From Cyanobacteria bacterium auto_48_18 (GTDB taxonomy: Bacteria > Cyanobacteriota > Vampirovibrionia > Obscuribacterales > Obscuribacteraceae): a stretch of DNA of 64,000 nucleotides. Made by a program: the position numbers and the translations under genes. The notes below the pieces were generated by a model, which saw only the letters and a program-made list of their open reading frames with translations, searched no databases and was not told where the DNA came from. The first letter of the stretch is position 1. Each line of letters begins with the position of its first letter. Where the stretch lies: contig JAVHQC010000033.1 of the NCBI GenBank assembly GCA_036170915.1, positions 224,001 to 288,000 on the forward strand, given 5' to 3'. Shown piece by piece: positions 1 through 64,000 of the stretch.

Positions 1-735
1 GCTTAGGCCAGTGTGAGTAAACAAAATATTTTCTCTAAAGCTGGCTTTTTTGCATGAGACCACAGTATCTAAACTGAGTCCAGATAGATCGGTAAAGCGT
101 GCCAGATCAGAATCTCCCCAACTAAAACCATCGAGTGCCGGAGCGGTGGGCACAATTTTTAGACCAAACTGTCGGGCAATTTCGTAACCAAATCCGGTGG
201 CACCAATTTGGGGAATGGAAAGACCACCCGAAGCGATTACCAGTGATTCGCAGGTGAAGTGGCCTGACGAAGTGTCGATGTTATAACGCTTGTCTTTGTG
301 GCCCTGTTCATATGGACCAATCGAATTAATTGTAGTGTTCATCAAAAATCTACAGTCGCCTTCATCGCATTCTTTTATAAGCATGTCGACTATTTCTTCG
401 GCTGAATGATCGCAGAATAATTGCCCAAGCTTTTTTTCGTGATAGCGGATGCGGTGCTTTTCTACAAGCTTGATAAAATCGCCCGGCGTATAGCGAGAAA
501 GGGCCGATTTAGCAAAATGCGGATTTTTACTGACAAAACATTCTGGTCTGGCACCCACATTGGTAAAGTTGCAGCGGCCGCCACCTGATATGAGAATCTT
601 GCGGCCGATTTTTTCGCTATGGTCGATAAGCAATACGCTGCGGCCGAGTTTACCCGCAACGCTGCCGCACATCATGCCCGCGCCACCGGCGCCGATGATG
701 ACCACGTCATAATGTTGTGAATTCTTAGCTGTCAA
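1..735 (-). CDS. HI0933/YhiN (BaiN-like) FAD-dependent oxidoreductase, 3' end runs off the window
   Basis: Manual translation from TTG at 735 gives MTAKNSQHYDVVIIGAGGAGMMCG...KIGRKILISGGGRCNFTN, i.e. GxGxxG plus the HI0933 signature GRKxxxSGGGRCNxTN. Absent from the ORF track because no stop lies within the window. Confidence 0.93.
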   Translation of the reverse strand, partial: MTAKNSQHYDVVIIGAGGAGMMCGSVAGKLGRSVLLIDHSEKIGRKILISGGGRCNFTNVGARPECFVSKNPHFAKSALSRYTPGDFIKLVEKHRIRYHEKKLGQLFCDHSAEEIVDMLIKECDEGDCRFLMNTTINSIGPYEQGHKDKRYNIDTSSGHFTCESLVIASGGLSIPQIGATGFGYEIARQFGLKIVPTAPALDGFSWGDSDLARFTDLSGLSLDTVVSCKKASFRENILFTHTGLS

Positions 736-783
736 TTATTTACCATATGCTTTCTGCCGCCGCTTCGGTTAATATTCTAGGCT

Positions 784-1173
784 ATGAACAACTTAAACAC
801 CGAATTTCAAGGAGCCGAGCTCAAAGCGGCAGAGAGTTCTTTGCACAGCTTTGGCCTCACTTTCGCTAACGGCAAAGGCCTTTTGCTCAATGCCACTTTA
901 GAGGAAGGCGACAGTGCAATGAATTTGGCAGATGAACTGACAATTGCCACCGAAGTTAAACCAGCTGAGGCCATGCCCAAATTGGCTGAAGCCGTTTGCT
1001 CAGTAGATTGGAGTTGGATTTACGGCTCAAAGTTTGTCTCGATTACAAAACAAACGGGGCCACGCGGAGCCGCCGTGGTAATCAAACTTGATCCTATTGG
1101 CCCAATCACAGTCAGTGTGGGCGCCTGGGAGGGCAAACCGTTTCTTTCCTTTATGCCTTACAAAAAGCCCTGA
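784..1173 (+). CDS. hypothetical protein
   Basis: 129-aa ORF with globular-looking composition filling the gap between flanking genes. Confidence 0.7.
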   Translation: MNNLNTEFQGAELKAAESSLHSFGLTFANGKGLLLNATLEEGDSAMNLADELTIATEVKPAEAMPKLAEAVCSVDWSWIYGSKFVSITKQTGPRGAAVVIKLDPIGPITVSVGAWEGKPFLSFMPYKKP

Positions 1174-1179
1174 TCTAAA

Positions 1180-1959
1180 TTAGGGCAGCAAATTGGTTAA
1201 TCCCTTAGCCGTCAAATATTGGATGAACAGCTCTTTCAAATCCTTTCCGTCTTTGCTATCTACGTCGGCATAAGCTTTAGAGCGTTTGATGCGCGCCTCA
1301 TTGTCTTGTTGATAAACGGCAGTGCCATCAGAGTCGAAAGTTTTGGTGGAGGCAGAGAGCTTTATAACGCCGTCCTGCACGGGCTTATAGCCGGTAATGC
1401 TTTCTTGTTGGAAAGATTGTGCCACGCGGCCGCTTAAATTGCTGACCCGCACCACAGTAACCACACTGCGAAACTGCACTTGTTTTTCATTGGCCACTAA
1501 AAAGTCTTTCTCTTTCACTTCATGAAAGTCTTGAGTGGTGGCCATGCGAGTTTTGGAAGTGTAAGGCACACCGATATAGTGCCAGATGTTGCCCTGACGG
1601 TCTTTCTGATTGCCGTAAGTAAATTCTTGAGTGGTCATAAAAGTCATAGGGTGGCGGTCAACTTGACCGGTTTTGAAATCGTGGCGCAGTACGGCCGTCT
1701 CTTCATGCACAATCCACGTGCCTGCAAGCCACTGTGGTATCTGCACCCAGTTATTGGCAGGCTCGAAATCATTGACTCCGACGCGATATTTTGCCCCTTT
1801 GCGCGCCGCACTTTCTACTTTTGGCAAAGCTTCCTGGTGCTCAATTTTGCCTTCAATGGTGTAGGCAAGGGCTGAAAGAGTTAGTAAATCAGACGACATG
1901 ACTAAAATCTGCAATGCGGCCAGCAGATAGAAAGAAATTTTTGAAAGCCTATTAAGCAA
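1180..1959 (-). CDS. secreted hypothetical protein, paralogue family with 46058-46879 and 51627-52421
   Basis: Likely TTG start at 1959 (the ORF track extends to 2031) followed by a signal-like segment. Shared motifs WxxIPxWLAGxW, GxQxDxxGxIWH and terminal FxxYLxxxGxxxLLP. Confidence 0.75.
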   Translation of the reverse strand: MLNRLSKISFYLLAALQILVMSSDLLTLSALAYTIEGKIEHQEALPKVESAARKGAKYRVGVNDFEPANNWVQIPQWLAGTWIVHEETAVLRHDFKTGQVDRHPMTFMTTQEFTYGNQKDRQGNIWHYIGVPYTSKTRMATTQDFHEVKEKDFLVANEKQVQFRSVVTVVRVSNLSGRVAQSFQQESITGYKPVQDGVIKLSASTKTFDSDGTAVYQQDNEARIKRSKAYADVDSKDGKDLKELFIQYLTAKGLTNLLP

Positions 1960-1961
1960 GT

Positions 1962-2162
1962 CTATGCCCCAGCTGCCTTGGCTTTGAGCCTTTTTTTCAA
2001 TTGCGCGATAGAAAATGGATAAGGACACCATCCGGCTCCGTCAACCGGGCAACTGGCCAGGGGGTCGGCCTGTTTGGCTTTTTTGCTAGTTTTGCGGTTT
2101 GGGCTTGGTTTGCTAGTTGCCGTTGTTCGTTTGCTGGCTGTTTCTGAAGCTTTGCTTTTCAT
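1962..2162 (-). CDS. small basic hypothetical protein (66 aa) with CPVDGAGWCPYPF core
   Basis: ATG with upstream AAGAGG. The stop lies 2 nt before the TTG of the next gene, and the ORF fills otherwise empty space. Confidence 0.6.
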   Translation of the reverse strand: MKSKASETASKRTTATSKPSPNRKTSKKAKQADPLASCPVDGAGWCPYPFSIAQLKKRLKAKAAGA

Positions 2163-2253
2163 CTGTCGTCGCCTCTTACTGCTCCCAATTACTGTTCTAC
2201 CACTAATAGGCTACTATTGTGCGTTGCTATTCGGTTCTCACGAGGCTTAATCT

Positions 2254-3813
2254 ATGTCAGAGCAGTCAGGCGCGCCATCTTCGAATGTTGATGCGGGTCA
2301 TTTGCTGATTGAGCATAATGATGGAAGAGTGGAGCTGGCCGATGACAGTTTGATTAAAACCAGCCCGTTTTACAATCATGACCTGGCGCCGGTAAAAGTT
2401 GCCGCGCGCAACTGGTCGACCTATAACTACGTGGCTCTCTGGTTCGCCATGTCCGCTTGTATTCCGACCTATATGATGTCGTCTGGGCTAATTGCATCCG
2501 GTATGAATGCCGGTCAGGCAATTTTTACTATCTTGCTCGGCAACACCATTGTGCTCGTGCCAATATTGCTCAACTCACACCCTGGCACCAAATACGGTAT
2601 TCCCTTTCCCGTATTTGCCCGTGCTGCATACGGCACCATGGGTTCTAATCTTCCCGCTTTGATGCGCGCTCTGGTCGCTTGTGGATGGTTCGGCATTCAA
2701 GCCTGGATTGGTGGTCAAGCTTTCGACACCATGTTCAATGCTTTATGCACTGCCATTAGTGGTGGTGCTGTGAACTGGCATACTTTGTTGGGTGGGCCAT
2801 ACTTTGACTACACAGGTACCGAGTGGCTGTCATTCTTACTCTTCTGGTGCCTCAACATTTTAATTGTTTTTCGCGGCATGGATGTATTGAAAAAAGTAGA
2901 AAGCCTGGCCGCTCCATTTGTACTGGTGATGACTTTCGCCTTGCTTTGCTGGTCGGTGAGCCGTGCACACGGCATAGGCGATCTCTTGCATGAGAAAAGC
3001 AAGTTTGCCACCATGGCAGATTTTTGGAAAGTATTTATTCCATCGCTCACAGCCATGATCGGATTTTGGGCCACGCTTTCGCTCAACATGCCTGACTTTA
3101 CTCGCTTTGGTCGCTCGCAAAAAGAACAGACAACAGGCCAGATTATTGCTTTGCCCACTGCCATGGCGATTTTTTCTTCTATGGGAGTGGTAATCACATC
3201 TGCCGCTGTGGCGATTTTTCCCGCTGTGGCCATGGATCAGCTCTGGGACCCGGTTAAGCTTATCGGCCGCCTTGGCCAAGACCAGCCTTTTGTGGTAGCT
3301 ATCGCCATGTTCACTGTGGCCCTGGCAACACTATCAGTGAACGTGGCAGCCAATGTTGTGTCGCCAGCCAATGATTTTGCTAACGCTTTTCCGCGGTTGA
3401 TTACATTCAAAATGGGTGGGTTGATTACTGGCCTGGTGGGTCTATTGATGCAGCCCTGGCGCTTAATTGCCGACCCCAGTGGTTACATTTTTGTCTGGTT
3501 GCAGGGATATTCTGGTGGCCTTGGCTCTATTGCCGGAGTATTGATTGCCGATTACTGGATTATTCGCAAAACCAAACTTGATTTAGCCGATCTTTATTTG
3601 ACTGATGGATCTTACACATATACATCTGGATGGAATTTCAAAGCTGTAGTGGCCACGATTGTTGGTTGCGCCTGCGCCTGGATTGGGGCAGTGCTTCCGG
3701 CATTCAAGGCTTTGTACGATTACGGCTGGTTTGTCGGCTTCTTCACGTCGCTTGTGGTATACGTTGCATTGATGAGCCTGGGCAAAAAGGTGCGCCTTGC
3801 ATCGCTTCGTTGA
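2254..3813 (+). CDS. NCS1 family nucleobase:cation symporter (allantoin/uracil/hydantoin-type permease)
   Basis: About 12 TM helices. Motifs RNWSTYNY, GTKYGIPFPVFARAAYG, WFGIQAWIGG, FWATLSLNMPDFTRF, NVAANVVSPANDF. Confidence 0.93.
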   Translation: MSEQSGAPSSNVDAGHLLIEHNDGRVELADDSLIKTSPFYNHDLAPVKVAARNWSTYNYVALWFAMSACIPTYMMSSGLIASGMNAGQAIFTILLGNTIVLVPILLNSHPGTKYGIPFPVFARAAYGTMGSNLPALMRALVACGWFGIQAWIGGQAFDTMFNALCTAISGGAVNWHTLLGGPYFDYTGTEWLSFLLFWCLNILIVFRGMDVLKKVESLAAPFVLVMTFALLCWSVSRAHGIGDLLHEKSKFATMADFWKVFIPSLTAMIGFWATLSLNMPDFTRFGRSQKEQTTGQIIALPTAMAIFSSMGVVITSAAVAIFPAVAMDQLWDPVKLIGRLGQDQPFVVAIAMFTVALATLSVNVAANVVSPANDFANAFPRLITFKMGGLITGLVGLLMQPWRLIADPSGYIFVWLQGYSGGLGSIAGVLIADYWIIRKTKLDLADLYLTDGSYTYTSGWNFKAVVATIVGCACAWIGAVLPAFKALYDYGWFVGFFTSLVVYVALMSLGKKVRLASLR

Positions 3814-3927
3814 GTCTAGTCCAAACTCTAATGCTTCACCAGGCACGAACAGTCAATAAACTGTTTTCTGGCTTCTTTTGTGGCCCGGCATTGGCGATAA
3901 CCTGATGATATGCAATCAGGAGGCTGT

Positions 3928-4689
3928 ATGTCATCAAAACAAAATTCTCTGCGGCTTTTGCAAGCGGCAATGAAAGATCGCAAAGATCCAATTTCATTTT
4001 TCATACTTTCAATATTGACCAAACTGGTACTTGCACTTCGCTTTAAGCGTGTCGTACTAGTCGGTCATGAAAATTTACCAGCTAGTGGTGCCTACATTTG
4101 TATTGCCAATCACACTTCCCGTTGGGACGGCCCAACACTTGGCACCGTTGTCAATCGTCCGGCCAACTTCATGGTGTCGCCTAACGAACTTACTGGACTG
4201 CAAGGATTTCTCTTGAGAAAAGTTGGTGCATTTCCAGCTCATCCTAAGCTCGATTTTGTCAGTCATGTGCTTGGGCAATTTAAGAAAGGTGAGCCCCTGG
4301 TAATTTTTCCTGAAGGTAATGTTTTTTATGACGGCCACACTCACCCTTTTAAGAAAGGAATCGCTCGTATTGCCTTTTCAGCTCATCAGCAAAATCTAGA
4401 CGTGCCCATTATTCCTACCGCAATTAGATATCAAAATGGCCAGGCATTTTTTAAATTTGGTACCGCCATTTCAGTAGGCGAATATATTGGCGAATTGGCA
4501 GTCAATGCTGCGGCGGCCAGTAAACGGTTAACTCAATCACTGCACCGCGAGGTCTGTCTCTTGAGTTCTGAACTGGGGTGCCAGGCTGATGGTCGCCAGC
4601 TCGTTAAAGAAGAGTCGAACAATTGTCACTTTTTTCAACCGCATGCCACTGAATGTGATGCAAGCAAGCACACGGTGAGCGTTTCGTAG
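3928..4689 (+). CDS. plsC: 1-acyl-sn-glycerol-3-phosphate acyltransferase (PlsC/LPLAT family)
   Basis: NHTSRWD (HX4D) and IFPEG motifs, PFKKG. AGGAGG precedes ATG 3928; the ORF track starts at 3910. Confidence 0.85.
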   Translation: MSSKQNSLRLLQAAMKDRKDPISFFILSILTKLVLALRFKRVVLVGHENLPASGAYICIANHTSRWDGPTLGTVVNRPANFMVSPNELTGLQGFLLRKVGAFPAHPKLDFVSHVLGQFKKGEPLVIFPEGNVFYDGHTHPFKKGIARIAFSAHQQNLDVPIIPTAIRYQNGQAFFKFGTAISVGEYIGELAVNAAAASKRLTQSLHREVCLLSSELGCQADGRQLVKEESNNCHFFQPHATECDASKHTVSVS

Positions 4690-4752
4690 GCTGTTTGTAA
4701 ATTGCTGGTGGGGCTGTAATAATGCTAAAGCTTCTCCGTATTTGGAATTAAA

Positions 4753-5562
4753 ATGGCTTTTGAATTATTGCCCAATGCCCACGGCAGCTCGCCCAGCGAG
4801 TTTGTGGCTTTCTTTCCTGATAATTTTGAGGCAATTGAAAATCCACCGCTCTTAGTGTTTCTACATGGTTCAGCGGAGCGTGGTACAGATCCGGGATTAG
4901 TGCTCAAGGGTCTCGATACGGTTTTTCAAGATTTGCAACTACCTGCCCTGGTGATTTTTCCGCAATGTGATTCGCATCATCGCGCTTTTTACGGCGCCAT
5001 GGACAATCGGGTGATGCAGGCTATAAACCAAGTCATTTCTGAGTACGCAGTTGACCCGAGCCGAGTTTACCTGGTGGGCTATTCAATGGGCGGCTCTAGC
5101 AATCTCTGGATGGCCGCTAAACACCCAGGGGCTTTTGCCGGCAATGTTTGTATTGCGCCAGGCATTACTTGGCTTGGCGCGGAACTTCCACCTGGATTGC
5201 CTGATGAAGACAAAGAACTATTCGAAACTATGTTTCTTGCCCCAGATAGGCCCGACGCCATAGCTAGGCGACTGGCTAGCCTGCCGAGCTGGTTTTTGCA
5301 AGGCACAGAAGATTTGCCTTGCCCGATTGACGAAACGCGCGCCGTTGTGAATGGTCTGCGTAAACTTGGCTACACTCCAATTGAAACCGAATATGATGGC
5401 ATGGGACATGACACACTGATCATGGCTTTGCAAGAAGAAGGGCTATTCGACTGGTTATTGAGTCAGAGAAGCAATGCTGTCGCCAGCGATTTTGGTGTTG
5501 GTGTTAGCCATGGTTCTGGTCACAATTCTGATCATGGAACTGGAGAAGACGGTCATGTCTGA
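4753..5562 (+). CDS. alpha/beta hydrolase (predicted peptidase/esterase)
   Basis: VFLHGSAERG, PQC, nucleophile elbow GYSMGG, acid QGTED, His in GMGHD. Confidence 0.85.
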   Translation: MAFELLPNAHGSSPSEFVAFFPDNFEAIENPPLLVFLHGSAERGTDPGLVLKGLDTVFQDLQLPALVIFPQCDSHHRAFYGAMDNRVMQAINQVISEYAVDPSRVYLVGYSMGGSSNLWMAAKHPGAFAGNVCIAPGITWLGAELPPGLPDEDKELFETMFLAPDRPDAIARRLASLPSWFLQGTEDLPCPIDETRAVVNGLRKLGYTPIETEYDGMGHDTLIMALQEEGLFDWLLSQRSNAVASDFGVGVSHGSGHNSDHGTGEDGHV

Positions 5563-7969
5563 TTTTGAAAAGTTAGGCGTTTTCTATCTTGGTCGAAAGT
5601 TTGACTTAAACAAAGATGATAGCCAGCAAAGCAATACAGAACTGGTGCTCTATGACGCCAAAGACCTGGTCACGCACGCAGTTTGTATTGGTATGACCGG
5701 TAGTGGCAAGACCGGCCTCTGCCTTGGCTTGTTAGAGGAAGCTGCTATCGATGGCATTCCTGTTATTGCCATAGATCCAAAAGGAGATATCGGCAATCTA
5801 CTGCTTACTTTTCCACAATTGCGCGGAGAAGATTTCTTGCCCTGGGTCGACGCTGATGCGGCTAAAAGAAACGCTCAGAGCGTTGAAGAATATGCCACTA
5901 CTCAAGCAAAACTTTGGCACGATGGTCTGGCAAAAAGTGGGCAAGACGGCGAGCGCATAAGCCGATTGAAGGCAAGTTGTGATTTCAATATTTATACTCC
6001 TGGTGCTAGTTCTGGCTTGCCTGTATCAATTCTCAACTCTTTGAAGAAGCCAGACGAAACCATTGCTGAAGATCCTGATTTACTGCGTGAAAAAATTCTT
6101 GCTGCTACAACTTGCATACTTACTTTAGTTGGAATAACCGGCGACCCCTTGCGCAGTCGCGAGCATATTCTCATTGCCACCATTATTGCCGACTGCTGGA
6201 AAAATGGAAGAGATGTGGATTTGTTAGATATGGTCCACTTGATTCAGAAGCCACCAATGAAGCGAGTTGGAGCGCTTGATTTAGAGTCGTTTTATTCGGC
6301 CAAAGAGCGATTTGACCTTTCAATTTCAATCAACAATATTTTTGCCGCACCAGCTTTTGATGCCTGGCTTACCGGAGAACCGCTAGATATCGGCAGCTTT
6401 CTCTGGAACAAAGAAGGCAAACCTAAAGTTTCTATATTTTCAATCGCCCATTTGGGCGACACCGAGAGAATGTTTTTTGTCACCCTACTTTTAAATCAGA
6501 TTTTGGAATGGATGCGCAGTCAATCGGGCACCACCAGTCTGCGTGCGATTTTATACATGGACGAGATATTTGGCTACTTCCCTCCTGTAGCTAATCCGCC
6601 GACGAAAACTCCACTATTGACTCTGCTCAAGCAAGCCCGCGCTTTTGGATTAGGACTGGTACTAGCCACGCAAAACCCTGTGGACCTTGATTACAAAGGT
6701 TTGTCTAATGCTGGTACCTGGTTTATCGGCAGATTGCAAACCGAGCGCGATAAGATGCGGGTAATTGAAGGTCTGCAAAGCGCCTCGCAAGAAGCGGGCG
6801 GCAAGCTCGACGGCAACTCACTTTCAGACGTGCTCGGACGGCTTGGCAATCGTGTCTTTCTCATGAACAATGTACACGAAGACGGCCCTGTCACATTTAA
6901 GACCAGGTATACAATGTCTTACTTGCGCGGGCCGCTCAACCGCAAACAAATAAAAACATTGATGGATCCGATTAAAAAGGCTGTGGCGGCTGAAGTTGAT
7001 AGCAAGGCTGAAACCAAAGCTGCACCAGCAGTAAGTGCTGCTGTCAAATCGTCGCGACCGCCAGTGGTGCCCCCAGAAATTCCGCAATTTTTCATTCCGG
7101 CTGATGTGGCATCGTTTGGTAATCCGCCAGACAAAGTCTACATGCCGTTTTTGTTAGCCTCAGCATCCATCCGTTATGTCGATTCTGGTGCAGAACTTGA
7201 CCATACGGTGGACAAAACTTATTTGATACCAGTAACTGATAATTCAATTCCGGCCGACTGGTCGAAAGCAAAGTCTATAAAGGTAGACATTGCAAAATTG
7301 CCCACATCAGGCGATTCAACTTTCAGATTTGAAGAGCCTGCCTCAGCTTTGACCAAACCTGCTAACTTCAAAATCTGGAACAAAGAGTTCGCAACCTGGC
7401 TTGCCGCCAGCGTGCCCTGCAAAATACTGTCTAGCCCAGCCACTGACGTGACCAGCAAGCCAAATGAAATAGAGCGTGACTTTCGCATTCGCTTGCAACA
7501 ACGTGCTTTTGAAAAACGTGATGAAGCAGTGACAAAGTTGCGTGAAAAATACAACGTACGCATCAAGGCTCTGCAAGAAAGGCTTCGTATAGCCGAGCAA
7601 AAAGTGGCGGCCAAACATGCAGAAGCAAGACAGCACGAACTTAACTCAGCCCTGGCTATTGGCAGTACCGTTCTTGGTGCCTTTATGGGTCGCAAGGCGG
7701 TAAGTACCTCGACCATTAATAAGGCGGCTAGTGCAGCACGCACAATGGGCAGAGCCGCTAAACAAAAAGAAGATGTGGGTCGAGCTGAAGATAATGTGGC
7801 TAATTTAAATGAGCAATTGCAGAGTTTAAGTGCCGAGTTTCAAATTGAGACGCAAGCGATTGCAGCAAAGTTTGATCCGCTCAATGAGAAGCTTGAGATT
7901 GTCTCTGTGCCTGCGAAGAAGACTAATATTGCGGTGAAGTTATTGGGGCTGGCCTGGGTGGTTAGCTGA
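5555..7969 (+). CDS. HerA/FtsK-superfamily (DUF87-like) ATPase with C-terminal coiled coil
   Basis: Walker A GMTGSGKT, IDPKGD, Walker B ILYMDEIFG, ARAFGLGLVLATQNPVDLDYK. Probable start ATG 5555 has a GGAGAAG RBS and overlaps the upstream stop by 8 nt. Confidence 0.88.
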   Translation: MSDFEKLGVFYLGRKFDLNKDDSQQSNTELVLYDAKDLVTHAVCIGMTGSGKTGLCLGLLEEAAIDGIPVIAIDPKGDIGNLLLTFPQLRGEDFLPWVDADAAKRNAQSVEEYATTQAKLWHDGLAKSGQDGERISRLKASCDFNIYTPGASSGLPVSILNSLKKPDETIAEDPDLLREKILAATTCILTLVGITGDPLRSREHILIATIIADCWKNGRDVDLLDMVHLIQKPPMKRVGALDLESFYSAKERFDLSISINNIFAAPAFDAWLTGEPLDIGSFLWNKEGKPKVSIFSIAHLGDTERMFFVTLLLNQILEWMRSQSGTTSLRAILYMDEIFGYFPPVANPPTKTPLLTLLKQARAFGLGLVLATQNPVDLDYKGLSNAGTWFIGRLQTERDKMRVIEGLQSASQEAGGKLDGNSLSDVLGRLGNRVFLMNNVHEDGPVTFKTRYTMSYLRGPLNRKQIKTLMDPIKKAVAAEVDSKAETKAAPAVSAAVKSSRPPVVPPEIPQFFIPADVASFGNPPDKVYMPFLLASASIRYVDSGAELDHTVDKTYLIPVTDNSIPADWSKAKSIKVDIAKLPTSGDSTFRFEEPASALTKPANFKIWNKEFATWLAASVPCKILSSPATDVTSKPNEIERDFRIRLQQRAFEKRDEAVTKLREKYNVRIKALQERLRIAEQKVAAKHAEARQHELNSALAIGSTVLGAFMGRKAVSTSTINKAASAARTMGRAAKQKEDVGRAEDNVANLNEQLQSLSAEFQIETQAIAAKFDPLNEKLEIVSVPAKKTNIAVKLLGLAWVVS

Positions 7970-8049
7970 AGCACAGAAACATACTCGGAACCCGGGCGTC
8001 TTAATTCTTATCGTTAATTTGCAGTCTATATAACCCGAGTGTAGCCACC

Positions 8050-8358
8050 ATGTCAAAGATATCCGCTCCCATAAAAACATGCATTTCTGCCGCTTCGATA
8101 ATGGTTAAACTTGGTGAAAAAGCGCAAGCAGAGGCCTTGTATCGCGCCGCTTATGATGCTGCCAGACGAGGCTGTCCTAAGTCAGATCTCGGATTCGCCC
8201 TAAAAGCACTACTTAATTTCTGTCAGCGGGAGAACGGAATCGATGAGGCTGTTGTGATTGGTGGTCTAACACCCAAGCAGAAGGCAAAGCTACACGAACG
8301 TATCGGCACTTGTAGAGATTCAAGTCTTGAGTCGTCGGATGATAAATTGGCTGCTTAA
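8050..8358 (+). CDS. hypothetical protein (single TPR-like helix pair)
   Basis: 102-aa ORF; AQAEALYRAAYDAA resembles a TPR helix. Confidence 0.55.
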   Translation: MSKISAPIKTCISAASIMVKLGEKAQAEALYRAAYDAARRGCPKSDLGFALKALLNFCQRENGIDEAVVIGGLTPKQKAKLHERIGTCRDSSLESSDDKLAA

Positions 8359-8457
8359 AATTGGCGGTGATTGCCAGTCTGCGTTGTTGCTGACGGCATG
8401 TGCGAAACTATAACGTATACGTTTTGTTTATCGAAAGGGATCGCAGGGTGTGAATGG

Positions 8458-8922
8458 ATGATTGATCGATGGGCGCAACTTACCGAGATTTTAGGCGTAA
8501 CACAACTTCCCAATATCGATCTTCTAAATGAACTGGCGCAAGCTCTGGGAGAAACGCCTAATATCGATTTTACTCATGATCGAATTTGGTTCTACGATTT
8601 TCCCAAGTCTGGCATTTCCTTCAGCTTTGATTCCAAATTAAATACATTCACTTCGCTGACTATTTTCGTATCTTTCGATTCTGAGCACAAGGCTGAGGTT
8701 GGACCTGGCGTACCATACTCCGGTAAGCTTCCCTTCGGAATCGAAAGGTCTGACTCAGCTGAAACACTCGAAGAAAAATTACCGGGTGGTACCAGGGCAG
8801 TGAAAGACTATCGATTTGATGTCGACTTGCGGCCTTTTGAAGTAACGTTCCATCTGAAGAAAATTAACGGCACCCAGGAAAAATTGATTTTGATTTCTGT
8901 GGATTATAGCGGCGGCACCTAA
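8458..8922 (+). CDS. hypothetical protein, possibly immunity-like
   Basis: Acidic and aromatic ORF with YSGKLPFGI...DS motif. ATG 8458 preferred over TTG 8371. Confidence 0.55.
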   Translation: MIDRWAQLTEILGVTQLPNIDLLNELAQALGETPNIDFTHDRIWFYDFPKSGISFSFDSKLNTFTSLTIFVSFDSEHKAEVGPGVPYSGKLPFGIERSDSAETLEEKLPGGTRAVKDYRFDVDLRPFEVTFHLKKINGTQEKLILISVDYSGGT

Positions 8923-9410
8923 CTTTGAGCCTCGGTCAATCCACGATGAAATGAAATCCCCTCTCGGCTTTCGAGCCCTAAGTGCTGTGTTTTAATTCGT
9001 GCAGGTAGTCGCCTCACATATTGCTTGAAACCAATCGAAGATAATCTGATTTCTCCCTGTGGGCAATCAATTAGCCAAGACCATTCCACGTCTTGTTGAA
9101 TATGTTTGAAGTTTATTGGTTTAACAGGATTGGTCCTTGTTAAATTCGTTATCTCAAGCCTGCAATCAGCCGATCCGATATCGAACTCTAAGGTGTGCAC
9201 GTTTTCAAAAACGAGTGTGCAAGGCGAAACATAAGAATCGTAGAAACCGTCGTTTCCTGTCGCAGTATCAAAGATATAGTCTATATCTAGCAGCAGCTCA
9301 GAAGTTTCAGGCAACATTGAGACTGCGTAAATTCGCCCATCATGCCAGCCCATCTGATCGTAGTCAGCATCCGTCCAAATAAGTTTATCGAGTTCGAAGG
9401 CGTCAGTCAT
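8919..9410 (-). CDS. conserved-looking hypothetical protein (WHD motif)
   Basis: WTDADYDQMGWHD...LLLDIDYIF...PCTLVFENV. Probable ATG 9410; convergent 4-nt overlap with the previous gene. Confidence 0.65.
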   Translation of the reverse strand: MTDAFELDKLIWTDADYDQMGWHDGRIYAVSMLPETSELLLDIDYIFDTATGNDGFYDSYVSPCTLVFENVHTLEFDIGSADCRLEITNLTRTNPVKPINFKHIQQDVEWSWLIDCPQGEIRLSSIGFKQYVRRLPARIKTQHLGLESREGISFHRGLTEAQS

Positions 9411-9515
9411 ATTTTGTGCAATCCCTGATGCAACTAGTCTTCCCTTCTTATTCACCAACTTAACCGTGCACGTTTCAGTTTTCAGAACAGACCACCGCAT
9501 GTATCAATGCTCTGT

Positions 9516-10670
9516 TCACAAACAATGAACTCCGCCTTCTTGATTAACCAGCGCGCGATAAAGCATCTCATAACGCGGCACAATAAGCTCCGCCGAAAAA
9601 TTTCTCTCTGCGCGTAGTCGCCCAGCTGAGCCCATTTTAGCTCGCAAGGCACTATCGCTAATTAACTTTTCGGCAGCGCGAGCCAGGCCGTTGACGTCAC
9701 CAAAGGGAAGCAGAAATCCGGTTTCATTATCGACAACAACTTCAGGTATGCCACCAACTGCAAAAGCGACACTGGGGCAATCGAAAAACATGCCTTCAAG
9801 AATGCTCAAGCAAAAACTCTCGCTTTCAGAGGTGAATAAAGTCATGTCGGCAGCTTGCAAATATTCTTCTACTTCGAGTACATTTTCTCGGATAATTATA
9901 TTGTTGCTGAGGCCCAGCCGCTCTGCTTCATCTTCAAAATCAGAAAAGTTACCACCAGCTAAAATTACTAATTTGAATGAGTCTCGCGGCTTGATGCGCG
10001 CTATGGCTTCAAGTAATAAATCTATTCGTTTGACGGGTCGCAAATTGGAAGAATGCAAAATCATCACTTCTTCACCAATGCCTAGTTCTCGCCGTGTCTC
10101 TTCTCTTGAATGTTTGGGTGGGTCGGCTTCGAAGAAATTGTGAATTACTTCCATTGGTCCGTCGAAACCAAGCACCTTTTCGCTCTCTGTTTTAAGGTAG
10201 GAAGAGACTGTAGTGACAGCGTCAGATTGAGTTAATGCGTGGTGAATAGCTGGTCCGTAACCGGGATCTCGTCCGAGTAGAGTGGTGTCGGTGCCGTGCA
10301 GTGTGGTGACAACTTTGGGAAGTTGGTCAGGTCGCAACATGCAGCGAGCAAGAATTGCAGCGGTTGCATGGGGCACCGCGTAATGCACGTGCATAATGTC
10401 GAGATTGTGATTACGGCTCACTTCTGCCATTTTTACAGACAACGGCAGGGTGTAATCAGGATATTTAAAGAGGCCGTAGTCGTTCACGGCAACCTGGTGA
10501 AAGTAAATGCGAGGAGTTTTAGCTGCCAGACGAAAGGGCCGCTCGTAAGAGATAAAATGCACTTCGTGACCACGTTGGGCAAGCTCCCGGCCAAGTGTGG
10601 TGGCAATTACTCCGCTGCCGCCAACTGACGGGTAACAGGTAATGCCAATTTTGAGTAAATCGTCTGCCAT
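9516..10670 (-). CDS. bshA: N-acetyl-alpha-D-glucosaminyl L-malate synthase (GT4)
   Basis: Signature motifs KIGITCYPSVGGSG, LFKYPDYTLPL, HVHYAVPHA, TTLHGTD, HSSNLRPVKR, SESESF. Confidence 0.93.
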   Translation of the reverse strand: MADDLLKIGITCYPSVGGSGVIATTLGRELAQRGHEVHFISYERPFRLAAKTPRIYFHQVAVNDYGLFKYPDYTLPLSVKMAEVSRNHNLDIMHVHYAVPHATAAILARCMLRPDQLPKVVTTLHGTDTTLLGRDPGYGPAIHHALTQSDAVTTVSSYLKTESEKVLGFDGPMEVIHNFFEADPPKHSREETRRELGIGEEVMILHSSNLRPVKRIDLLLEAIARIKPRDSFKLVILAGGNFSDFEDEAERLGLSNNIIIRENVLEVEEYLQAADMTLFTSESESFCLSILEGMFFDCPSVAFAVGGIPEVVVDNETGFLLPFGDVNGLARAAEKLISDSALRAKMGSAGRLRAERNFSAELIVPRYEMLYRALVNQEGGVHCL

Positions 10671-10671
10671 G

Positions 10672-11412
10672 CTAAAAATTCCGTGCTCCCTTGCCTGCTT
10701 GTGTCAGCGACTTATAAACCAGCGGCTCATTTGGGTAAAGCGCAATGGCATATTCGATACCAGCTCGCGCACCAAGTAGTCGCGCTCGTGTCATTTGCAA
10801 ATCGATATAATTGCGAGTGGCGCTTTGTGAACCATGCGCTTGCATGGCAGCCGTCCAAGTAGAAATAATTTCTGGTGACGACACGTCAATATAAATTGGC
10901 GTGGTATCTCTTGGCTCGCCATCAGGAGTGACCGTATAGAAAAACAATTGTTCAATGTTATGGGCGGCTTGGTCAATCAGTTCTTTTAATCCGGCGTAGC
11001 GAGCCAGGCGTGAAGCATCTCGCACCAGTTGACCTAACCGTGCATGATCACTGTGTTGGTTTTCCACTGGCGTTGGGGCCATCACAGTTGTTGGCTTGAA
11101 GCGCCTGATCAACTCAGCAAGTTTGATAGCGTGAGCGGCTCGTACTTCCAGGTGCGCGTCACCATCCAGTTCGATAAATTCAATTGTTGCCCCAAGTATT
11201 TTTGCGGCAGTGGTGGCTTCTTGGGTGCGTTCTTCTGAGCTGCCGTTTGTAGCAGCTTCCCCACGAGAAGTCACAACAAAGTGCACCTTGCGGCCGGCGC
11301 TTGTTTCTAAGGCGACAACTCCACCGCAGCCGAACTCAATGTCGTCGGGATGGGCGCCAAAAACTAAAATAGAATTGCTGGTTTTATCAGAGAAGTTCAG
11401 TGTAGGCCTCAT
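10672..11412 (-). CDS. bshB1: GlcNAc-malate deacetylase BshB1 (PIG-L family)
   Basis: GAHPDDIEFGCGG, RGEAATNG, HSDH Zn motif, terminal AHGSQ. Stop lies 1 nt before the bshA start. ATG 11412 chosen; the ORF track starts at 11433. Confidence 0.85.
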   Translation of the reverse strand: MRPTLNFSDKTSNSILVFGAHPDDIEFGCGGVVALETSAGRKVHFVVTSRGEAATNGSSEERTQEATTAAKILGATIEFIELDGDAHLEVRAAHAIKLAELIRRFKPTTVMAPTPVENQHSDHARLGQLVRDASRLARYAGLKELIDQAAHNIEQLFFYTVTPDGEPRDTTPIYIDVSSPEIISTWTAAMQAHGSQSATRNYIDLQMTRARLLGARAGIEYAIALYPNEPLVYKSLTQAGKGARNF

Positions 11413-12157
11413 CAGATCGGTCAATGGTATCACGGGTCAAATAATTGATCTCGGGCGCGTCAGCGTGATTTAAATAGGCTTGTTCGCCCACTCCGGCAAC
11501 ATAATGAGTGCAGTGTAGTACAGATTGCATCCAACCGAGACGACTATCTCGCGTGGGACTGATTTGTCTTTTAGCGAAAGGAGTTAGTGGAACGTCAGTA
11601 AATTGGTCGCCCCCGTCGTGCAATTTAAAGGCTCCATCTATATAACGAGCGCGCACGGTTTCGTTTTCGTATGGCACATCAACAAAGAAATCGGTAATGT
11701 CCACAGCCGACTGCCGCATTGCCGGGTCGCTCGAACGCACTACCCTTATTCCTTCCAGTAAACCCATTTTGTTATACATCTGCAGGCAAAAATCACTGAT
11801 GGTCGAAGCTGATGTGTCCTTAAAAAGATTGATTAATGCATGGTCAACATAGTTGGGTAACTGAGAAATTGTTTTTTCTTGCCAGCCATCCACAATTCTT
11901 TTGAGATAGAGCGGCGAAAATTTGCGCTGTATTTTATTCTCGAAAGCAAAGTTTAGTTGCGCCGGCACACTGGTGGTGCGGTGCGGCAAGATGGTTCTGG
12001 TTTCTCTAGGGTCATGGTCACTATCGTGATAAAAGAAAACGATTTCGCCGCCTATTTCACTTTGCACACGCCTGGCCGCGGTAATTTTTGCCACCAGAAA
12101 GCGCTTAGGGAAAAATCCACAAGGTTGCTGACCGAAACAAATGACGGGAGAGCTCAT
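11387..12157 (-). CDS. short (256 aa) BshC-like putative cysteine-adding enzyme
   Basis: FGQQP...AKITAA...IVFFYHDSDHD and ISPTRDSR...HYVAGVGEQAYL match the BshC motifs TGQQ/HQ...K...VFWxxxEDHD and SPN...R...YVGGPGExxY. AAGGAG RBS; TGATG coupling to the upstream symporter. Confidence 0.72.
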   Translation of the reverse strand: MSSPVICFGQQPCGFFPKRFLVAKITAARRVQSEIGGEIVFFYHDSDHDPRETRTILPHRTTSVPAQLNFAFENKIQRKFSPLYLKRIVDGWQEKTISQLPNYVDHALINLFKDTSASTISDFCLQMYNKMGLLEGIRVVRSSDPAMRQSAVDITDFFVDVPYENETVRARYIDGAFKLHDGGDQFTDVPLTPFAKRQISPTRDSRLGWMQSVLHCTHYVAGVGEQAYLNHADAPEINYLTRDTIDRSDEAYTELL

Positions 12158-13866
12158 CAGGCGTACTCCTTTGCTGTTTTCTGCTGATTGCTTATCAGCG
12201 TCTGTAAAATCAGACTGAAGCATATGCAAGCCACACAGCCGATTAGTGGATACCAGAGATAGGAGATTGTCAAATTGAAGTACATTGTGAAGACAAGCAT
12301 TTGTGCCGTCAGAGCCGCCCAGAAGATAGCACTGCCCTTAACTCGCTTGATGAAGAATCCCACTAGAAATAGGCCGAGCATTACGCCGTAGAAAATTGAG
12401 CCAAGAATATTCACTGCTTGAATCAGATTTTCAGCCAGATTTGCGCATAAAGCGAAGCCGATGGCTACAAATCCCCACAACGCAGTGAACCATTTTGTGG
12501 CAGTGAGCGACTGGGCATCTGTGGCATCTTTTCTGTACAGGTGCCGATAAAAATCGATGGTGCTGCAGGTGCCGAGAGCGTTTAGCTCTGCGGCTTTAGA
12601 GGCTAAGGCAGCGGCAAAGAATGCTGCCATGAGCAAGCCGATTACTCCGTGAGGTAATTCACGCAATATAAATGTGATGAACACGTAATCAGCATCGTTG
12701 GCTTTTGCATCCGGATTAATACGCGCTAGTTCTTTTGTGGCAGCAGTGCGAACAATTTCTGCTTTTTGCTCTGCTGCCGCGGCAGCAACAAATGCTGCGG
12801 TAGCGGCCTCTTTGTTGCCGTTACGCCGTGCTTGCAGCCACGAGCCTAAATGACTTCTTGCCTGGCTGCGGGCAACACTAAAATCATTTTGATAAGAGGT
12901 CATTGTCGGATTATTTTTGTGGGTTTCCAGAAAACGATTGGCGGTGGCATCGAAAAATAATGGTGGTGCTTGAAACTGATAGAAAACAAACATCAGCACT
13001 CCAATAGAAAGAATGCTAAATTGCATGGGAATTTTGCAAACAGCGTTGAACAAGAGCCCGAGCCGACTTTCGCGAATTGAAGACCCTGAGATGTAACGTT
13101 GCACTTGTGATTGATCGGTGCCGAAATAGGAGAGCATGAGAAAGGTTCCGCCTAAAAGTCCTGACCAGAATGTGTAGCGTTCATTCACATTGGTAGAAAA
13201 ATTGACGGCATTGAGCTTGTGAAAACCACCAGCGATATCAACTGTGTCGCTTAAGCTGAGACCAGGTGGAAGTTTAGCGATTAACATGCAAGCAGCAGTA
13301 ATCATGCCGATGAAGATAATACCCAGCTGGTATTTTTGCGTCACCGTAACGGCGTCGCTGCCTCCCATGACGGTGTAAATAATGACAATTACTCCTGAGA
13401 CAATAATGGTCAAATTCAGTGGCCAACCGCAAACACTGGTAAGCACTATGGCCGGTGCATATATTGTCAAGCCCGCACCCAAGCCTCGCTGCAGCAGGAA
13501 AAGACCCGCTCCAAGCAGTCGTGTTTTGCTGTCGAATCGGTTTTCTAAAAATTCGTAGGCGGTATAGACATTTAGTTTTTGGAAGTTTGGCAGAAAGAAA
13601 ATGGCGATGATGATCAGAGCGATTGGTACACCAAAATACACTTGAATAAAACTGAGCCCACCAAGATAGCCTTGGCCGGGAGTTGACAGAAAAGTAATTG
13701 CACTGGCTTGAGTAGCCATTACCGAGAGGCCAATGGCGAACCAGGGTGTTTGTCCACTACCTTTTAAGTATGCTTTTAAATCGCGCTTCTGCCTCGTGCT
13801 CCAGACGCCGTAGATGGCAATACTAAGTATCGAGACAACTAGCACCACCAGATCTAACGTGTTCAT
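12157..13866 (-). CDS. sodium:solute symporter (SSS/SLC5 family)
   Basis: GLSVMATQASAITFLSTPGQGY, TAYEFLENRFD, YFGTDQSQVQRY, about 13-14 TM helices. ATG 13866 overlaps (ATGA) the stop of the small upstream ORF. Confidence 0.92.
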   Translation of the reverse strand: MNTLDLVVLVVSILSIAIYGVWSTRQKRDLKAYLKGSGQTPWFAIGLSVMATQASAITFLSTPGQGYLGGLSFIQVYFGVPIALIIIAIFFLPNFQKLNVYTAYEFLENRFDSKTRLLGAGLFLLQRGLGAGLTIYAPAIVLTSVCGWPLNLTIIVSGVIVIIYTVMGGSDAVTVTQKYQLGIIFIGMITAACMLIAKLPPGLSLSDTVDIAGGFHKLNAVNFSTNVNERYTFWSGLLGGTFLMLSYFGTDQSQVQRYISGSSIRESRLGLLFNAVCKIPMQFSILSIGVLMFVFYQFQAPPLFFDATANRFLETHKNNPTMTSYQNDFSVARSQARSHLGSWLQARRNGNKEAATAAFVAAAAAEQKAEIVRTAATKELARINPDAKANDADYVFITFILRELPHGVIGLLMAAFFAAALASKAAELNALGTCSTIDFYRHLYRKDATDAQSLTATKWFTALWGFVAIGFALCANLAENLIQAVNILGSIFYGVMLGLFLVGFFIKRVKGSAIFWAALTAQMLVFTMYFNLTISYLWYPLIGCVACICFSLILQTLISNQQKTAKEYA

Positions 13867-14006
13867 ATGCCGAACTCCGTTAAAACAATAAGTAGCGACA
13901 CCCACATAACAAAACTGGCTAATACAAACAAGTAGGCACCCTTCCAAGTTTTAGGAAATGGCAATCCGGTGCTTTCTGTTTCTTCTATTTCTTCCAATTC
14001 ATTCAC
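13863..14006 (-). CDS. 47-aa single-TM membrane peptide (SSS-associated small protein), not in the ORF track
   Basis: Manual translation MNELEEIEETESTGLPFPKTWKGAYLFVLASFVMWVSLLIVLTEFGI*. GTGA overlap with the upstream stop and ATGA overlap with the downstream start. Confidence 0.8.
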   Translation of the reverse strand: MNELEEIEETESTGLPFPKTWKGAYLFVLASFVMWVSLLIVLTEFGI

Positions 14007-16552
14007 TTGCCCATAGCAATCATGTTTGCCAGCAGTCTGTATGCGCCTGGTACGCCGGCGGGCAATTGACGGAAAAATGACAGGCCCGTATAGATGTAGT
14101 GCCCTTTGCCATACTGAGCTACAAGCAGTCCGCCCTTGAGGGGAGCTTCGCCTCTATCATTGCAAGCGATCAGGGGAGTAAACTGCGGGTCCCATTGATT
14201 GGCAAAATAAAGGCCTCGCTCTTGTACCCAACCGTCAAAGTCAGCGGCGGTGAGTTTGTTAGGAGTATTCAAAAGTGGATTTTCGGGGGCAAGAAACGTG
14301 ATTTCTGCTTTTTTATCTGTGACTCGTCCGCTGGAAATATGCAGATCATATGGAGCAATCTTTTCAGTCACCAACTTGTCAGGACGATTATATTGAGTAA
14401 TCACCGTGCCACCATTTTTGATGTATTCAAAAATTGCGGGCAAATCGGCAGCGATGCTTTTGCTAACGTTAAAGGCTCTGACACCAATAATAATGGCGTC
14501 GTATTTTTGCAATTGCTCTAGTGTAAGTTTGCTATCGTCCAGTACAGTGACGGTGTATCCCATCTGCTGAAGATTTTGAGTCAGGCTGTCTCCGGCACCT
14601 GGAATATAACCAATGGTCTTACCGCGAGTCTCAAGATCAATACTTACGGCCTGCATCACCGCTGGTGCTTGCATTAGTTGCCTTGGAATATGCAAATAGT
14701 TGATTTCTTCTCGTTTACTGCTGTATTGCACACCATTTATTTCTGCGACAGCCGCTATCTTGGCTGTTGAAGCCTGTGGTGGGGCCGTGATACTAAATTT
14801 GTAATGCTCGCGTTGTCCGGCGCTGCTTAAATTGATTTTGTGGGTGGCTGGAGTAATTTTCCAGTCGCCAGGGCCTTGCAAACTTAGAGTGCCGCTTGAG
14901 CCACCACGCGCTGCTGTCACTTCCACTTCGACCGTTTTTGTGGTGCCAGGGGTGAATACCATGGTCTCGAAGTTGAAATGTACAAAAACCGGCGAAATGA
15001 CATCAATGGGGCGCTTAGATACCTCACCGCTTTCATTTTTTGAGATTGTCACCGGTTGGTCATGAACTATAAGAGTTTGCCCGTTAACTTCAAAGATTTC
15101 TTCAATAGGAAAAGATGGCGCATTCTCAGCAGTTCCGATCAGGTCAGGATTTTCTGCTGCAAATAATCCGGCAGTTCCTTCTAAGCGCAGCCACCACGGC
15201 TGAGCCAAAAGTGTAGACGCCGGGACCGTCACTTCGGTATCCCAGCTGGCCTCTTTCGCTGAATCAACGATGAGCTGTTTGTTAACTTCTTTATCTAGGG
15301 CTGGATAGCGTACGGCAACAAGTTTGACCGTAACATCAGCACTTTTAGAATTTCGCTTTACAACGTGATGAAGCTTGACCTGCTCTCCAGGCAATACTTC
15401 GTTTTGAGAGATGGTAGTTTGAACTTCAAGTCCAAGGCATGCCTGCAGTATGCCATCGAGAAGTGCACGTTTTTCCACAAATACCGAATCTAGTTGTGAG
15501 TGAGGCAGGGCTGCTAGTTGATTTCGCATTTTCAGCAAGGCCGGCACGCTGGCAGACACATCATCAGGCTTAAAGTTGGCGATAATCTCATCTGTCGATT
15601 TTAGAACAGCGTCGCCACCGGCCACTCGCTTCCAACTGGTATCAATACCATCCATAATGTCTTGAGTAGCCGCTTCGCCATCAAGAAGCTGAAAAGATTC
15701 AGTGCGTGGGCCTGGTGCAATTGGCATTTTGAAAGTATCAAAGCCTTGCGTCTTATGCATAGCGCGACTTTCACCGGCGATGTCCACAAAGGCTTTGCCT
15801 GAGACGGCATCTATGCCACCAGATTCGATTTTTAAGATTTTGGCGGAAGTGACTTTATCTCTCTGCCATGGTGACGTGTTCCACAATATGCGCTTGGGCT
15901 GCCAGGGCTCTAGATGCAATTCAGGAAAAGCATTTTTGTCTCCTGCAAGTTTAAATGCTTCCAAAGCCAGCACCGTTGAGGCCGTATGGTGCCCATGGGT
16001 GCCACCAGGGCTGGGTGAAAATCGCGTTATTAGGACATCAGGTTTAAATTGGCGGATGATACGCACCATGTCCGACAAAATTTCTTTTTTATTCCATGCT
16101 TCTAAAGTATCGACATAGCTTTTCGAAAAACCAAAGTCGATGGCGCGAGAGAAAAATTGCTGTGCACCGTCAATGTGTCTTGCCGCCAATAGTTCTTGCG
16201 TGCGTGCGATGCCCAGCTTTGCGCCGAGGTCGGGGCCAAGGACGTTTTGACCACCATCACCTCGTGTCAGTGAAAGATAGGCAGTGCGGTAATTGCGACC
16301 GCGCGATAAATAAGTAAGCAATTCGGTATTTTCATCATCTGGGTGGGCCGCAATATAAAGCGCGCTGCCCATCTGACGAAAACTTTTGAGGTTTTGAAGG
16401 ATAACTGCAGGAGTTTCTTGTTTCATTTCAGTTCCCAGAACCGCACTGCCGAAAAAAGACGCCGCGCAAACAAACGCACAGCTTAATGCGCAAGCTATTG
16501 CACGGCGCCATTTTCTCGATAGTTGCCAATTGAAATGGTCGGCACCAATCAT
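14003..16552 (-). CDS. exported LmbE/PIG-L family deacetylase/amidase with beta-sandwich region and C-terminal class I glutamine amidotransferase-like domain
   Basis: Signal-like N-terminus, AHPDDE, LSLTRGDGGQN, RAIDFGFSK, HGHH. C-terminal IGYIPGAGD...WVQERGLYF...FFRQLPAGVPGAYRL. Confidence 0.9.
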   Translation of the reverse strand: MIGADHFNWQLSRKWRRAIACALSCAFVCAASFFGSAVLGTEMKQETPAVILQNLKSFRQMGSALYIAAHPDDENTELLTYLSRGRNYRTAYLSLTRGDGGQNVLGPDLGAKLGIARTQELLAARHIDGAQQFFSRAIDFGFSKSYVDTLEAWNKKEILSDMVRIIRQFKPDVLITRFSPSPGGTHGHHTASTVLALEAFKLAGDKNAFPELHLEPWQPKRILWNTSPWQRDKVTSAKILKIESGGIDAVSGKAFVDIAGESRAMHKTQGFDTFKMPIAPGPRTESFQLLDGEAATQDIMDGIDTSWKRVAGGDAVLKSTDEIIANFKPDDVSASVPALLKMRNQLAALPHSQLDSVFVEKRALLDGILQACLGLEVQTTISQNEVLPGEQVKLHHVVKRNSKSADVTVKLVAVRYPALDKEVNKQLIVDSAKEASWDTEVTVPASTLLAQPWWLRLEGTAGLFAAENPDLIGTAENAPSFPIEEIFEVNGQTLIVHDQPVTISKNESGEVSKRPIDVISPVFVHFNFETMVFTPGTTKTVEVEVTAARGGSSGTLSLQGPGDWKITPATHKINLSSAGQREHYKFSITAPPQASTAKIAAVAEINGVQYSSKREEINYLHIPRQLMQAPAVMQAVSIDLETRGKTIGYIPGAGDSLTQNLQQMGYTVTVLDDSKLTLEQLQKYDAIIIGVRAFNVSKSIAADLPAIFEYIKNGGTVITQYNRPDKLVTEKIAPYDLHISSGRVTDKKAEITFLAPENPLLNTPNKLTAADFDGWVQERGLYFANQWDPQFTPLIACNDRGEAPLKGGLLVAQYGKGHYIYTGLSFFRQLPAGVPGAYRLLANMIAMGK

Positions 16553-16564
16553 TTTTAATTTACT

Positions 16565-17434
16565 TTATTTCAGTGTAGACATGAGCTCGGCATTCAATCT
16601 TACGTAAGCAGCGTCGTTGGCTTTCTCAGCTAATTCGGTTGAATGTTTCGAAGCTTCGATGGCACCAGCTTTATCACCCAGCTTGGCTAGAATTTGGGCT
16701 TTAACATAAACCATATAGAAGGCGTCGCGCTCTGCCACAGCAGCGTCAATCCATTTTTTTGCTTGCTGCAAATCTTTGCCATGAGCATAGTAGAACTGAG
16801 CTGCCTGGAAGTATGGCTTTTCTTTCGCATCAGATGCCATTACGGTTTCAATTTGCGAAAGTAATTTGTCGGCGAAATCAACTTCCAATTTGATTGGCAC
16901 TGTTGTTTTGTCCCATGACAAATTTAAGAGTGATGAATTTTCGCGAATGTCATTGAATTCAATTGTGAATGTTTCAAGTGCCTGAGTCACTTTCACTGGC
17001 TTGGCTTTAAAGCGGATGATGTCTGACTTTTCATCATACTTATAAGCTCCCCATTGTTCAGCGCCTTTGTTGATAATGATGGTCCATTCGTCTTTGCCTG
17101 GAATAGTCATCAATGCATAAGTTCCAGCAGCAATATCATTGCCGTTTAACTTAACGGGAGTGCTGAAAATCACTTTAGTCGCTTGGTTGGCACCAGTGCG
17201 CCAGACTTTATCAAAAGGCACAACGCCGCCGAAAATGTCACGACCTTTTGCGCTTGGTCGCGAATACGAAATTTCAATATCGGTCAGCCCGACTCGTTGC
17301 TTGATTGTGCAAGCGGGGCTAGGAGCTGGAAATTGAAGCTTTTGTTCAGCAGCAGGTTGCGCCATCACTGTGGAACCGAATAGCATTGCGCAGCCGGTGG
17401 CGGCTATTGAAAGAGCGATTGTTTTGGAATTCAT
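16565..17434 (-). CDS. DUF2911 domain secreted protein with C-terminal TPR-like helices
   Basis: Signal peptide; PSP...IEISYSRPSAKGRDIFGGVVPFDKVWRTGAN...GTYAL. Confidence 0.9.
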   Translation of the reverse strand: MNSKTIALSIAATGCAMLFGSTVMAQPAAEQKLQFPAPSPACTIKQRVGLTDIEISYSRPSAKGRDIFGGVVPFDKVWRTGANQATKVIFSTPVKLNGNDIAAGTYALMTIPGKDEWTIIINKGAEQWGAYKYDEKSDIIRFKAKPVKVTQALETFTIEFNDIRENSSLLNLSWDKTTVPIKLEVDFADKLLSQIETVMASDAKEKPYFQAAQFYYAHGKDLQQAKKWIDAAVAERDAFYMVYVKAQILAKLGDKAGAIEASKHSTELAEKANDAAYVRLNAELMSTLK

Positions 17435-17476
17435 CTGGTTATCCTGGGTTGGGGTCTACTTAGTACATAGTTGTAC

Positions 17477-17980
17477 TTACTTGTTTTTTGCTTCTAAAAA
17501 TTTGCGACGCTTGTTTTCACGTTCTGCTTGCAGCGCGGGGCTAATTGAACATTCAGTATTCTCGAAAGAGAAAATCTCGCCGGACGGGATATTCCAATTT
17601 TGGTCAATGATCTCTCCCGTTTTTTTATACTTTAGTTCAGCTGCCACTTCTTTTCCTGCGCACGATGAATCCCACTTCAGGGCCCAGGTTCTAAATGCCA
17701 GTAAGACGGCATCAAGCTCTTTGCCTTTTTCTGTGGCGTGGTATTCATAGCGGTCAGGGCGGGTGCTGTAGCGTCGTCGTTCGATAATTCCGTCTTCTTC
17801 AAGTTGTTTTAGTCTGCTAGAAAGGCAGTTTGATGCCATGCCTGTCTGCGCTTGAATTTCTTCGAAGCGTCGCACACCCATGGCCAGCTCTCGCATAATC
17901 AGCAAGGCCCAGCGGTCACCAACTGCACAAAGTGCTCGTGCAATCGGGCAAATACTGTCAAAATTATCGTCCCAGCCCAC
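17477..17980 (-). CDS. HxlR/DUF24 winged-helix transcriptional regulator
   Basis: CPIARALCAVGDRWALLIMREL..G.RRFEE, LSSRLKQLEEDGII, YEYHATEKGKEL. Carries the conserved N-terminal Cys. Confidence 0.92.
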   Translation of the reverse strand: MGWDDNFDSICPIARALCAVGDRWALLIMRELAMGVRRFEEIQAQTGMASNCLSSRLKQLEEDGIIERRRYSTRPDRYEYHATEKGKELDAVLLAFRTWALKWDSSCAGKEVAAELKYKKTGEIIDQNWNIPSGEIFSFENTECSISPALQAERENKRRKFLEAKNK

Positions 17981-18012
17981 TTGAACTCACCGACGAAGTG
18001 GAAGTCAGGACT

Positions 18013-18053
18013 ATTATACAAGTGCCTTTAGAATTTAAAGGCACTTGTGTAAT
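18013..18053. promoter_or_regulatory. 18-bp inverted repeat overlapping a minus-strand TATAAT upstream of the HxlR gene (candidate operator)
   Basis: ATTATACAAGTGCCTTTA-GAATT-TAAAGGCACTTGTGTAAT with 1 mismatch. TATAAT on the minus strand at 18013-18018, about 33 nt upstream of the GTG start. Confidence 0.6.
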
Positions 18054-18076
18054 TTTGTTGCTTTAGCTCAACAATA

Positions 18077-19096
18077 TTAGCGACCTTCTGCCACAATGCG
18101 TGCCCACACTCTATCTATTTCTTTTTGCAGTGCCGGAGATAGTTTGCTACGTTGTTCATCTAGGTACGGTTTAGCCGCGCTGCCCATAATCAAAAGGTCT
18201 TGTTCAGCCATGCGCCTGACTAAAATATCAGGGTCAAGCAACTTGGTAGATTGGCAGATGGGCCGCATGCCAGCCTGCAGATTGACTGAATGTTGAGCTG
18301 AAATCAAATTACCTTTTGCACTGAAGTGCAATTTTGCGGTAATGGCTCCACTATTTCCACCAACAGGGCGAACGGTTGAAGCGCCACTAACGGTGGTGCC
18401 GGCATTTTCATTTAAGACCTTCATGTCATCTTCAGCAATAGAAAATTGATACATGCCGTCTTGTGCCAACATCTCGGCCAGAGTGAGGTAAGCAGCAAGA
18501 GCTGCGCGGGCTTCACGATCACTTTTAACTGGGGTGATGTGCTCACGAAAATGCTTTTTCATTGCCTCTTCTGTTGTGATCAGCACCGGTTTGGCAGATG
18601 CGTCGAAAGCAAAAATATTGTTACTGCTTAATGGTTCAGGCACGTTGAAAGCCACTGGCCACTGCGGAAATTTAAGGGAGTAAAAAATTGAATCAGGGAT
18701 AGCTTGAGCGAGAGACTTATTCTCCAAAAATTGCAGGTGCGCTCTCGAGAGCATGGGCGGGCCTGCCAGGCTGCTCAAATTTTTCACGGAAAAGGCGATC
18801 GATTTACGCGGGTTAAAGTTGGATGGTAATTTCACCCTACTTATTGCGCCTACTTCAGCGGCCGAGGGGGTTCCTATGTTCAACTGATCTTTTACCGGCG
18901 CCACTCGCCCTGGTCGCGATGTTTGTGGATAAGCGACACCAGATCCGCTCGCCGCAGTGCTGCTGGAACCACTAATTCCGGTTGTCTCTTCTTTGATTTG
19001 CTCCGGTTGAGCGCTGGCGGCCTGAGAATTATAAAGTGACGAGCAAGGTGCTGTGACGATAATGAGTGCAGCGAATAACTTAAGGCATTTTTTCAT
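18077..19096 (-). CDS. secreted hypothetical protein
   Basis: MKKCLKLFAALIIV signal-like start at ATG 19096; helical C-terminus RPICQSTKLLDPD...MAEQDLLIMG. Confidence 0.75.
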   Translation of the reverse strand: MKKCLKLFAALIIVTAPCSSLYNSQAASAQPEQIKEETTGISGSSSTAASGSGVAYPQTSRPGRVAPVKDQLNIGTPSAAEVGAISRVKLPSNFNPRKSIAFSVKNLSSLAGPPMLSRAHLQFLENKSLAQAIPDSIFYSLKFPQWPVAFNVPEPLSSNNIFAFDASAKPVLITTEEAMKKHFREHITPVKSDREARAALAAYLTLAEMLAQDGMYQFSIAEDDMKVLNENAGTTVSGASTVRPVGGNSGAITAKLHFSAKGNLISAQHSVNLQAGMRPICQSTKLLDPDILVRRMAEQDLLIMGSAAKPYLDEQRSKLSPALQKEIDRVWARIVAEGR

Positions 19097-19136
19097 AGAT
19101 AAATTGCCGTCTCTAGGGAGATAGCATTTTATCAAA

Positions 19137-20372
19137 TCAGCCGCTAAACGCTAGAGCCTTAAGTGAAGGTATTCTTCTGCCATCAGCCCATTGCAGTTTT
19201 TCTAATACTTTGGTTAGGCCGTCGCCGCTCCAAGACCAGTGGTGCAGCACAATCATTGCTTGTTCTGCAGTAAGAAATCCTTCTCTGGTCAAAAGCAAAC
19301 ATCGCTTGCTGGCGTCCAGGGCTGAATGGTTGATGATACCTGTTTTCAGCAACCTTTCTTCAAGGGCATCGCGATCATCTTCTTGATGAGTAGGAAGGTG
19401 TCCAAGTCTTCTGATATCGTAGGCGGTGACTAGCCCAGAAAGCCGCAGCAAATGATAAAGAGTGATGTTGCCATCATATGGGTCAGCTTCGCGCATCATT
19501 TCTTTTAGCGCTTTAGATAGCGAAACATTTTTTGCAAATATAAGCTTAAGTGCGCGTGCGGCTCTATCTGGTGTTAGCTCATGCTTGGCAGTCATAGTTT
19601 GCAGGCGCACAGCCGACGCAATTAGTGCAGCGCTGAACATGCCGCTTTCGACAATGTATTGACCAAGTGTCTGCGCCATGCCCTCTTTTTCTTGTTTAGC
19701 ATAAAAGACTTTCAGATCGTTATCCATTAACAGACCAGAGAGCAATAACAGTTCATCTAAGCGCAAGTAAGGCTCCGGGGAATTAAGCAGAGCAATGTCA
19801 CAGCTTGAGTTTGTGGTTAACGTCAAGCTTGTTGCTGAGTTGAGTGCAGCTATCGCTTCGCTTCTTTCAGTTCGGCCACACCTGATTAAGGATTGCGCAC
19901 TCAGGGCGGCACCTAACAAACTAGGAGATAGCAAGCCCTGAAGTACAAGCACTCTATTTAGTGGCAGGCCCACATGTCTGCTGAGACCGTGAGCATCGTC
20001 AATACTTTTCTGGGTAAGAATACCCGCTTCAATTAAGATTGTGCCAAGGTTGTCCTGATCGCGATTAACGTCGCCTTCCCAGCCCAGTTCTTGCAAAGCC
20101 GTTGCTAACGAAGTTTTGCTACCGGCAACCCTTTGTAATGCTCTGATGGCTACGTCGTACGCAAGCACATTTTGCCGAATCAGATTCTGCAATGTCAGTG
20201 CCGCTTCCATGGTTTTTTGACGGCAGAGGCCCATCATCACCAGCACGCGTCCGGTTGGCAAACTATTTTTGTGGGCGATGCATAGAACCTGACACAGTTG
20301 CTCAATTTTAAGCAAACCTGCTTTGTAAAACAGCTCGCCCAACAATGCCCTGTTATCAATGCCTGCTGTCAT
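19137..20372 (-). CDS. protein made of tandem MshEN-like repeats
   Basis: Repeated LGxxLxxxGxxxxxxLxxAL motifs: LLGELFYKAGLL, TGRVLVMMGL, NLGTILIEAGIL, RLDELLLLSGLL, TLGQYIVESGMF. ATG 20372 preferred. Confidence 0.75.
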   Translation of the reverse strand: MTAGIDNRALLGELFYKAGLLKIEQLCQVLCIAHKNSLPTGRVLVMMGLCRQKTMEAALTLQNLIRQNVLAYDVAIRALQRVAGSKTSLATALQELGWEGDVNRDQDNLGTILIEAGILTQKSIDDAHGLSRHVGLPLNRVLVLQGLLSPSLLGAALSAQSLIRCGRTERSEAIAALNSATSLTLTTNSSCDIALLNSPEPYLRLDELLLLSGLLMDNDLKVFYAKQEKEGMAQTLGQYIVESGMFSAALIASAVRLQTMTAKHELTPDRAARALKLIFAKNVSLSKALKEMMREADPYDGNITLYHLLRLSGLVTAYDIRRLGHLPTHQEDDRDALEERLLKTGIINHSALDASKRCLLLTREGFLTAEQAMIVLHHWSWSGDGLTKVLEKLQWADGRRIPSLKALAFSG

Positions 20373-20580
20373 AGTTCGTGAGTTTCCGAAAGTGAAGGTG
20401 AAAGTGAAAGTAGATAGGCTTGTCCAGTTAATAGAGCAGCGCTTTCCATCAAGTGCCCTAGTATTCATCTTGCATGATTACCGCTCGGCAAAAGTTAGGG
20501 TATGCCTATATCTTTGTCAGGGTAAGCCCATAGATTTGGTGACCATATATAATTGAAGGCCCGCTCTGAGCAAAAAACTG

Positions 20581-22368
20581 ATGTTGTCGATGAAGTTCTC
20601 GAAGATTCTGCCTCTGGCCTTGTGCGTATCGTTTTCCGCCGTGTTTACTCCATCTTGCCTGGCAGATCAGATTGATGCTATGGACGTCACAGTGGAAGCG
20701 GCTAAAGATAGTTCACTCCATGTAGTCGAGAAAATTTCCGCTAATTTTTCTCAACCCAGGCATGGCATTTTTCGTATCATGCCCGTTAAATACTCGCGCT
20801 ATGGAGCTGACTATACGCTTGATTTTCGGCTCAATTCGGTGCAAGACGAAAATAAACAGAAGATTGCACATCAGATAAGCAAACAGGGCTCGGACGTCAA
20901 TATCAAAATCGGTTCACCTGATAAAGAGGTGCTCGGCAAGCAGACCTATGTGATCGATTATAATTTGCATCGTGCTTTTAATTTTTTTCAAAACAAGCCA
21001 GAAATTTACTGGAACGTCACAGGCGACCAGTGGCCCTATGATATTAAAGAGGCCAGCCTGACTCTCAAACTGCCAGAGGGGGTCAGTGCAGGCGACGTTC
21101 GCACTCAGTCTTTTCTTGGTCAGCGTGGTACCGATAGTAGTGCCGGCATGGTCGAGAGAAAAGAAGGAAACGAGCTCTTCTTCCAGGCGTTTGAAATTAA
21201 GCCAGGCAACGGTATGACAGTGGTGGTAGGTTTGCCTGAAGGTTCAGTGTTGCCACCTGCGGTGGGCCTTCAAATTGGCTGGTTTCTAGTTGACTGGTGG
21301 CCTGCTATTTTGATTCCGGCATTCGCCTTTGGAGGGCTTTACGCCACGTGGCGACATCTTGGTAGTGATGAAGAACCAACTGGTGCTATTGGAGTAGATT
21401 GGCAGCCACCCAAAGAGTTGTCGCCGGCAGAAATGGGAGTAATTGTTGACGAGCGTGCTGATCTTAACGACATAATTTCAATAATTGTAGATATGGCAGC
21501 TCGCGGCTATCTACAAATTATCGAAATCGACAAACCTGGCTTCTGGGGCTCGTCTAAAGATTATCAACTGCGACGTACTTTTTCGTATAACGGTCGTCAA
21601 ACTTTCACCAGATCAATTGATGATTTTGATATCAAGCTTTTTGAGCGTCAAATGCTGCAATCGATTTTTCAATCTGGCAGCGGCGGTTGGCGCGATGATG
21701 TCACTCTTTCTGAGCTTACGCAGACTTCAGTCATCGATCTCGACCTGATAAAACAACAGCTCTATGGCACCATGGCTGAGAACGGTTGGTTTAAAGCCAA
21801 TCCTGAAGCCGTGCGCATCACATATAGATCTATTGGTGGGGCGCTTGTGGTGGTGCCTTTCTTTCTAGTCTTGACCACTAACCTGGGCGGAGTGCCCTTA
21901 GTTCTTGGTACTCTGTTTTCAGGCATATTGTTTTTCTTTTTTGCTGGTGCCATGCCTGCCCGTACATTAGCGGGTGTGCGTTTGCGACGGCAATCGCTGG
22001 CCTTTGCGCGCTTCGTTGATAAGGCCGAAAGACAACGAATTAAAGTCATGGCTGATAAAGATCCCACGATTTTTGGTCGCCTGCTTCCTTATGCACTAGT
22101 TCTGGGAGCCGCGGATCGCTGGGCCAATGCATTTGAGGGTATTGCTGTCACTGCGCCGTCATGGTACGTCAGTTCAGATCCTAGTTACATGTTCAATCCG
22201 CACACATTCGTGCACGATATAGGCTCGGGCGTCGACTCTATGGGCACAGCTATAAAAACGTCTCACCAGGCATCTCAACAGACTTCTTCTGCGGGGTCAG
22301 GGGGTAGTGGTTTTTCTGGTGGTTCGAGCGGGGGTGGTTTTGGTGGGGGAGGTGGTGGGTCCTGGTAA
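20581..22368 (+). CDS. DUF2207 domain membrane protein
   Basis: RHGIFR, EIYWNVTGDQW, PPKELSPAEMG, DMAARGYL, FGRLLPYALVLG and Gly-rich C-terminus GGGGGSW. Confidence 0.9.
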   Translation: MLSMKFSKILPLALCVSFSAVFTPSCLADQIDAMDVTVEAAKDSSLHVVEKISANFSQPRHGIFRIMPVKYSRYGADYTLDFRLNSVQDENKQKIAHQISKQGSDVNIKIGSPDKEVLGKQTYVIDYNLHRAFNFFQNKPEIYWNVTGDQWPYDIKEASLTLKLPEGVSAGDVRTQSFLGQRGTDSSAGMVERKEGNELFFQAFEIKPGNGMTVVVGLPEGSVLPPAVGLQIGWFLVDWWPAILIPAFAFGGLYATWRHLGSDEEPTGAIGVDWQPPKELSPAEMGVIVDERADLNDIISIIVDMAARGYLQIIEIDKPGFWGSSKDYQLRRTFSYNGRQTFTRSIDDFDIKLFERQMLQSIFQSGSGGWRDDVTLSELTQTSVIDLDLIKQQLYGTMAENGWFKANPEAVRITYRSIGGALVVVPFFLVLTTNLGGVPLVLGTLFSGILFFFFAGAMPARTLAGVRLRRQSLAFARFVDKAERQRIKVMADKDPTIFGRLLPYALVLGAADRWANAFEGIAVTAPSWYVSSDPSYMFNPHTFVHDIGSGVDSMGTAIKTSHQASQQTSSAGSGGSGFSGGSSGGGFGGGGGGSW

Positions 22369-22666
22369 GACCAAGCACCACATGGTGAAGTTAGAAGTTT
22401 TTGGTTGCAAATGGAAACATTTTGCCGCCGCCGGTTGTCTAAGTTATTCTGTGGCCGAACTGAAGGCTACGTTGGGTTGACGGTTTTGGACCTTTGCCCG
22501 GCTACTTCGTTTGTTTATGGTAAGAAATGGCCAGATTTTTCACTGTCAAGTGGCATAAAATCACTAGAATGTGGAAAATGGGCTATTAGTAAGAAGGTTG
22601 TTAGCCGCCTCGCCGTCTGATAAAACCGACAATTCGCTGGCTTCTAAGTTAAGGATCGATATTGAA

Positions 22667-23710
22667 ATGAAGAAGAGAACCTCAATGTTTAAAAACAAGG
22701 CTCTAATTGCCCCTGGTCTGTCTCTATTGATGACAGCAAGCTTAGGTCTAGCTAGTTTTAGCCCGGCCCTTGCGCTAGAAAATTTAGACGACGTGGGTCT
22801 GTTCAATTCAATTACGGTCACTCGCAACGCCAGAGAAGCGGCTAAACAAGCTAAATCCAGTCAGTGGGAAGCGGCCCTGCGGGCCTACCGTCAGGCCATC
22901 GCTAATGCTTCCAATTCGCCAGAAAGCAAAGACCTTTTTTATGGTCTTTATAATGCGGCGCAAAAGTCAAACGACTGGAATACCGCCGGACAGGCCCTTG
23001 ATACGATTTTTGAGAATGATCCCACAGCCAAAGCTCACCTTTTGGCAGAGTATGGTCAGGTGCTGACTAATCAAAACCGTTTTGACGAAGCTATTCCAGT
23101 ATTGAAGAAGGCCCTCGCCACTGCCGACACTGATCAGAATTTTCTGCCCACTAAGTTGCGCGAATTGATGATTAAAACCGAAACAGTTAAAGAAGTTCCA
23201 AAGCGCGAACTGACCCAAGAAGAAAAGGATCGCATGATTGCTGAAGTGACACCACGAAAAATTGAGCACCGCGAAACGGTGCGTGGTGAAGACGTAAACG
23301 TGCAGCATTCAGCCAACGCCAAGTCATTTGAAAACGCTTACAGCTATTGCGAATTTATTGGTATCTGCGTCTACGAAGGATATGAAAAATCGCCTGACAT
23401 AACATTTTTCCACCCGCCAATCGCCAACTTCAAAATTGAGAAAATCTTGAAGGGACCGAAATTGAACAGAACGTTCCCAGTTCGTTTCGAATTCCATGAT
23501 AAGACAGCCAAAGATAGGCCTAAAGATTGGAAATTCTCAGAAGACATGATGCCGAAGAAAGGCTCACGTTGGCTACTATTCACCGATGCTGCCATTCCGA
23601 CTAATGGTGCCTTTGAAACATTCCGCGGTAACTTTGGCCGCATGGAAGCAACCGATGAAAATCTGGATCAAATTTACAGAGTTATCGAATTGCACCGTGG
23701 TCAACAATAA
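22667..23710 (+). CDS. secreted TPR protein with uncharacterised C-terminal beta domain (paralogue of 24476-25480)
   Basis: Signal peptide and TPR helices (AEYGQVLTNQNRFDEAIPVLKKAL). Start at ATG 22667 or 22685. Confidence 0.8.
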   Translation: MKKRTSMFKNKALIAPGLSLLMTASLGLASFSPALALENLDDVGLFNSITVTRNAREAAKQAKSSQWEAALRAYRQAIANASNSPESKDLFYGLYNAAQKSNDWNTAGQALDTIFENDPTAKAHLLAEYGQVLTNQNRFDEAIPVLKKALATADTDQNFLPTKLRELMIKTETVKEVPKRELTQEEKDRMIAEVTPRKIEHRETVRGEDVNVQHSANAKSFENAYSYCEFIGICVYEGYEKSPDITFFHPPIANFKIEKILKGPKLNRTFPVRFEFHDKTAKDRPKDWKFSEDMMPKKGSRWLLFTDAAIPTNGAFETFRGNFGRMEATDENLDQIYRVIELHRGQQ

Positions 23711-23735
23711 TTTGAGCTTGAAAGGGGTTTTGAAA

Positions 23736-24275
23736 ATGACGTTTAAGGTTACGACAGCAATCACACTTCTTGCACTGGCTCTATCTTTTGCTGTTGAGCA
23801 GGCGCATGCACAAGGTGCCAGCAGAAAAGAGCAAATTCACCAGAGCTTGCTCAAGTGTTATGAACAGATGGGAAAAACTGTTGAGCAGGGGCAGGAATAT
23901 GCCACTCTGATAGCTTTGAGACCGAATGATGGTGTGTTGCGTTATAACTATGGCCATCTTTTGCAAACATTAGGCAATAAAAAAGGTGCTCTTGCTCAAT
24001 TTAAGGCAGCGGCGCAATATTCTCCCGGTAACACTGATATTCGGGGAACTTATGGTCAGATGTTGCTCTATGCTGGTGACTATCAAGGCGCTTACAACAA
24101 TTTGGGCGCTGCCATGCAAATGGCTGGTGGTGAGAAATACAGGGCAGGTTTTACTGCTGCGCAACAATATTTGCAGCAGCAACAACAGCAGCGTATGCTT
24201 AATCAACAGAATGCGCCTGGTCCAGCTGCTAAGGGTCCTGGTGCTAAGAAACACGTTGACGAAGACGACGAATAG
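23736..24275 (+). CDS. secreted TPR protein
   Basis: AAAGGGG RBS, signal peptide ending AHA, TPR repeats, poly-Q tail. Confidence 0.8.
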   Translation: MTFKVTTAITLLALALSFAVEQAHAQGASRKEQIHQSLLKCYEQMGKTVEQGQEYATLIALRPNDGVLRYNYGHLLQTLGNKKGALAQFKAAAQYSPGNTDIRGTYGQMLLYAGDYQGAYNNLGAAMQMAGGEKYRAGFTAAQQYLQQQQQQRMLNQQNAPGPAAKGPGAKKHVDEDDE

Positions 24276-24305
24276 TTTTCACTTACCGCACTCACTGAAC
24301 TTTAT

Positions 24306-24336
24306 AGAAAGAGCCCCCGGGGCTCTTTCTTGTTTA
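24306..24336 (+). terminator. rho-independent terminator
   Basis: AGAAAGAGCCC-CCG-GGGCTCTTTCT stem followed by TGTTT, about 30 nt after the stop at 24275. Confidence 0.75.
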
Positions 24337-24475
24337 CTAATAAGAAATTAGACGCAATTTGCTCGCAGTACTAGCGTGAAGTCAACGTGAAGTGCTTAGA
24401 TGGAATTAGAGGAAGTTTTGTTTGAGTGGCTCTTGAACAAAGCGGGCCCCGCTGTGCTTAATCAGGAGCTTAGAT

Positions 24476-25480
24476 ATGAAATATAGAACACTGGTCCCGT
24501 TACTGGCAGCCACATTTTCGCTTGCTATGAATCTTCCGGTCGTGGCCTTAGATGGTGTAGACGACGTGGGCGCATTCAATTCCATCACAGTCACTCGCAA
24601 GGCGAGAGAAGCGGCTAAACAAGCTGAAAGCGGTCAGTGGCCGCAAGCGCTTGATGCCTATAGACAAGCGCTTGGTTTAGATCCAAATGCCAGTGATTTA
24701 AATTATGGTCTGTATAATTCGGCGGTGCATGTGCAAAATTGGAACCTGGCCGGTCAGGCTTTAGAGAAGATTTTTGAGTTTGAGCCTGGTGCTAAACCTC
24801 ATCTAAAAGCAGAGTATGGGCAGGTTCTGACTAATCAGGGTCGCTTTGACGAAGCGGTGCCGGTTTTGAAATTAGCCCTCGCGGCACCAGACTCTGACCA
24901 GTATTTTCTCGGCAACAAAATAAAAGAGTTGATGACAAAAACTGCCAAAGTAGTCGTCAAAGAAAGTGTGCCGCTCACTGCTGAAGAAATGGAAGGACTG
25001 CGCCAGAAAGAAGCTCCACGAGTAGTTCCACAGGTGCCGATTATTTACGGCAAAGATGTGAACGTGCAAAAATCGAAGGCAGCCAAATCTTTTGAGAACG
25101 CATTTTCGTACAGTGAGTTTATTGCTATCTGTACATATGAAAGCTATGAAAAGGCCGATGATATCTCATTCTTTAACCCACCCAGAGCACATTTTCGTAT
25201 CGACAAAATTTTGAAAGGCCCTAATCTAAACAGGGCGATGCCGGTGCGTTTTGAGTTTCATGATAAGACCGCCACAGAAAAACCTCAGGGTTGGGAATTC
25301 TCAGATAGCATGATGCCTAAAAAAGGTTCTAAGTGGATATTGTTTACTGATGCGGCCATTCCCACCGAAACTGCTCAAAATTCTTTTGAAACTTTTCGCG
25401 GCAATTATGGCCGCATGGAAGCGACTAAAGAAAATCTGGACGAAATTTACAGAGTCAGGGCTTTGCACCAGGGGCAGTGA
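24476..25480 (+). CDS. secreted TPR protein (paralogue of 22667-23710)
   Basis: Near-colinear similarity: DDVGxFNSITVTR, KSFENAxSYxEFI, PVRFEFHDKTA, FETFRGNxGRMEAT, terminal HxGQ. AGGAG RBS. Confidence 0.85.
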   Translation: MKYRTLVPLLAATFSLAMNLPVVALDGVDDVGAFNSITVTRKAREAAKQAESGQWPQALDAYRQALGLDPNASDLNYGLYNSAVHVQNWNLAGQALEKIFEFEPGAKPHLKAEYGQVLTNQGRFDEAVPVLKLALAAPDSDQYFLGNKIKELMTKTAKVVVKESVPLTAEEMEGLRQKEAPRVVPQVPIIYGKDVNVQKSKAAKSFENAFSYSEFIAICTYESYEKADDISFFNPPRAHFRIDKILKGPNLNRAMPVRFEFHDKTATEKPQGWEFSDSMMPKKGSKWILFTDAAIPTETAQNSFETFRGNYGRMEATKENLDEIYRVRALHQGQ

Positions 25481-25507
25481 CAGTATCGACTAAATAGAGA
25501 TTTAGAA

Positions 25508-27577
25508 TCAGTGGGTCAACTCGTCGTCGCATTCAACGTCGTCTAAAACGATTTGATTGCGACCACGTTTTTTGGCCAAATACAGCCGTCTGTCTGACAC
25601 CTGAACCAGCTCAAAGACAGATTCGCCATCTTTAGGATATTCGGCGATGCCACCAGAAAAACTTACCGAGAATTCTTCACCCTTGTCACCGGTGTATTTT
25701 AATTTTGTGAATTCATCCAGCACACGCGATACAGCCAGGTGCATCGTGCCCAGCGTCTCCCGTTTAAAGGCAAGAATAAATTCTTCACCACCCCAGCGGC
25801 CGCGCAAGTCATCTACACGGAAGCGCCTTGACAGAAGCTGACCGAGACCGGCCAAGACTTTGTCGCCTGCAAGGTGACCATAGCTGTCATTGACCTTTTT
25901 AAAATGATCAACGTCAAGCAAACAAATAGTAAAAGTAGTCTTGAGACGTTGTGCTTCTGCCAGAATTGCCGAGAGTTGCTCTGAAAAAGCCCGTCGTAAA
26001 AGCAGCCCTGTGGTAGTGTCTTTGTCTGAGCGATCTTTGAGCATGCGTGCTCGGTCAAGGCGCACTTTTACTCTGGTCAAAAGTTCTTCGTTGACTACAG
26101 GCTTAGGTAAGTAGTCGTCGCCGCCAGAGCGGAAAGCTTCAAGTCTGGCTTCTACTCCCACCTGACCAGTGAGGAAAATAATTGGCAAATCTTGCCAACG
26201 CGGAATTTGTCTGAGCATGCGACAGACTTCAAAACCTGTTACTGCCGGCATCATTACGTCGAGTAACAAAAGCTCCGGTGGATACTCTTGCATGGTTTCT
26301 AAAATTTGCGAAGGATCATTGATGATGCGCACGATCATGCCTTCGTTGCGTAGCACCAGTGCCACGGTATTGCAGAAAAATTCGTCGTCGTCGCAGATGA
26401 GAATGCGCGGTCTGCCACCCTGCCTGATGTTGACTAAATGCTGTACCGCTTTTTCCAGCGCGTCTGATTCAAGAGGTTTATCAAGGTACAGTGAAGCTCC
26501 TGCGTGAGCCGCTTCTACTCTGTCTTTTATCAGAGCCTGGCCAGAAATAAACGCCAGAGGTAAGTTTTCGAAACCTGGTAGTTCTCTCAGTTCACGAGCC
26601 AATCTGAATGACTCATCCGGATGTTCCGGAATAACGTTAATCAGCGCAGCATCAAGTGCGTAGACAACGGCTTTCTCAATTGCTTCTTTGTGATTGGTGG
26701 CGCGAATGATATCAACAAGCCGCTGCTTACCTAACTCGTGCACTATGGCTAGAAAGTCACTGTCAGAGTCTACGACCAATATGCGGGTCATAGCCGGGTT
26801 GTTCGGCACTTGTTTTACGGCGTCTGAATTGTTTACTGCTTGATTGATCTCGCGGCATTCTGCCTCGCCCGCCAATTGTGCCTCAACCAGCTTGCGATCA
26901 AGTTCCGCCCAGGCAATCAGCTGCTCTTCTCTTGATTGACTAGGCAGCACAATGGCCGCTTCTTCAATGAAATTCATATGGTCTGACACTTGCCTGAAGC
27001 CGAGAGATCCGCCTGTACCTTTTATCTTGTGCGCCAGGGCCTGTACTTCGGCTATTAACTCGAGATTGCCGGGTTCAGCTTTGGCCTTTTCAATGGCGTT
27101 CGAAAGATCGGCAATTCTGGTGGGTAATACTCGAGCGTACTTAGTAACGAGAGCCAAAAACATGGTCTCGAAATCTTTCATCTTTTGTTTGGCTGCTTCT
27201 GACTTATCACCATCGAACTGATGATCAATCTGAGCGCCAAAAATGTATGGAATGAGCGGCTTGTACACCATTAGTGATACCGATAGATCTGGTGTCACGA
27301 GTGGTTTGAGAGTATCAAAATGCTTCTGGTCTTGTGCCACCAGAATTACTTTGGCTGAGTTGCCGTTAGCCCGCAGTTTAGCCAGCCAGCTAACATCAGA
27401 CGTGTCTTTAATTGGACTGGCCAAAATAATCAGATCCAGGTCTTCACGGTTGAGAACACCAGTGGAGTCTTCGTTGTTGTCGGTTTGCAGAACCGTATGG
27501 CCTCTGCCTTCCAATACAGACGAGACAAGTTTAGAAAACTGCTTGTCTTCGTCAAAGAGGAGAATGTTTTTGCCCAT
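25508..27577 (-). CDS. diguanylate cyclase response regulator, REC-Hpt-REC-REC-GGDEF
   Basis: Hpt AHKIKGTGGSLGF; intact REC with ILICDDD...LLLLDVMMP; DVDHFKKVNDSYGHLAGD; RWGGEEF active site with RVDD I-site. Confidence 0.92.
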   Translation of the reverse strand: MGKNILLFDEDKQFSKLVSSVLEGRGHTVLQTDNNEDSTGVLNREDLDLIILASPIKDTSDVSWLAKLRANGNSAKVILVAQDQKHFDTLKPLVTPDLSVSLMVYKPLIPYIFGAQIDHQFDGDKSEAAKQKMKDFETMFLALVTKYARVLPTRIADLSNAIEKAKAEPGNLELIAEVQALAHKIKGTGGSLGFRQVSDHMNFIEEAAIVLPSQSREEQLIAWAELDRKLVEAQLAGEAECREINQAVNNSDAVKQVPNNPAMTRILVVDSDSDFLAIVHELGKQRLVDIIRATNHKEAIEKAVVYALDAALINVIPEHPDESFRLARELRELPGFENLPLAFISGQALIKDRVEAAHAGASLYLDKPLESDALEKAVQHLVNIRQGGRPRILICDDDEFFCNTVALVLRNEGMIVRIINDPSQILETMQEYPPELLLLDVMMPAVTGFEVCRMLRQIPRWQDLPIIFLTGQVGVEARLEAFRSGGDDYLPKPVVNEELLTRVKVRLDRARMLKDRSDKDTTTGLLLRRAFSEQLSAILAEAQRLKTTFTICLLDVDHFKKVNDSYGHLAGDKVLAGLGQLLSRRFRVDDLRGRWGGEEFILAFKRETLGTMHLAVSRVLDEFTKLKYTGDKGEEFSVSFSGGIAEYPKDGESVFELVQVSDRRLYLAKKRGRNQIVLDDVECDDELTH

Positions 27578-27606
27578 AGTCGCTACAAAACCAATGCCAG
27601 AGTTGT

Positions 27607-29190
27607 TTACAGAGGTAGGTCAGTTCTGAGTTTCCTTGGGTTTTGCCAGCCCATTTCTTCAAGCGCATCATCAAAGCTGACGCGCATTCTTTCGCAATAA
27701 TTGAGAGCCATAATTACTTGTTCGATTTTCATCAAACCTTCTCTAATCAGGGGCAGGCTGGTTAGAGCCGCGTCTACTGTTTTGCTGTTGACTTTTCCGG
27801 CTGCTTCGAGAATTTGTACGATGTCTCCACCGTGTTTTTTGCGCACATTCATGGCAGTAGTGAGATCGCTTTCAGTCAGTAACTGTGCTTTCTGTAAAAT
27901 ATCGAAAGCACCCTTAAGGTCTCTGCCTTGCCCTTGTGCAGGTGCGGCAGTCTTATTTCCGCCAGGTGCGGGTGTCGGAGCAGGCTTATTGCCGCCACCA
28001 CCGCTGCTACCACTAATACTATTGGTGCTCTTATCAAAGTCACCCTTGGTCAAATACTGATCAATAGATGAGCCCATGGCGTGCAATCTTTTCAATACTT
28101 CAGGCGCTTTTTCGTGGCTCATCTTTTCTTCGCGCACCAGCTCTTGCAGCTTAAGTGCGGCTTCAAGAGTAGGTTCGCTTATGAGGCCAGCTTCTTTGAG
28201 CATAGAACCAATTAAGATGTTGGCCCGTTTATCAATCAAATGATAATCGAGTGGAATTTTTGCTTCCATCATCTCTTGTGGATACACAGGAGATTGCTGA
28301 GAATATTGTTGCGGCATTTGTTGCTGGCCGTAATTCATTTGATTCTGCGGCGGATATTGATTATTTTGCGGCGGATAACCTTGCGGCATCATGTTTTGCA
28401 TTTGCTGCGGCATCTGCTGCATTTGTTGTTGCGGCATTTGCCCAGGCATCTGACCAGGCATCTGACCAGGCATCTGCTGCATATTTTGTTGCATATAAGG
28501 GTACGGAGCACCCTGTGGCTGCTGCTGACCATATTGTGATGGCATGCCCTGGTAGGTTCCAGCAGGGGGAGGCGCAGGTGGCAAATTTGTGGAAGACGCG
28601 GTCTGTGCCGGTTGGGCGTAGAGTGGGTTTTGTGGGTAGCCGGGCGGATTTTGAGCCACCGGTGCTTGCCCAGGTAAAGGAACCATAGGCGTCAGGGGAG
28701 ACATTGGGGAAAGTCCGGGAGCCAGAGACGGGGCCAAACCGGGCCCTCCAGCCATGGACGAAACACCAACATTGGCATTTAAATCAGGTTCGCCAAAACT
28801 CTCTGCTTCAGCACGGGGTTTAAGCTCATCAGGAATTTCTAACGGAGTCGACGAACCGGCCGACATTGAAAGAATGTCGTACAAAAATTCTAAATCTTGA
28901 GGGGCGAATGGCTGAGTCCACACCACTTTAGAATTGTTGTCGATTTCTTCATACAGAGTCCATACAGGGTCCTTTAACGATTCGTCCCACTGACAGGTCA
29001 AAATGAAAGATTTGCGGTCTGAATCTGGCCATGGCATTTCAATCAGGGTGCCGCGCTTGTTCTGAGCCTCTTCCAACAACACGCGCACCTTGCTCAGGGA
29101 GGGGCAAGATGGCTCTGTGGGTAAACGATGACGTCTGGAACCCACTCCAGATGGTTCTTCGTTAGGCTTTTTTGGCGGTAGTTTGTTCAT
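27607..29190 (-). CDS. unrecognised N-terminal domain, P/Q/M-rich disordered linker and MshEN-like repeats
   Basis: LIGSMLKEAGLISEPTLEAALKLQ and terminal YCERMRVSFDDALEEMGW; homologous to 36801-38867. Confidence 0.8.
   Translation of the reverse strand: MNKLPPKKPNEEPSGVGSRRHRLPTEPSCPSLSKVRVLLEEAQNKRGTLIEMPWPDSDRKSFILTCQWDESLKDPVWTLYEEIDNNSKVVWTQPFAPQDLEFLYDILSMSAGSSTPLEIPDELKPRAEAESFGEPDLNANVGVSSMAGGPGLAPSLAPGLSPMSPLTPMVPLPGQAPVAQNPPGYPQNPLYAQPAQTASSTNLPPAPPPAGTYQGMPSQYGQQQPQGAPYPYMQQNMQQMPGQMPGQMPGQMPQQQMQQMPQQMQNMMPQGYPPQNNQYPPQNQMNYGQQQMPQQYSQQSPVYPQEMMEAKIPLDYHLIDKRANILIGSMLKEAGLISEPTLEAALKLQELVREEKMSHEKAPEVLKRLHAMGSSIDQYLTKGDFDKSTNSISGSSGGGGNKPAPTPAPGGNKTAAPAQGQGRDLKGAFDILQKAQLLTESDLTTAMNVRKKHGGDIVQILEAAGKVNSKTVDAALTSLPLIREGLMKIEQVIMALNYCERMRVSFDDALEEMGWQNPRKLRTDLPL
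28442..28476. repeat. 12-bp coding tandem repeat (about 3 copies) encoding QMPG
   Basis: CCAGGCATCTGA x2.9. Confidence 0.85.
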
Positions 29191-29246
29191 AGTTTCCCCA
29201 GTGAAAGTCCTGATTGCCTGATTTCTTTATGCCACAAATAATACTT

Positions 29247-30584
29247 TTAGCTCTGATTTAGAGAAAAATTTGCTCTCAAGCCTTGCCAACAGCTCAAATA
29301 GTCTGGTTGCAGATATTCTGTTTCCATCGCTAGTTTAGTAGGCGTGTAAATCAAAGAGCTTTCGAACATGAAAGCGAGAGTATTGCCCACATAATTTGGT
29401 TTTAAATCATCTTGTGAAGCTTTGTTGAAAGTTTCAAAATCAGGACCATGAGCTGAAAGAGCATTGTGCAGCGAACCACCACCCGGCACAAAACCTTCCT
29501 GTTTGGCATCATATACACCAAATATTAAACCCATATATTCGCTCATGGTATTGCGATGATAGTAGGGTGGTCGGAAGGTGTGTTCAGCCACCATCCACCG
29601 CGGTGGAAAAATAACAAAGTCCACATTGGCGCTGCCGTCCACTTCAGAAGGCGAAGTGAGCACTGTAAATATAGACGGATCCGGATGATCGAAGCTAACG
29701 GTGCCAATTGCATTAAAAAGCGACAGGTCATATTTGTACGGATAATAAGTGCCGTGCCAACCCACCACATCTAGTGGCGAATGTTCAATGTCGGCCTGCC
29801 AGAGGTTGCCGTTAAACTTGTTGGTCAATTTAAATTTGGCGCCATTCACCGGTGCCGATTTTTGTTCATAAACAGCTGTAGGAGCTAGAAAATCGCGACT
29901 GTTGGCCAGCCCGTTCGAGCCAATGGGCCCCAGATGAGGCAACTTAAAGGGAGGCCCGTAGTTTTCTAGAATATAACCGCGAGCGGTTTTATCAGGCAGT
30001 GAAATTTGATATTTGATGCCGCGTGGTATCACTGCAATTTCGCCGGGTTTAATTTCGATGATACCAAACTCGGTGGCAATCTTTAGTCGGCCTTGTTCAG
30101 GCACTATGAGAAAATCACCATCGCTGTTGTAAAAATAGCGATCGGTCATATCGCAGTTGGCGCCATATAAGTGAATCGCCGAGCCGCGCAAGCTCGACAT
30201 ATCACCGTTGCCGGCTAGAGTTGTGAGGCTGTCGATGAAATCTACAGCACCACTCTGCGGCAGAGCAAAAGCATTCCAGCGCAATTGATTTGGTGATGCT
30301 TCCACCTCAGTGAATGGCCGGCTACGCAAATTTAAGTTAGGCAGCCGGCTAAACTGCGAATGTAGCACTGATGGTCTAATGCGATACAACCAGCTGCGCA
30401 GATTTTCGTGGCGGGCCATGACAAAAGAAGTACCGCTCAGCTGTTCGGCGTAAAGACCATATTTGACTTTTTGAGGCGAATTTTGGCCGTGCGGCACTGC
30501 GCCAGGTTCTGCTTCAGAAATAAATTGGTTGCCGAAACCGCTCAAATAATTGAGGCGATCTTGCGTGTCACTGGCCACCGTCAT
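29247..30584 (-). CDS. hmgA: homogentisate 1,2-dioxygenase
   Basis: YLSGFGN, GLYAEQLSGTSF, WLYRIRPSV, FDHPDPSIFTVLT, HTFRPPYYHRN.MSE, HGPD. Confidence 0.97.
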   Translation of the reverse strand: MTVASDTQDRLNYLSGFGNQFISEAEPGAVPHGQNSPQKVKYGLYAEQLSGTSFVMARHENLRSWLYRIRPSVLHSQFSRLPNLNLRSRPFTEVEASPNQLRWNAFALPQSGAVDFIDSLTTLAGNGDMSSLRGSAIHLYGANCDMTDRYFYNSDGDFLIVPEQGRLKIATEFGIIEIKPGEIAVIPRGIKYQISLPDKTARGYILENYGPPFKLPHLGPIGSNGLANSRDFLAPTAVYEQKSAPVNGAKFKLTNKFNGNLWQADIEHSPLDVVGWHGTYYPYKYDLSLFNAIGTVSFDHPDPSIFTVLTSPSEVDGSANVDFVIFPPRWMVAEHTFRPPYYHRNTMSEYMGLIFGVYDAKQEGFVPGGGSLHNALSAHGPDFETFNKASQDDLKPNYVGNTLAFMFESSLIYTPTKLAMETEYLQPDYLSCWQGLRANFSLNQS

Positions 30585-30598
30585 CTAAATTTGACTCC

Positions 30599-30955
30599 TT
30601 AGCTTTTCATGAAAATAGCGCGAGCATGCTGATCCATTTTTGTGGCCTCAGCTTCACGACCGGCTGCTCTGAGCATTTTGGCGTAATTTTCGTAGATGCC
30701 TATCAAGTCGGCATGCAAGGGCCCGAGAGCTTTTTGTCTTACTTCAAGAGCGCGTTTATAGTGCTGCTCGGCTTCAGGATATTTGCCCTGATTTCTCAAA
30801 CAGTTGGCTAAATTATTCAGTGAATTGGCGAGCTTAGGATCTTTGGCATCAAAACCTTCTGCTTCTTTGATGGCAGAGCGGAACAGGTCTTCGGCTTCCT
30901 GGGGTTTCCCTTGGTTCATGGCATTTTGTGCCATAAGGTTGTAACGTTCCCACAT
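30599..30955 (-). CDS. small TPR protein (kinesin-light-chain-like repeats)
   Basis: LANSLNNLANCLRNQGKYPEAEQHYKRALEVRQKALGPLH; GAGG RBS. Confidence 0.88.
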   Translation of the reverse strand: MWERYNLMAQNAMNQGKPQEAEDLFRSAIKEAEGFDAKDPKLANSLNNLANCLRNQGKYPEAEQHYKRALEVRQKALGPLHADLIGIYENYAKMLRAAGREAEATKMDQHARAIFMKS

Positions 30956-31121
30956 AGCATTGTCCTCTGGCGATAAGTAAGACTAAGTGCCGGTCCTTGC
31001 GACTTTTCACTGTTTGAAAACTTGACGCAAGCACTAAAACTTATAAGTGCATAGTGTAGATCAACTCTCTTGGATAAACTTAGGCTAGTATGCTTTTCAG
31101 ACTTAATTTTGGGGCTATCAA

Positions 31122-32000
31122 GTGTTGAACGACAAACAGAAAAAGAACCTCTGGCTGGGCATCATAGCCATGGTTGCCATGGGCATCTATCCGCCATGGA
31201 AAGAATTTGGCACAGTGGAGCGGCCTTCAGTTTTTGCCCCTATAAATCAACCACCAGCTGTCAGTGCCGAAGTTAGTCGAGTAGATATTGACTTCTCGCG
31301 CCTTGGCATCGAATTGTTTCTGGCCACTCTAGTTACTGGAGCCTTGGTTGCTACTGCAGGCGGCCGTCCCGATCCGCCTTCATTCATTCCGGCCGGCAAT
31401 AAAACTGTTTCAGGGGCCAATATTGATAACGAAATTAGTCGAGGTTCTTCGACCTCGAGCACTAATAATGGTGGTGCCAAAGCTGTCAAGACGACTCGAG
31501 TTGAATTGCCGCAGAATTATTATCTGGGAGAAATTTTTGTAGAGTCTGACGATGACGCCGATTATTGGGACGACTATTGTCCTGCCAAAGGGGCCATTGA
31601 TTTGCCTAAGGGCAAAAAAATTCAGCTCGAATTAGCTAAGGATATTAAAGTCGATTTTTCTTTCCTCAGCGCTTTTCCTAGCGATGCTCTTTATTCAGTT
31701 GATGCCAGCGATGCTCAAGTGAGCGACGAAGATTTGAGCAAACTTGGCGCGCTTACATCTATCAAAGAACTTGATCTTTCAGGCACCAGTATTGGTAGCA
31801 CTGGAGTTACTTATCTAAAATCTCTAGGTCGTCTGGAAAAATTGTGGCTTGATCGCACAGCCATTGATGACCAGTGCGTTCCAGCATTGATCTCCCTCAA
31901 TAAATTGAAGAAACTTTCAATCTCCGAAACCAAATTAAATGATCTGGCACTGGAGAACTTAAAGAAAGACTTGCCTAATTGCGAAGTGATTACCGCTTAG
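31122..32000 (+). CDS. membrane-anchored leucine-rich-repeat protein
   Basis: Two N-terminal TM segments flanking YPPW; C-terminal LRRs IKELDLSGTSIG, LEKLWLDRTAID, LKKLSISETKLN. Confidence 0.8.
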   Translation: MLNDKQKKNLWLGIIAMVAMGIYPPWKEFGTVERPSVFAPINQPPAVSAEVSRVDIDFSRLGIELFLATLVTGALVATAGGRPDPPSFIPAGNKTVSGANIDNEISRGSSTSSTNNGGAKAVKTTRVELPQNYYLGEIFVESDDDADYWDDYCPAKGAIDLPKGKKIQLELAKDIKVDFSFLSAFPSDALYSVDASDAQVSDEDLSKLGALTSIKELDLSGTSIGSTGVTYLKSLGRLEKLWLDRTAIDDQCVPALISLNKLKKLSISETKLNDLALENLKKDLPNCEVITA

Positions 32001-32020
32001 AATCGACGACAGAATTTTAG

Positions 32021-32854
32021 TTACTTATATGTTTGCGTTTGTGTATTCACAAGCTCGCGGGCGCGTTCAGCAGCCTTAACTACAGCTTTGATCAGGGTCA
32101 CTCGCAGTTTGCCTTCTTCGAGTTCCATCAAGCCGTCTATGGTACAGCCGGCTGGAGTTGTGACTGTGTCTTTAAGCATGGCCGGATGTGACTTAGAATC
32201 GAGCACCATTTTTGCTGCACCATACATTGTTTGCGCGGCTAGAAGAGTTGCAGTTTCGCGTGCGATACCAAGCTTAACACCAGCTTCGGCTAGAGATTCA
32301 ATCACTACATACAAGTAAGCAGGGCCGCTGGCCGATAGTGCAGTGACGGCATCCATAAGCGACTCATCAACAAAAACTGTTTCGCCCACGCATTTAAAAA
32401 TCGCCTCAGCCACTGCCAGTTGATCTTCTTTAGCGTGGCTGCCACCACAAAGACCTGCCATACCGGCGTTAATGATCGACGGAGTGTTCGGCATGGCCCG
32501 CACCACGGCAATTTTGTCATTTAAGCGTTCTTGTACAAATGCAGTGGTGACCGATGCTGCCACAGAGATTACCAGTTGCTTTTCGGTAATAACGTCTTTC
32601 AATTCTTTCAAGACGCGGTCCATATTTTGTGGTTTGACAGCCAGCAAAATTATGTCTTTACCCTTGATTGTGGCGCGGTTATCCTGGCTCACCTGAATGC
32701 CCAGTTTTTTTTCTACCCGCTCAACTGATGTACTTTTTCCCACGCTGCCGCTCACGTCTTTAGCTGTCAGTTCGCTGTTTTTAAGCAAACCAGAAATGAG
32801 AGCCTCACCCAGTTTTCCTACTCCGACTACTGCGAGAGTTTTACCTTTCAACAT
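32021..32854 (-). CDS. proC: pyrroline-5-carboxylate reductase
   Basis: VVGVGKLG, LAVKPQ, VRAMPNTP, TALSASGPAY, VTTPAGCTIDGL. Confidence 0.96.
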   Translation of the reverse strand: MLKGKTLAVVGVGKLGEALISGLLKNSELTAKDVSGSVGKSTSVERVEKKLGIQVSQDNRATIKGKDIILLAVKPQNMDRVLKELKDVITEKQLVISVAASVTTAFVQERLNDKIAVVRAMPNTPSIINAGMAGLCGGSHAKEDQLAVAEAIFKCVGETVFVDESLMDAVTALSASGPAYLYVVIESLAEAGVKLGIARETATLLAAQTMYGAAKMVLDSKSHPAMLKDTVTTPAGCTIDGLMELEEGKLRVTLIKAVVKAAERARELVNTQTQTYK

Positions 32855-32864
32855 TTTATTGGCC

Positions 32865-33851
32865 TCAGTTATTTGTGGTCAGAACTATTTTTCCTGTTGA
32901 GTTGCGGCTTTCCAAAAGCTCATGAGCTTTGGCTGCTTGGTCTAAAGGAAAAACATGTTCAACATTGAGCTTGAGCCAACCTGATTTGATGGCGTGAATG
33001 ACTTCGCTCGAACGAGTTAAGAGTTCATCACGATCACGCAAGTGATTACCAAGGCTTCCGCCTGATATTGTCAGTGAGCGCTGCTGCAGTGAGTTTGGTG
33101 CGATCGGTTCGGCTGGCCCGCTGGCTGAGCCGAAAAGCACCACATGGCCGTGGTTGGCTGCGGCTTCTAGTGAGCCGGGGAAAGTTGTTTTTCCCACCCC
33201 GTCGATTACCATCTGACAGCCTACACCGTTGGTAATTTTGTGCACTTCTTCCACAAAATCTTGGCTGGTGTAGTCAATAACGTAATCGGCGCCACAGTTT
33301 TTTGCTATTTCAGCTTTGGCTGCAGATGAGACTGTGCCTATTACTGTGGCTCTAAGATGTTTAAGCCATCGCACCAGAAGCTGGCCCATGCCGCCGGCGG
33401 CTGCGTGCACAAGCACCGTGTCTGAACCTTTGATTTTATGAAAATCGTTGATCAGATAGTGGGCAGTCATTCCCTGCAAGGGCAGTGCGGCGCCGTCTTC
33501 AAATGAGAGTTCGGCAGGCAGCGGAATTAAGTCTTGTGCCTTAACCAGGGCTGCTTCAGCGTAAGCGCCAATGTTGCCGGAGTAAGCTACACGGTCGCCT
33601 ACTTTGACGCAATCAACATCTTTGCCGATGGCCTCGACAATGCCGGAAGCTTCCAGTCCTGGAGTGTATGGCAAAGGCATGGTGTAACGGCCGATACGCT
33701 GGTAGATATCGATAAAATTGATACCGCAGGCTTTGATTTTGACCAGTGCCTGTCCAGGACCAGGCGCGGCTAGTTCAAAAACACTATACTTGAGAACGCT
33801 AGGGCCGCCATTTTCGGTTACTACAATGCCCTTGACTTTGCTTGCTGTCAT
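32865..33851 (-). CDS. qor: NADPH:quinone oxidoreductase (zeta-crystallin/MDR family)
   Basis: GINFIDIYQR.G.Y, PGLEASG, LQGMTAHYL, VLVHAAAGGMG, GKIVL. Real start is near 33851-33860. Confidence 0.92.
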   Translation of the reverse strand: MTASKVKGIVVTENGGPSVLKYSVFELAAPGPGQALVKIKACGINFIDIYQRIGRYTMPLPYTPGLEASGIVEAIGKDVDCVKVGDRVAYSGNIGAYAEAALVKAQDLIPLPAELSFEDGAALPLQGMTAHYLINDFHKIKGSDTVLVHAAAGGMGQLLVRWLKHLRATVIGTVSSAAKAEIAKNCGADYVIDYTSQDFVEEVHKITNGVGCQMVIDGVGKTTFPGSLEAAANHGHVVLFGSASGPAEPIAPNSLQQRSLTISGGSLGNHLRDRDELLTRSSEVIHAIKSGWLKLNVEHVFPLDQAAKAHELLESRNSTGKIVLTTNN

Positions 33852-33923
33852 AATCACCATTTGACTTATACTTAAACAGTTAATGAATATACCGCACAAC
33901 AGTAGCATAAGAAGCTTATATGA

Positions 33924-36704
33924 ATGATTGCTGAAGCTGAAGTGAAAAGCCCACTGGACAAGCGTTTCTGGTTTGCCGCTGCATTTCTTGCCACTCTCGT
34001 CATCATTGGTTATGGCTATTGTCTCAGCGGATATTTTCTCGCGGATGATACCTGGCAGGTGCAGTTCGCTTACCGCGTAATGCACGGTGAATCACATCTT
34101 TTATTCGACAATTTTAAACAGAGTTATTTGAGCCTGCCGGCATTAGATTTTTACCGGCCCTTGCTTGGAGTTACTTACCTTTTCGACTATTTGCTCTATG
34201 GCATGAATGCCTGGGGCTATTATCTAACCAACTGCATTTTTGCTTACCTGGCGGCCCTCTTTTTCTTCATGTCAGTGCGGGCACTGACAGCCGATTTTGG
34301 TACAAATCGATCTTTTTACTGCGCACTATCTGCGGCGGCGTTGTTCGCCTCTTCACCCTTGCACTGCGAAGACATCTGCTGGATTTCTGGTAGGGCCGAT
34401 CTTCTCGCGGCGGTATTTTATTTGCCGGCTCTTTATTTGGCAATTTTGAGCTGGCGATCTAGCAGTAGCAAACACTCTGTGGAGCTGTATCTCTGGTCGA
34501 TTTTATTCTATGTGCTCTCGCTTATGAGCAAAGAGTCGGCTGTGGGATTGCCTGTGCTGGTGGCAGCGTTGCCTTTAGTATGTCTGCCTGCGCTGCGCGC
34601 TAATTCAAAGTCGCAGGCGTCGTCGTCGTCTCAAGCAAGCGCTTCAACTGACACTACCGGTAGTGCAGATTCTTCTTCTTCTTCTTCTTCTTCTCCAGTT
34701 TCAACTGCTTCAGCTTCAACATCGCGTAAAAGCAAGCGGGCGAAGAAATATAATACCGCCGGTGATGCTGCTCCAGTTTCGGCCCCCGATCCGGTTTTAG
34801 CTCCTCAATCGGTAGAGCCCCAGCCGGCTGTCGGCGAGTTGACTAAAAAAGAACTATTCAGCCGCTGGTGGAGATTTTCTCTGCCTTATTTTTTAATACT
34901 GATTCCTTACTTTATTATCCGTACCATTTCACTGGGTAGCCCCATTGGTGGTTACACCGGAGACATGGGTAAGGCACTCTCTCGCTGGTTGTTCTATCGC
35001 TGGGTCGACCCGACAACGCTCTGGCGTCTGATTTTCCCGCTGCCCCATGTCATTTTTCCCGATCCTCATATTTACATTCAGGTTGTTGTTTGTCTCTACG
35101 CTGCCATATTTGGGCTGCTGATTGTTCGACTGGTGACTCAGCGTTTAAATTGGAGCGGTTTGCTTTTTGTGGCAATCATGGCTTTCCAGGCGCTGCTACC
35201 GCTGTATAAACTCTGGGGTCTTGATCAAGATATGCACAACCAGCGTATCTATTATTTCCTCACCATGGCTCTGGCTTTGTTTTTGCCCTGGCTGGTTTTT
35301 GCACCTAAACTAGCCGATCGCAAAGCTGCAGCGGCCAATTCGCTGGCTTTACCAATGGGTGTAGAGGCCTTACTTGATGCGGCGGCAGCATTTTTGTTTG
35401 GCACCATCGCCCTCATATTTGCCTTTGTCAGTTTTGCCGTCACAGCCAGTTGGGTGGACGCCGGCACGCAGGTAAAGGCGCTCAGAGCGCGCTCTATTGA
35501 GCTTGTGGCAGCAAATGAGAAACCGGTTATGGTGCTTGGTATTCCCAAAGGTTTGGCTGCCGCTCATATTCTTTTATGCGGTTTTTGCTTCAAAGAATTG
35601 TTTGAACCACCTTTTACAGAGAAGTCTATTTCAGACCGACTGCTCACATTTCATAGCTGTGTAGCGGGGCCAGATGAGCCCATCAATACCACACGCTTTA
35701 AAGAATGTTTGCTTGATCCCAATGTGACCGGGCCATTTTTGTGGTCAACCACTAAAAAAGCGTATACGAAAATTGAATATGACAAATTGGTGCGCGACTT
35801 CACCAAGCCGATTGAGTTAAAAGTCTCGGCCAAACCTGTGCTTGGTCAATTTGCTCCACTGCCTGGCGTGCAAGGAGCAATTATGGTTGGCACCAAAGAC
35901 GGTGTCGATGCCCTGGCCCTGCGTGAAATCAAAAAGGGTGGTGGCATGGTTGCTGAAGGTCTGGATATTAATCCACTGGAGGCTGACTATCTTGGCTTTG
36001 ATATCGCACTGCAACCGGGGTACACGGTGTATACGGTTTCGGCCCATTTTGATGATAAAGAACCCGGCTCTCCTTTTGAAGGCGACGCTCAAATTGTGCA
36101 GGCAGTTGCGGTGGAGCCTACCAAAAATGTACCTGATAAAGACGACCGCGATGCTGATGGAAATTTGAAAATGAAGTGGGTCCACGTCAATATGCACGTC
36201 TCGCATTTTTGGCGCTGGTATGCCCATAAAAAGATTCGTCGTATGAAGTTGGCCTTTACTGAGGCGGACCACCTGGTAGTCAAGAATCTGCGCTTTTTCA
36301 GTGATTTCGATTATGTCCCCAAGCTAGCCATGCAAGGTCTGAAACGCCGTGCCAGTGGAGAGTATGTGGTGGGCAAAGAACCAATAAAAGTTTGGCTTGA
36401 TTCGTCTTATATTCCGCAGTCGAAGCGCATGCAGCTTGTGATTACCTATGTAAACGAGTCGTTTGACAATTTCCTCTTTTTTGATGAGCAACCCGGCAGT
36501 TCTGTGGAGGCCGAGCGTTTGGAATGTGCGCATAATTCTGGCGTGGTGGAAATTCCCAGCAAGCTTTACCAGGCCACTGGTTACTACGAAATCAAAGCCA
36601 GGGCTCTTGACGAGGGTGGACTGCCAGTGGGCGACTGGTCGGATGTAATCACCATCTATCGACCGTCTGATAAGGGTCCTGCGCCTTACTACGCCAGCAA
36701 TTAA
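33924..36704 (+). CDS. GT-C fold membrane glycosyltransferase (TMTC/ArnT-like) with large C-terminal soluble domain
   Basis: FLADD, FYRPL, SPLHCEDICWISGRADLL, SKESA, RIYY motifs; more than 10 TM helices. Confidence 0.8.
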   Translation: MIAEAEVKSPLDKRFWFAAAFLATLVIIGYGYCLSGYFLADDTWQVQFAYRVMHGESHLLFDNFKQSYLSLPALDFYRPLLGVTYLFDYLLYGMNAWGYYLTNCIFAYLAALFFFMSVRALTADFGTNRSFYCALSAAALFASSPLHCEDICWISGRADLLAAVFYLPALYLAILSWRSSSSKHSVELYLWSILFYVLSLMSKESAVGLPVLVAALPLVCLPALRANSKSQASSSSQASASTDTTGSADSSSSSSSSPVSTASASTSRKSKRAKKYNTAGDAAPVSAPDPVLAPQSVEPQPAVGELTKKELFSRWWRFSLPYFLILIPYFIIRTISLGSPIGGYTGDMGKALSRWLFYRWVDPTTLWRLIFPLPHVIFPDPHIYIQVVVCLYAAIFGLLIVRLVTQRLNWSGLLFVAIMAFQALLPLYKLWGLDQDMHNQRIYYFLTMALALFLPWLVFAPKLADRKAAAANSLALPMGVEALLDAAAAFLFGTIALIFAFVSFAVTASWVDAGTQVKALRARSIELVAANEKPVMVLGIPKGLAAAHILLCGFCFKELFEPPFTEKSISDRLLTFHSCVAGPDEPINTTRFKECLLDPNVTGPFLWSTTKKAYTKIEYDKLVRDFTKPIELKVSAKPVLGQFAPLPGVQGAIMVGTKDGVDALALREIKKGGGMVAEGLDINPLEADYLGFDIALQPGYTVYTVSAHFDDKEPGSPFEGDAQIVQAVAVEPTKNVPDKDDRDADGNLKMKWVHVNMHVSHFWRWYAHKKIRRMKLAFTEADHLVVKNLRFFSDFDYVPKLAMQGLKRRASGEYVVGKEPIKVWLDSSYIPQSKRMQLVITYVNESFDNFLFFDEQPGSSVEAERLECAHNSGVVEIPSKLYQATGYYEIKARALDEGGLPVGDWSDVITIYRPSDKGPAPYYASN
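34671..34694 (+). repeat. (TCT)8 in-frame microsatellite encoding poly-Ser
   Basis: Read directly from the sequence, inside the Ser-rich insertion of the GT-C gene. Confidence 0.9.
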
Positions 36705-36800
36705 ACTGGCTGAAAACGTTGTCAGTGTTACCAATGAGCTTGATCCGTAGCTTTAATTCACCGATAATCACATATCAGCAGATTCAGGCAAAGGTGCCAC

Positions 36801-38867
36801 ATGTATCGTCCGAAGAAATACGTACGTCTCGAGCCTCTGTCGCGTACACCAAGACTGGCCGATATTCGCAATCTTCTTGAAGAAGGGCGCAAGTCGCGTT
36901 CGTGTACCATCGAGCAGCCCTGGAAATCTGAAAAGATGAAACTCGCCTTCAGTTTGACTGTGCGGGTAGAACTGGGTAGTACCAGCGAGCCAATCTGGAC
37001 GCTCTATGAAGGTGAAGGTAATAAATCGCGGGTCATGTGGAGTACCGGATTCGGCGATGTAGAGCTGCTCTATGACGTGCTTACATTGTCATTGCCGTCT
37101 GATGGGCCAAATATTTTTGATCCTAATTCGAGGCCTTCAAATTATGCGCCCACGGGCAGTACAACTAGCTCGCGCAGCGGTCAGCTCTTTAATCAGGCTG
37201 AAGAAGCCGTAGCCGAAAGTCAAAGTTTCAGCGCCAATAGCAGCTCAACATCAATGCCGGCGTTATCGAATAATGCAGGCGAACGACCCGCTTCTTTTTA
37301 TGAGTCTGGAGTTCATGCAGCCAACGCCAGCGATGCGTCTACAGCGTCGGGTTCGTACCCGCCTCATCTGGTCGAGAGTGAATTCTTTATTGCCGACCAA
37401 CCGACTGCTTTTGATAAACAGCAGCGCGAAAGTAAGATGCGCACCTCTGAATTCATGATCGAACCGACCAATGTCTCCATTGAGGTTGGCCAAGCACGCA
37501 CTGAAAGTCAGATGACTCCTCCAGCACACCCTGACATTGCCAGCCAGTTTCTATCTCAAGAAATTGCTATACCAACCCAATATTTCGAACAGCAAGCTGC
37601 TCAGCAACAAGCTAGTTCCCAGTCTGCACAGGCTTATCCGCCTGGTGGCCAGCCGCTTCCCCCAGGCCTACCCAGTCAAACTGGTCAACATCCAGTAAGC
37701 CAGCCTCCACCTGGTTATGCCTATCCACCTGGCTACAATTATCCACCGGTTCCCGGTCAACCTTATCCGCCGCAACCACCCTATCCTGTGCCAGTGCCAC
37801 CAGGTTATGTCTATCCACCAGGTTATCCGCCAGCAAATTACCCACCGGCAAATTATCCGCCTGGTTACGGTTACCCTCCAGGCTATCCATATCCTGCTCC
37901 CGCTTCCACTGTGCCTCTAAACTACGGCCCAGGTGGTGTGACGCCTCCAGATCCGTATGCTAATAATTTGATGATGCCCAATCCGGAGCTCATGAATAAG
38001 CGGCCTATGGTCATGCTAGGCACTTTCCTGGTTGAAGCTGGCCTTGTACCTAAAACCACTATTGATGCCGCTTTACAGGTGCAAACTCTGGTTAGTCAGG
38101 GTACACTATCGGCAATGAAAGCAGCTGAAGCCGTGCGTCGCGCGCACCAGCGTGGTGGCTTTGTCGAGCCTGAGAATATTCAATCAACTGTTCCTCCCAA
38201 CGACTCTGTGGTGCGTGTAAAACCCCAGCTAGGTCAGGTTCTTGTCATGGCAGGTATTATTTCAGCTGCTCAATTGAAAGCTGGTTTACGCATGCAAGAT
38301 GCAATGCGCACTGGCGCACTGACTATGGAACAGGCAGTCACTACTTTGCATAATGAATTAGGCAATGAAGCTAAGCCGAAAGTGTCGGAGCCTAACGAAG
38401 CTGACAATATTCAAGCGCGCAGTCAAACTCGCAGCCAGACGGGCTCAGGTCAAAGCGCAAGTCAGTCTACAAGCCAATCTAAAAGCCAAGCTACAAGCCA
38501 GTCTATCAGCCAGACTATGAGTCAAGCGATCAGTCAAACAAACTCGGTACCTGCCGAAGTCGAAGAACCAGATTCAGAAGAAGTGAAGAAGGCACTGACT
38601 TTGCTTACGCAAGTTGGACTGCTTACCGAAACTGATCTAGAAGCTGCCAGTCGCGTGCGCACCACCCGTGGTGGTGAGCTGACCAGAATATTAATGGCTG
38701 CGGGCAAGTTGGATAAACTGACTATCGAGGCGGCCACAGCATGTCAGCGTTATATTGACGGCGGCCAGTTGCGCGCAGATCAGGCCATAATGGCACTTCT
38801 GTATTGTCAGCGCATGCGCGTGCCATTTGAAGAAGCAACTAGCGAACTCAATTTAGATACTAAATAG
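36801..38867 (+). CDS. unrecognised N-terminal domain, PPGY-rich disordered linker and MshEN-like repeats (paralogue of 27607-29190)
   Basis: MLGTFLVEAGLV, QLGQVLVMAGII, terminal YCQRMRVPFEEA. The ORF track ends at 38867. Confidence 0.8.
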   Translation: MYRPKKYVRLEPLSRTPRLADIRNLLEEGRKSRSCTIEQPWKSEKMKLAFSLTVRVELGSTSEPIWTLYEGEGNKSRVMWSTGFGDVELLYDVLTLSLPSDGPNIFDPNSRPSNYAPTGSTTSSRSGQLFNQAEEAVAESQSFSANSSSTSMPALSNNAGERPASFYESGVHAANASDASTASGSYPPHLVESEFFIADQPTAFDKQQRESKMRTSEFMIEPTNVSIEVGQARTESQMTPPAHPDIASQFLSQEIAIPTQYFEQQAAQQQASSQSAQAYPPGGQPLPPGLPSQTGQHPVSQPPPGYAYPPGYNYPPVPGQPYPPQPPYPVPVPPGYVYPPGYPPANYPPANYPPGYGYPPGYPYPAPASTVPLNYGPGGVTPPDPYANNLMMPNPELMNKRPMVMLGTFLVEAGLVPKTTIDAALQVQTLVSQGTLSAMKAAEAVRRAHQRGGFVEPENIQSTVPPNDSVVRVKPQLGQVLVMAGIISAAQLKAGLRMQDAMRTGALTMEQAVTTLHNELGNEAKPKVSEPNEADNIQARSQTRSQTGSGQSASQSTSQSKSQATSQSISQTMSQAISQTNSVPAEVEEPDSEEVKKALTLLTQVGLLTETDLEAASRVRTTRGGELTRILMAAGKLDKLTIEAATACQRYIDGGQLRADQAIMALLYCQRMRVPFEEATSELNLDTK

Positions 38868-39733
38868 TGCCTGACGCCTTTGATAAAGTAGTTTTATTTG
38901 GAGTGGGACAGACTGCCCTTGCGGTGCTATCTGCCCTGAAATCTACACCTTCTGCTGCAGGCCTTGAAATATGGGGCACAACCAGAGCGCATTCAGGTGA
39001 CGCACTGCAAGCCCTGGGTGTGAAACCAATTTTGCTTAATGTCACAGGCGACGATGGGGCCGCCAGTATGAAACTACTCAAAGAGGCCTGTGCTGACGCC
39101 TGCGTGCTAATTTCCTTTCCACCAGACGAGCAGTCAGAACATTTTTTCTTTGATACTATTAGTGGTGCTCGCAAAATCATTTATATTTCTTCGACCGGAG
39201 TGTATGGCTCGCTCACTGGTGTAATTGACGAAGATAGTCCTGTTGATCATAGCCAGCCGAGAGTGCAAGACAGGTTGAAAGCTGAAGCTCTCTGGCGCAG
39301 TGCCGGCGCCACAATTTTACGGGCTGCGGCTTTGTACGGCCCCCAGTCAGGTTTGCACAAAAGACTTCAGTCAGGCACATATCGACTGCCTGGCGACGGC
39401 AGCAATTTTGTCTCTCGCATTCATTTAGACGATCTTGCTGCAATTATTCTGGCGATTTTCAACAACAATTCTGAGCAAGGGCAGGGGGGGCGTATATATG
39501 TTGTCGCCGACCTGAAACCCGCCACTCATATTGAAGTAGTTACCTGGTTGTGCGAGAAACTAAATTTGCCCCTTCCACCATCGGCCTCTCTAACAGAAGT
39601 CAATGCCAGCTTAACGGGCAATCGCCGCATCAATTCCACTCGGGTGTTGAGTGATTTTGGCATCAAACTCACCTATCCGACATATGTCGAAGGATTTAGT
39701 CAGTGTCTTGCTGGAGTGCAATCTCAGGGCTAA
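38867..39733 (+). CDS. atypical SDR / NAD-dependent epimerase (YeeZ-like)
   Basis: FGVGQT, GTTR, YISSTGVYG, LRAAALYGP, SRIHLDDLA, YPTYVEG. Confidence 0.87.
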   Translation: MPDAFDKVVLFGVGQTALAVLSALKSTPSAAGLEIWGTTRAHSGDALQALGVKPILLNVTGDDGAASMKLLKEACADACVLISFPPDEQSEHFFFDTISGARKIIYISSTGVYGSLTGVIDEDSPVDHSQPRVQDRLKAEALWRSAGATILRAAALYGPQSGLHKRLQSGTYRLPGDGSNFVSRIHLDDLAAIILAIFNNNSEQGQGGRIYVVADLKPATHIEVVTWLCEKLNLPLPPSASLTEVNASLTGNRRINSTRVLSDFGIKLTYPTYVEGFSQCLAGVQSQG

Positions 39734-39742
39734 TTTAAGTAG

Positions 39743-41218
39743 CTAGCCGATGCGTCGCTTGCGGCAGTGAAATGGAAATTCAAAAGTGGTATTGCCCACT
39801 ACTACCTGCACGCAAACATCTTCGTCGCGGGGGTAAATGTAGAAGATCTCACCGGTGCGTGACTCTAAAGGCTCTAATGATATTGTAGTCAAACCTGCGT
39901 GCCGGGCTTGCTCATCGCGTACCAGGCCGGTATCGGTAGCGGTATCATCGTCTTCATTGCGATTGAAAATATTTTCCCTTGATGGATATACCGAAACTCT
40001 AGTTGGCACCGAATGTGATACCCCGGCCCACTCGCCCCAGACGCCGAAAACATTAGGTCCGCGAAAGAGATCGTGACCCTCAGCGGGCACTAGACCCCTG
40101 AAATTACGGGTCTTTTGAATATTGGCCAACCACGGTCGGTCCTGGGTTAGGTCCCACATATTGCGTTCTCGACGAATGCGGTCGATGATTTTGTGATCTA
40201 CATATGTCAACGGTGAGTTCAGTCTGATGCGACCGGAAGTTACGTCATTGGTGCTATGAAATGTTTGAATGCCACCAAGGCCTACAGATCTGCGATGGTC
40301 GTCTAAATTGGTTACGCACACTAGCACTCCCGCCAGTTCCCACAAATCTATCACCGTTACCGCTACTCTTACATTATTGGCGGTGATATAGCGCAAAGGA
40401 AATTCATTGTCGATAATCTCGTGAGAGCGCGGTGATCCAGGCTCCCAGCTGAACTTAACTTCGCCCGATAAAGAAGAAGGCTGATCGGCGCTAGAGAGTG
40501 CTTCTTTTAATTGGCAACTTTTCTCGAACAATTTCTGGGCGGTTTTGGTGCTACCGATTTTACGGAAAAATAATGCTTCCAGTCGCAGTTCCTCTGCCAG
40601 ATCTTGTTCTTTGTATCCCGGTTGTTCTGTTAGCGCCGTGCGCGCCTTTAAGAAATATTCTTTGGCGTCTTCGTTAAATCCTTGAGCCGCGAGAGCTCGA
40701 GCTAATCTTGAGAAGGTTAGGCCCCGTGCGGTTTCGTTGCCGCCTTCGGCTTTGCCTTTGCTTATTTTCTCTAAAATTTCTGAGGCGTCTCTTGCGTGCT
40801 GCTCTGCCAATTTGTCTTTATTTAAAGCCAACTCCGCTTCTGCCAATTCAGAATATGCATTGGCCACTTCTGCACTGCTCTTGCCGTATTCAGCGCTCAA
40901 TGCTCTGACTAAATTGTTGAGAGTTTCAAAAGCTTTTTGCGGTTTGCCCATGCGATTGAAAAGAAAACCTTGCAAATACCGCGATTGCAAATAGCGACTG
41001 CGCTCTGAAGTGGCTTGATTGGCCTCATGCAATGCCGCTGTGTTAAATTCGAATGCGTTTTGCCAGCGGCGCATTTCTACAGCTTTCAAAACTTCGTTGT
41101 GACAGCGCAAGTAGTGATCGTTGCGATGACTTTGCGAGTAAGCTGGTGGTGTCAAAGAGACAGAGCAACACAAGGTAACTGCAAAAATAAGCAAAGAGAG
41201 TGGCGAAAACTTATTCAC
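39743..41218 (-). CDS. secreted protein with N-terminal TPRs and unknown C-terminal domain
   Basis: Signal peptide and TPR-like helices. GTG 41218 overlaps the lemA stop; the ORF track starts at 41236. Confidence 0.75.
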   Translation of the reverse strand: MNKFSPLSLLIFAVTLCCSVSLTPPAYSQSHRNDHYLRCHNEVLKAVEMRRWQNAFEFNTAALHEANQATSERSRYLQSRYLQGFLFNRMGKPQKAFETLNNLVRALSAEYGKSSAEVANAYSELAEAELALNKDKLAEQHARDASEILEKISKGKAEGGNETARGLTFSRLARALAAQGFNEDAKEYFLKARTALTEQPGYKEQDLAEELRLEALFFRKIGSTKTAQKLFEKSCQLKEALSSADQPSSLSGEVKFSWEPGSPRSHEIIDNEFPLRYITANNVRVAVTVIDLWELAGVLVCVTNLDDHRRSVGLGGIQTFHSTNDVTSGRIRLNSPLTYVDHKIIDRIRRERNMWDLTQDRPWLANIQKTRNFRGLVPAEGHDLFRGPNVFGVWGEWAGVSHSVPTRVSVYPSRENIFNRNEDDDTATDTGLVRDEQARHAGLTTISLEPLESRTGEIFYIYPRDEDVCVQVVVGNTTFEFPFHCRKRRIG

Positions 41219-41843
41219 GTTCTTTGACTTTTTCACCGCTCTTCAAATTAATGGTGCCACCATTTTCGGTAGCAGATGATGATGCTGGTTTGTTGAAAGA
41301 AACTTTCACTGGTTCAAAAGCGTCGGCATTGTCGATACCGAAATAAGTTTCGCCTCTAAAGCCCATTGCTGGAGCCAAGAGGCATGATGGGAATGACTCG
41401 ATGGCAGTGTTCATTTCGCGCACATTGGCATTATAAAAACGACGAGCTTGTGAGATTCGAGTTTCAGTTTCGCCTAATTCAGTTTGCAATTGATTGAAAT
41501 TTTGATTAGCTTTCAAATCTGGATAAGCTTCAGAAAGTGCCATCAATTTGCCCAGCGCTCCACTTAACTGTGTCGAGGCCTGCGCCAGAGACTCCGGGCT
41601 GCCGCCACTCATGCCTTGATTGCGAGCGGCAATCACTGCTTCAAGCGTACTGCTCTCGTGTGTTGCATAACCTTGAACTGTTTCAACCAAATTGGGAATC
41701 AAATCAAAGCGCCGTCTCAATTCGGTTTCAATAGCTGACCAACTTTCGCGCACATTTTGTCGCAGCTTCACCAGGCCGTTGTACAAACCGATGGCATAGA
41801 TGAGCAACAATGCCACCACGCCAAGCACAATCCACGTTGTCAT
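41211..41843 (-). CDS. lemA: LemA family protein
   Basis: N-terminal TM, YNGLV, WSAIETELRRRFDLIPNLVETVQGY, EAYPDLKANQNF, ARRFYN. Confidence 0.95.
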   Translation of the reverse strand: MTTWIVLGVVALLLIYAIGLYNGLVKLRQNVRESWSAIETELRRRFDLIPNLVETVQGYATHESSTLEAVIAARNQGMSGGSPESLAQASTQLSGALGKLMALSEAYPDLKANQNFNQLQTELGETETRISQARRFYNANVREMNTAIESFPSCLLAPAMGFRGETYFGIDNADAFEPVKVSFNKPASSSATENGGTINLKSGEKVKERE

Positions 41844-41960
41844 AAAGTATCCTCTTGATAAAGCCCGGGGAGCCTCTTGGAATTTATGGACCTAACTCCG
41901 TCTATAATAGCCATATCTCTATCTGAGTTTACCCGAGTTTAGCTGAGTGATGGGTGTGTA

Positions 41961-43811
41961 GTGCGGCGAAGATCTGCGTTTGATGCGATGCTTCGCTCTT
42001 TGGCGCCCCAAATGCTCTTGATTTTGCTTTCTGTGCTCCCCTTTTATCCGTGGCAATGCGCTCAGGCAGAGCGAATCAAAGATTTTCAAGTCGACCTTAC
42101 CTTGGCCAAGGACGGATTACTAACCGTCACTGAAACAATTAAATATGATTTTGAAAAAGCACATAGGCACGGAATATACAGGCGTATTCCCATGCAGTAC
42201 CGCCGACAGGGCGCAATTTACGATCTGATTCTAAATACTCAGTCAGTGACAGATTTGCAGGGTCACAAGCTTTTGTACACAAGCAAGCGTATGGAAGGAG
42301 TGACTAATATTCAAATTGGCGATCCTCGGGTGCTGCTCACAGGGCAGCATAACTATCGCATCAAATATGATGTGCGCCGGGCAGTCAACATTTTTAGCAA
42401 TGGGCCGGAGCTTTATTGGAATTGTGTGGGCAGCGAGTGGCCATGCCCGATTGACCATGTCAGAATCGTTTTTCACCCGCCGGCCGGCACCAAACTAAGT
42501 AAAGAACGCAGCACAAATTTTCTGGGATACTTCGGTGCTAGAACGCACGGTCAACAGGCCATTGTGGGCAACGCTCTTGTTTACAATGCCAGTCGCCTGG
42601 GGCCAGGGCAAGACTTTACCATTGTTGTCGGCATGCCAAAGGGCAGCGTGGTGCTACCTACTTTATTTCAATCTTTTGTACAGTCGCTTTTGTTCTGGCG
42701 TGTGGGAATTTTGATACCAGCAGCCACGCTGGCAGTTTTATGTTCGCTCTGGTTTATTTACGGTCGCGACAGTCTTAATTTACAGGGCGTAGGCGTCGAG
42801 TGGAAACCGCCTGCGGAGCTCACTCCTGCTGAAGTGGGCACATTGGTGGATGAGCATTGCGACAACTCTGATGTTACGGCAACATTGCTGGATCTGGCTG
42901 CCCGCGGCTATTTGATTATTACTCAAGTGCCGTTCAATGGTTTAATCGGAGTCGACAATAAAGACTATAAATTTAAAAAGGCTGCTAGCCCAGACCCTGA
43001 GCGTCTCAAGCCCCATGAATTAATGGTGCTTTCCAGTTTGTTTGTAAGTAATGACGTCACTTATTTATCAGCGCTACGCGGTCATTATCGTGAGTATATC
43101 GAGACTATGCGCACCATGATTTATCAATCACTGGTGAAAGAAAAATATTTTGCTCGCATGCCCAAAGATGATCGCGATTACTATTTAATTGTTGGTGCAA
43201 TGATTTTAGGCACAGGTGCAATGCTTGCCGCAGCTGGATTTACGGCCGGTGATATCTATAAAAATTATGGTCTTGGTATCGGACTTTCTGGTTTGCTAAT
43301 TATGATTGCCAGCAACTCTATGCCAAAGCGCACCGCCAAAGGTGTCAAGGCTTTGCGTCAATGTCTGGCCTTTAAACGTTTCGTCAACATGGCAGAAAAG
43401 TCGCGCTTAGAAATTTTAGCGAGAGAAGATCCGACCATATTTGGGCGGCTTTTACCGTACGCTTCCGTACTTGGTTGCGCCGAAAAATGGGCATTTGCAT
43501 TCAAAGACTTACTGGACGAACCACCTGATTTTTACCGGGTTACCGGCCGTGATCCAAATTTGGTCTGGAACTCGCAAAACTTTACTTATGATTTGTGCCG
43601 CAGTCTTTATACAATTGATTCGTCATTTGACAGCAAACCCTTGCCTTCGTTCAACATGAACAGCTCAGGTACATCTTCAGGTTTTGGTTCAGGCTTTGGT
43701 TCAGGCTTTGGTTCAGGCTTTGGCGGCGGAGCTGGAGGCGGAGCGAGTGGCTTTGGCTCAGGTGGGGGTTCAGGTGGTGGATTTGGTGGCGGCGGTGGTG
43801 GATCCTGGTAA
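41961..43811 (+). CDS. DUF2207 domain membrane protein (second copy)
   Basis: RHGIYR, ELYWN, PPAELTPAEVG, DLAARGYL, FGRLLPYA, GGGGGSW; divergent from lemA. Confidence 0.9.
   Translation: MRRRSAFDAMLRSLAPQMLLILLSVLPFYPWQCAQAERIKDFQVDLTLAKDGLLTVTETIKYDFEKAHRHGIYRRIPMQYRRQGAIYDLILNTQSVTDLQGHKLLYTSKRMEGVTNIQIGDPRVLLTGQHNYRIKYDVRRAVNIFSNGPELYWNCVGSEWPCPIDHVRIVFHPPAGTKLSKERSTNFLGYFGARTHGQQAIVGNALVYNASRLGPGQDFTIVVGMPKGSVVLPTLFQSFVQSLLFWRVGILIPAATLAVLCSLWFIYGRDSLNLQGVGVEWKPPAELTPAEVGTLVDEHCDNSDVTATLLDLAARGYLIITQVPFNGLIGVDNKDYKFKKAASPDPERLKPHELMVLSSLFVSNDVTYLSALRGHYREYIETMRTMIYQSLVKEKYFARMPKDDRDYYLIVGAMILGTGAMLAAAGFTAGDIYKNYGLGIGLSGLLIMIASNSMPKRTAKGVKALRQCLAFKRFVNMAEKSRLEILAREDPTIFGRLLPYASVLGCAEKWAFAFKDLLDEPPDFYRVTGRDPNLVWNSQNFTYDLCRSLYTIDSSFDSKPLPSFNMNSSGTSSGFGSGFGSGFGSGFGGGAGGGASGFGSGGGSGGGFGGGGGGSW
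43676..43723 (+). repeat. 12-bp coding tandem repeat x4 encoding SGFG
   Basis: TTCAGG(C/T)TTTGG x4. Confidence 0.9.
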
Positions 43812-43913
43812 AGTGGAAGTAGCGCTGTAATTAAAGCGAAGGACATCGGCTAATTTTTTAACTTAGTCAGTAAAGCCTATAATTCAGATTCTGCAAGCAA
43901 ATCGTTCGAGAGT

Positions 43914-44987
43914 GTGGCTGCTATTGTGAAAAATTCAAGCAAATTTGTTTTTCAGCTATGCTGCTTGCTCGCAGCTTTTGCTTTGCAAGGCGGGCTTCTA
44001 GATACAGAGCTGGCTTTACCTGCTGATGCCGCTTCAAGTAACGAGGCTTCAGGCAAAGACAGCTCCATCAAGGCGCACTCCGCTCAAGCTGGCGGCGCCG
44101 CAAGAAAGTCTGGCGCTTCTGCTCGCGGCAAACGTCGTGCTCGAAAAGTAAGACGTGCTGCCACTTCAGGTATTGCTTCCACCAAATTGATTCCACTTTC
44201 GCCGCAAGTAGATTCGCTCACTCCGGCGGTCAAAGTCAGCGATAGAGCAACTCTAGACATGCTGCGCTTTGGTGCGCTCAGGCATGCGCAGGGCCAATTT
44301 GATGAAGCTGAAACCACTTTCAGGCAAGTGCTTGCCAGAGATTCAAGCAATGTAGATGCTTTTTATAATCTCGGTTCTCTGGCTGAACGTCGCGGTGACC
44401 TAATTGCGGCGCTGAGCCACTATCGAGCGGCCCAGGCGCTAAAACCAAATGATCATCAAATTGGTGACGCCGTACACTCTGTTGAAAAAACTCTGCGTAG
44501 TGCACCATATTCCCATAACTATCTGCATCCTTCTCATACTGCTCATGCGTTACCTGTATCTGTTCCTGTTTCTGCATCTGTACCTATATCTGTATCAGGC
44601 GAGCCGCTTGCTCAGGTCAATCAATTTCCCTATCCCCCTCTGGCACCCACAGTCTCGCGCGATGATGGCAGAAGCGGTAGCGATCAGTATCCGGTGTTAA
44701 GCGCCCTTAGTGCGCCCGACCCTGTGCCGTCAGTTACTGGAGGGCCTGGCAGTCCTGGAACTTTCCAGCTTAGTTCTTCAAAGAACGCCGCTCTGGCCCC
44801 TACTCTTGGAGTAGTTCCGGCAACTGGCACGGCTATGCCCTCGGCACCGGTGGTTGGGGTTAAACCTAAAAGTCACCCTATCGCAAGAGCCGCCCTCAAT
44901 GGTGCTCTCAATACTGGTGCATCTATGGGACTGCGAGCTGTGGGCCTGCATTGCCCTGTCTGTCATTTTTTGCGATTCAATTTTTAG
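43914..44987 (+). CDS. secreted TPR protein with Pro/Ser-rich linker and C-terminal HCPVCH
   Basis: Signal-like N-terminus; TPR GQFDEAETTFRQVL...DAFYNLGSLAE. Confidence 0.75.
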   Translation: MAAIVKNSSKFVFQLCCLLAAFALQGGLLDTELALPADAASSNEASGKDSSIKAHSAQAGGAARKSGASARGKRRARKVRRAATSGIASTKLIPLSPQVDSLTPAVKVSDRATLDMLRFGALRHAQGQFDEAETTFRQVLARDSSNVDAFYNLGSLAERRGDLIAALSHYRAAQALKPNDHQIGDAVHSVEKTLRSAPYSHNYLHPSHTAHALPVSVPVSASVPISVSGEPLAQVNQFPYPPLAPTVSRDDGRSGSDQYPVLSALSAPDPVPSVTGGPGSPGTFQLSSSKNAALAPTLGVVPATGTAMPSAPVVGVKPKSHPIARAALNGALNTGASMGLRAVGLHCPVCHFLRFNF

Positions 44988-45365
44988 ATGGCAGTCTTCA
45001 AGTTTAAGTGTTTTACTGGTGCAGCGCTGGCATGCTTGATTGCTATCGCAGGTCAAAGTCAGTTGTGTCAGGCGCAGGAAATTCGCATTGCCCGCCCTGA
45101 TGCGCCAGGTAAGTCGACAGAGGTACAAGCTGATTGTTGCGGGCCTGCTGAGCATAATGAGCTTAATTCAGGCAGCAGCGCCCTTCGCTGGCCAGGGTCA
45201 ATTGTAGATTTTCACAGCCACTGGCAACTTCGTTATGTACAACCGGTGTTCTGCCCAATGGTCACTTGTATGAGTTCTTGTGGAAACTATGCTGACGCCT
45301 GTGTGCTCGATTCGACTGCGGTAGTGGTAAATAAGAAGCACGGCTGTGCGAGCGCGTGCAAGTAG
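44988..45365 (+). CDS. small secreted Cys-rich hypothetical protein
   Basis: ATG directly after the upstream TAG; signal peptide; 8 Cys in the predicted mature part. Confidence 0.6.
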   Translation: MAVFKFKCFTGAALACLIAIAGQSQLCQAQEIRIARPDAPGKSTEVQADCCGPAEHNELNSGSSALRWPGSIVDFHSHWQLRYVQPVFCPMVTCMSSCGNYADACVLDSTAVVVNKKHGCASACK

Positions 45366-45440
45366 TTTGAGCTGACGGAGCTGTCTTATACTTATGCAGC
45401 GGTTGTGTCATGATAACCGTGACAGATTTAGGGAAAAATC

Positions 45441-46061
45441 GTGAATTTTCTTGAAACTCCATTGCCTTTAGCCGAGCACAAAACTACCCAGGGCGTGGTC
45501 AAATTTAGAGTTGCCACCCTGAGCGACATTGATCGCCTGGGCGAAACTTTTTTGGGATCTGACAATGAGCCGGCCGACGCCGAGCCCGCCACTGAAGAAT
45601 TTTTGGCATTGACGCGAAGATTTTTCAAGCATTTAATCAATGATGGGGCCGTGGCTATTATTGGTGAGAAAGATTCTGAAAGTGCTGGTTCTGAAATTGT
45701 TGGCCTTTCATTTGTGGATTTACTCGAGCGCCAGAAAGAAAAGACTCGCATTCGCTGCGATCGCCCCACAGGCATTATTGAGAGAGTGCGTTCAGTTATA
45801 GAAGGGCAAGGAGTGGGTCGCGCGCTGCTGACAAACTGCGAGGCATTGATTGTCAGAGCCGGCCTGGAAGCTGCTGAAATTGGAGTCAAGGCGACTAATC
45901 ACCGTGCGCGCAAAATCTATGAGCGCGCCGGGTATCAAATTGTTCTCAATGGCCATGTGGAAAGATTGCCTGATTTTGAAGGTTATTCAATTTTTCGCTA
46001 TGAGCCTCCTTCGCAAGTTATGTTTAAGTCGTTGGTGCCGGTGAAGCGCAAAAGTAAGTGA
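45441..46061 (+). CDS. GNAT family N-acetyltransferase
   Basis: EGQGVGRALL acetyl-CoA motif; NHRARKIYERAGY. Confidence 0.8.
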   Translation: MNFLETPLPLAEHKTTQGVVKFRVATLSDIDRLGETFLGSDNEPADAEPATEEFLALTRRFFKHLINDGAVAIIGEKDSESAGSEIVGLSFVDLLERQKEKTRIRCDRPTGIIERVRSVIEGQGVGRALLTNCEALIVRAGLEAAEIGVKATNHRARKIYERAGYQIVLNGHVERLPDFEGYSIFRYEPPSQVMFKSLVPVKRKSK

Positions 46062-46879
46062 AGAGATTGCACGATTTTGGGACATGGTGGCCGCTTGGTA
46101 GGCACTGGCAATTGCCGTATCCAAAACGCAGAGAAATTTTTGCATTTTTCTCTGCGTTTTGGACTTGCGCTTTTTTAACCGCGCCGTGCGCCGGTGCGCA
46201 AGATCTTGAAACTCAATCACAACGTCAGACATTCCAGGCAACGGTTGCCCCTGTGCCATTGACCTTGCAAGCCGGCGCCACTTTTCAAGAATCAAGCCTG
46301 CCGCCGCAAAACACAGGAAAGGGGTGGTATCGAATTCCATCATGGTTTGCCGGCTACTGGCATCGCCGCGAGATTGTAGAAAAGAATTTTGGCTTTCCTG
46401 ATCGCAGGCAAATTTCCCTGCGCGATATGAGACGCGGGTATCAAATGGATCGCCGGGGAGACATCTGGCATCCACGCAACGAGCCTTTTGTGGTTAGAGT
46501 TGACCACAAAGATACTTATGATCTGAATGACACATCTCAGATGAAACCACTTATGGTTAGCCCCGGATCAGTAGTCTTGGAAATCAGCGCTATGGGCATC
46601 AGAGTTGATAAAGCCACGGGCTTGATTATTTCAACTACTCAAAAAAGAGAAATTCATACTTTTAAGCCTGGGCGCAATCACACCATTGAGGCTGAATCAA
46701 CAGGTATGGGCTACGATCAGCACGGTAAGCCACTTTTGGCCAAGCCATTCCAAAAATTTTATACGGAATATTTAAAGGCACCGTTTAAGCCAATCAACAA
46801 TGAACTTGGCCGAGACTATCGCACCGATTTTTGCGATTATCTCGAAGCCACCGACCAGAGCGATTTATTACCCAGGTAG
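46058..46879 (+). CDS. secreted hypothetical protein (IPxW family paralogue)
   Basis: WYRIPSWFAGYW, GYQMDRRGDIWH, FCDYLEATDQSDLLP; GTGA overlap with the GNAT gene. Confidence 0.75.
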   Translation: MKRLHDFGTWWPLGRHWQLPYPKRREIFAFFSAFWTCAFLTAPCAGAQDLETQSQRQTFQATVAPVPLTLQAGATFQESSLPPQNTGKGWYRIPSWFAGYWHRREIVEKNFGFPDRRQISLRDMRRGYQMDRRGDIWHPRNEPFVVRVDHKDTYDLNDTSQMKPLMVSPGSVVLEISAMGIRVDKATGLIISTTQKREIHTFKPGRNHTIEAESTGMGYDQHGKPLLAKPFQKFYTEYLKAPFKPINNELGRDYRTDFCDYLEATDQSDLLPR

Positions 46880-49800
46880 TGACTCTTCGGGAACAGGCTC
46901 TGTCACTGGGGTTTTACTTTTCTTGTCGGTGATTTTGTACATCACCGGCAGTACCATCAAAGTTAAGAGCGTGGCTGAAACTAAGCCGCCGAGTACTACA
47001 GTCGCCATGGGTCTTTGTACTTCTGAACCGGTGCCGCTAGAAAATATTTTAGGCAAGAGTCCCATAATTGCCACCAGCGCTGTCATCATTACCGGCCTGA
47101 AGCGGGTAATGGCACCTTCCATAATGGCTGCTTCAGCTGGCCTTGTAGCGCGCAAGTGACTGATGTAAGACACCAGGATGACACCGTTCTGCACAGCCAC
47201 ACCAAAGAGCGCGATAAAGCCGATAATGGCTGGAACTGAGATGGGCTGGTGAGTGATGAATAATCCCAGAATTCCGCCGATGATAGCGAAGGGTACATTG
47301 GCCATTACCAGACAGGCGTTTTTGAAAGAACCGAATGCCGAAAACAGCAAGATGAATATTAGCAGCAGTACGATCGGTACTACCACAGCCAATCTTGCCA
47401 TTGCTCTTTGTTGGTTTTCGAATTGGCCACCCCATACCAGTCTGCACGAGTCTGGAATCTTGACTGTCTTTGCCACTTTGGCTTGAGCCTCTTGAACAAA
47501 GCTACCAAGGTCGCGGCCCCTGATGTTTGAAAGAACAGCAGTACGCCTTTGTGCTTCTTCGCGGTTAACCATCACCGTGCCTTCTTCAAGGGTGATATCG
47601 GCCAGCATTTTAAGCGGCACCGTGGCCCCAGAAGGCGTGGTCACAGGCATGTTCGATATGTCTTCTACCGAATCGCGATCTTTGCGTGGCAAACGTACCA
47701 GAACACCAAAGCGTTTATTGTCTTCGAATACTTCGGTAATGACACTACCGGCAATGGCAGTGTTGATATATTGTTGCAGCGCTGCCACGTTGAGGCCATA
47801 GCGCGCCATTCGCGCTCGATCCAGTCGTATCTTCAACTGCGGCGCCCCGAGCATCCGCTCGCGTTGTAAGTCTGCCACTCCTGGCACGCTAGAAATCGCA
47901 TGAGTAATGTCTGAGCTAATTCCATCGATTTCGCGTAGGTCATCGCCGAAAACTTTAATGGCCAGGTCGGCTTTTACTCCTGATACCAGGTCATCTACCA
48001 TGTCAGCAATTGGTTGTGAAAAACTATATTTCAAGCCAGTGATGTTATCCAATTTTTTGGCCATTTTTTCGACCAATTCATCTTTGCTGCGCACCGTCCA
48101 TTTATTTTTTGGTTTCAGGCCTATGTAAGTATCGGCATTGTCTACACCTTCCAGATCAGAACCCATGCCCGATCGGCCAATGCGCGAGACCACAATTTCG
48201 ACTTCAGGAAATTCTTTCACAATAGTCTCGATAATCTTGGCTATCTCCATTGATTCGGTATGAGAAACACTTGGAGCAAGCTTGGTACGCAATAAAATTG
48301 AACCTTCGTCCAGGGTAGGAATAAATTCAGATCCTAAAAAGGGCACAAGGCAAAGTGAGGCCATGAGGGCACCAACTGCAATGGCAATCACTAGTTTTGG
48401 GCGCTTTAGTGCGGCTGCCAGAGCGCCCATATATTTGCGCCTGGGCACGGCAAGAATAGGGCTTTCTTTATCAACGATGTTGCCACGCAAAAACAAATAA
48501 CAGAGCAGCGGAATGATGGTCATGGAGCAGATCAGGGCGCCAGTAATTGAATAGATGAATGTCAGAGCGAGAGGCTGAAACATTTTCCCCTCCACCCCTT
48601 CCAGGGTGAAGAGCGGAATATAGACCGCAATAATGATCAAAATGGAAAACAGAATTGGCTTGCCCACTTCACGGGCAGCGTGAGAGGTGGTCTCTAAAAT
48701 TTCTGCTGGAGATAATTTTTTTCCATCCTCTTGCTTTTCGGCCAGATGGCGAAAAACGTTTTCTACCATGACGACACCGGCGTCTACAATGACGCCGAAC
48801 TCCATGGCGCCAAGAGTCATAAGATTGGAAGAAAGACCAGTTAACCTCATCATAATGAAGCTGAAAAGCAAGGACAGCGGAATAATCACAGCGGCAATCA
48901 CAGCCGCTCGAATATTGAGAAGAATGCTCGCCAGAATAATAATTACCAGAGCACCGCTAAAGAGAAGAATCTCCTTTACCGTGTCCATGGTTTTGTCCAC
49001 TAATTCCATTTGGTTGTAGTACGGCACAATGTGAACGCCCTTGGGCAATTGTGAATGCAGGTCTTTCAGGCACTTCTCCACATTGAGCACTACTTCTTTA
49101 GTGTTTACCCCTTTGCGAGTAAGAACAATGCCTGTGACTGCTTCACCTTTGCCGTCTTTAGACGCCGAGCCACGTCTGAAGGCGCCGTTGATAGTGATGC
49201 TGGCGACCTGACCAAGTTTTACCGATGTGCCTTCATATTCGCGCAGCACAGTATTCTCGATGTCGGCTGCTGTCTTAATGCGGCCGATACTGCGTATGAT
49301 AATTTCTTCGCCACCTTGCTCGATGAAATTGCCACCAGCATTGGTGTTATTCGAATTTAGCGCATCGACCACTTCTTTCAGGCTGACGTCGTATGACTTC
49401 ATTTGATCAGGCTTGAGCAGTACCTGATATTCCTTGACGAAACCGCCGTAGGAGACTACGTTTCCAACACCAGGAACGCTTCTGAGTTTTCTGGCGATCA
49501 CCCAATCTTGAATGGTCCGTAAGCCGATTTCATCTTGTGGGCCTTCCACATAGTACATAAAGACATTGCTGAAAGTTGATACCACAGGCCCCATCTGTGG
49601 CTGAGGCACCTGACTGGGAAACTGAATGGTGTTGAGCTTCTCGCGCACCAGCTGCCTGGCGAAATAAACATCGACGCTGTCTTGAAAAATTACTGTTACT
49701 ACAGAAAGACCAAAGCTGGAATTGCTGCGAATGGTAGATTTACCCGGCAGGCCGGCCATGGCATTTTCAATAGGAATGGTGATCATGGATTCCACTTCTT

Positions 49801-49975
49801 CAGTGGCCATGCTCTCCGGCTCGCAAATTATTTGCACCTGAACATTACTGACGTCAGGAAACGAATCCATGGGCAGAGTGGACAGAGAGAACAAACCGGC
49901 AAATATTAGAAGAACAGTGAGGGCTATAATCGCTAAACGCTGGCTTAAAGCGAAGCTAATTAGTTTATCCGTCAC
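46868..49975 (-). CDS. CzcA/CusA family heavy-metal efflux RND permease
   Basis: DSFPDVSNVQVQI, S.FGLSVV, NLMTLGAMEFGVIVDAGVVMVEN, EGKMFQPLA, FIALFGVAVQNG, RFRPVMMTA. Confidence 0.95.
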   Translation of the reverse strand: MTDKLISFALSQRLAIIALTVLLIFAGLFSLSTLPMDSFPDVSNVQVQIICEPESMATEEVESMITIPIENAMAGLPGKSTIRSNSSFGLSVVTVIFQDSVDVYFARQLVREKLNTIQFPSQVPQPQMGPVVSTFSNVFMYYVEGPQDEIGLRTIQDWVIARKLRSVPGVGNVVSYGGFVKEYQVLLKPDQMKSYDVSLKEVVDALNSNNTNAGGNFIEQGGEEIIIRSIGRIKTAADIENTVLREYEGTSVKLGQVASITINGAFRRGSASKDGKGEAVTGIVLTRKGVNTKEVVLNVEKCLKDLHSQLPKGVHIVPYYNQMELVDKTMDTVKEILLFSGALVIIILASILLNIRAAVIAAVIIPLSLLFSFIMMRLTGLSSNLMTLGAMEFGVIVDAGVVMVENVFRHLAEKQEDGKKLSPAEILETTSHAAREVGKPILFSILIIIAVYIPLFTLEGVEGKMFQPLALTFIYSITGALICSMTIIPLLCYLFLRGNIVDKESPILAVPRRKYMGALAAALKRPKLVIAIAVGALMASLCLVPFLGSEFIPTLDEGSILLRTKLAPSVSHTESMEIAKIIETIVKEFPEVEIVVSRIGRSGMGSDLEGVDNADTYIGLKPKNKWTVRSKDELVEKMAKKLDNITGLKYSFSQPIADMVDDLVSGVKADLAIKVFGDDLREIDGISSDITHAISSVPGVADLQRERMLGAPQLKIRLDRARMARYGLNVAALQQYINTAIAGSVITEVFEDNKRFGVLVRLPRKDRDSVEDISNMPVTTPSGATVPLKMLADITLEEGTVMVNREEAQRRTAVLSNIRGRDLGSFVQEAQAKVAKTVKIPDSCRLVWGGQFENQQRAMARLAVVVPIVLLLIFILLFSAFGSFKNACLVMANVPFAIIGGILGLFITHQPISVPAIIGFIALFGVAVQNGVILVSYISHLRATRPAEAAIMEGAITRFRPVMMTALVAIMGLLPKIFSSGTGSEVQRPMATVVLGGLVSATLLTLMVLPVMYKITDKKSKTPVTEPVPEESLPG

Positions 49976-51365
49976 CGCGCTGCTCCATAGAAAGTTTCGT
50001 TTTCACAAGCACGCCGCCAGTTGTGACCACGTCTTCTCCGCCTTGCAGTCCACTGCTGATTTCTACCAGGTCACCATTAGTGATGCCTGTTTGAACCACT
50101 CTTTTGGCGTACTGGTCTGGCGATGTGCGAAGGTAAACTACGGTGGTGCCGCCGGTTTCATGAATAGCTTCTCTAGGGCAAGCGATTACTTCGCGAGGTT
50201 GGCCTTGAATGTCGATGGTGGCAAACATATTTAGTTTTAGCAGGCCGCTTGTATTATCAATTACTGCTCTCACTGAAACTGTGCGCGTTTTAGGGTCAAG
50301 CATTTCTCCCACATAATGTACTTTGCCGCTAAAAGTACGTGGGCCATAAGCAGTCACAGACGCCGCCACCGGCAGACCTTTTTTCACCAGTGCTAAATCT
50401 GACTCAGGAATTTCACAGCTGATGGCTACCTGTCTCATGTCGCAGATCGAGAATATTGGCGAGTCTGGGCCAACTATTTCGCCTGGAGAAACGAATTGCT
50501 GCACGATAATGCCGCGAGCGGGAGCAATGATAGGCACCAGCGGACGCAGATGCCGGGCTGAAAGACCCGCCTGTGGAGATTTGATCTGCCTGGCTTCAGC
50601 ACCTAAAAATCCGAGCTTTTCATTGATCGTTTGCAGCTCGTTTAAAGTTTCTTGCGCTTCTGTTTGTGCTAGTTGCCAGTCTTTCTTGATCAGGCCTTTG
50701 TTTGCAAACAACTGGCTCTCACGCTTTTCTTCCAGCTGGCATTGTTCGAGATCTAGACGCGCTCTCTCAAGAACGCTTTTGGACTGCAGAAAATCTTTTT
50801 CAGCGGCAATGCCCTCTTTTTTAAGAGTCTCCATGCGATTAAAGTTTCGCCTGGCAGCTTGTTCATTAATCAAAGCCAGCTGTAATGCGGTTTTCGCCCT
50901 GATTAACGCCTTGGGGCGCAGCAGCTCTTCTTGATAAACGCGATATTCTCTTTCTTCATGCGCTTTAGCAATTGCCAAACGCGAGGCAGCTTTGTTTGCC
51001 TCTGCTTGAATCTCGCTAACTTGTTGACTGTCAACAAAACCGAGCACCTGACCGGCCTTTACCTGTTCGCCCGGTGCAACATTCATCTTTAAAATGCGCC
51101 CAGACAGTCTCACTCCGACCGTATACTCTTTGCCGAAAACTGGTTTGATTTGACCAGTGCAATGCACCACCGGTGAAAGATTGCGCCGTTCGGCCTTAAC
51201 GCATTCAATGGACGGAGTAATGTTTTTTTCCGGTTTGGCTGCAATGGCCGAAGAGTCATTGCTGACGCCATTTGACTGACATCCGCAGAGGCTAATGCTG
51301 CAAAGAAAGAGGCCCATCAGGAGAATGGCCGTGAAATTATTCGCTTTGGAGAGCCTGTTTAACAT
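49965..51365 (-). CDS. RND periplasmic adaptor (CzcB-like MFP), probable lipoprotein
   Basis: LCGC lipobox-like; SGRILKMNVAPGEQVKAGQ; APARG; LDPKTRT; SGLQGGEDVVTTG. Confidence 0.9.
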   Translation of the reverse strand: MLNRLSKANNFTAILLMGLFLCSISLCGCQSNGVSNDSSAIAAKPEKNITPSIECVKAERRNLSPVVHCTGQIKPVFGKEYTVGVRLSGRILKMNVAPGEQVKAGQVLGFVDSQQVSEIQAEANKAASRLAIAKAHEEREYRVYQEELLRPKALIRAKTALQLALINEQAARRNFNRMETLKKEGIAAEKDFLQSKSVLERARLDLEQCQLEEKRESQLFANKGLIKKDWQLAQTEAQETLNELQTINEKLGFLGAEARQIKSPQAGLSARHLRPLVPIIAPARGIIVQQFVSPGEIVGPDSPIFSICDMRQVAISCEIPESDLALVKKGLPVAASVTAYGPRTFSGKVHYVGEMLDPKTRTVSVRAVIDNTSGLLKLNMFATIDIQGQPREVIACPREAIHETGGTTVVYLRTSPDQYAKRVVQTGITNGDLVEISSGLQGGEDVVTTGGVLVKTKLSMEQRGDG

Positions 51366-51626
51366 TGCATATGCCCGTAGCAAGCCGCCCGATTGGCTTC
51401 GATACTTTAATTATTCCATTGTATAACTGTCTTTCAACGCCAATTCTTTCGCCGCAAGGTTTGCTCGAAGCGCGATCTTGCTCTATTGACATGGCAACCT
51501 ACATAGTCAACTGGCCCCTGTCTTCACTGTTTACGGAAAGCTTTTTGATACCACTAATAGTGCAAAAGAGGTTATGAATATTTTGCCACATTATTTCAGT
51601 CTTTGCTAATCAAGCGAGAGTGGTCT

Positions 51627-52421
51627 CTAATCGGGTATCAAGCTTGATTGACCCGATTCTGTTAGATAGGCACGAAACTCTTCTTTGTAGTTAAAAGTGC
51701 CGCCTGGCGACTGATCTTGTGCAACGAATGGACTTGTGTGCAACAGGTTGACCTCAAGCTTTTTTGGCTTGCGCGTGATTGCTTTGCCGTCTTGGTCATA
51801 GCGCATTTGCAGACTATGCTCGACTACTTTGCCGCTTGACGCAGGCTGCAGCTCCTGTTCTTCGGTGCGTTTTTCCGCGCGAAGAATTTTATGAGTTTCG
51901 TCATCAACGGTAATTGCTGTATAACGAATCAAGCAGCGAAAACTATCTGGTTGCGAATCAAGCACCTGATAGTCTTCAAAAATATCGAAGTCGGTAGCTC
52001 CTTGAGTTTTTACACGAGCATAATTAGGAATAATTACGGCGTCCCAAACTGCGCCTGTTTTGTCGGCCTGCAGTCCACGAGTTGATTTTGTCTCGTTTTT
52101 GCTTTCAACAGATCTGAGCATAATTGTCTGCTTCAGTGTTTTTGCTTCGAAGCCGCCGGTGAGCCAATCAGGCAGCTTGTACCATGATTTGATTTTGTGA
52201 TTACCAGGCAAAAGATCTTCAGAAAAAGTTGAGCCAATGCGAAAACGCTCTTGCACCGGTGCTACTCGCTCTTCGATACCACCTTGCAATACCTGCGCCG
52301 ACGCAGTTTGTACATAATTTGGCAGATAATTTGAACTGAGCAAAATTATTGCCAGCACTGTGAGGTGAATTTTGTCTGGCCAGCTAATATTTAGCTTTAA
52401 CTTTGACTTTGTCATGGGCAA
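51627..52421 (-). CDS. secreted hypothetical protein (IPxW family paralogue)
   Basis: WYKLPDWLTGGF, GLQADKTGAVWD, FRAYLTESGQSSLIP. Confidence 0.75.
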   Translation of the reverse strand: MPMTKSKLKLNISWPDKIHLTVLAIILLSSNYLPNYVQTASAQVLQGGIEERVAPVQERFRIGSTFSEDLLPGNHKIKSWYKLPDWLTGGFEAKTLKQTIMLRSVESKNETKSTRGLQADKTGAVWDAVIIPNYARVKTQGATDFDIFEDYQVLDSQPDSFRCLIRYTAITVDDETHKILRAEKRTEEQELQPASSGKVVEHSLQMRYDQDGKAITRKPKKLEVNLLHTSPFVAQDQSPGGTFNYKEEFRAYLTESGQSSLIPD

Positions 52422-52520
52422 AATTATACTCGGGAAAAAGCCGCTACCTGTCCTATCCTTTCCCCTATGTTATTTAATCTTGGTAACCCTGATAATCAAG
52501 CCTGTAGAGAAACTCCCAGT

Positions 52521-52559
52521 AAAAGTTCCGCCTCGCCAGCGGAGCTTTTATTGTTTTTG
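52521..52559 (+). terminator. terminator-like hairpin with T tract on the + strand
   Basis: AAAAGTTCCGC-CTCGCCA-GCGGAGCTTTT followed by ATTGTTTTT. Confidence 0.5.
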
Positions 52560-52566
52560 TGGTGTA

Positions 52567-52603
52567 GAAAAGCAGAGCGCCAATTGAATTGATTGGCGCT
52601 CTG
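52567..52603 (-). terminator. rho-independent terminator of the Spy/CpxP-like gene
   Basis: Perfect 12-bp arms CAGAGCGCCAAT / ATTGGCGCTCTG followed on the minus strand by CTTTTC. Confidence 0.7.
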
Positions 52604-52662
52604 TTGCGTATCGAGTCAGTCAAAATCACTGAGTATCAAGGGCGCCTCGACACGACACTACA

Positions 52663-53196
52663 CTACGATTTTTGCATGCGTTTTTCACCGCCATGCTTTT
52701 TGCCCCAGTTAGCCTGCATATCGCGCATCTGTTTACGTTGCTCGGGTGTGAGGTTTTCACTCATATCAATGCGGAATGCCAGCATGGAATTGGCCATATC
52801 AGCAGACAAAGCATTGATTTTGTCTTGCTCTTGTTGCACTGCACTGCGATCGATTTTGTCGCTGCTGAGCAGTTCTCTGAGGGCCTTGCGATGGGTCATC
52901 AGTTCTTCTTTTTTCGGGCTGACTGATGCTTTGAATTTCGTCTTCAAAGAATCCATGGCAGTTTTTTGCTCTTCAGTCAGATTCAAGGCCTGCAAGCGGC
53001 TACCTTTCCCGGCACCGCCTTTATGACCGTGTCCGCCTTTCCAGCCGTGGCGTCTTCCACCACCACCCTGGCATTCTTTAGTCTCTGTTTGCACTTTGGT
53101 TTCAGCAATTGTGGTATCGCTGGCCTGAGCAAGTGCTGGCAAGAAGGCTGTAGCTAACGATAGGCACAGTGTGCTAAAGGCAATTGATTTTTTCAT
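52663..53196 (-). CDS. Spy/CpxP/ZraP family periplasmic protein
   Basis: Signal peptide, Gly/His-rich segment, two LTxxQ motifs (LNLTEEQ, LTPEQ); AAGGA RBS. Confidence 0.88.
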   Translation of the reverse strand: MKKSIAFSTLCLSLATAFLPALAQASDTTIAETKVQTETKECQGGGGRRHGWKGGHGHKGGAGKGSRLQALNLTEEQKTAMDSLKTKFKASVSPKKEELMTHRKALRELLSSDKIDRSAVQQEQDKINALSADMANSMLAFRIDMSENLTPEQRKQMRDMQANWGKKHGGEKRMQKS

Positions 53197-53297
53197 TGCT
53201 TAAATTCCTTATTCTCTTTTACTTCGATTTTTGATTGCGCCCTCGCTTTTGCTTTCGATTGTTTTTTCAATCTTCAATTGCGAGGTACATTACTGTT

Positions 53298-53323
53298 AAC
53301 GTAATTTGGCCGCAAAAAGTTCA
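53298..53323 (-). promoter_or_regulatory. candidate ECF sigma promoter for the spy-like gene
   Basis: Minus-strand TGAAC-N17-CGTT about 100 nt upstream of the ATG. Confidence 0.45.
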
Positions 53324-53474
53324 ATCAAAAGGCAAAAAGTTTTATTAACTCTTGACTAAACAGTTGAGCTTGATTCCAAATGCCTCACGGTTTCTGTTTT
53401 GAGGGCAAATCACCTGCTTCTTCACTCTAGTGTGAGAGCATAAGCGTGACCGACCACGGCAGAGGCGGATAGAT

Positions 53475-53828
53475 ATGACCAACTTATTAAGGCTGCTTTA
53501 TGGCGCAATCCTAATTATTATGATCGCCCTGGCAGTATGGGCGTCGTTGCAAGAAAGTATTCTGGCGATACCACCAGTAGTGACCCGTGATCCCTGGTTC
53601 ATCGGCACACTGGCAGATTGCTATTTCTCGTCGGTCACATTTATTCTATGGGTCTGCTATCGCGAAGAAAGTTTGCCAGCAAGACTCTTCTGGTTCCTGG
53701 CAATCTCGACCACAGGTAATATTGCCATGGCCATCTATGTACTTATAGCCCTGATGCAGCTTAAGCCTGGTGAGAGCGCCGCCACCCTCTTTACCAGGCG
53801 TAAAAATGAAACAACTGAACCGGGTTAA
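53475..53828 (+). CDS. DUF1475-like small membrane protein
   Basis: 3 TM helices; PWFIGTLADCY, WVCYRE, GNIAMAIYV. Confidence 0.8.
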   Translation: MTNLLRLLYGAILIIMIALAVWASLQESILAIPPVVTRDPWFIGTLADCYFSSVTFILWVCYREESLPARLFWFLAISTTGNIAMAIYVLIALMQLKPGESAATLFTRRKNETTEPG

Positions 53829-53876
53829 ACCAGATTCAGTTGCTTCAATTGATTTAGGGTCTTACTCAGAGACTAC

Positions 53877-54344
53877 TTAATGACAGACATTAATGCCGCG
53901 CTTTGACAGATATTTTTGATGATATTCTTCAGCATCATAAAATGGTTTAGCGGCTGTAATTTCAGTGACAATAGGATTTTGAAAAACCCCTTTTTTGTCT
54001 AGTTCGGCTTTGATTTCTGCTGCCAATTTTTCTTGCTCAGGCGAATGAAAATATACAGCTGAGCGGTACTGGCTGCCGTGGTCTGGGCCCTGACGGTTCA
54101 AAGTAGTTGGGTCATGCATTTCAAAAAACTTGTGCAAAAGTTCTTGATATGTAATCACCGCCGGATCAAAAATCACTTCTACAACTTCAGCATGGCCTGT
54201 GTTTTTACCGCAAACCTGCTCATAAGTCGGATTTTCAGTATGACCGCCGCTGTATCCCACTTTTGTTTCTGTGACGCCTTTGAGTTGACGAAAGTTTTCT
54301 TCAACTCCCCAGAAACATCCGGCGCCGAAAGTAGCTTTTTCCAT
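53877..54344 (-). CDS. msrA: peptide-methionine (S)-S-oxide reductase
   Basis: [38 protein letters not shown]. Confidence 0.97.
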
Positions 54345-54358
54345 TGTGTACGACCTCC

Positions 54359-56305
54359 CTAAACTACTTCAGCATCAACTACATCATCGCCGGAGCTTGA
54401 GCTAGACCCAGAGCCGGTACTCGATGAACTTGAGCTGCCTGAACCACCTGATGCGGAAGCGCCGGCAGACGAACCACCAGCAGTGGCGCCAACAGGTTCT
54501 CTACTTTTTGCTTCGGCTTCTTGTTGAATCGCTACAAACAAATTGCGCAGTTCTTCAATCGCTTTTTTCAGTGAGTCATTGTCTACATTGTCTTTGACTT
54601 TTTGACGCACGTCGGCAATCAGCTTGTTCGCTTTTTCTTTATTCTCATCGCTGTTGGCTGCGCCATTGTCGGCAATGTGTTTTTCAACTGCATAAGTGAG
54701 AGCGTCAGCGTCGTTGCGCATCTCAGCTTTTTCTTTGAAAAGCTCGTCCTCTTTAACGTGCGACTCGGCTTCCTTGACCATGCGATCAATATCTTCTTTT
54801 GTCAGGTTAGTGGTAGCAGTAATGGTGATTTTCTGCTCTTTGCCTGTGGTCTGATCTTTGGCAGTTACGGAGACAATACCGTTGGCGTCAATGTCGAATG
54901 AAACTTCGATTTTGGCTTGTCCTCGGCGACCGGGTGCAATGCCGTCGAGAATAAAATTACCGAGCATTTTATTGTCGCGAGCCATGGCGCGTTCGCCCTG
55001 GAAGACCTGTACATCAACGTTTGGTTGATTGTCTTCTGCGGTGGAGAATACTTGCGATTTGTGAGTTGGAATAGTGGTGTTTTTCTCTACCAGTTTGGTG
55101 AAGACACCACCCATGGTTTCAATACCAAGTGACAACGGAGTGACGTCCAGCAAAACAATTTCTTTCACTTCGCCAGCCAGAACACCTGCTTGAACAGCAG
55201 CACCGATTGCCACCACTTCGTCAGGGTTTACACTCTGGTTTGGTTCTTTGCCACCAGTCAAACTCTTAACCAGATCTTTGACTGCCGGAATACGAGTAGA
55301 GCCGCCTACCAATACCACTTCTTCAATTTGTTCATAAGTCAGCTTCGCATCGGCCAGAGCTTGTTCCACTGGTTTCTTACAACGCTGCACCAGATCTCTA
55401 GTGAGGTCGTTGAAGCGAGCGCGAGTCAACTTCATATCTAAGTGTTTTGGGCCGGTTTCGTTAGCGGTGACGAAAGGCAATGAAATTGAGGTTTCAGTCA
55501 CTGACGATAGTTCGATTTTGGCTTTCTCAGCAGCTTCCATCAATCTTTGCAAAGCTTGGGGATCTTTGCGCAGATCAATTCCTTCAGCAGATTTGAATTC
55601 TGTCGCCAGCCATTCCACAACCATGTGGTCAAAATCGTCACCACCAAGGTGAGTGTCACCAGAGGTAGATTTAACTTCAAAAAGGCCGTCGCCTACTTCT
55701 AAAACTGAAACGTCGAATGTGCCACCACCCAAGTCGAAGACTAAAATGGTTTCATTCTTTTTGCGGTCTAAGCCGTAAGCCAGAGCCGCTGCGGTGGGTT
55801 CGTTGATGATGCGCAGCACTTCGAGGCCGGCGATTTGTCCGGCGTTTTTAGTCGCCTGACGCTGTGAATCGTTGAAGTATGCGGGCACGGTAATCACTGC
55901 GCCGGTTACTTTTTCACCCAAATATTTTTCAGCATCTTCTTTCAATTTCCGCAAAATCATGGCTGAAATTTCTTCAGGGCTATAATCTTTTCCGCCCAAC
56001 ACAACTTTGCAGCCGCCTTCTGGGCCTTCTTTGACTTTGTATGAAATATTTTGCAACTCAGAGGCCACTTCAGAATAGTGTCTGCCCATGAAGCGCTTGA
56101 TTGAATAAACAGTGTTTTGCGGATTGACAACTGCCTGGCGACGGGCCAACTGCCCTACCAGCCTCTCTCCACCTTTGCTGATGGCAACTACCGATGGGGT
56201 AGTGCGAGCTCCTTCAGTATTGGCTATCACGGTTGGCTGGCCGCCTTCCATAACCGCTACAACTGAGTTGGTGGTGCCTAAGTCGATTCCTACTGCCTTG
56301 CCCAT
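54359..56305 (-). CDS. dnaK: molecular chaperone DnaK (Hsp70)
   Basis: [54 protein letters not shown]. Confidence 0.98.
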
Positions 56306-56492
56306 AGCTCTTAACTCCGTTGTTGACCCTAATTCTCAAAAGTTCGCCGCTCCCAGGTAAAACCGGGAGCCTCTAATGTCAGACTATTGAACTGGCAGCT
56401 CAATGTGCCAAAACTCTAGTTTTCTTTAATCATCTTTCGCAGTATTAAACCGGTTGAGTAGAATTGGCACTCAGCTCTGCGACAATGAAGAA

Positions 56493-57653
56493 ATGGGAAA
56501 CTCTGGATTTAATAAACTGCAGATAGTGCTAATGATGAGCCTTCTGGCCGTTTTGTGGCTGGCGAGCGGCGGTGCCGCCGAGGCAGCGTCAAAATTGCCG
56601 CCAAAAAAGACAATCATCGATGATCCGTCAGCGAAGCCGGTGCAGCCTGCTTCAGGCGGAAAAGTGATCACTGATCCCACCACTCAAGTTGTGCTGGCGC
56701 CTGGTCTAGAAGTCACTTTCCATATATTTGACGGCCTCGACACTCAGTGGCGTCTCGTTGGTAACTACGATTTTGTCGCGCGTATAGAAGAAGCCGGCCG
56801 CGACGGCTTCATTTACGAATGGCAGATGGGTGATCCGGCCGACGCATCTGGCTCGAGGCGGGTAGAGCCGGGTGATGTGCATCAGTCGCGTAAAGTCAGT
56901 CTCTTTTACCCGAAGCACGAGACCACTACTCTGGTGGGTTACACCAATGCCATCAGAATCTCTGACGCACTCTTCAAAGATCTGAAAGCAGGCAGACGTT
57001 CTGAGTTTTCGCTGGACGGTCCCGAAAGCGTCATGGTTTTGCATCAAGAGTCAGTGCCTGTGCCTCGATACATCAAAGGTGATGGGGAAGAAACCATCAA
57101 TATGCGCATTGATGGCAAAGACGAACCGGTGCGCTGCATCAAGGCCACTTGCGACAATGGTTGGAATTATTGGGTGCTGGATAATCCCCGCTTTCCATTG
57201 ATGGTGCAGGGTAATGCGCCTTTTCGCTGGGTCACTTCACTCAGTCACGCTTATGGTGAAAGCGACGCCACCAAAGAGGCGAAGCATATTTTTGATCAGC
57301 TCAAAGACGGTGGTGTAGCCACTTCTTATTTGATTTTGTTCGATTTTGATTCGGCGCAACTGCGCGATTCTTCCAAAGCAATTTTGCGCTCGCTCAGTCA
57401 CTATATTGCTGGTGAGCCTAAGCTTAAATTGCAGGTAGAAGGCCATACATGCACCATTGGCAGCTACAACTACAATATGAACCTGTCGCAGAAACGGGCC
57501 GAATCTGTCACCCGCTTCTTGGTGCAGAATTGCGGTATTGCGCCAGGCCGCCTCAAGTCTGTGGGCTTCGGCTTTACTAAACCGGAAAAGCCAAATACCA
57601 ACGAAGCTAACCGCGCCAGAAACCGCCGGGTAATTTTCAGACAGTTTAACTAG
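56493..57653 (+). CDS. secreted OmpA-C domain protein with uncharacterised N-terminal domain
   Basis: Signal peptide; ILFDFDSA, VEGHT, NLSQKRAESV, NRARNRRV. Confidence 0.87.
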   Translation: MGNSGFNKLQIVLMMSLLAVLWLASGGAAEAASKLPPKKTIIDDPSAKPVQPASGGKVITDPTTQVVLAPGLEVTFHIFDGLDTQWRLVGNYDFVARIEEAGRDGFIYEWQMGDPADASGSRRVEPGDVHQSRKVSLFYPKHETTTLVGYTNAIRISDALFKDLKAGRRSEFSLDGPESVMVLHQESVPVPRYIKGDGEETINMRIDGKDEPVRCIKATCDNGWNYWVLDNPRFPLMVQGNAPFRWVTSLSHAYGESDATKEAKHIFDQLKDGGVATSYLILFDFDSAQLRDSSKAILRSLSHYIAGEPKLKLQVEGHTCTIGSYNYNMNLSQKRAESVTRFLVQNCGIAPGRLKSVGFGFTKPEKPNTNEANRARNRRVIFRQFN

Positions 57654-57755
57654 TCACTTTTATTGGGCATGTTTTGGTAACTACGTAGTTTCCCCACTGA
57701 CGTTGCTCAAGGTCGCCCTTACTATGTCTTTAACGACTTATATATAAGGTTTCTG

Positions 57756-59456
57756 ATGCCTCTCGACTCGCTTCAACCTGAATCTAAGAACTTCGAAGGG
57801 GTCAAGCCGGTGGGCGCTACCAGCCAGGCTGAGGGCGATTCACTCAGTAACAAGGTGATGCGTGAATTAGACTTGCTCGCTGGAGCCGGATCTGGTTTCG
57901 TGCAGGAAGCCAAACGCGCGGCAGAGAATCCTGGTGAAACTAGCTTGAAAGTAGCTGGTTCAGCTGCTCTTGGTTTTGGGCTGGCGGTGGTCACTCGCAA
58001 ACCAGGCATGATTGGTTTGGCTGCTAAAAGTTTTGGCATCGCTGGTGGAGTGGCATTTGGTGCCGAGGTGCTTACTCACGGTGCTGATGTCAGTCAAGCC
58101 GTTCGTTCCAGCTGGCAATCAGGTGCTCAGCAGGAAGCAAACAAGAAAATCGTAGGCAGTTCTGCCGGCGCATTTCTCTTTGACACCACTTTAATGGGTG
58201 TGGCGGGAAGTGCCGGGGCAATCGGCTCGCGCTCATACTTTGTGCGCCAGGCCAATGCCAAAGTGGATATTCCAGTGATGGCACTTGGTGAAGAAGCTGC
58301 CATCGGTAACAGATTAACCGTGCCCAAACACAGTGATGTGGCCAAGCTTTACTCTGATATGTCAGGCAGAATTGGTCGTGTTGAGTCCATGTCCTTAAAT
58401 TATGACGGTCCATCTGGTAAATTCGGCACCGCATTTTCTATTGGCAAAGATGGCAAGATGGTCACCAATAGTCACGTCGTTAAAGACGCAGTTGAGGTGA
58501 CTGTTTTCGATCGCTTCGGCCAGGGCCACAGAGCTGACGTTGTTAAGGCCAACGATTTTGAAGATCTGGCACTGCTGCAGTTGAAAGATCCAAAAGCTGC
58601 TACTAACTTTGAGGCTGTTCGAATTGGCAGCTCAGATGTAGTCAAGCAAAATGTCGCCGGCGAAGCGCTTTACACAGTTGGTTTTCCTAATGGCTGGCAG
58701 AAACCATTTTTATCTCCCGGCGCGACGATGAAGTTACCTCGAGTTGATCCGCTTAGTCCGCGCGTCGGCATACACTCTGAAACTGGTAATTCTGGTGGTC
58801 CAATTATTGATGCCAAAGGCAATCTGGTTGGTGTGCTCAAGCAAGCTGAGCGATCAAATTCGAATGTTACTTATATGACTCCAGCTGAGCGAGTCACTGC
58901 CCTGATTTCAGACACTAAAGGCATAATTAAGCCACCTGAGCAGATATCACCTGTGGTGACAAAGCAACGTTACGATATTACCGATGGTGAAGCGGCGGCT
59001 AAAAATGTTGAGAAAATTTTTCCTCTAGAAAAGCGAGTTGGTGGCACGGATCAATTTTTCCACTCTAGAATCACGCGCGTTTTAGTGCCCGGCAAAACAA
59101 ACCTTGAAGAACTTATGCTGCGCAGCCAGTATCAACCTCACAACCGCACCATTGTTGTTGAACCTTTTGCGCTTAACGGCAAACCACTGGCCACAGACGT
59201 GGTCTGGCCTGGTACTAAAGTTCCAATCAGTTCGGGCAAGTTGACTTTAAGCCTCGATCGCAATCAAGTGCCTACTTCCATGGAAGCGATTAACGATCCT
59301 AAAATGTTTTTGCGCAGAGCCTTTGATTTCAAAAGCAGCGGAAATTATCTGGCTGGTCTAGAGCCCAGTGCACGTCCTGCTACGGCCGGCTCGCTCATGC
59401 AAAAATCGAAGGACCGCATACTGCAGTGGTTGGAAGGCAGCGTTTACACCCGCTAA
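57756..59456 (+). CDS. trypsin-like (S1C/HtrA-type, no PDZ seen) serine protease with N-terminal Gly/Ala-rich hydrophobic helices
   Basis: Catalytic triad motifs VTNSHVV, EDLALL, GNSGGP. Confidence 0.85.
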   Translation: MPLDSLQPESKNFEGVKPVGATSQAEGDSLSNKVMRELDLLAGAGSGFVQEAKRAAENPGETSLKVAGSAALGFGLAVVTRKPGMIGLAAKSFGIAGGVAFGAEVLTHGADVSQAVRSSWQSGAQQEANKKIVGSSAGAFLFDTTLMGVAGSAGAIGSRSYFVRQANAKVDIPVMALGEEAAIGNRLTVPKHSDVAKLYSDMSGRIGRVESMSLNYDGPSGKFGTAFSIGKDGKMVTNSHVVKDAVEVTVFDRFGQGHRADVVKANDFEDLALLQLKDPKAATNFEAVRIGSSDVVKQNVAGEALYTVGFPNGWQKPFLSPGATMKLPRVDPLSPRVGIHSETGNSGGPIIDAKGNLVGVLKQAERSNSNVTYMTPAERVTALISDTKGIIKPPEQISPVVTKQRYDITDGEAAAKNVEKIFPLEKRVGGTDQFFHSRITRVLVPGKTNLEELMLRSQYQPHNRTIVVEPFALNGKPLATDVVWPGTKVPISSGKLTLSLDRNQVPTSMEAINDPKMFLRRAFDFKSSGNYLAGLEPSARPATAGSLMQKSKDRILQWLEGSVYTR

Positions 59457-59470
59457 TTGTTTTTTGCAAA

Positions 59471-60319
59471 TTATAGCTGAGCGCGCACGATCGTCCAGGC
59501 TCTTTCAAACAAGCGCTCTTGCAGGTCTTCTTGCCTTATCAGCACCAGTGTTTCACTGACCGGATGCGCACTGCCAAACAGCATCTTCTCATCGATGCGC
59601 GCAAGCAGTAACCATTCTTTAGCGTCTGAAAGCAAATGCGAGTAGTGTGGATCGGCAGCGCGAGCACTGTTGTACGAAATGCCGTTGAAGGCAAAAGCGC
59701 AAGTTTCTTGCAATTGCCTGAAGTCTGCCACATTACTGCCGAATAATTGGGCTGGACATTTCGACAGCGAATTGAATGCTTTAATCCAGTTATCCACTTC
59801 TTTTTGCAAATCGAAAGGCATGTTTAAGCTTGATTTGAGTTCGCTTGCGCTATTGCTTATGGTCCAGGTTAAGCCAGCCTCGAAAGCATATGGCTCCAGT
59901 TGAAGATTGTCAGGGTGAGCTGTGCGCACCGCACTTTTGCGATCACTCTCTTTGATGTAGCTGACGGAGAAACCTTTGCGATCTTTACTGTTTAAAGTTG
60001 CTGCTGCAGCTGAGCGAAAAATTGTAATCAATCCGTCTTTTGGCGCTCGTTCGTGCACCTCCGGCACAGCCGCAAGGTCAAACTGTGCCAGAAAGATCAT
60101 GGGCTGATTGTAGCGGTCGTCAGGCCACTGAAAAAACGAGGGAAGTAACGGTTCGCCACCAATTGTGCCCTGGGTAAAATCTTCTGTCTCTTTGGTGCAA
60201 ACAAGCCCCAGAGTTTTTACTCTACTGGCCGAAATATACTGGCGAATTTGATCCGCTTCGTTTTCAGGAAGACGTGATGTAATTTTGACCAGGCTTTCGG
60301 CCAGTTCTTCAACGTTCAT
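59471..60319 (-). CDS. DUF1963 (YwqG-like) domain protein
   Basis: IGGEP.LP...WP, PMIFLAQFDL, WLLLARID, IRQEDL...FERAW. Probable ATG 60319. Confidence 0.75.
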   Translation of the reverse strand: MNVEELAESLVKITSRLPENEADQIRQYISASRVKTLGLVCTKETEDFTQGTIGGEPLLPSFFQWPDDRYNQPMIFLAQFDLAAVPEVHERAPKDGLITIFRSAAAATLNSKDRKGFSVSYIKESDRKSAVRTAHPDNLQLEPYAFEAGLTWTISNSASELKSSLNMPFDLQKEVDNWIKAFNSLSKCPAQLFGSNVADFRQLQETCAFAFNGISYNSARAADPHYSHLLSDAKEWLLLARIDEKMLFGSAHPVSETLVLIRQEDLQERLFERAWTIVRAQL

Positions 60320-60384
60320 CTCAAGACGCCTTCTGCTACCATTGATATCATCATGTCTATTTAAGCAATAACCAAGGGTCCACA

Positions 60385-60903
60385 ATGTTAGATAAACTCA
60401 TTTCTATAACAAATTTCAATGGCGCTGCTTCAGCACTAGCCATCATAATTTTCTTTGCCAGCATCTCGGCCGCACACGCTGTGCCTGCTTCGACTTTAAA
60501 AAATGCTGCCACAAATTCGGCCAAGACCAAAACTATGCCTGCCAAAGTTGAAGCTGCAACTGCGCCAGTCAAGGCCGCAGGCACAGTTGAAGCGCCTAAC
60601 TCAATGACGTGGACAGGCTATCTGGTTGACCGCTCATGCGCTGCTGCCATTCAAGGTGACAAGAAAGATGCCATGAAAAGTGTTAAAGAGCACACAAAAG
60701 CTTGCTCTCTAGAACCTTCTTGTTGTGAAGCGGGCTTTTCAATTTACAGTCAGGGCGCGTGGCTTGATCTTGACAATGGCAGCTCCCAGATGGCCAAGAA
60801 AATAATGCAGGCAACCAAGCGTGATAAAGCTCACGTTGTCAAAGTAGTGGGAATTATCAAACGCGGTGAAGTCAGAGCATCGAGCATCGTTGAAGTAAAT
60901 TAG
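60385..60903 (+). CDS. secreted hypothetical protein with Cys/His motif
   Basis: Signal peptide ending AHA; GYLVDRSC...HTKACSLEPSCCEAGF. Confidence 0.75.
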   Translation: MLDKLISITNFNGAASALAIIIFFASISAAHAVPASTLKNAATNSAKTKTMPAKVEAATAPVKAAGTVEAPNSMTWTGYLVDRSCAAAIQGDKKDAMKSVKEHTKACSLEPSCCEAGFSIYSQGAWLDLDNGSSQMAKKIMQATKRDKAHVVKVVGIIKRGEVRASSIVEVN

Positions 60904-60922
60904 CTTAGCGGCGGCATTTTGA

Positions 60923-62116
60923 TTAGCTGCTTGTTTTTTCACTTTCACCACGGATGGTGACAATACCCTGGCCTGCCGCCCAGGCCGATACATCACCTTT
61001 GTTGATGGCGACAGCCATTAATTCAGGAAATTTATCGGGTGTACATGCAAAAGCGGGTATACCCATTTGACAAAATTGTGCCGCGTGATGGTGATCAAAG
61101 GCCGGCGCGCCCTGATCGTTCAAGGCCAGCAGAGCCACGACTTTTACACCGGCGTTGACCAGGGCGTAAACGCGCTTCAGCATTTCTTGGGCATTGCCGC
61201 CTTCAAAAAGATCGCTGATTAAAATCAAGACCGTATCTGTTGGTCTGCGCACAAGAGTTTGTGCGTAAGCCACCGCCCGGTTAATATCGGTGCCACCACC
61301 CAGTTGCGTGCCAAAAATTACTTCTACAGGGTCGGCCAGTTTTTCGGTTAAATCTACAACTGAGGTATCAAAGACAACCATTTTGGTGGAAAGTGCCGGA
61401 AGCGAGGCCAGGACGGCCGCAAAAATACTTGAGTAAACAACTGAAGTGGCCATAGAACCACTTTGATCTACAAGCAAAATTATGTCTTTCAGGCTTGAGC
61501 GCTTATGACCATAGCCGACTAATCTTTGTGGAATGATCGTTTTTAGATTGGGCTGATAGTGTTTTAAATTGATTTGAATTGTTCTCGACCAGTTAATTTC
61601 ATTGTGTCTGGGGCGGAAATTTTTCATAGATCGATTGACTGCGCCCATAATCGATTGCCTGGTAGGATTGGCCAGCCGAGCCATTAATTGGTCGACCACT
61701 TGCCGTACCACCATGCGCGCTGTCTCTTTCGTTTTGTTGGGCATGGCTGAACCGAGGGCAGCAAGCGTCGCCACTAAGTTGACATCAGGCACCATCGACG
61801 ACAATAGCTCTGGTTCAAGCAGCATGCGTTTAAGATTGAGTTTTTCCAGGGCGTCTTTTTGCATTATGGTGACAACAGACGAGGGGAAATATTTGCGAAT
61901 GTCTCCTAGCCAGCGTGCCACTTTAGGGCTCGAGCTGCCGAGATCGGCGCCTCTTTCTCCGCCGTCATCTTCGCGCGGATTGTAGAGTGCCGACAAAGTC
62001 GCATCAATGGCGGCATCGTCACCGGCTAGGCTGTGTTGCATTCCTTCTTTATCCTGGCTACCGAGCAGCAGTCTCCAGCGTCTCAGCCTTTCTTCCAGTT
62101 CAGCCTGGTCGCTCAT
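60923..62116 (-). CDS. VWA domain CoxE-like protein (YehP-like)
   Basis: RRWRLLLG, MIDAS DQSGSM, LGGGTDI, ISDLFEGG. Confidence 0.92.
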   Translation of the reverse strand: MSDQAELEERLRRWRLLLGSQDKEGMQHSLAGDDAAIDATLSALYNPREDDGGERGADLGSSSPKVARWLGDIRKYFPSSVVTIMQKDALEKLNLKRMLLEPELLSSMVPDVNLVATLAALGSAMPNKTKETARMVVRQVVDQLMARLANPTRQSIMGAVNRSMKNFRPRHNEINWSRTIQINLKHYQPNLKTIIPQRLVGYGHKRSSLKDIILLVDQSGSMATSVVYSSIFAAVLASLPALSTKMVVFDTSVVDLTEKLADPVEVIFGTQLGGGTDINRAVAYAQTLVRRPTDTVLILISDLFEGGNAQEMLKRVYALVNAGVKVVALLALNDQGAPAFDHHHAAQFCQMGIPAFACTPDKFPELMAVAINKGDVSAWAAGQGIVTIRGESEKTSS

Positions 62117-64000
62117 CTAGAATCACCTTTCTTTTTTTCAGCTTCGCTTTCGTTTTCAGCTTCTGGTAGCGGTTCAAGACCAAGTAAAAAGCGCACCATA
62201 TTTAGTGGCGGGCGAATGCGTTCAAGATTGAGGTTGTCCTCTATTTCTTCGGTCAGTAATATTTCACCGGCAACAGGTTGTGTGTCTCTAACGCGCTCGC
62301 CAATCTGGCGACGCTCAGGGCTGGTAAATGTTGAAAATGTGCGCCGCAGAAGAGGCAATAATTCTGAGAAACTTTCCTGGTTAAGGCCCAGTAACCAACT
62401 GTCTAGCAGCTGCCAGAGGCGACTATCATGTATCAGTACCAGTGCGCTACCAGAGAGAAAGCCCTCCAGCCACTTACCTGCATACAGAGGTTCAGAACTT
62501 CGAGAAAGGGCAAACTGCATCATGCGCGCTGCTGCTAGTTCGTCAAGGGCGCGACCTTCGAATAACAGCCTGGTGGCTTTGCCGCTTATGTGGCCATGAA
62601 GGCTGGCGTCTTCAGCCAACTTTGCCAGCACGCTGCGATAAGCCTTTAGATCTTCAGCAGAGTTTAACAAGAGCAAAGCGGCATTTACTTCAGTTATTAA
62701 TGCCTGCAGCGAATCGGCAGCTTCGTCATCTAATGACTGGCTGGCTGCCGGCAAACCAATTAAGACTCGGGTGACTAAACCGTCAATGATTGATTTAACG
62801 GCACCAATGTCGGTGCCTCTGACATTGCCATAGCGCACCACACGCGCCAATGTAGGAATTGCTTTCATCAACTCAATTACATCACCGGCCATAGCTGCTT
62901 CGCTGTTGATGCGAGTCATTACCTGATTGAGGGCATCAGGCAAATCGGCTTCTAAGATTTTCTCAAGTAGATCTACCAGGGTAGCCAGGCTATTTGTTTT
63001 GCTGGCCACATCGGCGGCCCTCGCTGCAGCGGCCTGTTCAATAGTTCGGCCCCAGATGCCGGCTTCTATTAATCTGATGCTTAACTCCGGATACCATTCG
63101 AGGTCCCAGTTCTCATGAAAAGTTCCGCTTTTGCCGCGAATATATTGCTTTTCCGCCCAGTCGATATTAAGAATCAGCAAGCGATTTAAAAGTTCGCTGC
63201 GACTGAGATCAAGCGGTTTGCGCAAGTCAAGTTCGAGAATTTTTGCAATTGGTTCAGGCTTCATGCGCAATTTTGTTTGCAGCTGATTGAGATCTCGCTC
63301 AAGGGGCGTGCCTGGAGTATTTTCTGGTACTTGCCCGAGGCTCTCACCAACAATTAGCTTTTTGCGAATCAAGGCCAGCGGAGTATTATTGCCGTTGCAC
63401 AGCACGGTAATGATCGCCTCATTCAATTCGTCCAGGCCCGGATGCGCAAGCTCGCGCATGGCAGAAACTGCTTCAACCAGACGCAAGGTGTCGATTACTT
63501 GGGCTGATGAAGCATCAAGATCTTCATCGCGCAAAAGTTGCGCCACTTTGACTAGCCAGGTTAAGACAGGATTTTCTCGATGGCTGAAAATGTGTTGATA
63601 CCACCCAGGTGAGTGCACTCCGGCACCATATCCGCTGGCAAATGAGAGGCGGCCGTGGGTCCAGGGTATCCAGGTGGCGTCTACTTTTTGCTTGGGTAAA
63701 CCCTTTAGCAGTGCGCTGTCTTGCTTGGCCGGGGGCATATTCAGCAAGGCCGGCGTATGCCAGGCGCCGCATACTACAGCAATTTTGTTGAAATCTTTAG
63801 CGGCAACACGCATGGTCTGGCGCATGTGCGCTTCGCGTAGCGGTTCCATAATTATGTCTTCGTCAAAAATAATGCGTTCGCTGCCATCATCAGAGACTTC
63901 TAGCTTGGCAGTCTTTGCGCGAGCATCAGGATCTTCTTCTGATGCCAGTTCTAATCGCAATACTTGCATGGCTTCGGCAATGGCGTCGAAAACAGAATTT
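62113..64000 (-). CDS. DUF5682 / YehM-like protein, 5' end outside the window
   Basis: REAHMR, VVCGAWHTPAL, WIPWTHGRLS..SGYGAG..SPGWY. The frame stays open upstream of ATG 63969 to the window edge; stop overlaps the VWA gene start. Confidence 0.88.
   Translation of the reverse strand, partial: NSVFDAIAEAMQVLRLELASEEDPDARAKTAKLEVSDDGSERIIFDEDIIMEPLREAHMRQTMRVAAKDFNKIAVVCGAWHTPALLNMPPAKQDSALLKGLPKQKVDATWIPWTHGRLSFASGYGAGVHSPGWYQHIFSHRENPVLTWLVKVAQLLRDEDLDASSAQVIDTLRLVEAVSAMRELAHPGLDELNEAIITVLCNGNNTPLALIRKKLIVGESLGQVPENTPGTPLERDLNQLQTKLRMKPEPIAKILELDLRKPLDLSRSELLNRLLILNIDWAEKQYIRGKSGTFHENWDLEWYPELSIRLIEAGIWGRTIEQAAAARAADVASKTNSLATLVDLLEKILEADLPDALNQVMTRINSEAAMAGDVIELMKAIPTLARVVRYGNVRGTDIGAVKSIIDGLVTRVLIGLPAASQSLDDEAADSLQALITEVNAALLLLNSAEDLKAYRSVLAKLAEDASLHGHISGKATRLLFEGRALDELAAARMMQFALSRSSEPLYAGKWLEGFLSGSALVLIHDSRLWQLLDSWLLGLNQESFSELLPLLRRTFSTFTSPERRQIGERVRDTQPVAGEILLTEEIEDNLNLERIRPPLNMVRFLLGLEPLPEAENESEAEKKKGDSR

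Follow-up and report, generated by a model that had tools for sequence, protein, structure and literature searches.

This locus raises the question of whether a non-photosynthetic relative of the cyanobacteria makes bacillithiol (Cys-GlcN-malate), and what a hydrolase and a symporter do beside the biosynthetic enzymes. The source genome is that of an Obscuribacterales bacterium, and the window is the whole stretch of 64,000 nucleotides that was analyzed. Eight open reading frames on the minus strand encode, in order, HxlR, DUF2911, PIG-L, a peptide, SSS, mini-BshC, BshB1-like and BshA (Table 1). The junctions read from the sequence were 42 nt, 12 nt, GTGA, ATGA, TGATG, a 26-nt overlap and 1 nt, in agreement with the original prediction of eight co-directional genes; the 26-nt overlap assumes that the BshB1-like gene starts at ATG 11412, and an alternative start, GTG 11433, would give 253 aa. 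HxlR, DUF2911, PIG-L and SSF scored above the Pfam cut-offs. We consider, with moderate confidence, that BshA, the BshB-like protein and mini-BshC make bacillithiol; the hydrolase and symporter are predicted to retrieve the sugar-malate core of this thiol from outside the cytoplasm.

Table 1. Positions and evidence for the features of the locus.
Feature	Position	Strand	Evidence
BshA, GlcNAc-malate synthase, 384 aa	9516..10670	-	TIGR03999
BshB1-like zinc deacetylase	10672..11412	-	PIG-L; 246 aa from ATG 11412
Mini-BshC, putative cysteine-adding enzyme, 256 aa	11387..12157	-	AlphaFold model and Foldseek
Sodium:solute symporter (SSS), 569 aa	12157..13866	-	SSF and TIGR00813
47-aa single-helix membrane peptide	13863..14006	-	Conserved residues and hydropathy
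Large PIG-L/LmbE-type zinc hydrolase, 849 aa, N-terminal signal-like segment	14003..16552	-	PF02585
Internal in-frame ATG of the hydrolase (Met43, nt 16426) with upstream GGGAA	16424..16440	-	Predicted start
DUF2911 protein, 289 aa, signal-like N-terminus, weak C-terminal TPR	16565..17434	-	PF11138, E 3e-56
HxlR-family regulator with Cys11	17477..17980	-	PF01638
19-bp inverted repeat ending TATAAT, upstream of hxlR	18013..18053	.	Folding z = -5.6

The first two steps of the proposed pathway would be the joining of GlcNAc to malate by BshA and the removal of the acetyl group by the BshB1-like enzyme. BshA scored 408 bits against TIGR03999 (cut-off 273.7), which confirmed the identity first proposed for it, and matched the solved BshA 5D00 with an E of 4e-85. 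Its GGS, HYA, HGTD and N-x-R-x-x-K motifs were invariant with those of the annotated Brevibacillus and Bernardetia BshA. The BshB1-like protein had 2IXD and the BshB1 6P2T as its top PDB matches and retained the AHPDD and H-x-DH motifs, and its score of 134 bits was below the TIGR04001 cut-off of 182.5. Compared with the Bacillus subtilis enzymes (BshC 4WBD, TIGR03998/PF10079), the locus has a BshA above the cut-off, a BshB-like PIG-L protein and a third protein that shares its fold and motifs with BshC. However, the third enzyme has only 256 aa, about half of the 520-540 aa of BshC, and is missed by sequence models.

The AlphaFold model of mini-BshC had a pLDDT of 96, and its best Foldseek match was the BshC structure 4WBD (E 4e-10). 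The VIA comparison with 4WBD gave a Z of 20.3 and an rmsd of 2.7 over 240 of the 256 residues, at 16% identity; over 48,161 chains BshC ranked first, with the next at Z 14.4. Thus, the atypical short BshC suggested at the outset does have a BshC fold in the predicted model. By sequence the relationship was not significant: the score against PF10079 was 13 bits (cut-off 27, E 0.06), the best E against 139 PF10079/BshC members taken singly was 0.003, NCBIfam gave no match, the hhalign probability with full BshC was 0.4, and the HMM score lay within those of shuffles. Because mini-BshC falls below every cut-off, standard annotation misses this operon. The GQQ/K/DHD-x-x-E and R..Y..G..E..Y motifs have the same or nearly the same spacing as in a 521-aa BshC, and the motif set common to both is invariant in the mini-BshC family, for which 6805 homologues of 140-448 aa were found. 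The aligned residues are distributed across BshC 82-520, and the longest helix of the model has 17 residues. With only 256 aa, mini-BshC is too short to hold the long coiled coil of BshC, which is described as required for dimerization (PMC4360819). Judging from the model, mini-BshC would perform the third step, the addition of cysteine, through its Rossmann core alone.

It is unlikely that the product is not bacillithiol, with mini-BshC adding another acyl group or GlcN-malate being an end-point used as a solute. Such a product would fit the 16% identity to BshC, the sub-threshold score of the BshB1-like protein and the result that YpdA, BrxA/B and BrxC gave no match above cut-off in genome G000 (86% complete), so that the redox partners known for bacillithiol are either absent there or unrecognized. 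However, the BshA motifs are canonical, the motifs shared with full BshC are invariant, and mini-BshC fills the position of BshC in the C-B-A gene order of the canonical bsh operon of a verrucomicrobial genome, G135. Bacillithiol as the likely product is the reading followed below.

The operon was not confined to this genome. The conserved unit comprised seven genes, from DUF2911 through the 849-aa PIG-L hydrolase, the 47-aa peptide, SSS, mini-BshC and the BshB1-like gene to BshA. Of the 55 related loci that had room on each side, mini-BshC was preceded by DUF2911-hydrolase-SSS and followed by BshA in 51, and BshB1 was kept as well in 46; this conservation of gene order is far beyond chance. 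In 107 Obscuribacterales genomes, mini-BshC (44), the hydrolase (43) and BshA (42) co-occurred: all the BshA genomes and all the hydrolase genomes also had mini-BshC, and the single mini-BshC genome without the hydrolase was 65% complete. No full-length BshC was found in five mini-BshC genomes tested (G000, G061, G254, G266 and G282). In 201 Verrucomicrobiota genomes, the same 10, one of which was the search center, held mini-BshC, the hydrolase and BshA. An eleventh BshA genome, G135, had a canonical operon with a 521-aa BshC and no hydrolase, which indicates that the hydrolase is not needed for synthesis everywhere. The linkage of the envelope block to bsh genes, as originally predicted, thus holds in two phyla, the opposite of the unlinked state that would have counted against it. 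We infer that horizontal transfer made the operon block common to Verrucomicrobiota and one Obscuribacterales family, although the AU test on BshA did not reject verrucomicrobial monophyly (p 0.67).

HxlR, previously counted as a member of the system, did not stay in it. Of 60 loci with room for it, only the near-identical L016 showed the linkage, and it was not seen in the fetched regions of the same-genus genomes G002 and G004; HxlR is a recent local neighbor outside the conserved unit. A palindrome in the hxlR-DUF2911 gap was absent in L016, and the 19-bp inverted repeat upstream of hxlR, a candidate terminator or operator by its sequence, was kept there. The expectation of a thiol system in a cyanobacterial relative held in part. 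Neither gshA nor gshB was found in the host genome (86% complete), but the contrast with glutathione users is weaker than proposed, because the host belongs to the non-photosynthetic Obscuribacterales and GshB was above cut-off in 0 of 107 genomes of this order.

The hydrolase has the H-x-DD and distal His metal motifs of the Bca/BshB2, Mca and LmbE amidases, and HPDDE, RxxE and HG[HQ]H were intact in 88 of 88 homologues. It was different from these enzymes in its length of 849 aa, with some 550 additional residues that include a NEW3-like part (a weak match beside PF02585), in a signal-like segment at the N-terminus, in having HG[HQ]H where they have H-P-D-H, and in its internal start. Its nearest named family was Mca (E 2e-12, 47 against 277 bits); it lay far below the cut-off of every named PIG-L family and lacked the small cytoplasmic architecture of Mca, Bca and LmbE. 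The hydrophobic segment spans residues 21-39, and from this hydropathy the long form is predicted to be exported.

The best PDB matches of the symporter were SMCT1, 5NV9, SMVT and NIS, ahead of glucose carriers, and its nearest solved relatives transport organic anions and acid sugars. The gene of the 47-aa peptide is conserved directly upstream of it. W21, Y25 and V28 were invariant among 54 aligned homologues, a single hydrophobic helix covered residues 24-42, and Pfam gave no family. By analogy, the peptide is likely a small subunit of the symporter. Like the small partners in ActP-DUF485/YjcH and VC_2705 family-DUF4212, its gene is hydrophobic, lies directly upstream and overlaps the symporter start; the small-subunit precedent itself rests on cofitness, as described in bioRxiv 10.1101/072470. 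Unlike those partners, the peptide falls in neither family and contains a single helix, and it has been deleted from G031 and from one subclade of the genus g54; the symporter itself lies closer to SMCT1, 5NV9 and SMVT. Where there was room to tell (62 loci), DUF2911 lay upstream of the hydrolase in 57, and an Atlas structural search gave no usable look-alike for it.

From protein family, linkage and transporter class, the exported long hydrolase would act beyond the inner membrane and cleave the amide bond of bacillithiol, of S-conjugates of this thiol or of GlcNAc-malate, and the symporter with its 47-aa partner would import GlcN-malate for re-ligation. That the hydrolase, peptide, symporter and DUF2911 form instead a separate uptake module for another N-acetylated sugar, co-transferred with the bsh genes, appears quite improbable. 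One transferred operon would give co-occurrence even without a common function, and distant (about 28%) full-length hydrolase relatives adjoin ROK regulators, argH-like genes and ABC transporters; these are sugar-uptake contexts, and the two regions viewed contained no bsh genes. However, all five genomes in which the operon is split have kept the hydrolase elsewhere, G245 has kept it too, and it was never found without mini-BshC in the 107 and 201 genomes. Furthermore, it is the sole PIG-L candidate for deacetylation in three genomes without bshB1 (G279, G282 and G306; 93-95% complete).

These genomes belong to a wider pattern. Ten of the 44 Obscuribacterales genomes have an operon without bshB1, and on the 84-locus tree this gene changed state four times, with G312 as a further case. 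Substitution of the hydrolase for BshB1 is likely, and would account for repeated loss affecting bshB1 but no other enzyme gene. PIG-L enzymes that act as both deacetylase and amidase are on record, namely S. aureus BshB and Mca (PMC5790435). A verrucomicrobial locus, L085, speaks against the scheme in having neither bshB1 nor the internal ATG, although its genome has three other PIG-L genes. Compared with the B. subtilis pathway, this one differs in the dispensable bshB1 and in the YpdA and Brx not found in G000.

Shortly after the part encoding the signal peptide, the hydrolase gene has an in-frame ATG that would give an 807-aa form lacking this peptide. The ATG was present in 36 of 36 Obscuribacterales genes and in 4 of 52 other homologues; as the compared sequences are related, these and the other counts given here are not independent. 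Its mean Shine-Dalgarno (SD) energy of -4.9 kcal/mol was similar to that of mini-BshC starts (-5.0), against -1.8 for 413 body ATGs; in this window's copy it was a moderate -4.2 kcal/mol. As a control, DUF2911 had scattered ATGs in 13 of 36 genes, one of them strong. The second start codon in Obscuribacterales would thus likely yield a cytoplasmic form of the hydrolase, as the fifth step of the scheme. All Obscuribacterales have the ATG, so it does not track bshB1 loss, and the bshB1-less g16 clade has a weak SD there (0 to -3.1). The internal start and the repeated loss of bshB1 were both absent from the original prediction.

The methionine and GGAG might instead be by-products of a conserved G-x-x-M at the signal-peptidase site, with an exported form only, which we regard as rather unlikely. 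The Gly would suit the -1 position of a cleavage site, every copy descends from one ancestor, and the SD is weak in several genomes and moderate in this window. But this Gly, three codons upstream, is GGA in 21 of 24 cases against 414 of 2068 (20%) in the gene body, a synonymous bias, and AGGAG-N6-ATG is intact where long inserts move it away from the hydrophobic core (L038, L040, L062 and L134). There is likewise only a small chance that the internal ATG is the main start in Obscuribacterales, the enzyme being mostly cytoplasmic, the signal decaying and the symporter scavenging an environmental thiol or precursor. In its favor, GTG or TTG frequently serves as the upstream start, with little SD, whereas the internal ATG resembles a true start by its score; the signal segment has a pN/pS of 0.48 (DUF2911 signal, 0.27), and many database gene calls for homologues are 802-821 aa. 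Against this, all 36 genes have an uninterrupted upstream frame (5.9 expected), stops occur in the remaining two frames in 32 and 25 of 36, and the hydrophobic core is retained, with repeat expansions between it and the ATG staying in frame. Production of both forms is thus preferred. SpaO and CheA have N-terminal proteoforms from internal in-frame starts, and localization pairs are predicted in Salmonella (PMC13515050). Here too an in-frame ATG with its own SD would remove a targeting sequence; the present case differs in concerning a thiol-pathway enzyme and in being predicted from family conservation.

The fullest form of the scheme is a previously undescribed trans-membrane bacillithiol arm, in which the dual-form hydrolase and the sodium symporter would recycle GlcN-malate and fully replace BshB, with mini-BshC as a minimal cysteine ligase supplying the missing thiol in part of Verrucomicrobiota and in Obscuribacterales; we put this forward tentatively. 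One account (PMC5790435) states that the BshC reaction is unknown and not reconstituted in vitro, and that import or export of bacillithiol is an unsettled matter. For the first question, a natural 256-aa BshC core offers a simpler object; the second gains a named candidate in the symporter-hydrolase pair. For Verrucomicrobia, PMC6282198 describes no documented or predicted low-molecular-weight thiol; the operon predicts one in some of the Verrucomicrobiota and in about 40% of the Obscuribacterales genomes. In addition, the family-wide internal start provides a clean, testable case in which two compartments are predicted to be served by one gene.

The eight open reading frames and all seven junctions described in the original prediction were read identically from the window sequence. 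The labels HxlR, DUF2911, PIG-L (two genes), SSF and BshA were borne out by Pfam and NCBIfam. BshA scored above its equivalog cut-off (408 vs. 273.7 bits), and the BshB1-like protein scored below (134 vs. 182.5 bits). Relatives of mini-BshC were found in at least 562 stretches of species genomes, and the best 80 of these, mainly from Verrucomicrobiota and Obscuribacterales, were analyzed. Among the 55 loci of these 80 with room on both sides, 51 had DUF2911, the large PIG-L hydrolase and the symporter upstream of mini-BshC and BshA downstream, and 46 additionally kept BshB1. The expected linkage of the LmbE-SSS-DUF2911 block to bsh genes was therefore present in other genomes. The mini-BshC locus showed no envelope block in five genomes (four split operons and one short contig), and the hydrolase was encoded elsewhere in the genome in 5/5. 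The proposed eight-gene unit stood for seven genes; HxlR, suggested to be the regulator, occurred in 1/60 loci with room and was not a conserved part.

Mini-BshC, the hydrolase and BshA were detected in 44, 43 and 42 of the 107 genomes of the order, respectively, all inside the same 44 genomes, and such co-occurrence counts are not independent events because the genomes are kin. None of the three was found in the three genomes of the second family of the order, and a further 300 genomes sampled from the host's phylum gave no mini-BshC. Among 201 evenly drawn Verrucomicrobiota, mini-BshC and the hydrolase occurred in the same 10 genomes, one of which was the centre of the draw. BshA occurred in one extra genome, G135, which possessed a canonical operon of BshC (521 aa), BshB and BshA, and in which the hydrolase was not found.

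The Obscuribacterales copies formed one clade, with support of 0.77 in a three-gene tree and of 0.987 and 96% in BshA trees, and were 44–75% identical to the Verrucomicrobiota copies in BshA, BshB1, mini-BshC and the symporter. Both findings, along with the lack of the operon elsewhere in the phylum sample, indicate a single horizontal transfer of the operon. The GC and GC3 of the operon did not stand out. Both the three-gene tree (midpoint-rooted) and the BshA tree (outgroup-rooted) nested the Obscuribacterales within Verrucomicrobiota; when 38 of the 87 BshA rows were used for an AU test, monophyly of Verrucomicrobiota was not rejected (p 0.67) and the constraint gave the higher-scoring tree, so the transfer could have run either way. 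When the operon tree was compared with genus labels, g16 and g54 were monophyletic and g1, g13, g21 and g46 were not, which allows later exchange or poor resolution. In addition, the operon was seen in records titled Binatia, Baltobacteraceae, Angelobacter, Acidiferrales and Bifidobacteriaceae (L018, L021, L056, L059, L060 and L061), nested among Verrucomicrobiota sequences; these may be further transfers or mislabelled bins.

The N-terminal Cys of HxlR is a putative sensor. The palindrome AGTACA-N4-TGTACT in the hxlR-DUF2911 gap was rejected as an operator, as it was not present in the near-identical locus L016. In a scan for promoters and terminators, the counts did not exceed chance. The inverted repeat ahead of hxlR (see the table) may terminate the upstream gene or act as an operator. 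Relatives of the MshEN-type protein were also seen near the operon in L016, L037, L040 and L062.

Features of the window outside the operon
Feature	Coordinates	Strand	Remark
Strong 19-bp inverted repeat	18013-18053		Last six bases on the minus strand TATAAT, 33 nt ahead of the hxlR start; z = -5.6
443-aa protein with MshEN-type c-di-GMP-binding motifs	19137-20468	-	NF053729
DUF2207 membrane protein, first of two	20581-22368
Two long ORFs, 926 and 688 aa	33924-38867	+	No Pfam match at E 1e-4
DUF2207 membrane protein, second	41961-43811		Adjoins lemA (41211-41843)
VWA_CoxE gene beside DUF5682 gene	60923-63969	-	DUF5682 gene runs towards the window end

The host is a non-photosynthetic relative of cyanobacteria. 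The suggested check for gshAB in its genome (completeness 86%) gave no GshB over the cut-off and no GCS2 or PF04262 match; likewise, this genome showed no YpdA over the cut-off and no match for BrxA/B, BrxC or a full BshC. No GshB exceeded the cut-off in any of the 107 genomes of the order, 15 of which held sub-cut-off relatives of about 200 bits. Eleven genomes carried GCS2, among them all 8 from genus g46, and a glutathione-like route is therefore possible there. GshB-like ATP-grasp genes (about 200 bits), often three to five per genome, were seen in loci L096 and L097 (genomes G025 and G019) and in g46, adjoining N-formylglutamate-amidohydrolase-like and DUF1704-like ORFs (labels by eye), and in g46 also with GCS2. 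Three ATP-grasp-like genes with an aspartate/glutamate-racemase-like ORF (by eye) lay on the window's own contig (L012, G000:C33:102664-106350) and were the source of the weak GshB matches.

Mini-BshC matched the BshC family PF10079 at E 0.06 only. The PDB searches by phmmer and hmmsearch gave nothing significant towards BshC, hhalign gave a probability of 0.4, and the HMM score was within the range of shuffles. The predicted model (pLDDT 96) had BshC 4WBD as its top Foldseek match (E 4e-10), and VIA-align placed 240 of the 256 residues across BshC 82-520 (Z 20.3, rmsd 2.7), the next match being class I LysRS (Z 14.4). Mini-BshC is thus tied to BshC by fold alone. By eye, GQQ, a Lys 15 residues on, DHD-x-x-E and R..Y..G..E..Y had the same or near-same spacing in mini-BshC and the G135 BshC. 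According to a review, the Rossmann core of BshC is joined by a coiled coil that is needed for dimerisation (PMC4360819). With 256 aa and a longest modelled helix of 17 residues, mini-BshC has no room for this coiled coil. It is BshC-like in its predicted working and not a BshC member by sequence or domain content. The family was large, with 6805 matches in a search limited to 140-448 aa, and no long, well-covered form was found among the best 150 matches of a 50%-identity library. For 10 distant homologues, the cluster look-up gave no taxon and no name except "hypothetical protein".

The motifs HPDDE, RxxE and HG[HQ]H were kept in 88/88 distinct hydrolase homologues. The enzyme had an N-terminal hydrophobic segment, as judged by hydropathy only, and a Tat check found RR in 13/36 and 21/50 hydrolase signal regions vs. 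0/71 for DUF2911. In the Atlas, the hydrolase tail matched only nameless Bacteroidota and Acidobacteriota clusters, and DUF2911 gave no usable match. Distant full-length relatives of the large hydrolase were seen on Aminobacter and Bacillus plasmids (L147 9001-11367 and L148 8001-10508). Their neighbours there, which make up a second conserved context, were ABC transporters, a ROK regulator and an argH-like lyase.

Distinct hydrolase genes whose N-terminus was intact (truncated loci dropped) were compared for a further ATG in frame; one followed the hydrophobic core in 36/36 from Obscuribacterales vs. 4/52 others, mostly 26 codons ahead of AHPDDE. Shine-Dalgarno (SD) strength was taken as the pairing energy to an anti-SD motif. 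The mean in the 36 genes was -4.9 kcal/mol, with 56% at -5 or below, compared with -5.0 kcal/mol for 47 mini-BshC starts (duplicates included) and -1.8 kcal/mol for 413 internal ATGs, 6% of which were at -5 or below. Furthermore, where a Gly stood three codons upstream, it was coded GGA in 21/24 cases vs. 414/2068 in the gene body. The DUF2911 signal, used as a control, showed no comparable ATG/SD pattern. The hydrolase signal frame was open in 36/36 (expected 5.9), with a pN/pS of 0.48 over 10 close pairs, compared with 0.27 for the DUF2911 signal and 0.07 for the body; it is still coding. Two hydrolase forms, of 849 and 807 aa in the window, would be the simplest reading, and we lean slightly towards a dual start. 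In L062, L134 and L038, in-frame repeat expansions (SSSASK, RTDS) separated the internal ATG from the signal core.

BshB1 was absent from the otherwise contiguous operon in 10/44 Obscuribacterales genomes: five of g16, G306, G279, G282, G283 and G312. On an 84-locus tree, which did not include G312, its presence or absence needed four changes, one of them in Verrucomicrobiota. All PIG-L genes were searched for in six of the ten. The large hydrolase was the only one found in G279, G282 and G306; G312 had one further gene (29% identity), and G266 and G029 had one each within a cluster of glycan-synthesis genes, neither of them BshB1. As BshA and mini-BshC were intact in the genomes lacking bshB1, the hydrolase would be the obvious substitute. 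S. aureus is known to have a single PIG-L enzyme that fills both roles, deacetylase and amidase (PMC5790435). The internal-ATG SD was weak in the bshB1-less g16 clade and moderate (-4.2) in the window, and L085 lost bshB1 yet has no internal ATG, all of which speaks against a causal tie between the internal start and the loss. In L085, GlcNAc-malate would have to be exported, deacetylated and re-imported, or another PIG-L would have to serve.

The closest solved relatives of the symporter were SMCT1, 5NV9, SMVT and NIS, which would fit a carboxylated sugar as the substrate. The 47-aa peptide was a real conserved gene, although G031 and some members of genus g54 have lost it; its position was similar to that of the SSS small subunits DUF485 and DUF4212 (10.1101/072470).

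Among the papers listed by literature searches, no title or abstract opening described the operon, a BshC of half size, or bacillithiol in Melainabacteria/Obscuribacterales. The seven-gene system is real and conserved, and would be a variant form of bacillithiol metabolism. Bacillithiol synthesis by the operon is likely, and the chances that the hydrolase and symporter form a recovery arm are about even.

Follow-up and report, generated by a model that had tools for sequence, protein, structure and literature searches.

Gene content of the locus

We identified a run of six genes on the minus strand of the window, the whole stretch of 64,000 nucleotides analyzed here. They encode a DUF2911 protein, a large PIG-L hydrolase, a sodium:solute symporter, a half-size BshC-like protein, a small PIG-L deacetylase and BshA. 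The DUF2911 protein (16565..17434; PF11138, E 3e-56) has a weak C-terminal TPR match, and the large PIG-L hydrolase (14003..16552; 849 aa, PF02585) has Mca as its best NCBIfam match, at 47 bits far under the cut-off. Judged by eye, both N-termini are signal-peptide-like, that of the hydrolase being hydrophobic. The symporter (SSF; 12157..13947) scores over the cut-offs of PF00474 and TIGR00813. At the other end of the run, bshA (9516..10670) encodes a GlcNAc-malate synthase with 408 bits against TIGR03999 (cut-off 273.7), and among its best relatives of solved structure is one deposited as N-acetyl-alpha-D-glucosaminyl L-malate synthase (E 4e-85). The BshB-like deacetylase before it (10672..11433; PF02585, E 3e-23) is closest in NCBIfam to TIGR04001 BshB1, at 134 bits under the 182.5 cut-off; these coordinates are those of the longest ORF, and the real start may lie a few codons later.

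The half-size gene occupies 11387..12157. The original prediction described a 256-aa ORF with its own ribosome-binding site, directly before bshB and bshA, that carries the motifs VICFGQQP, AKITAARRV, IVFFYHDSDHD, ISPTRDSR and HYVAGVGEQAYL. On translation we recovered all five motifs in an intact frame with no internal stop, the natural stop lying 27 residues past the last of them, and both bshB and bshA follow downstream on the same strand. A Shine-Dalgarno-like AAGGAG (12171-12166, minus strand) is found 8 nt 5' of the ATG, inside the last symporter codons, and one base is common to the symporter stop and this ATG; the two genes may thus be translationally coupled.

The GC content of the cassette (47.1%) is within the spread of the genome (47.9%, sd 1.3), and a recent arrival is not supported by this measure. 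There is no Rfam match between window positions 8000 and 19000, promoter-like sites are at chance level (12 vs 12.1), and terminator-like sites number 15 vs 10.3 +/- 3.1. An HxlR-family regulator is encoded upstream of the DUF2911 gene on the same strand (window 17477-17980, minus); it was matched in 1 of 80 related loci, most of which end before this point. On the plus strand, positions 5474-7969 encode an 831-aa HerA/DUF87-like ATPase whose C-terminal part is long and helical; it is unrelated to the cassette.

Conservation of the cassette

The same gene order (DUF2911, large PIG-L, symporter, half-size gene, bshB, bshA) recurs among the best 80 of 554 confirmed loci, which by title are mostly from Verrucomicrobia and Obscuribacterales/Melainabacteria, the latter being nearest to the query. 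The symporter gene is present in 78 of the 80 loci (absent from one, one too short) and bshB lies downstream in 73 (absent with room in five, too short in two). bshA was found in 70 (absent with room in one, too short in nine), as was the large PIG-L gene (absent from one, too short in nine), and DUF2911 was matched in 62 (absent from three, 15 too short).

Several loci depart from this arrangement. The half-size gene directly adjoins bshA, with no bshB between them, in loci L036, L041, L043, L060 and L075 and in genomes G003, G004, G005 and G063. A stand-alone 235-aa PIG-L is encoded elsewhere in G003-G005, and G063 (95% complete) has the large PIG-L only and no small BshB. A divergent member (L086 5875-7553, and L085) shares 42% identity with family protein P0127 and is followed by a small PIG-L gene; the ORFs listed within the 6 kb flank of L086 include no bshA or upstream module, and its flanks hold a 1,900-aa repeat protein and, by eye, riboflavin-like genes. 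In rare cases the half-size gene is fused in one frame to the symporter, BshB or BshA (L047 4291-6774, proteins P0391-P0400), and several of these fusions look like frameshift or read-through artifacts.

Distant relatives of the 849-aa PIG-L (~28-34% identity) are encoded on a Bacillus sp. F19 plasmid (L102, 2927-9520) and an Aminobacter plasmid (L103, 856-9379). Both have as neighbors a ROK gene, an ABC transporter and an annotated argininosuccinate lyase. The lyase-like enzyme could strip fumarate from a malyl glycoside, and the two may be candidate loci for the breakdown of GlcN(Ac)-malate or bacillithiol.

Structural relationship to BshC

The AlphaFold model of the half-size protein is of high confidence (pLDDT 92.6, pTM 0.90). 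Its longest helix has 17 residues, and the protein therefore has no long coiled coil. Foldseek against the PDB returned a sole match at E<=0.001, B. subtilis BshC (4WBD; E 1.3e-10, TM 0.62). A second aligner, run with the predicted model against 48,161 chains, also placed 4WBD at the top (Z 19.2, rmsd 2.6 A, 238 of 256 residues, chain range 82-520), followed by class I LysRS (Z 13.3), with all others at Z <9. The structural match to BshC that had been proposed as a check on the original prediction thus ranks first in both fold searches. PDB sequence searches with the protein or with a 114-sequence profile gave nothing at E<=10, so that of these searches only those by fold reached BshC.

Profile-profile comparison with canonical BshC (91 proteins, thinned by hand from 120 listed) yielded probabilities of 91.5, 94.0 and 94.9 over 217-226 collinear columns, against 0.3 for the reversed-template control. 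Sequence identity to canonical BshC is 15-18%. The half-size protein scores 13.1 bits with PF10079, for which the cut-off is 27, and has no NCBIfam match, as anticipated for a divergent, minimal BshC that standard HMMs miss; PF10079 is reached at E<=1 by 17 of 114 family members (best E 0.0032). In the ESM Atlas a PF10079 cluster scored 0.91; ranked above it were two unnamed clusters in which Verrucomicrobiota is the commonest recorded phylum.

The model also matches four unnamed proteins of 239-248 aa in a viral structure library (A0A6J4EHY4, A0A6B9SW24, A0A6B9STS8 and A0A411BJX6; E 2e-6 to 8e-4, TM 0.40-0.55). A class-I-like domain of comparable size also stands alone in viruses.

Conserved core and missing parts

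Canonical BshC has 48 positions that are conserved in at least 90% of the 91 sequences, and 16 of these are identical in the half-size consensus (G9, Q10, Q11, K24, F41, D47, H48, D49, E52, G132, S200, R206, Y219, G222, E225 and Y228). All 16 fall within the 35 near-invariant positions of the aligned core, and in the family consensus the BshC core is kept as GQQ, K, DHDxxE, S...R and YxxGxxExxY. More than half of BshC is missing. The view that the Rossmann core had been retained and the coiled coil lost is correct on both counts, but the coil is not the sole missing part, as ~82 N-terminal residues and ~38 residues in the connecting region also have no counterpart. By sequence, there is no equivalent of P498, Q503, E504, R505, G517 and H535 of canonical BshC (the P...QER motif and terminal His), and the last 20 residues do not map onto post-coil BshC. 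By eye, R242 may correspond to canonical R378.

The half-size protein has no PF24850 match, and we found no separate coiled-coil partner in the genome, so a split gene was rejected. The sole weak PF24850 match is an ORF among outer-membrane/lipid A genes, which by eye looks like Skp/OmpH. The family has invariant residues of its own that are different or unconserved in canonical BshC, among them H44, D45, S46, K86, C124, R148, W209, S212 and H218.

We searched for the adenylation motifs of MshC and class I aminoacyl-tRNA synthetases, using the patterns of HIGH and KMSKS. A HIGH-like HxG[HN] is present in 2 of 198 family members and KMS in none, and in canonical BshC HIGH and KMSKS-type motifs each occur in 1 of 91 sequences. 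The N-terminus is in register with the genome's own GluRS, in that PxG precedes the HIGH position and a GG-strand-[EH]D[TS]D follows the same pattern; PKRF occupies the HIGH register. Net charge is near neutral (family median 0, half-size protein -4), and tRNA binding gains no support from it.

A family of half-size proteins

A search restricted to 140-448 aa recovered 6,805 half-size homologues, of which the best 120 have 254-289 aa and are 70-100% identical. Where sources name the close relatives, they are called 'hypothetical protein'. The proteins of the loci have 252-292 aa in 82 of 82 cases (median 258). When 1.84 billion representatives were searched with a profile, 255 matched; the best 150 are mostly fragments, those near full length have ~253-268 aa, and none is a protein of ~540 aa. 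Searching at 470-2,000 aa identified 10 longer matches among the best 7,999 candidates scored; nine carry Pfam families of the neighboring symporter, BshB or BshA, one carries none of these, and PF24850 is found in none of the ten. The homologues are thus short rather than full-length, the outcome on which the original prediction had been made to depend.

Compared with the closest locus (L001), dN is 0.046 and dS 0.44, giving a dN/dS of ~0.1; four further comparisons were saturated at synonymous sites. A pseudogene was rejected, as the 'TAA inside' flag in genome G197 is the natural stop past residue 254.

Distribution and transfer

Among 85 genomes of the host's order, 38 have the half-size gene, in single copy. 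bshA scores over its cut-off in 36 of the 85, all of them among the 38 carriers, and in none of the 47 genomes that are without the half-size gene. In one of the two remaining carriers a partial bshA lies at the end of a contig, and in the other the half-size gene is near a contig end. Canonical bshC was detected in none of the 85 genomes, and positive controls matched. In a Verrucomicrobia-centered sample of 161 genomes, from the phylum of genome G085, bshA occurs in eight: seven with the half-size gene and one (G159) with a canonical bshC. The two forms were never found together in the genomes searched. It had been suggested that a gene of this kind could account for genomes with bshA and no bshC; it is present in 36 of 36 genomes with full bshA in the host's order and in seven of eight in the phylum sample.

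The genomes that carry the large PIG-L gene are exactly those with the half-size gene, 38 of 85 in the order and 7 of 161 in the phylum sample. As it co-occurs as perfectly as bshA does, these counts reflect one cassette inherited as a unit and not independent events, and the genomes counted are themselves kin. The DUF2911/large PIG-L/symporter module was not found in G159. There, the 521-aa canonical bshC takes the slot before bshB-bshA, in the order methyltransferase-bshC-bshB1-bshA. The methyltransferase gene directly before bshC-bshB1-bshA (L081 723-3823) is possibly a candidate N-methyl-bacillithiol synthase.

Half-size proteins of the two phyla are ~70% identical, and this identity together with a common gene order in two distant phyla points to horizontal transfer. 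In a quick tree, from which L086 was left out as a near-copy of L085, Melainabacteria-titled and Verrucomicrobia-titled rows are mostly apart; its outgroup branches are long and it does not give the direction of transfer. Carriage by phage was rejected, as none of 34 candidates from viral contigs was confirmed as a relative, and so was carriage by plasmids, with no relatives in 72,556 plasmids.

Redox partners and other thiol genes

We did not find YpdA/Bdr, BrxA/B or BrxC in the organism's own genome (86% complete), and YpdA scored over its cut-off in none of the 85 genomes of the order, with up to 22 candidates scored per genome. Sub-cut-off matches with YpdA as best family occur in four of the 85, all cassette carriers, and in none of the 47 cassette-free genomes. 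These flavoproteins (L089, L090, L091 and G079:C167) score 258-274 bits against a cut-off of 340 and are candidates for a divergent bacillithiol reductase. Scoring of all candidates recovered YpdA from G159, which has the canonical bshC, and from none of four half-size genomes. That the known reductase and redoxins were not found suggests another reductase, recycling through the hydrolase-symporter module, or a product other than bacillithiol.

Glutathione synthetase was over its cut-off in none of the 85 genomes, and sub-cut-off, glutathione-synthetase-like ATP-grasp genes were seen in 14 (L092-L094 and 11 more; up to five per genome, ~200 bits or less, cut-off 299). Given these sub-cut-off genes, we draw no exclusion pattern.

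Predicted function

In the established pathway, as set out in PMC5790435 and PMC4360819, BshA makes GlcNAc-malate and BshB takes off the acetyl group. The step that remains is an amide bond to cysteine, and the half-size protein is the only candidate for it in the cassette. We infer that it is probably a minimal, self-sufficient BshC that adds cysteine to glucosaminyl-malate. BshA and BshB are predicted to supply glucosaminyl-malate, and the protein would attach L-cysteine to the free amine of this compound, to yield the antioxidant bacillithiol or a close derivative. The predicted site is a Rossmann pocket of the class I aminoacyl-tRNA-synthetase type, with Q10, Q11, K24, D47, H48, D49, E52, S200, R206, Y219, G222, E225 and Y228. 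A DxD motif is kept after the second strand of the half-size protein; in synthetases, DxD at this place lines the amino-acid pocket.

Since PKRF stands in place of HIGH and there is no KMSKS, transfer from a pre-activated cysteinyl donor is favored. Canonical BshC, likewise without HIGH and KMSKS, favors the same conclusion: reviews of 2015-2018 have its reaction as undetermined and not reconstituted in vitro (PMC4360819, PMC5790435, PMC6178380), and in PMC5790435 it is assumed to need an activated cysteine whose identity is not known. If the protein is a cysteine ligase, then by analogy Cys-tRNA(Cys) would be the lead donor, with about an even chance of being the right one; self-adenylation with non-standard motifs would come second, at noticeably less than an even chance.

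The upstream genes are weakly suggested to have a part in turnover. Their position, the weak Mca-like match and the signal-peptide-like N-termini seen by eye are consistent with a role in which the large PIG-L, the symporter and the DUF2911 protein would cleave off the sugar-malate part on the outer side of the cytoplasm and take it up again. We speculate, as an extended scenario that is unlikely to hold in all its parts, that a tRNA-dependent minimal BshC supports a bacillithiol metabolism free of the known reductase and bacilliredoxins, in which the thiol is exported oxidized or conjugated, the secreted PIG-L cuts it and the symporter re-imports the sugar-malate. The cassette would have moved between Verrucomicrobia and non-photosynthetic Cyanobacteriota, giving a thiol that surveys missed.

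Alternative explanations

Being half as long as BshC and scoring under every cut-off, the protein might be taken for what decay or truncation has left of a full-length bshC, but this is refuted by the length distribution and purifying selection. There are 6,805 homologues of near its length, the 82 locus proteins are all of 252-292 aa, dN/dS is ~0.1, identity is ~70% across two phyla, and none of the 10 longer matches has PF24850; a fragment has next to no probability. The fold also invites comparison with a class I tRNA-synthetase-like paralogue that has an unrelated job and is merely in the operon, for which class I LysRS (Z 13.3 over 209 residues), the unnamed viral proteins of 239-248 aa (TM 0.40-0.55) and the good N-terminal register with GluRS can be cited. 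BshC, however, outscores LysRS by 6 Z units and aligns to a larger share of the model, GQQ, DHDxxE and GxxExxY are kept where HIGH and KMSKS are not, and bshA is over its cut-off in 0 of 47 genomes that are negative for the gene, so we consider such a paralogue very improbable.

The absence of more than half of BshC, together with the view in PMC5790435 and PMC4360819 that BshC may depend on an additional protein or cofactor, is compatible with the half-size protein being one subunit, inactive alone, to which another protein supplies the N-terminal, coiled-coil and QER functions. We regard this as quite unlikely, given that the genome yielded no separate coiled-coil gene, the cassette holds no spare small gene among ORFs of at least 90 aa, and the protein is modeled by itself as a compact fold with high confidence (pTM 0.90). 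A protein with the same fold and acceptor could also place a different amino acid or acyl group on glucosaminyl-malate, making a new metabolite akin to bacillithiol, which the hydrolase-symporter module would handle extracellularly. Such a product is rather unlikely: it would fit the failure to find the known reductase and redoxins, the missing QER motif and H535, invariants that are the family's own, such as H44 and H218, and the tie to a module not found in G159, but the common polar core is intact, canonical bshC is replaced gene for gene, and a YpdA-like gene occurs in four cassette genomes and in 0 of 47 cassette-free ones. A minimal, self-sufficient BshC remains our preferred reading.

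Significance

PMC6282198 counts Verrucomicrobia among the lineages in which no thiol has been documented or predicted. The bacillithiol gene surveys of PMC6282198 and bioRxiv 2025.07.06.663066 both demanded similar query and subject lengths; the half-size family would fail this demand and exposes a blind spot. Five Verrucomicrobia names had no match in 10 supplements of PMC6282198. In titles and abstract openings of the literature, a body of text that mostly leaves out subscription papers, we found no short BshC and no bacillithiol in Verrucomicrobia or Obscuribacterales.

The half-size variant is new for proteins of the BshC kind, and it predicts a thiol where none was predicted: in a minority of Verrucomicrobia (7 of the 161 genomes sampled) and in 38 of the 85 genomes from the host's order. 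With a naturally short form at hand, the residues essential for catalysis can be narrowed to about a dozen common ones. If the reaction is right, the coiled coil, N-terminal helices and QER motif of Bacillus BshC would be dispensable for the chemistry. The protein is also small enough to suit donor screening and crystallography, and so makes an old mechanistic question easier to test.

Comparison with known systems

MshC (3C8Z) carries out the same step in an analogous three-enzyme thiol pathway and has a class I Rossmann fold, to which the half-size model aligns at Z 7.5 (CysRS, Z 8.4). MshC is ATP-dependent and homologous to CysRS, according to PMC6178380. Unlike MshC and CysRS, the half-size family has no HIGH or KMSKS, and it is far closer to BshC.

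The catalytic domain of class I LysRS (1IRX) is the second-best fold (Z 13.3, 209 residues, chain range 19-294), and GluRS has PxG and DxD in register with the half-size protein. In contrast to both, the half-size protein has no anticodon-binding domain, PKRF for HIGH and no KMSKS. Cyclodipeptide synthases, small class-I-like enzymes that have neither HIGH nor KMSKS, take aminoacyl-tRNA as their donor. They offer, by analogy, a mechanistic precedent for tRNA-dependent transfer, and were not among the top 50 matches of the fold searches.

The closest known system is BshC itself (YllA; 4WBD, TIGR03998, PF10079 and PF24850). With ~540 aa, it is about twice the length of the 256-aa protein, which by sequence is without the coil, the N-terminal 82 residues, QER and H535 and stays below every curated cut-off. 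BshC is required in vivo for bacillithiol, GlcN-malate building up where it is missing, and forms a homodimer in solution. PMC4360819 assigns the coiled coil to dimerization and describes a second, ADP-binding pocket. The half-size gene further differs from canonical bshC in its DUF2911/large PIG-L/symporter module and in that YpdA and bacilliredoxins were mostly not found. The half-size protein is nevertheless BshC-like in fold, core residues and gene slot: the two have a common Rossmann core with connecting domains (Z 19.2), share 16 near-invariant residues and the lack of HIGH and KMSKS, and their genes take the same place before bshB-bshA.
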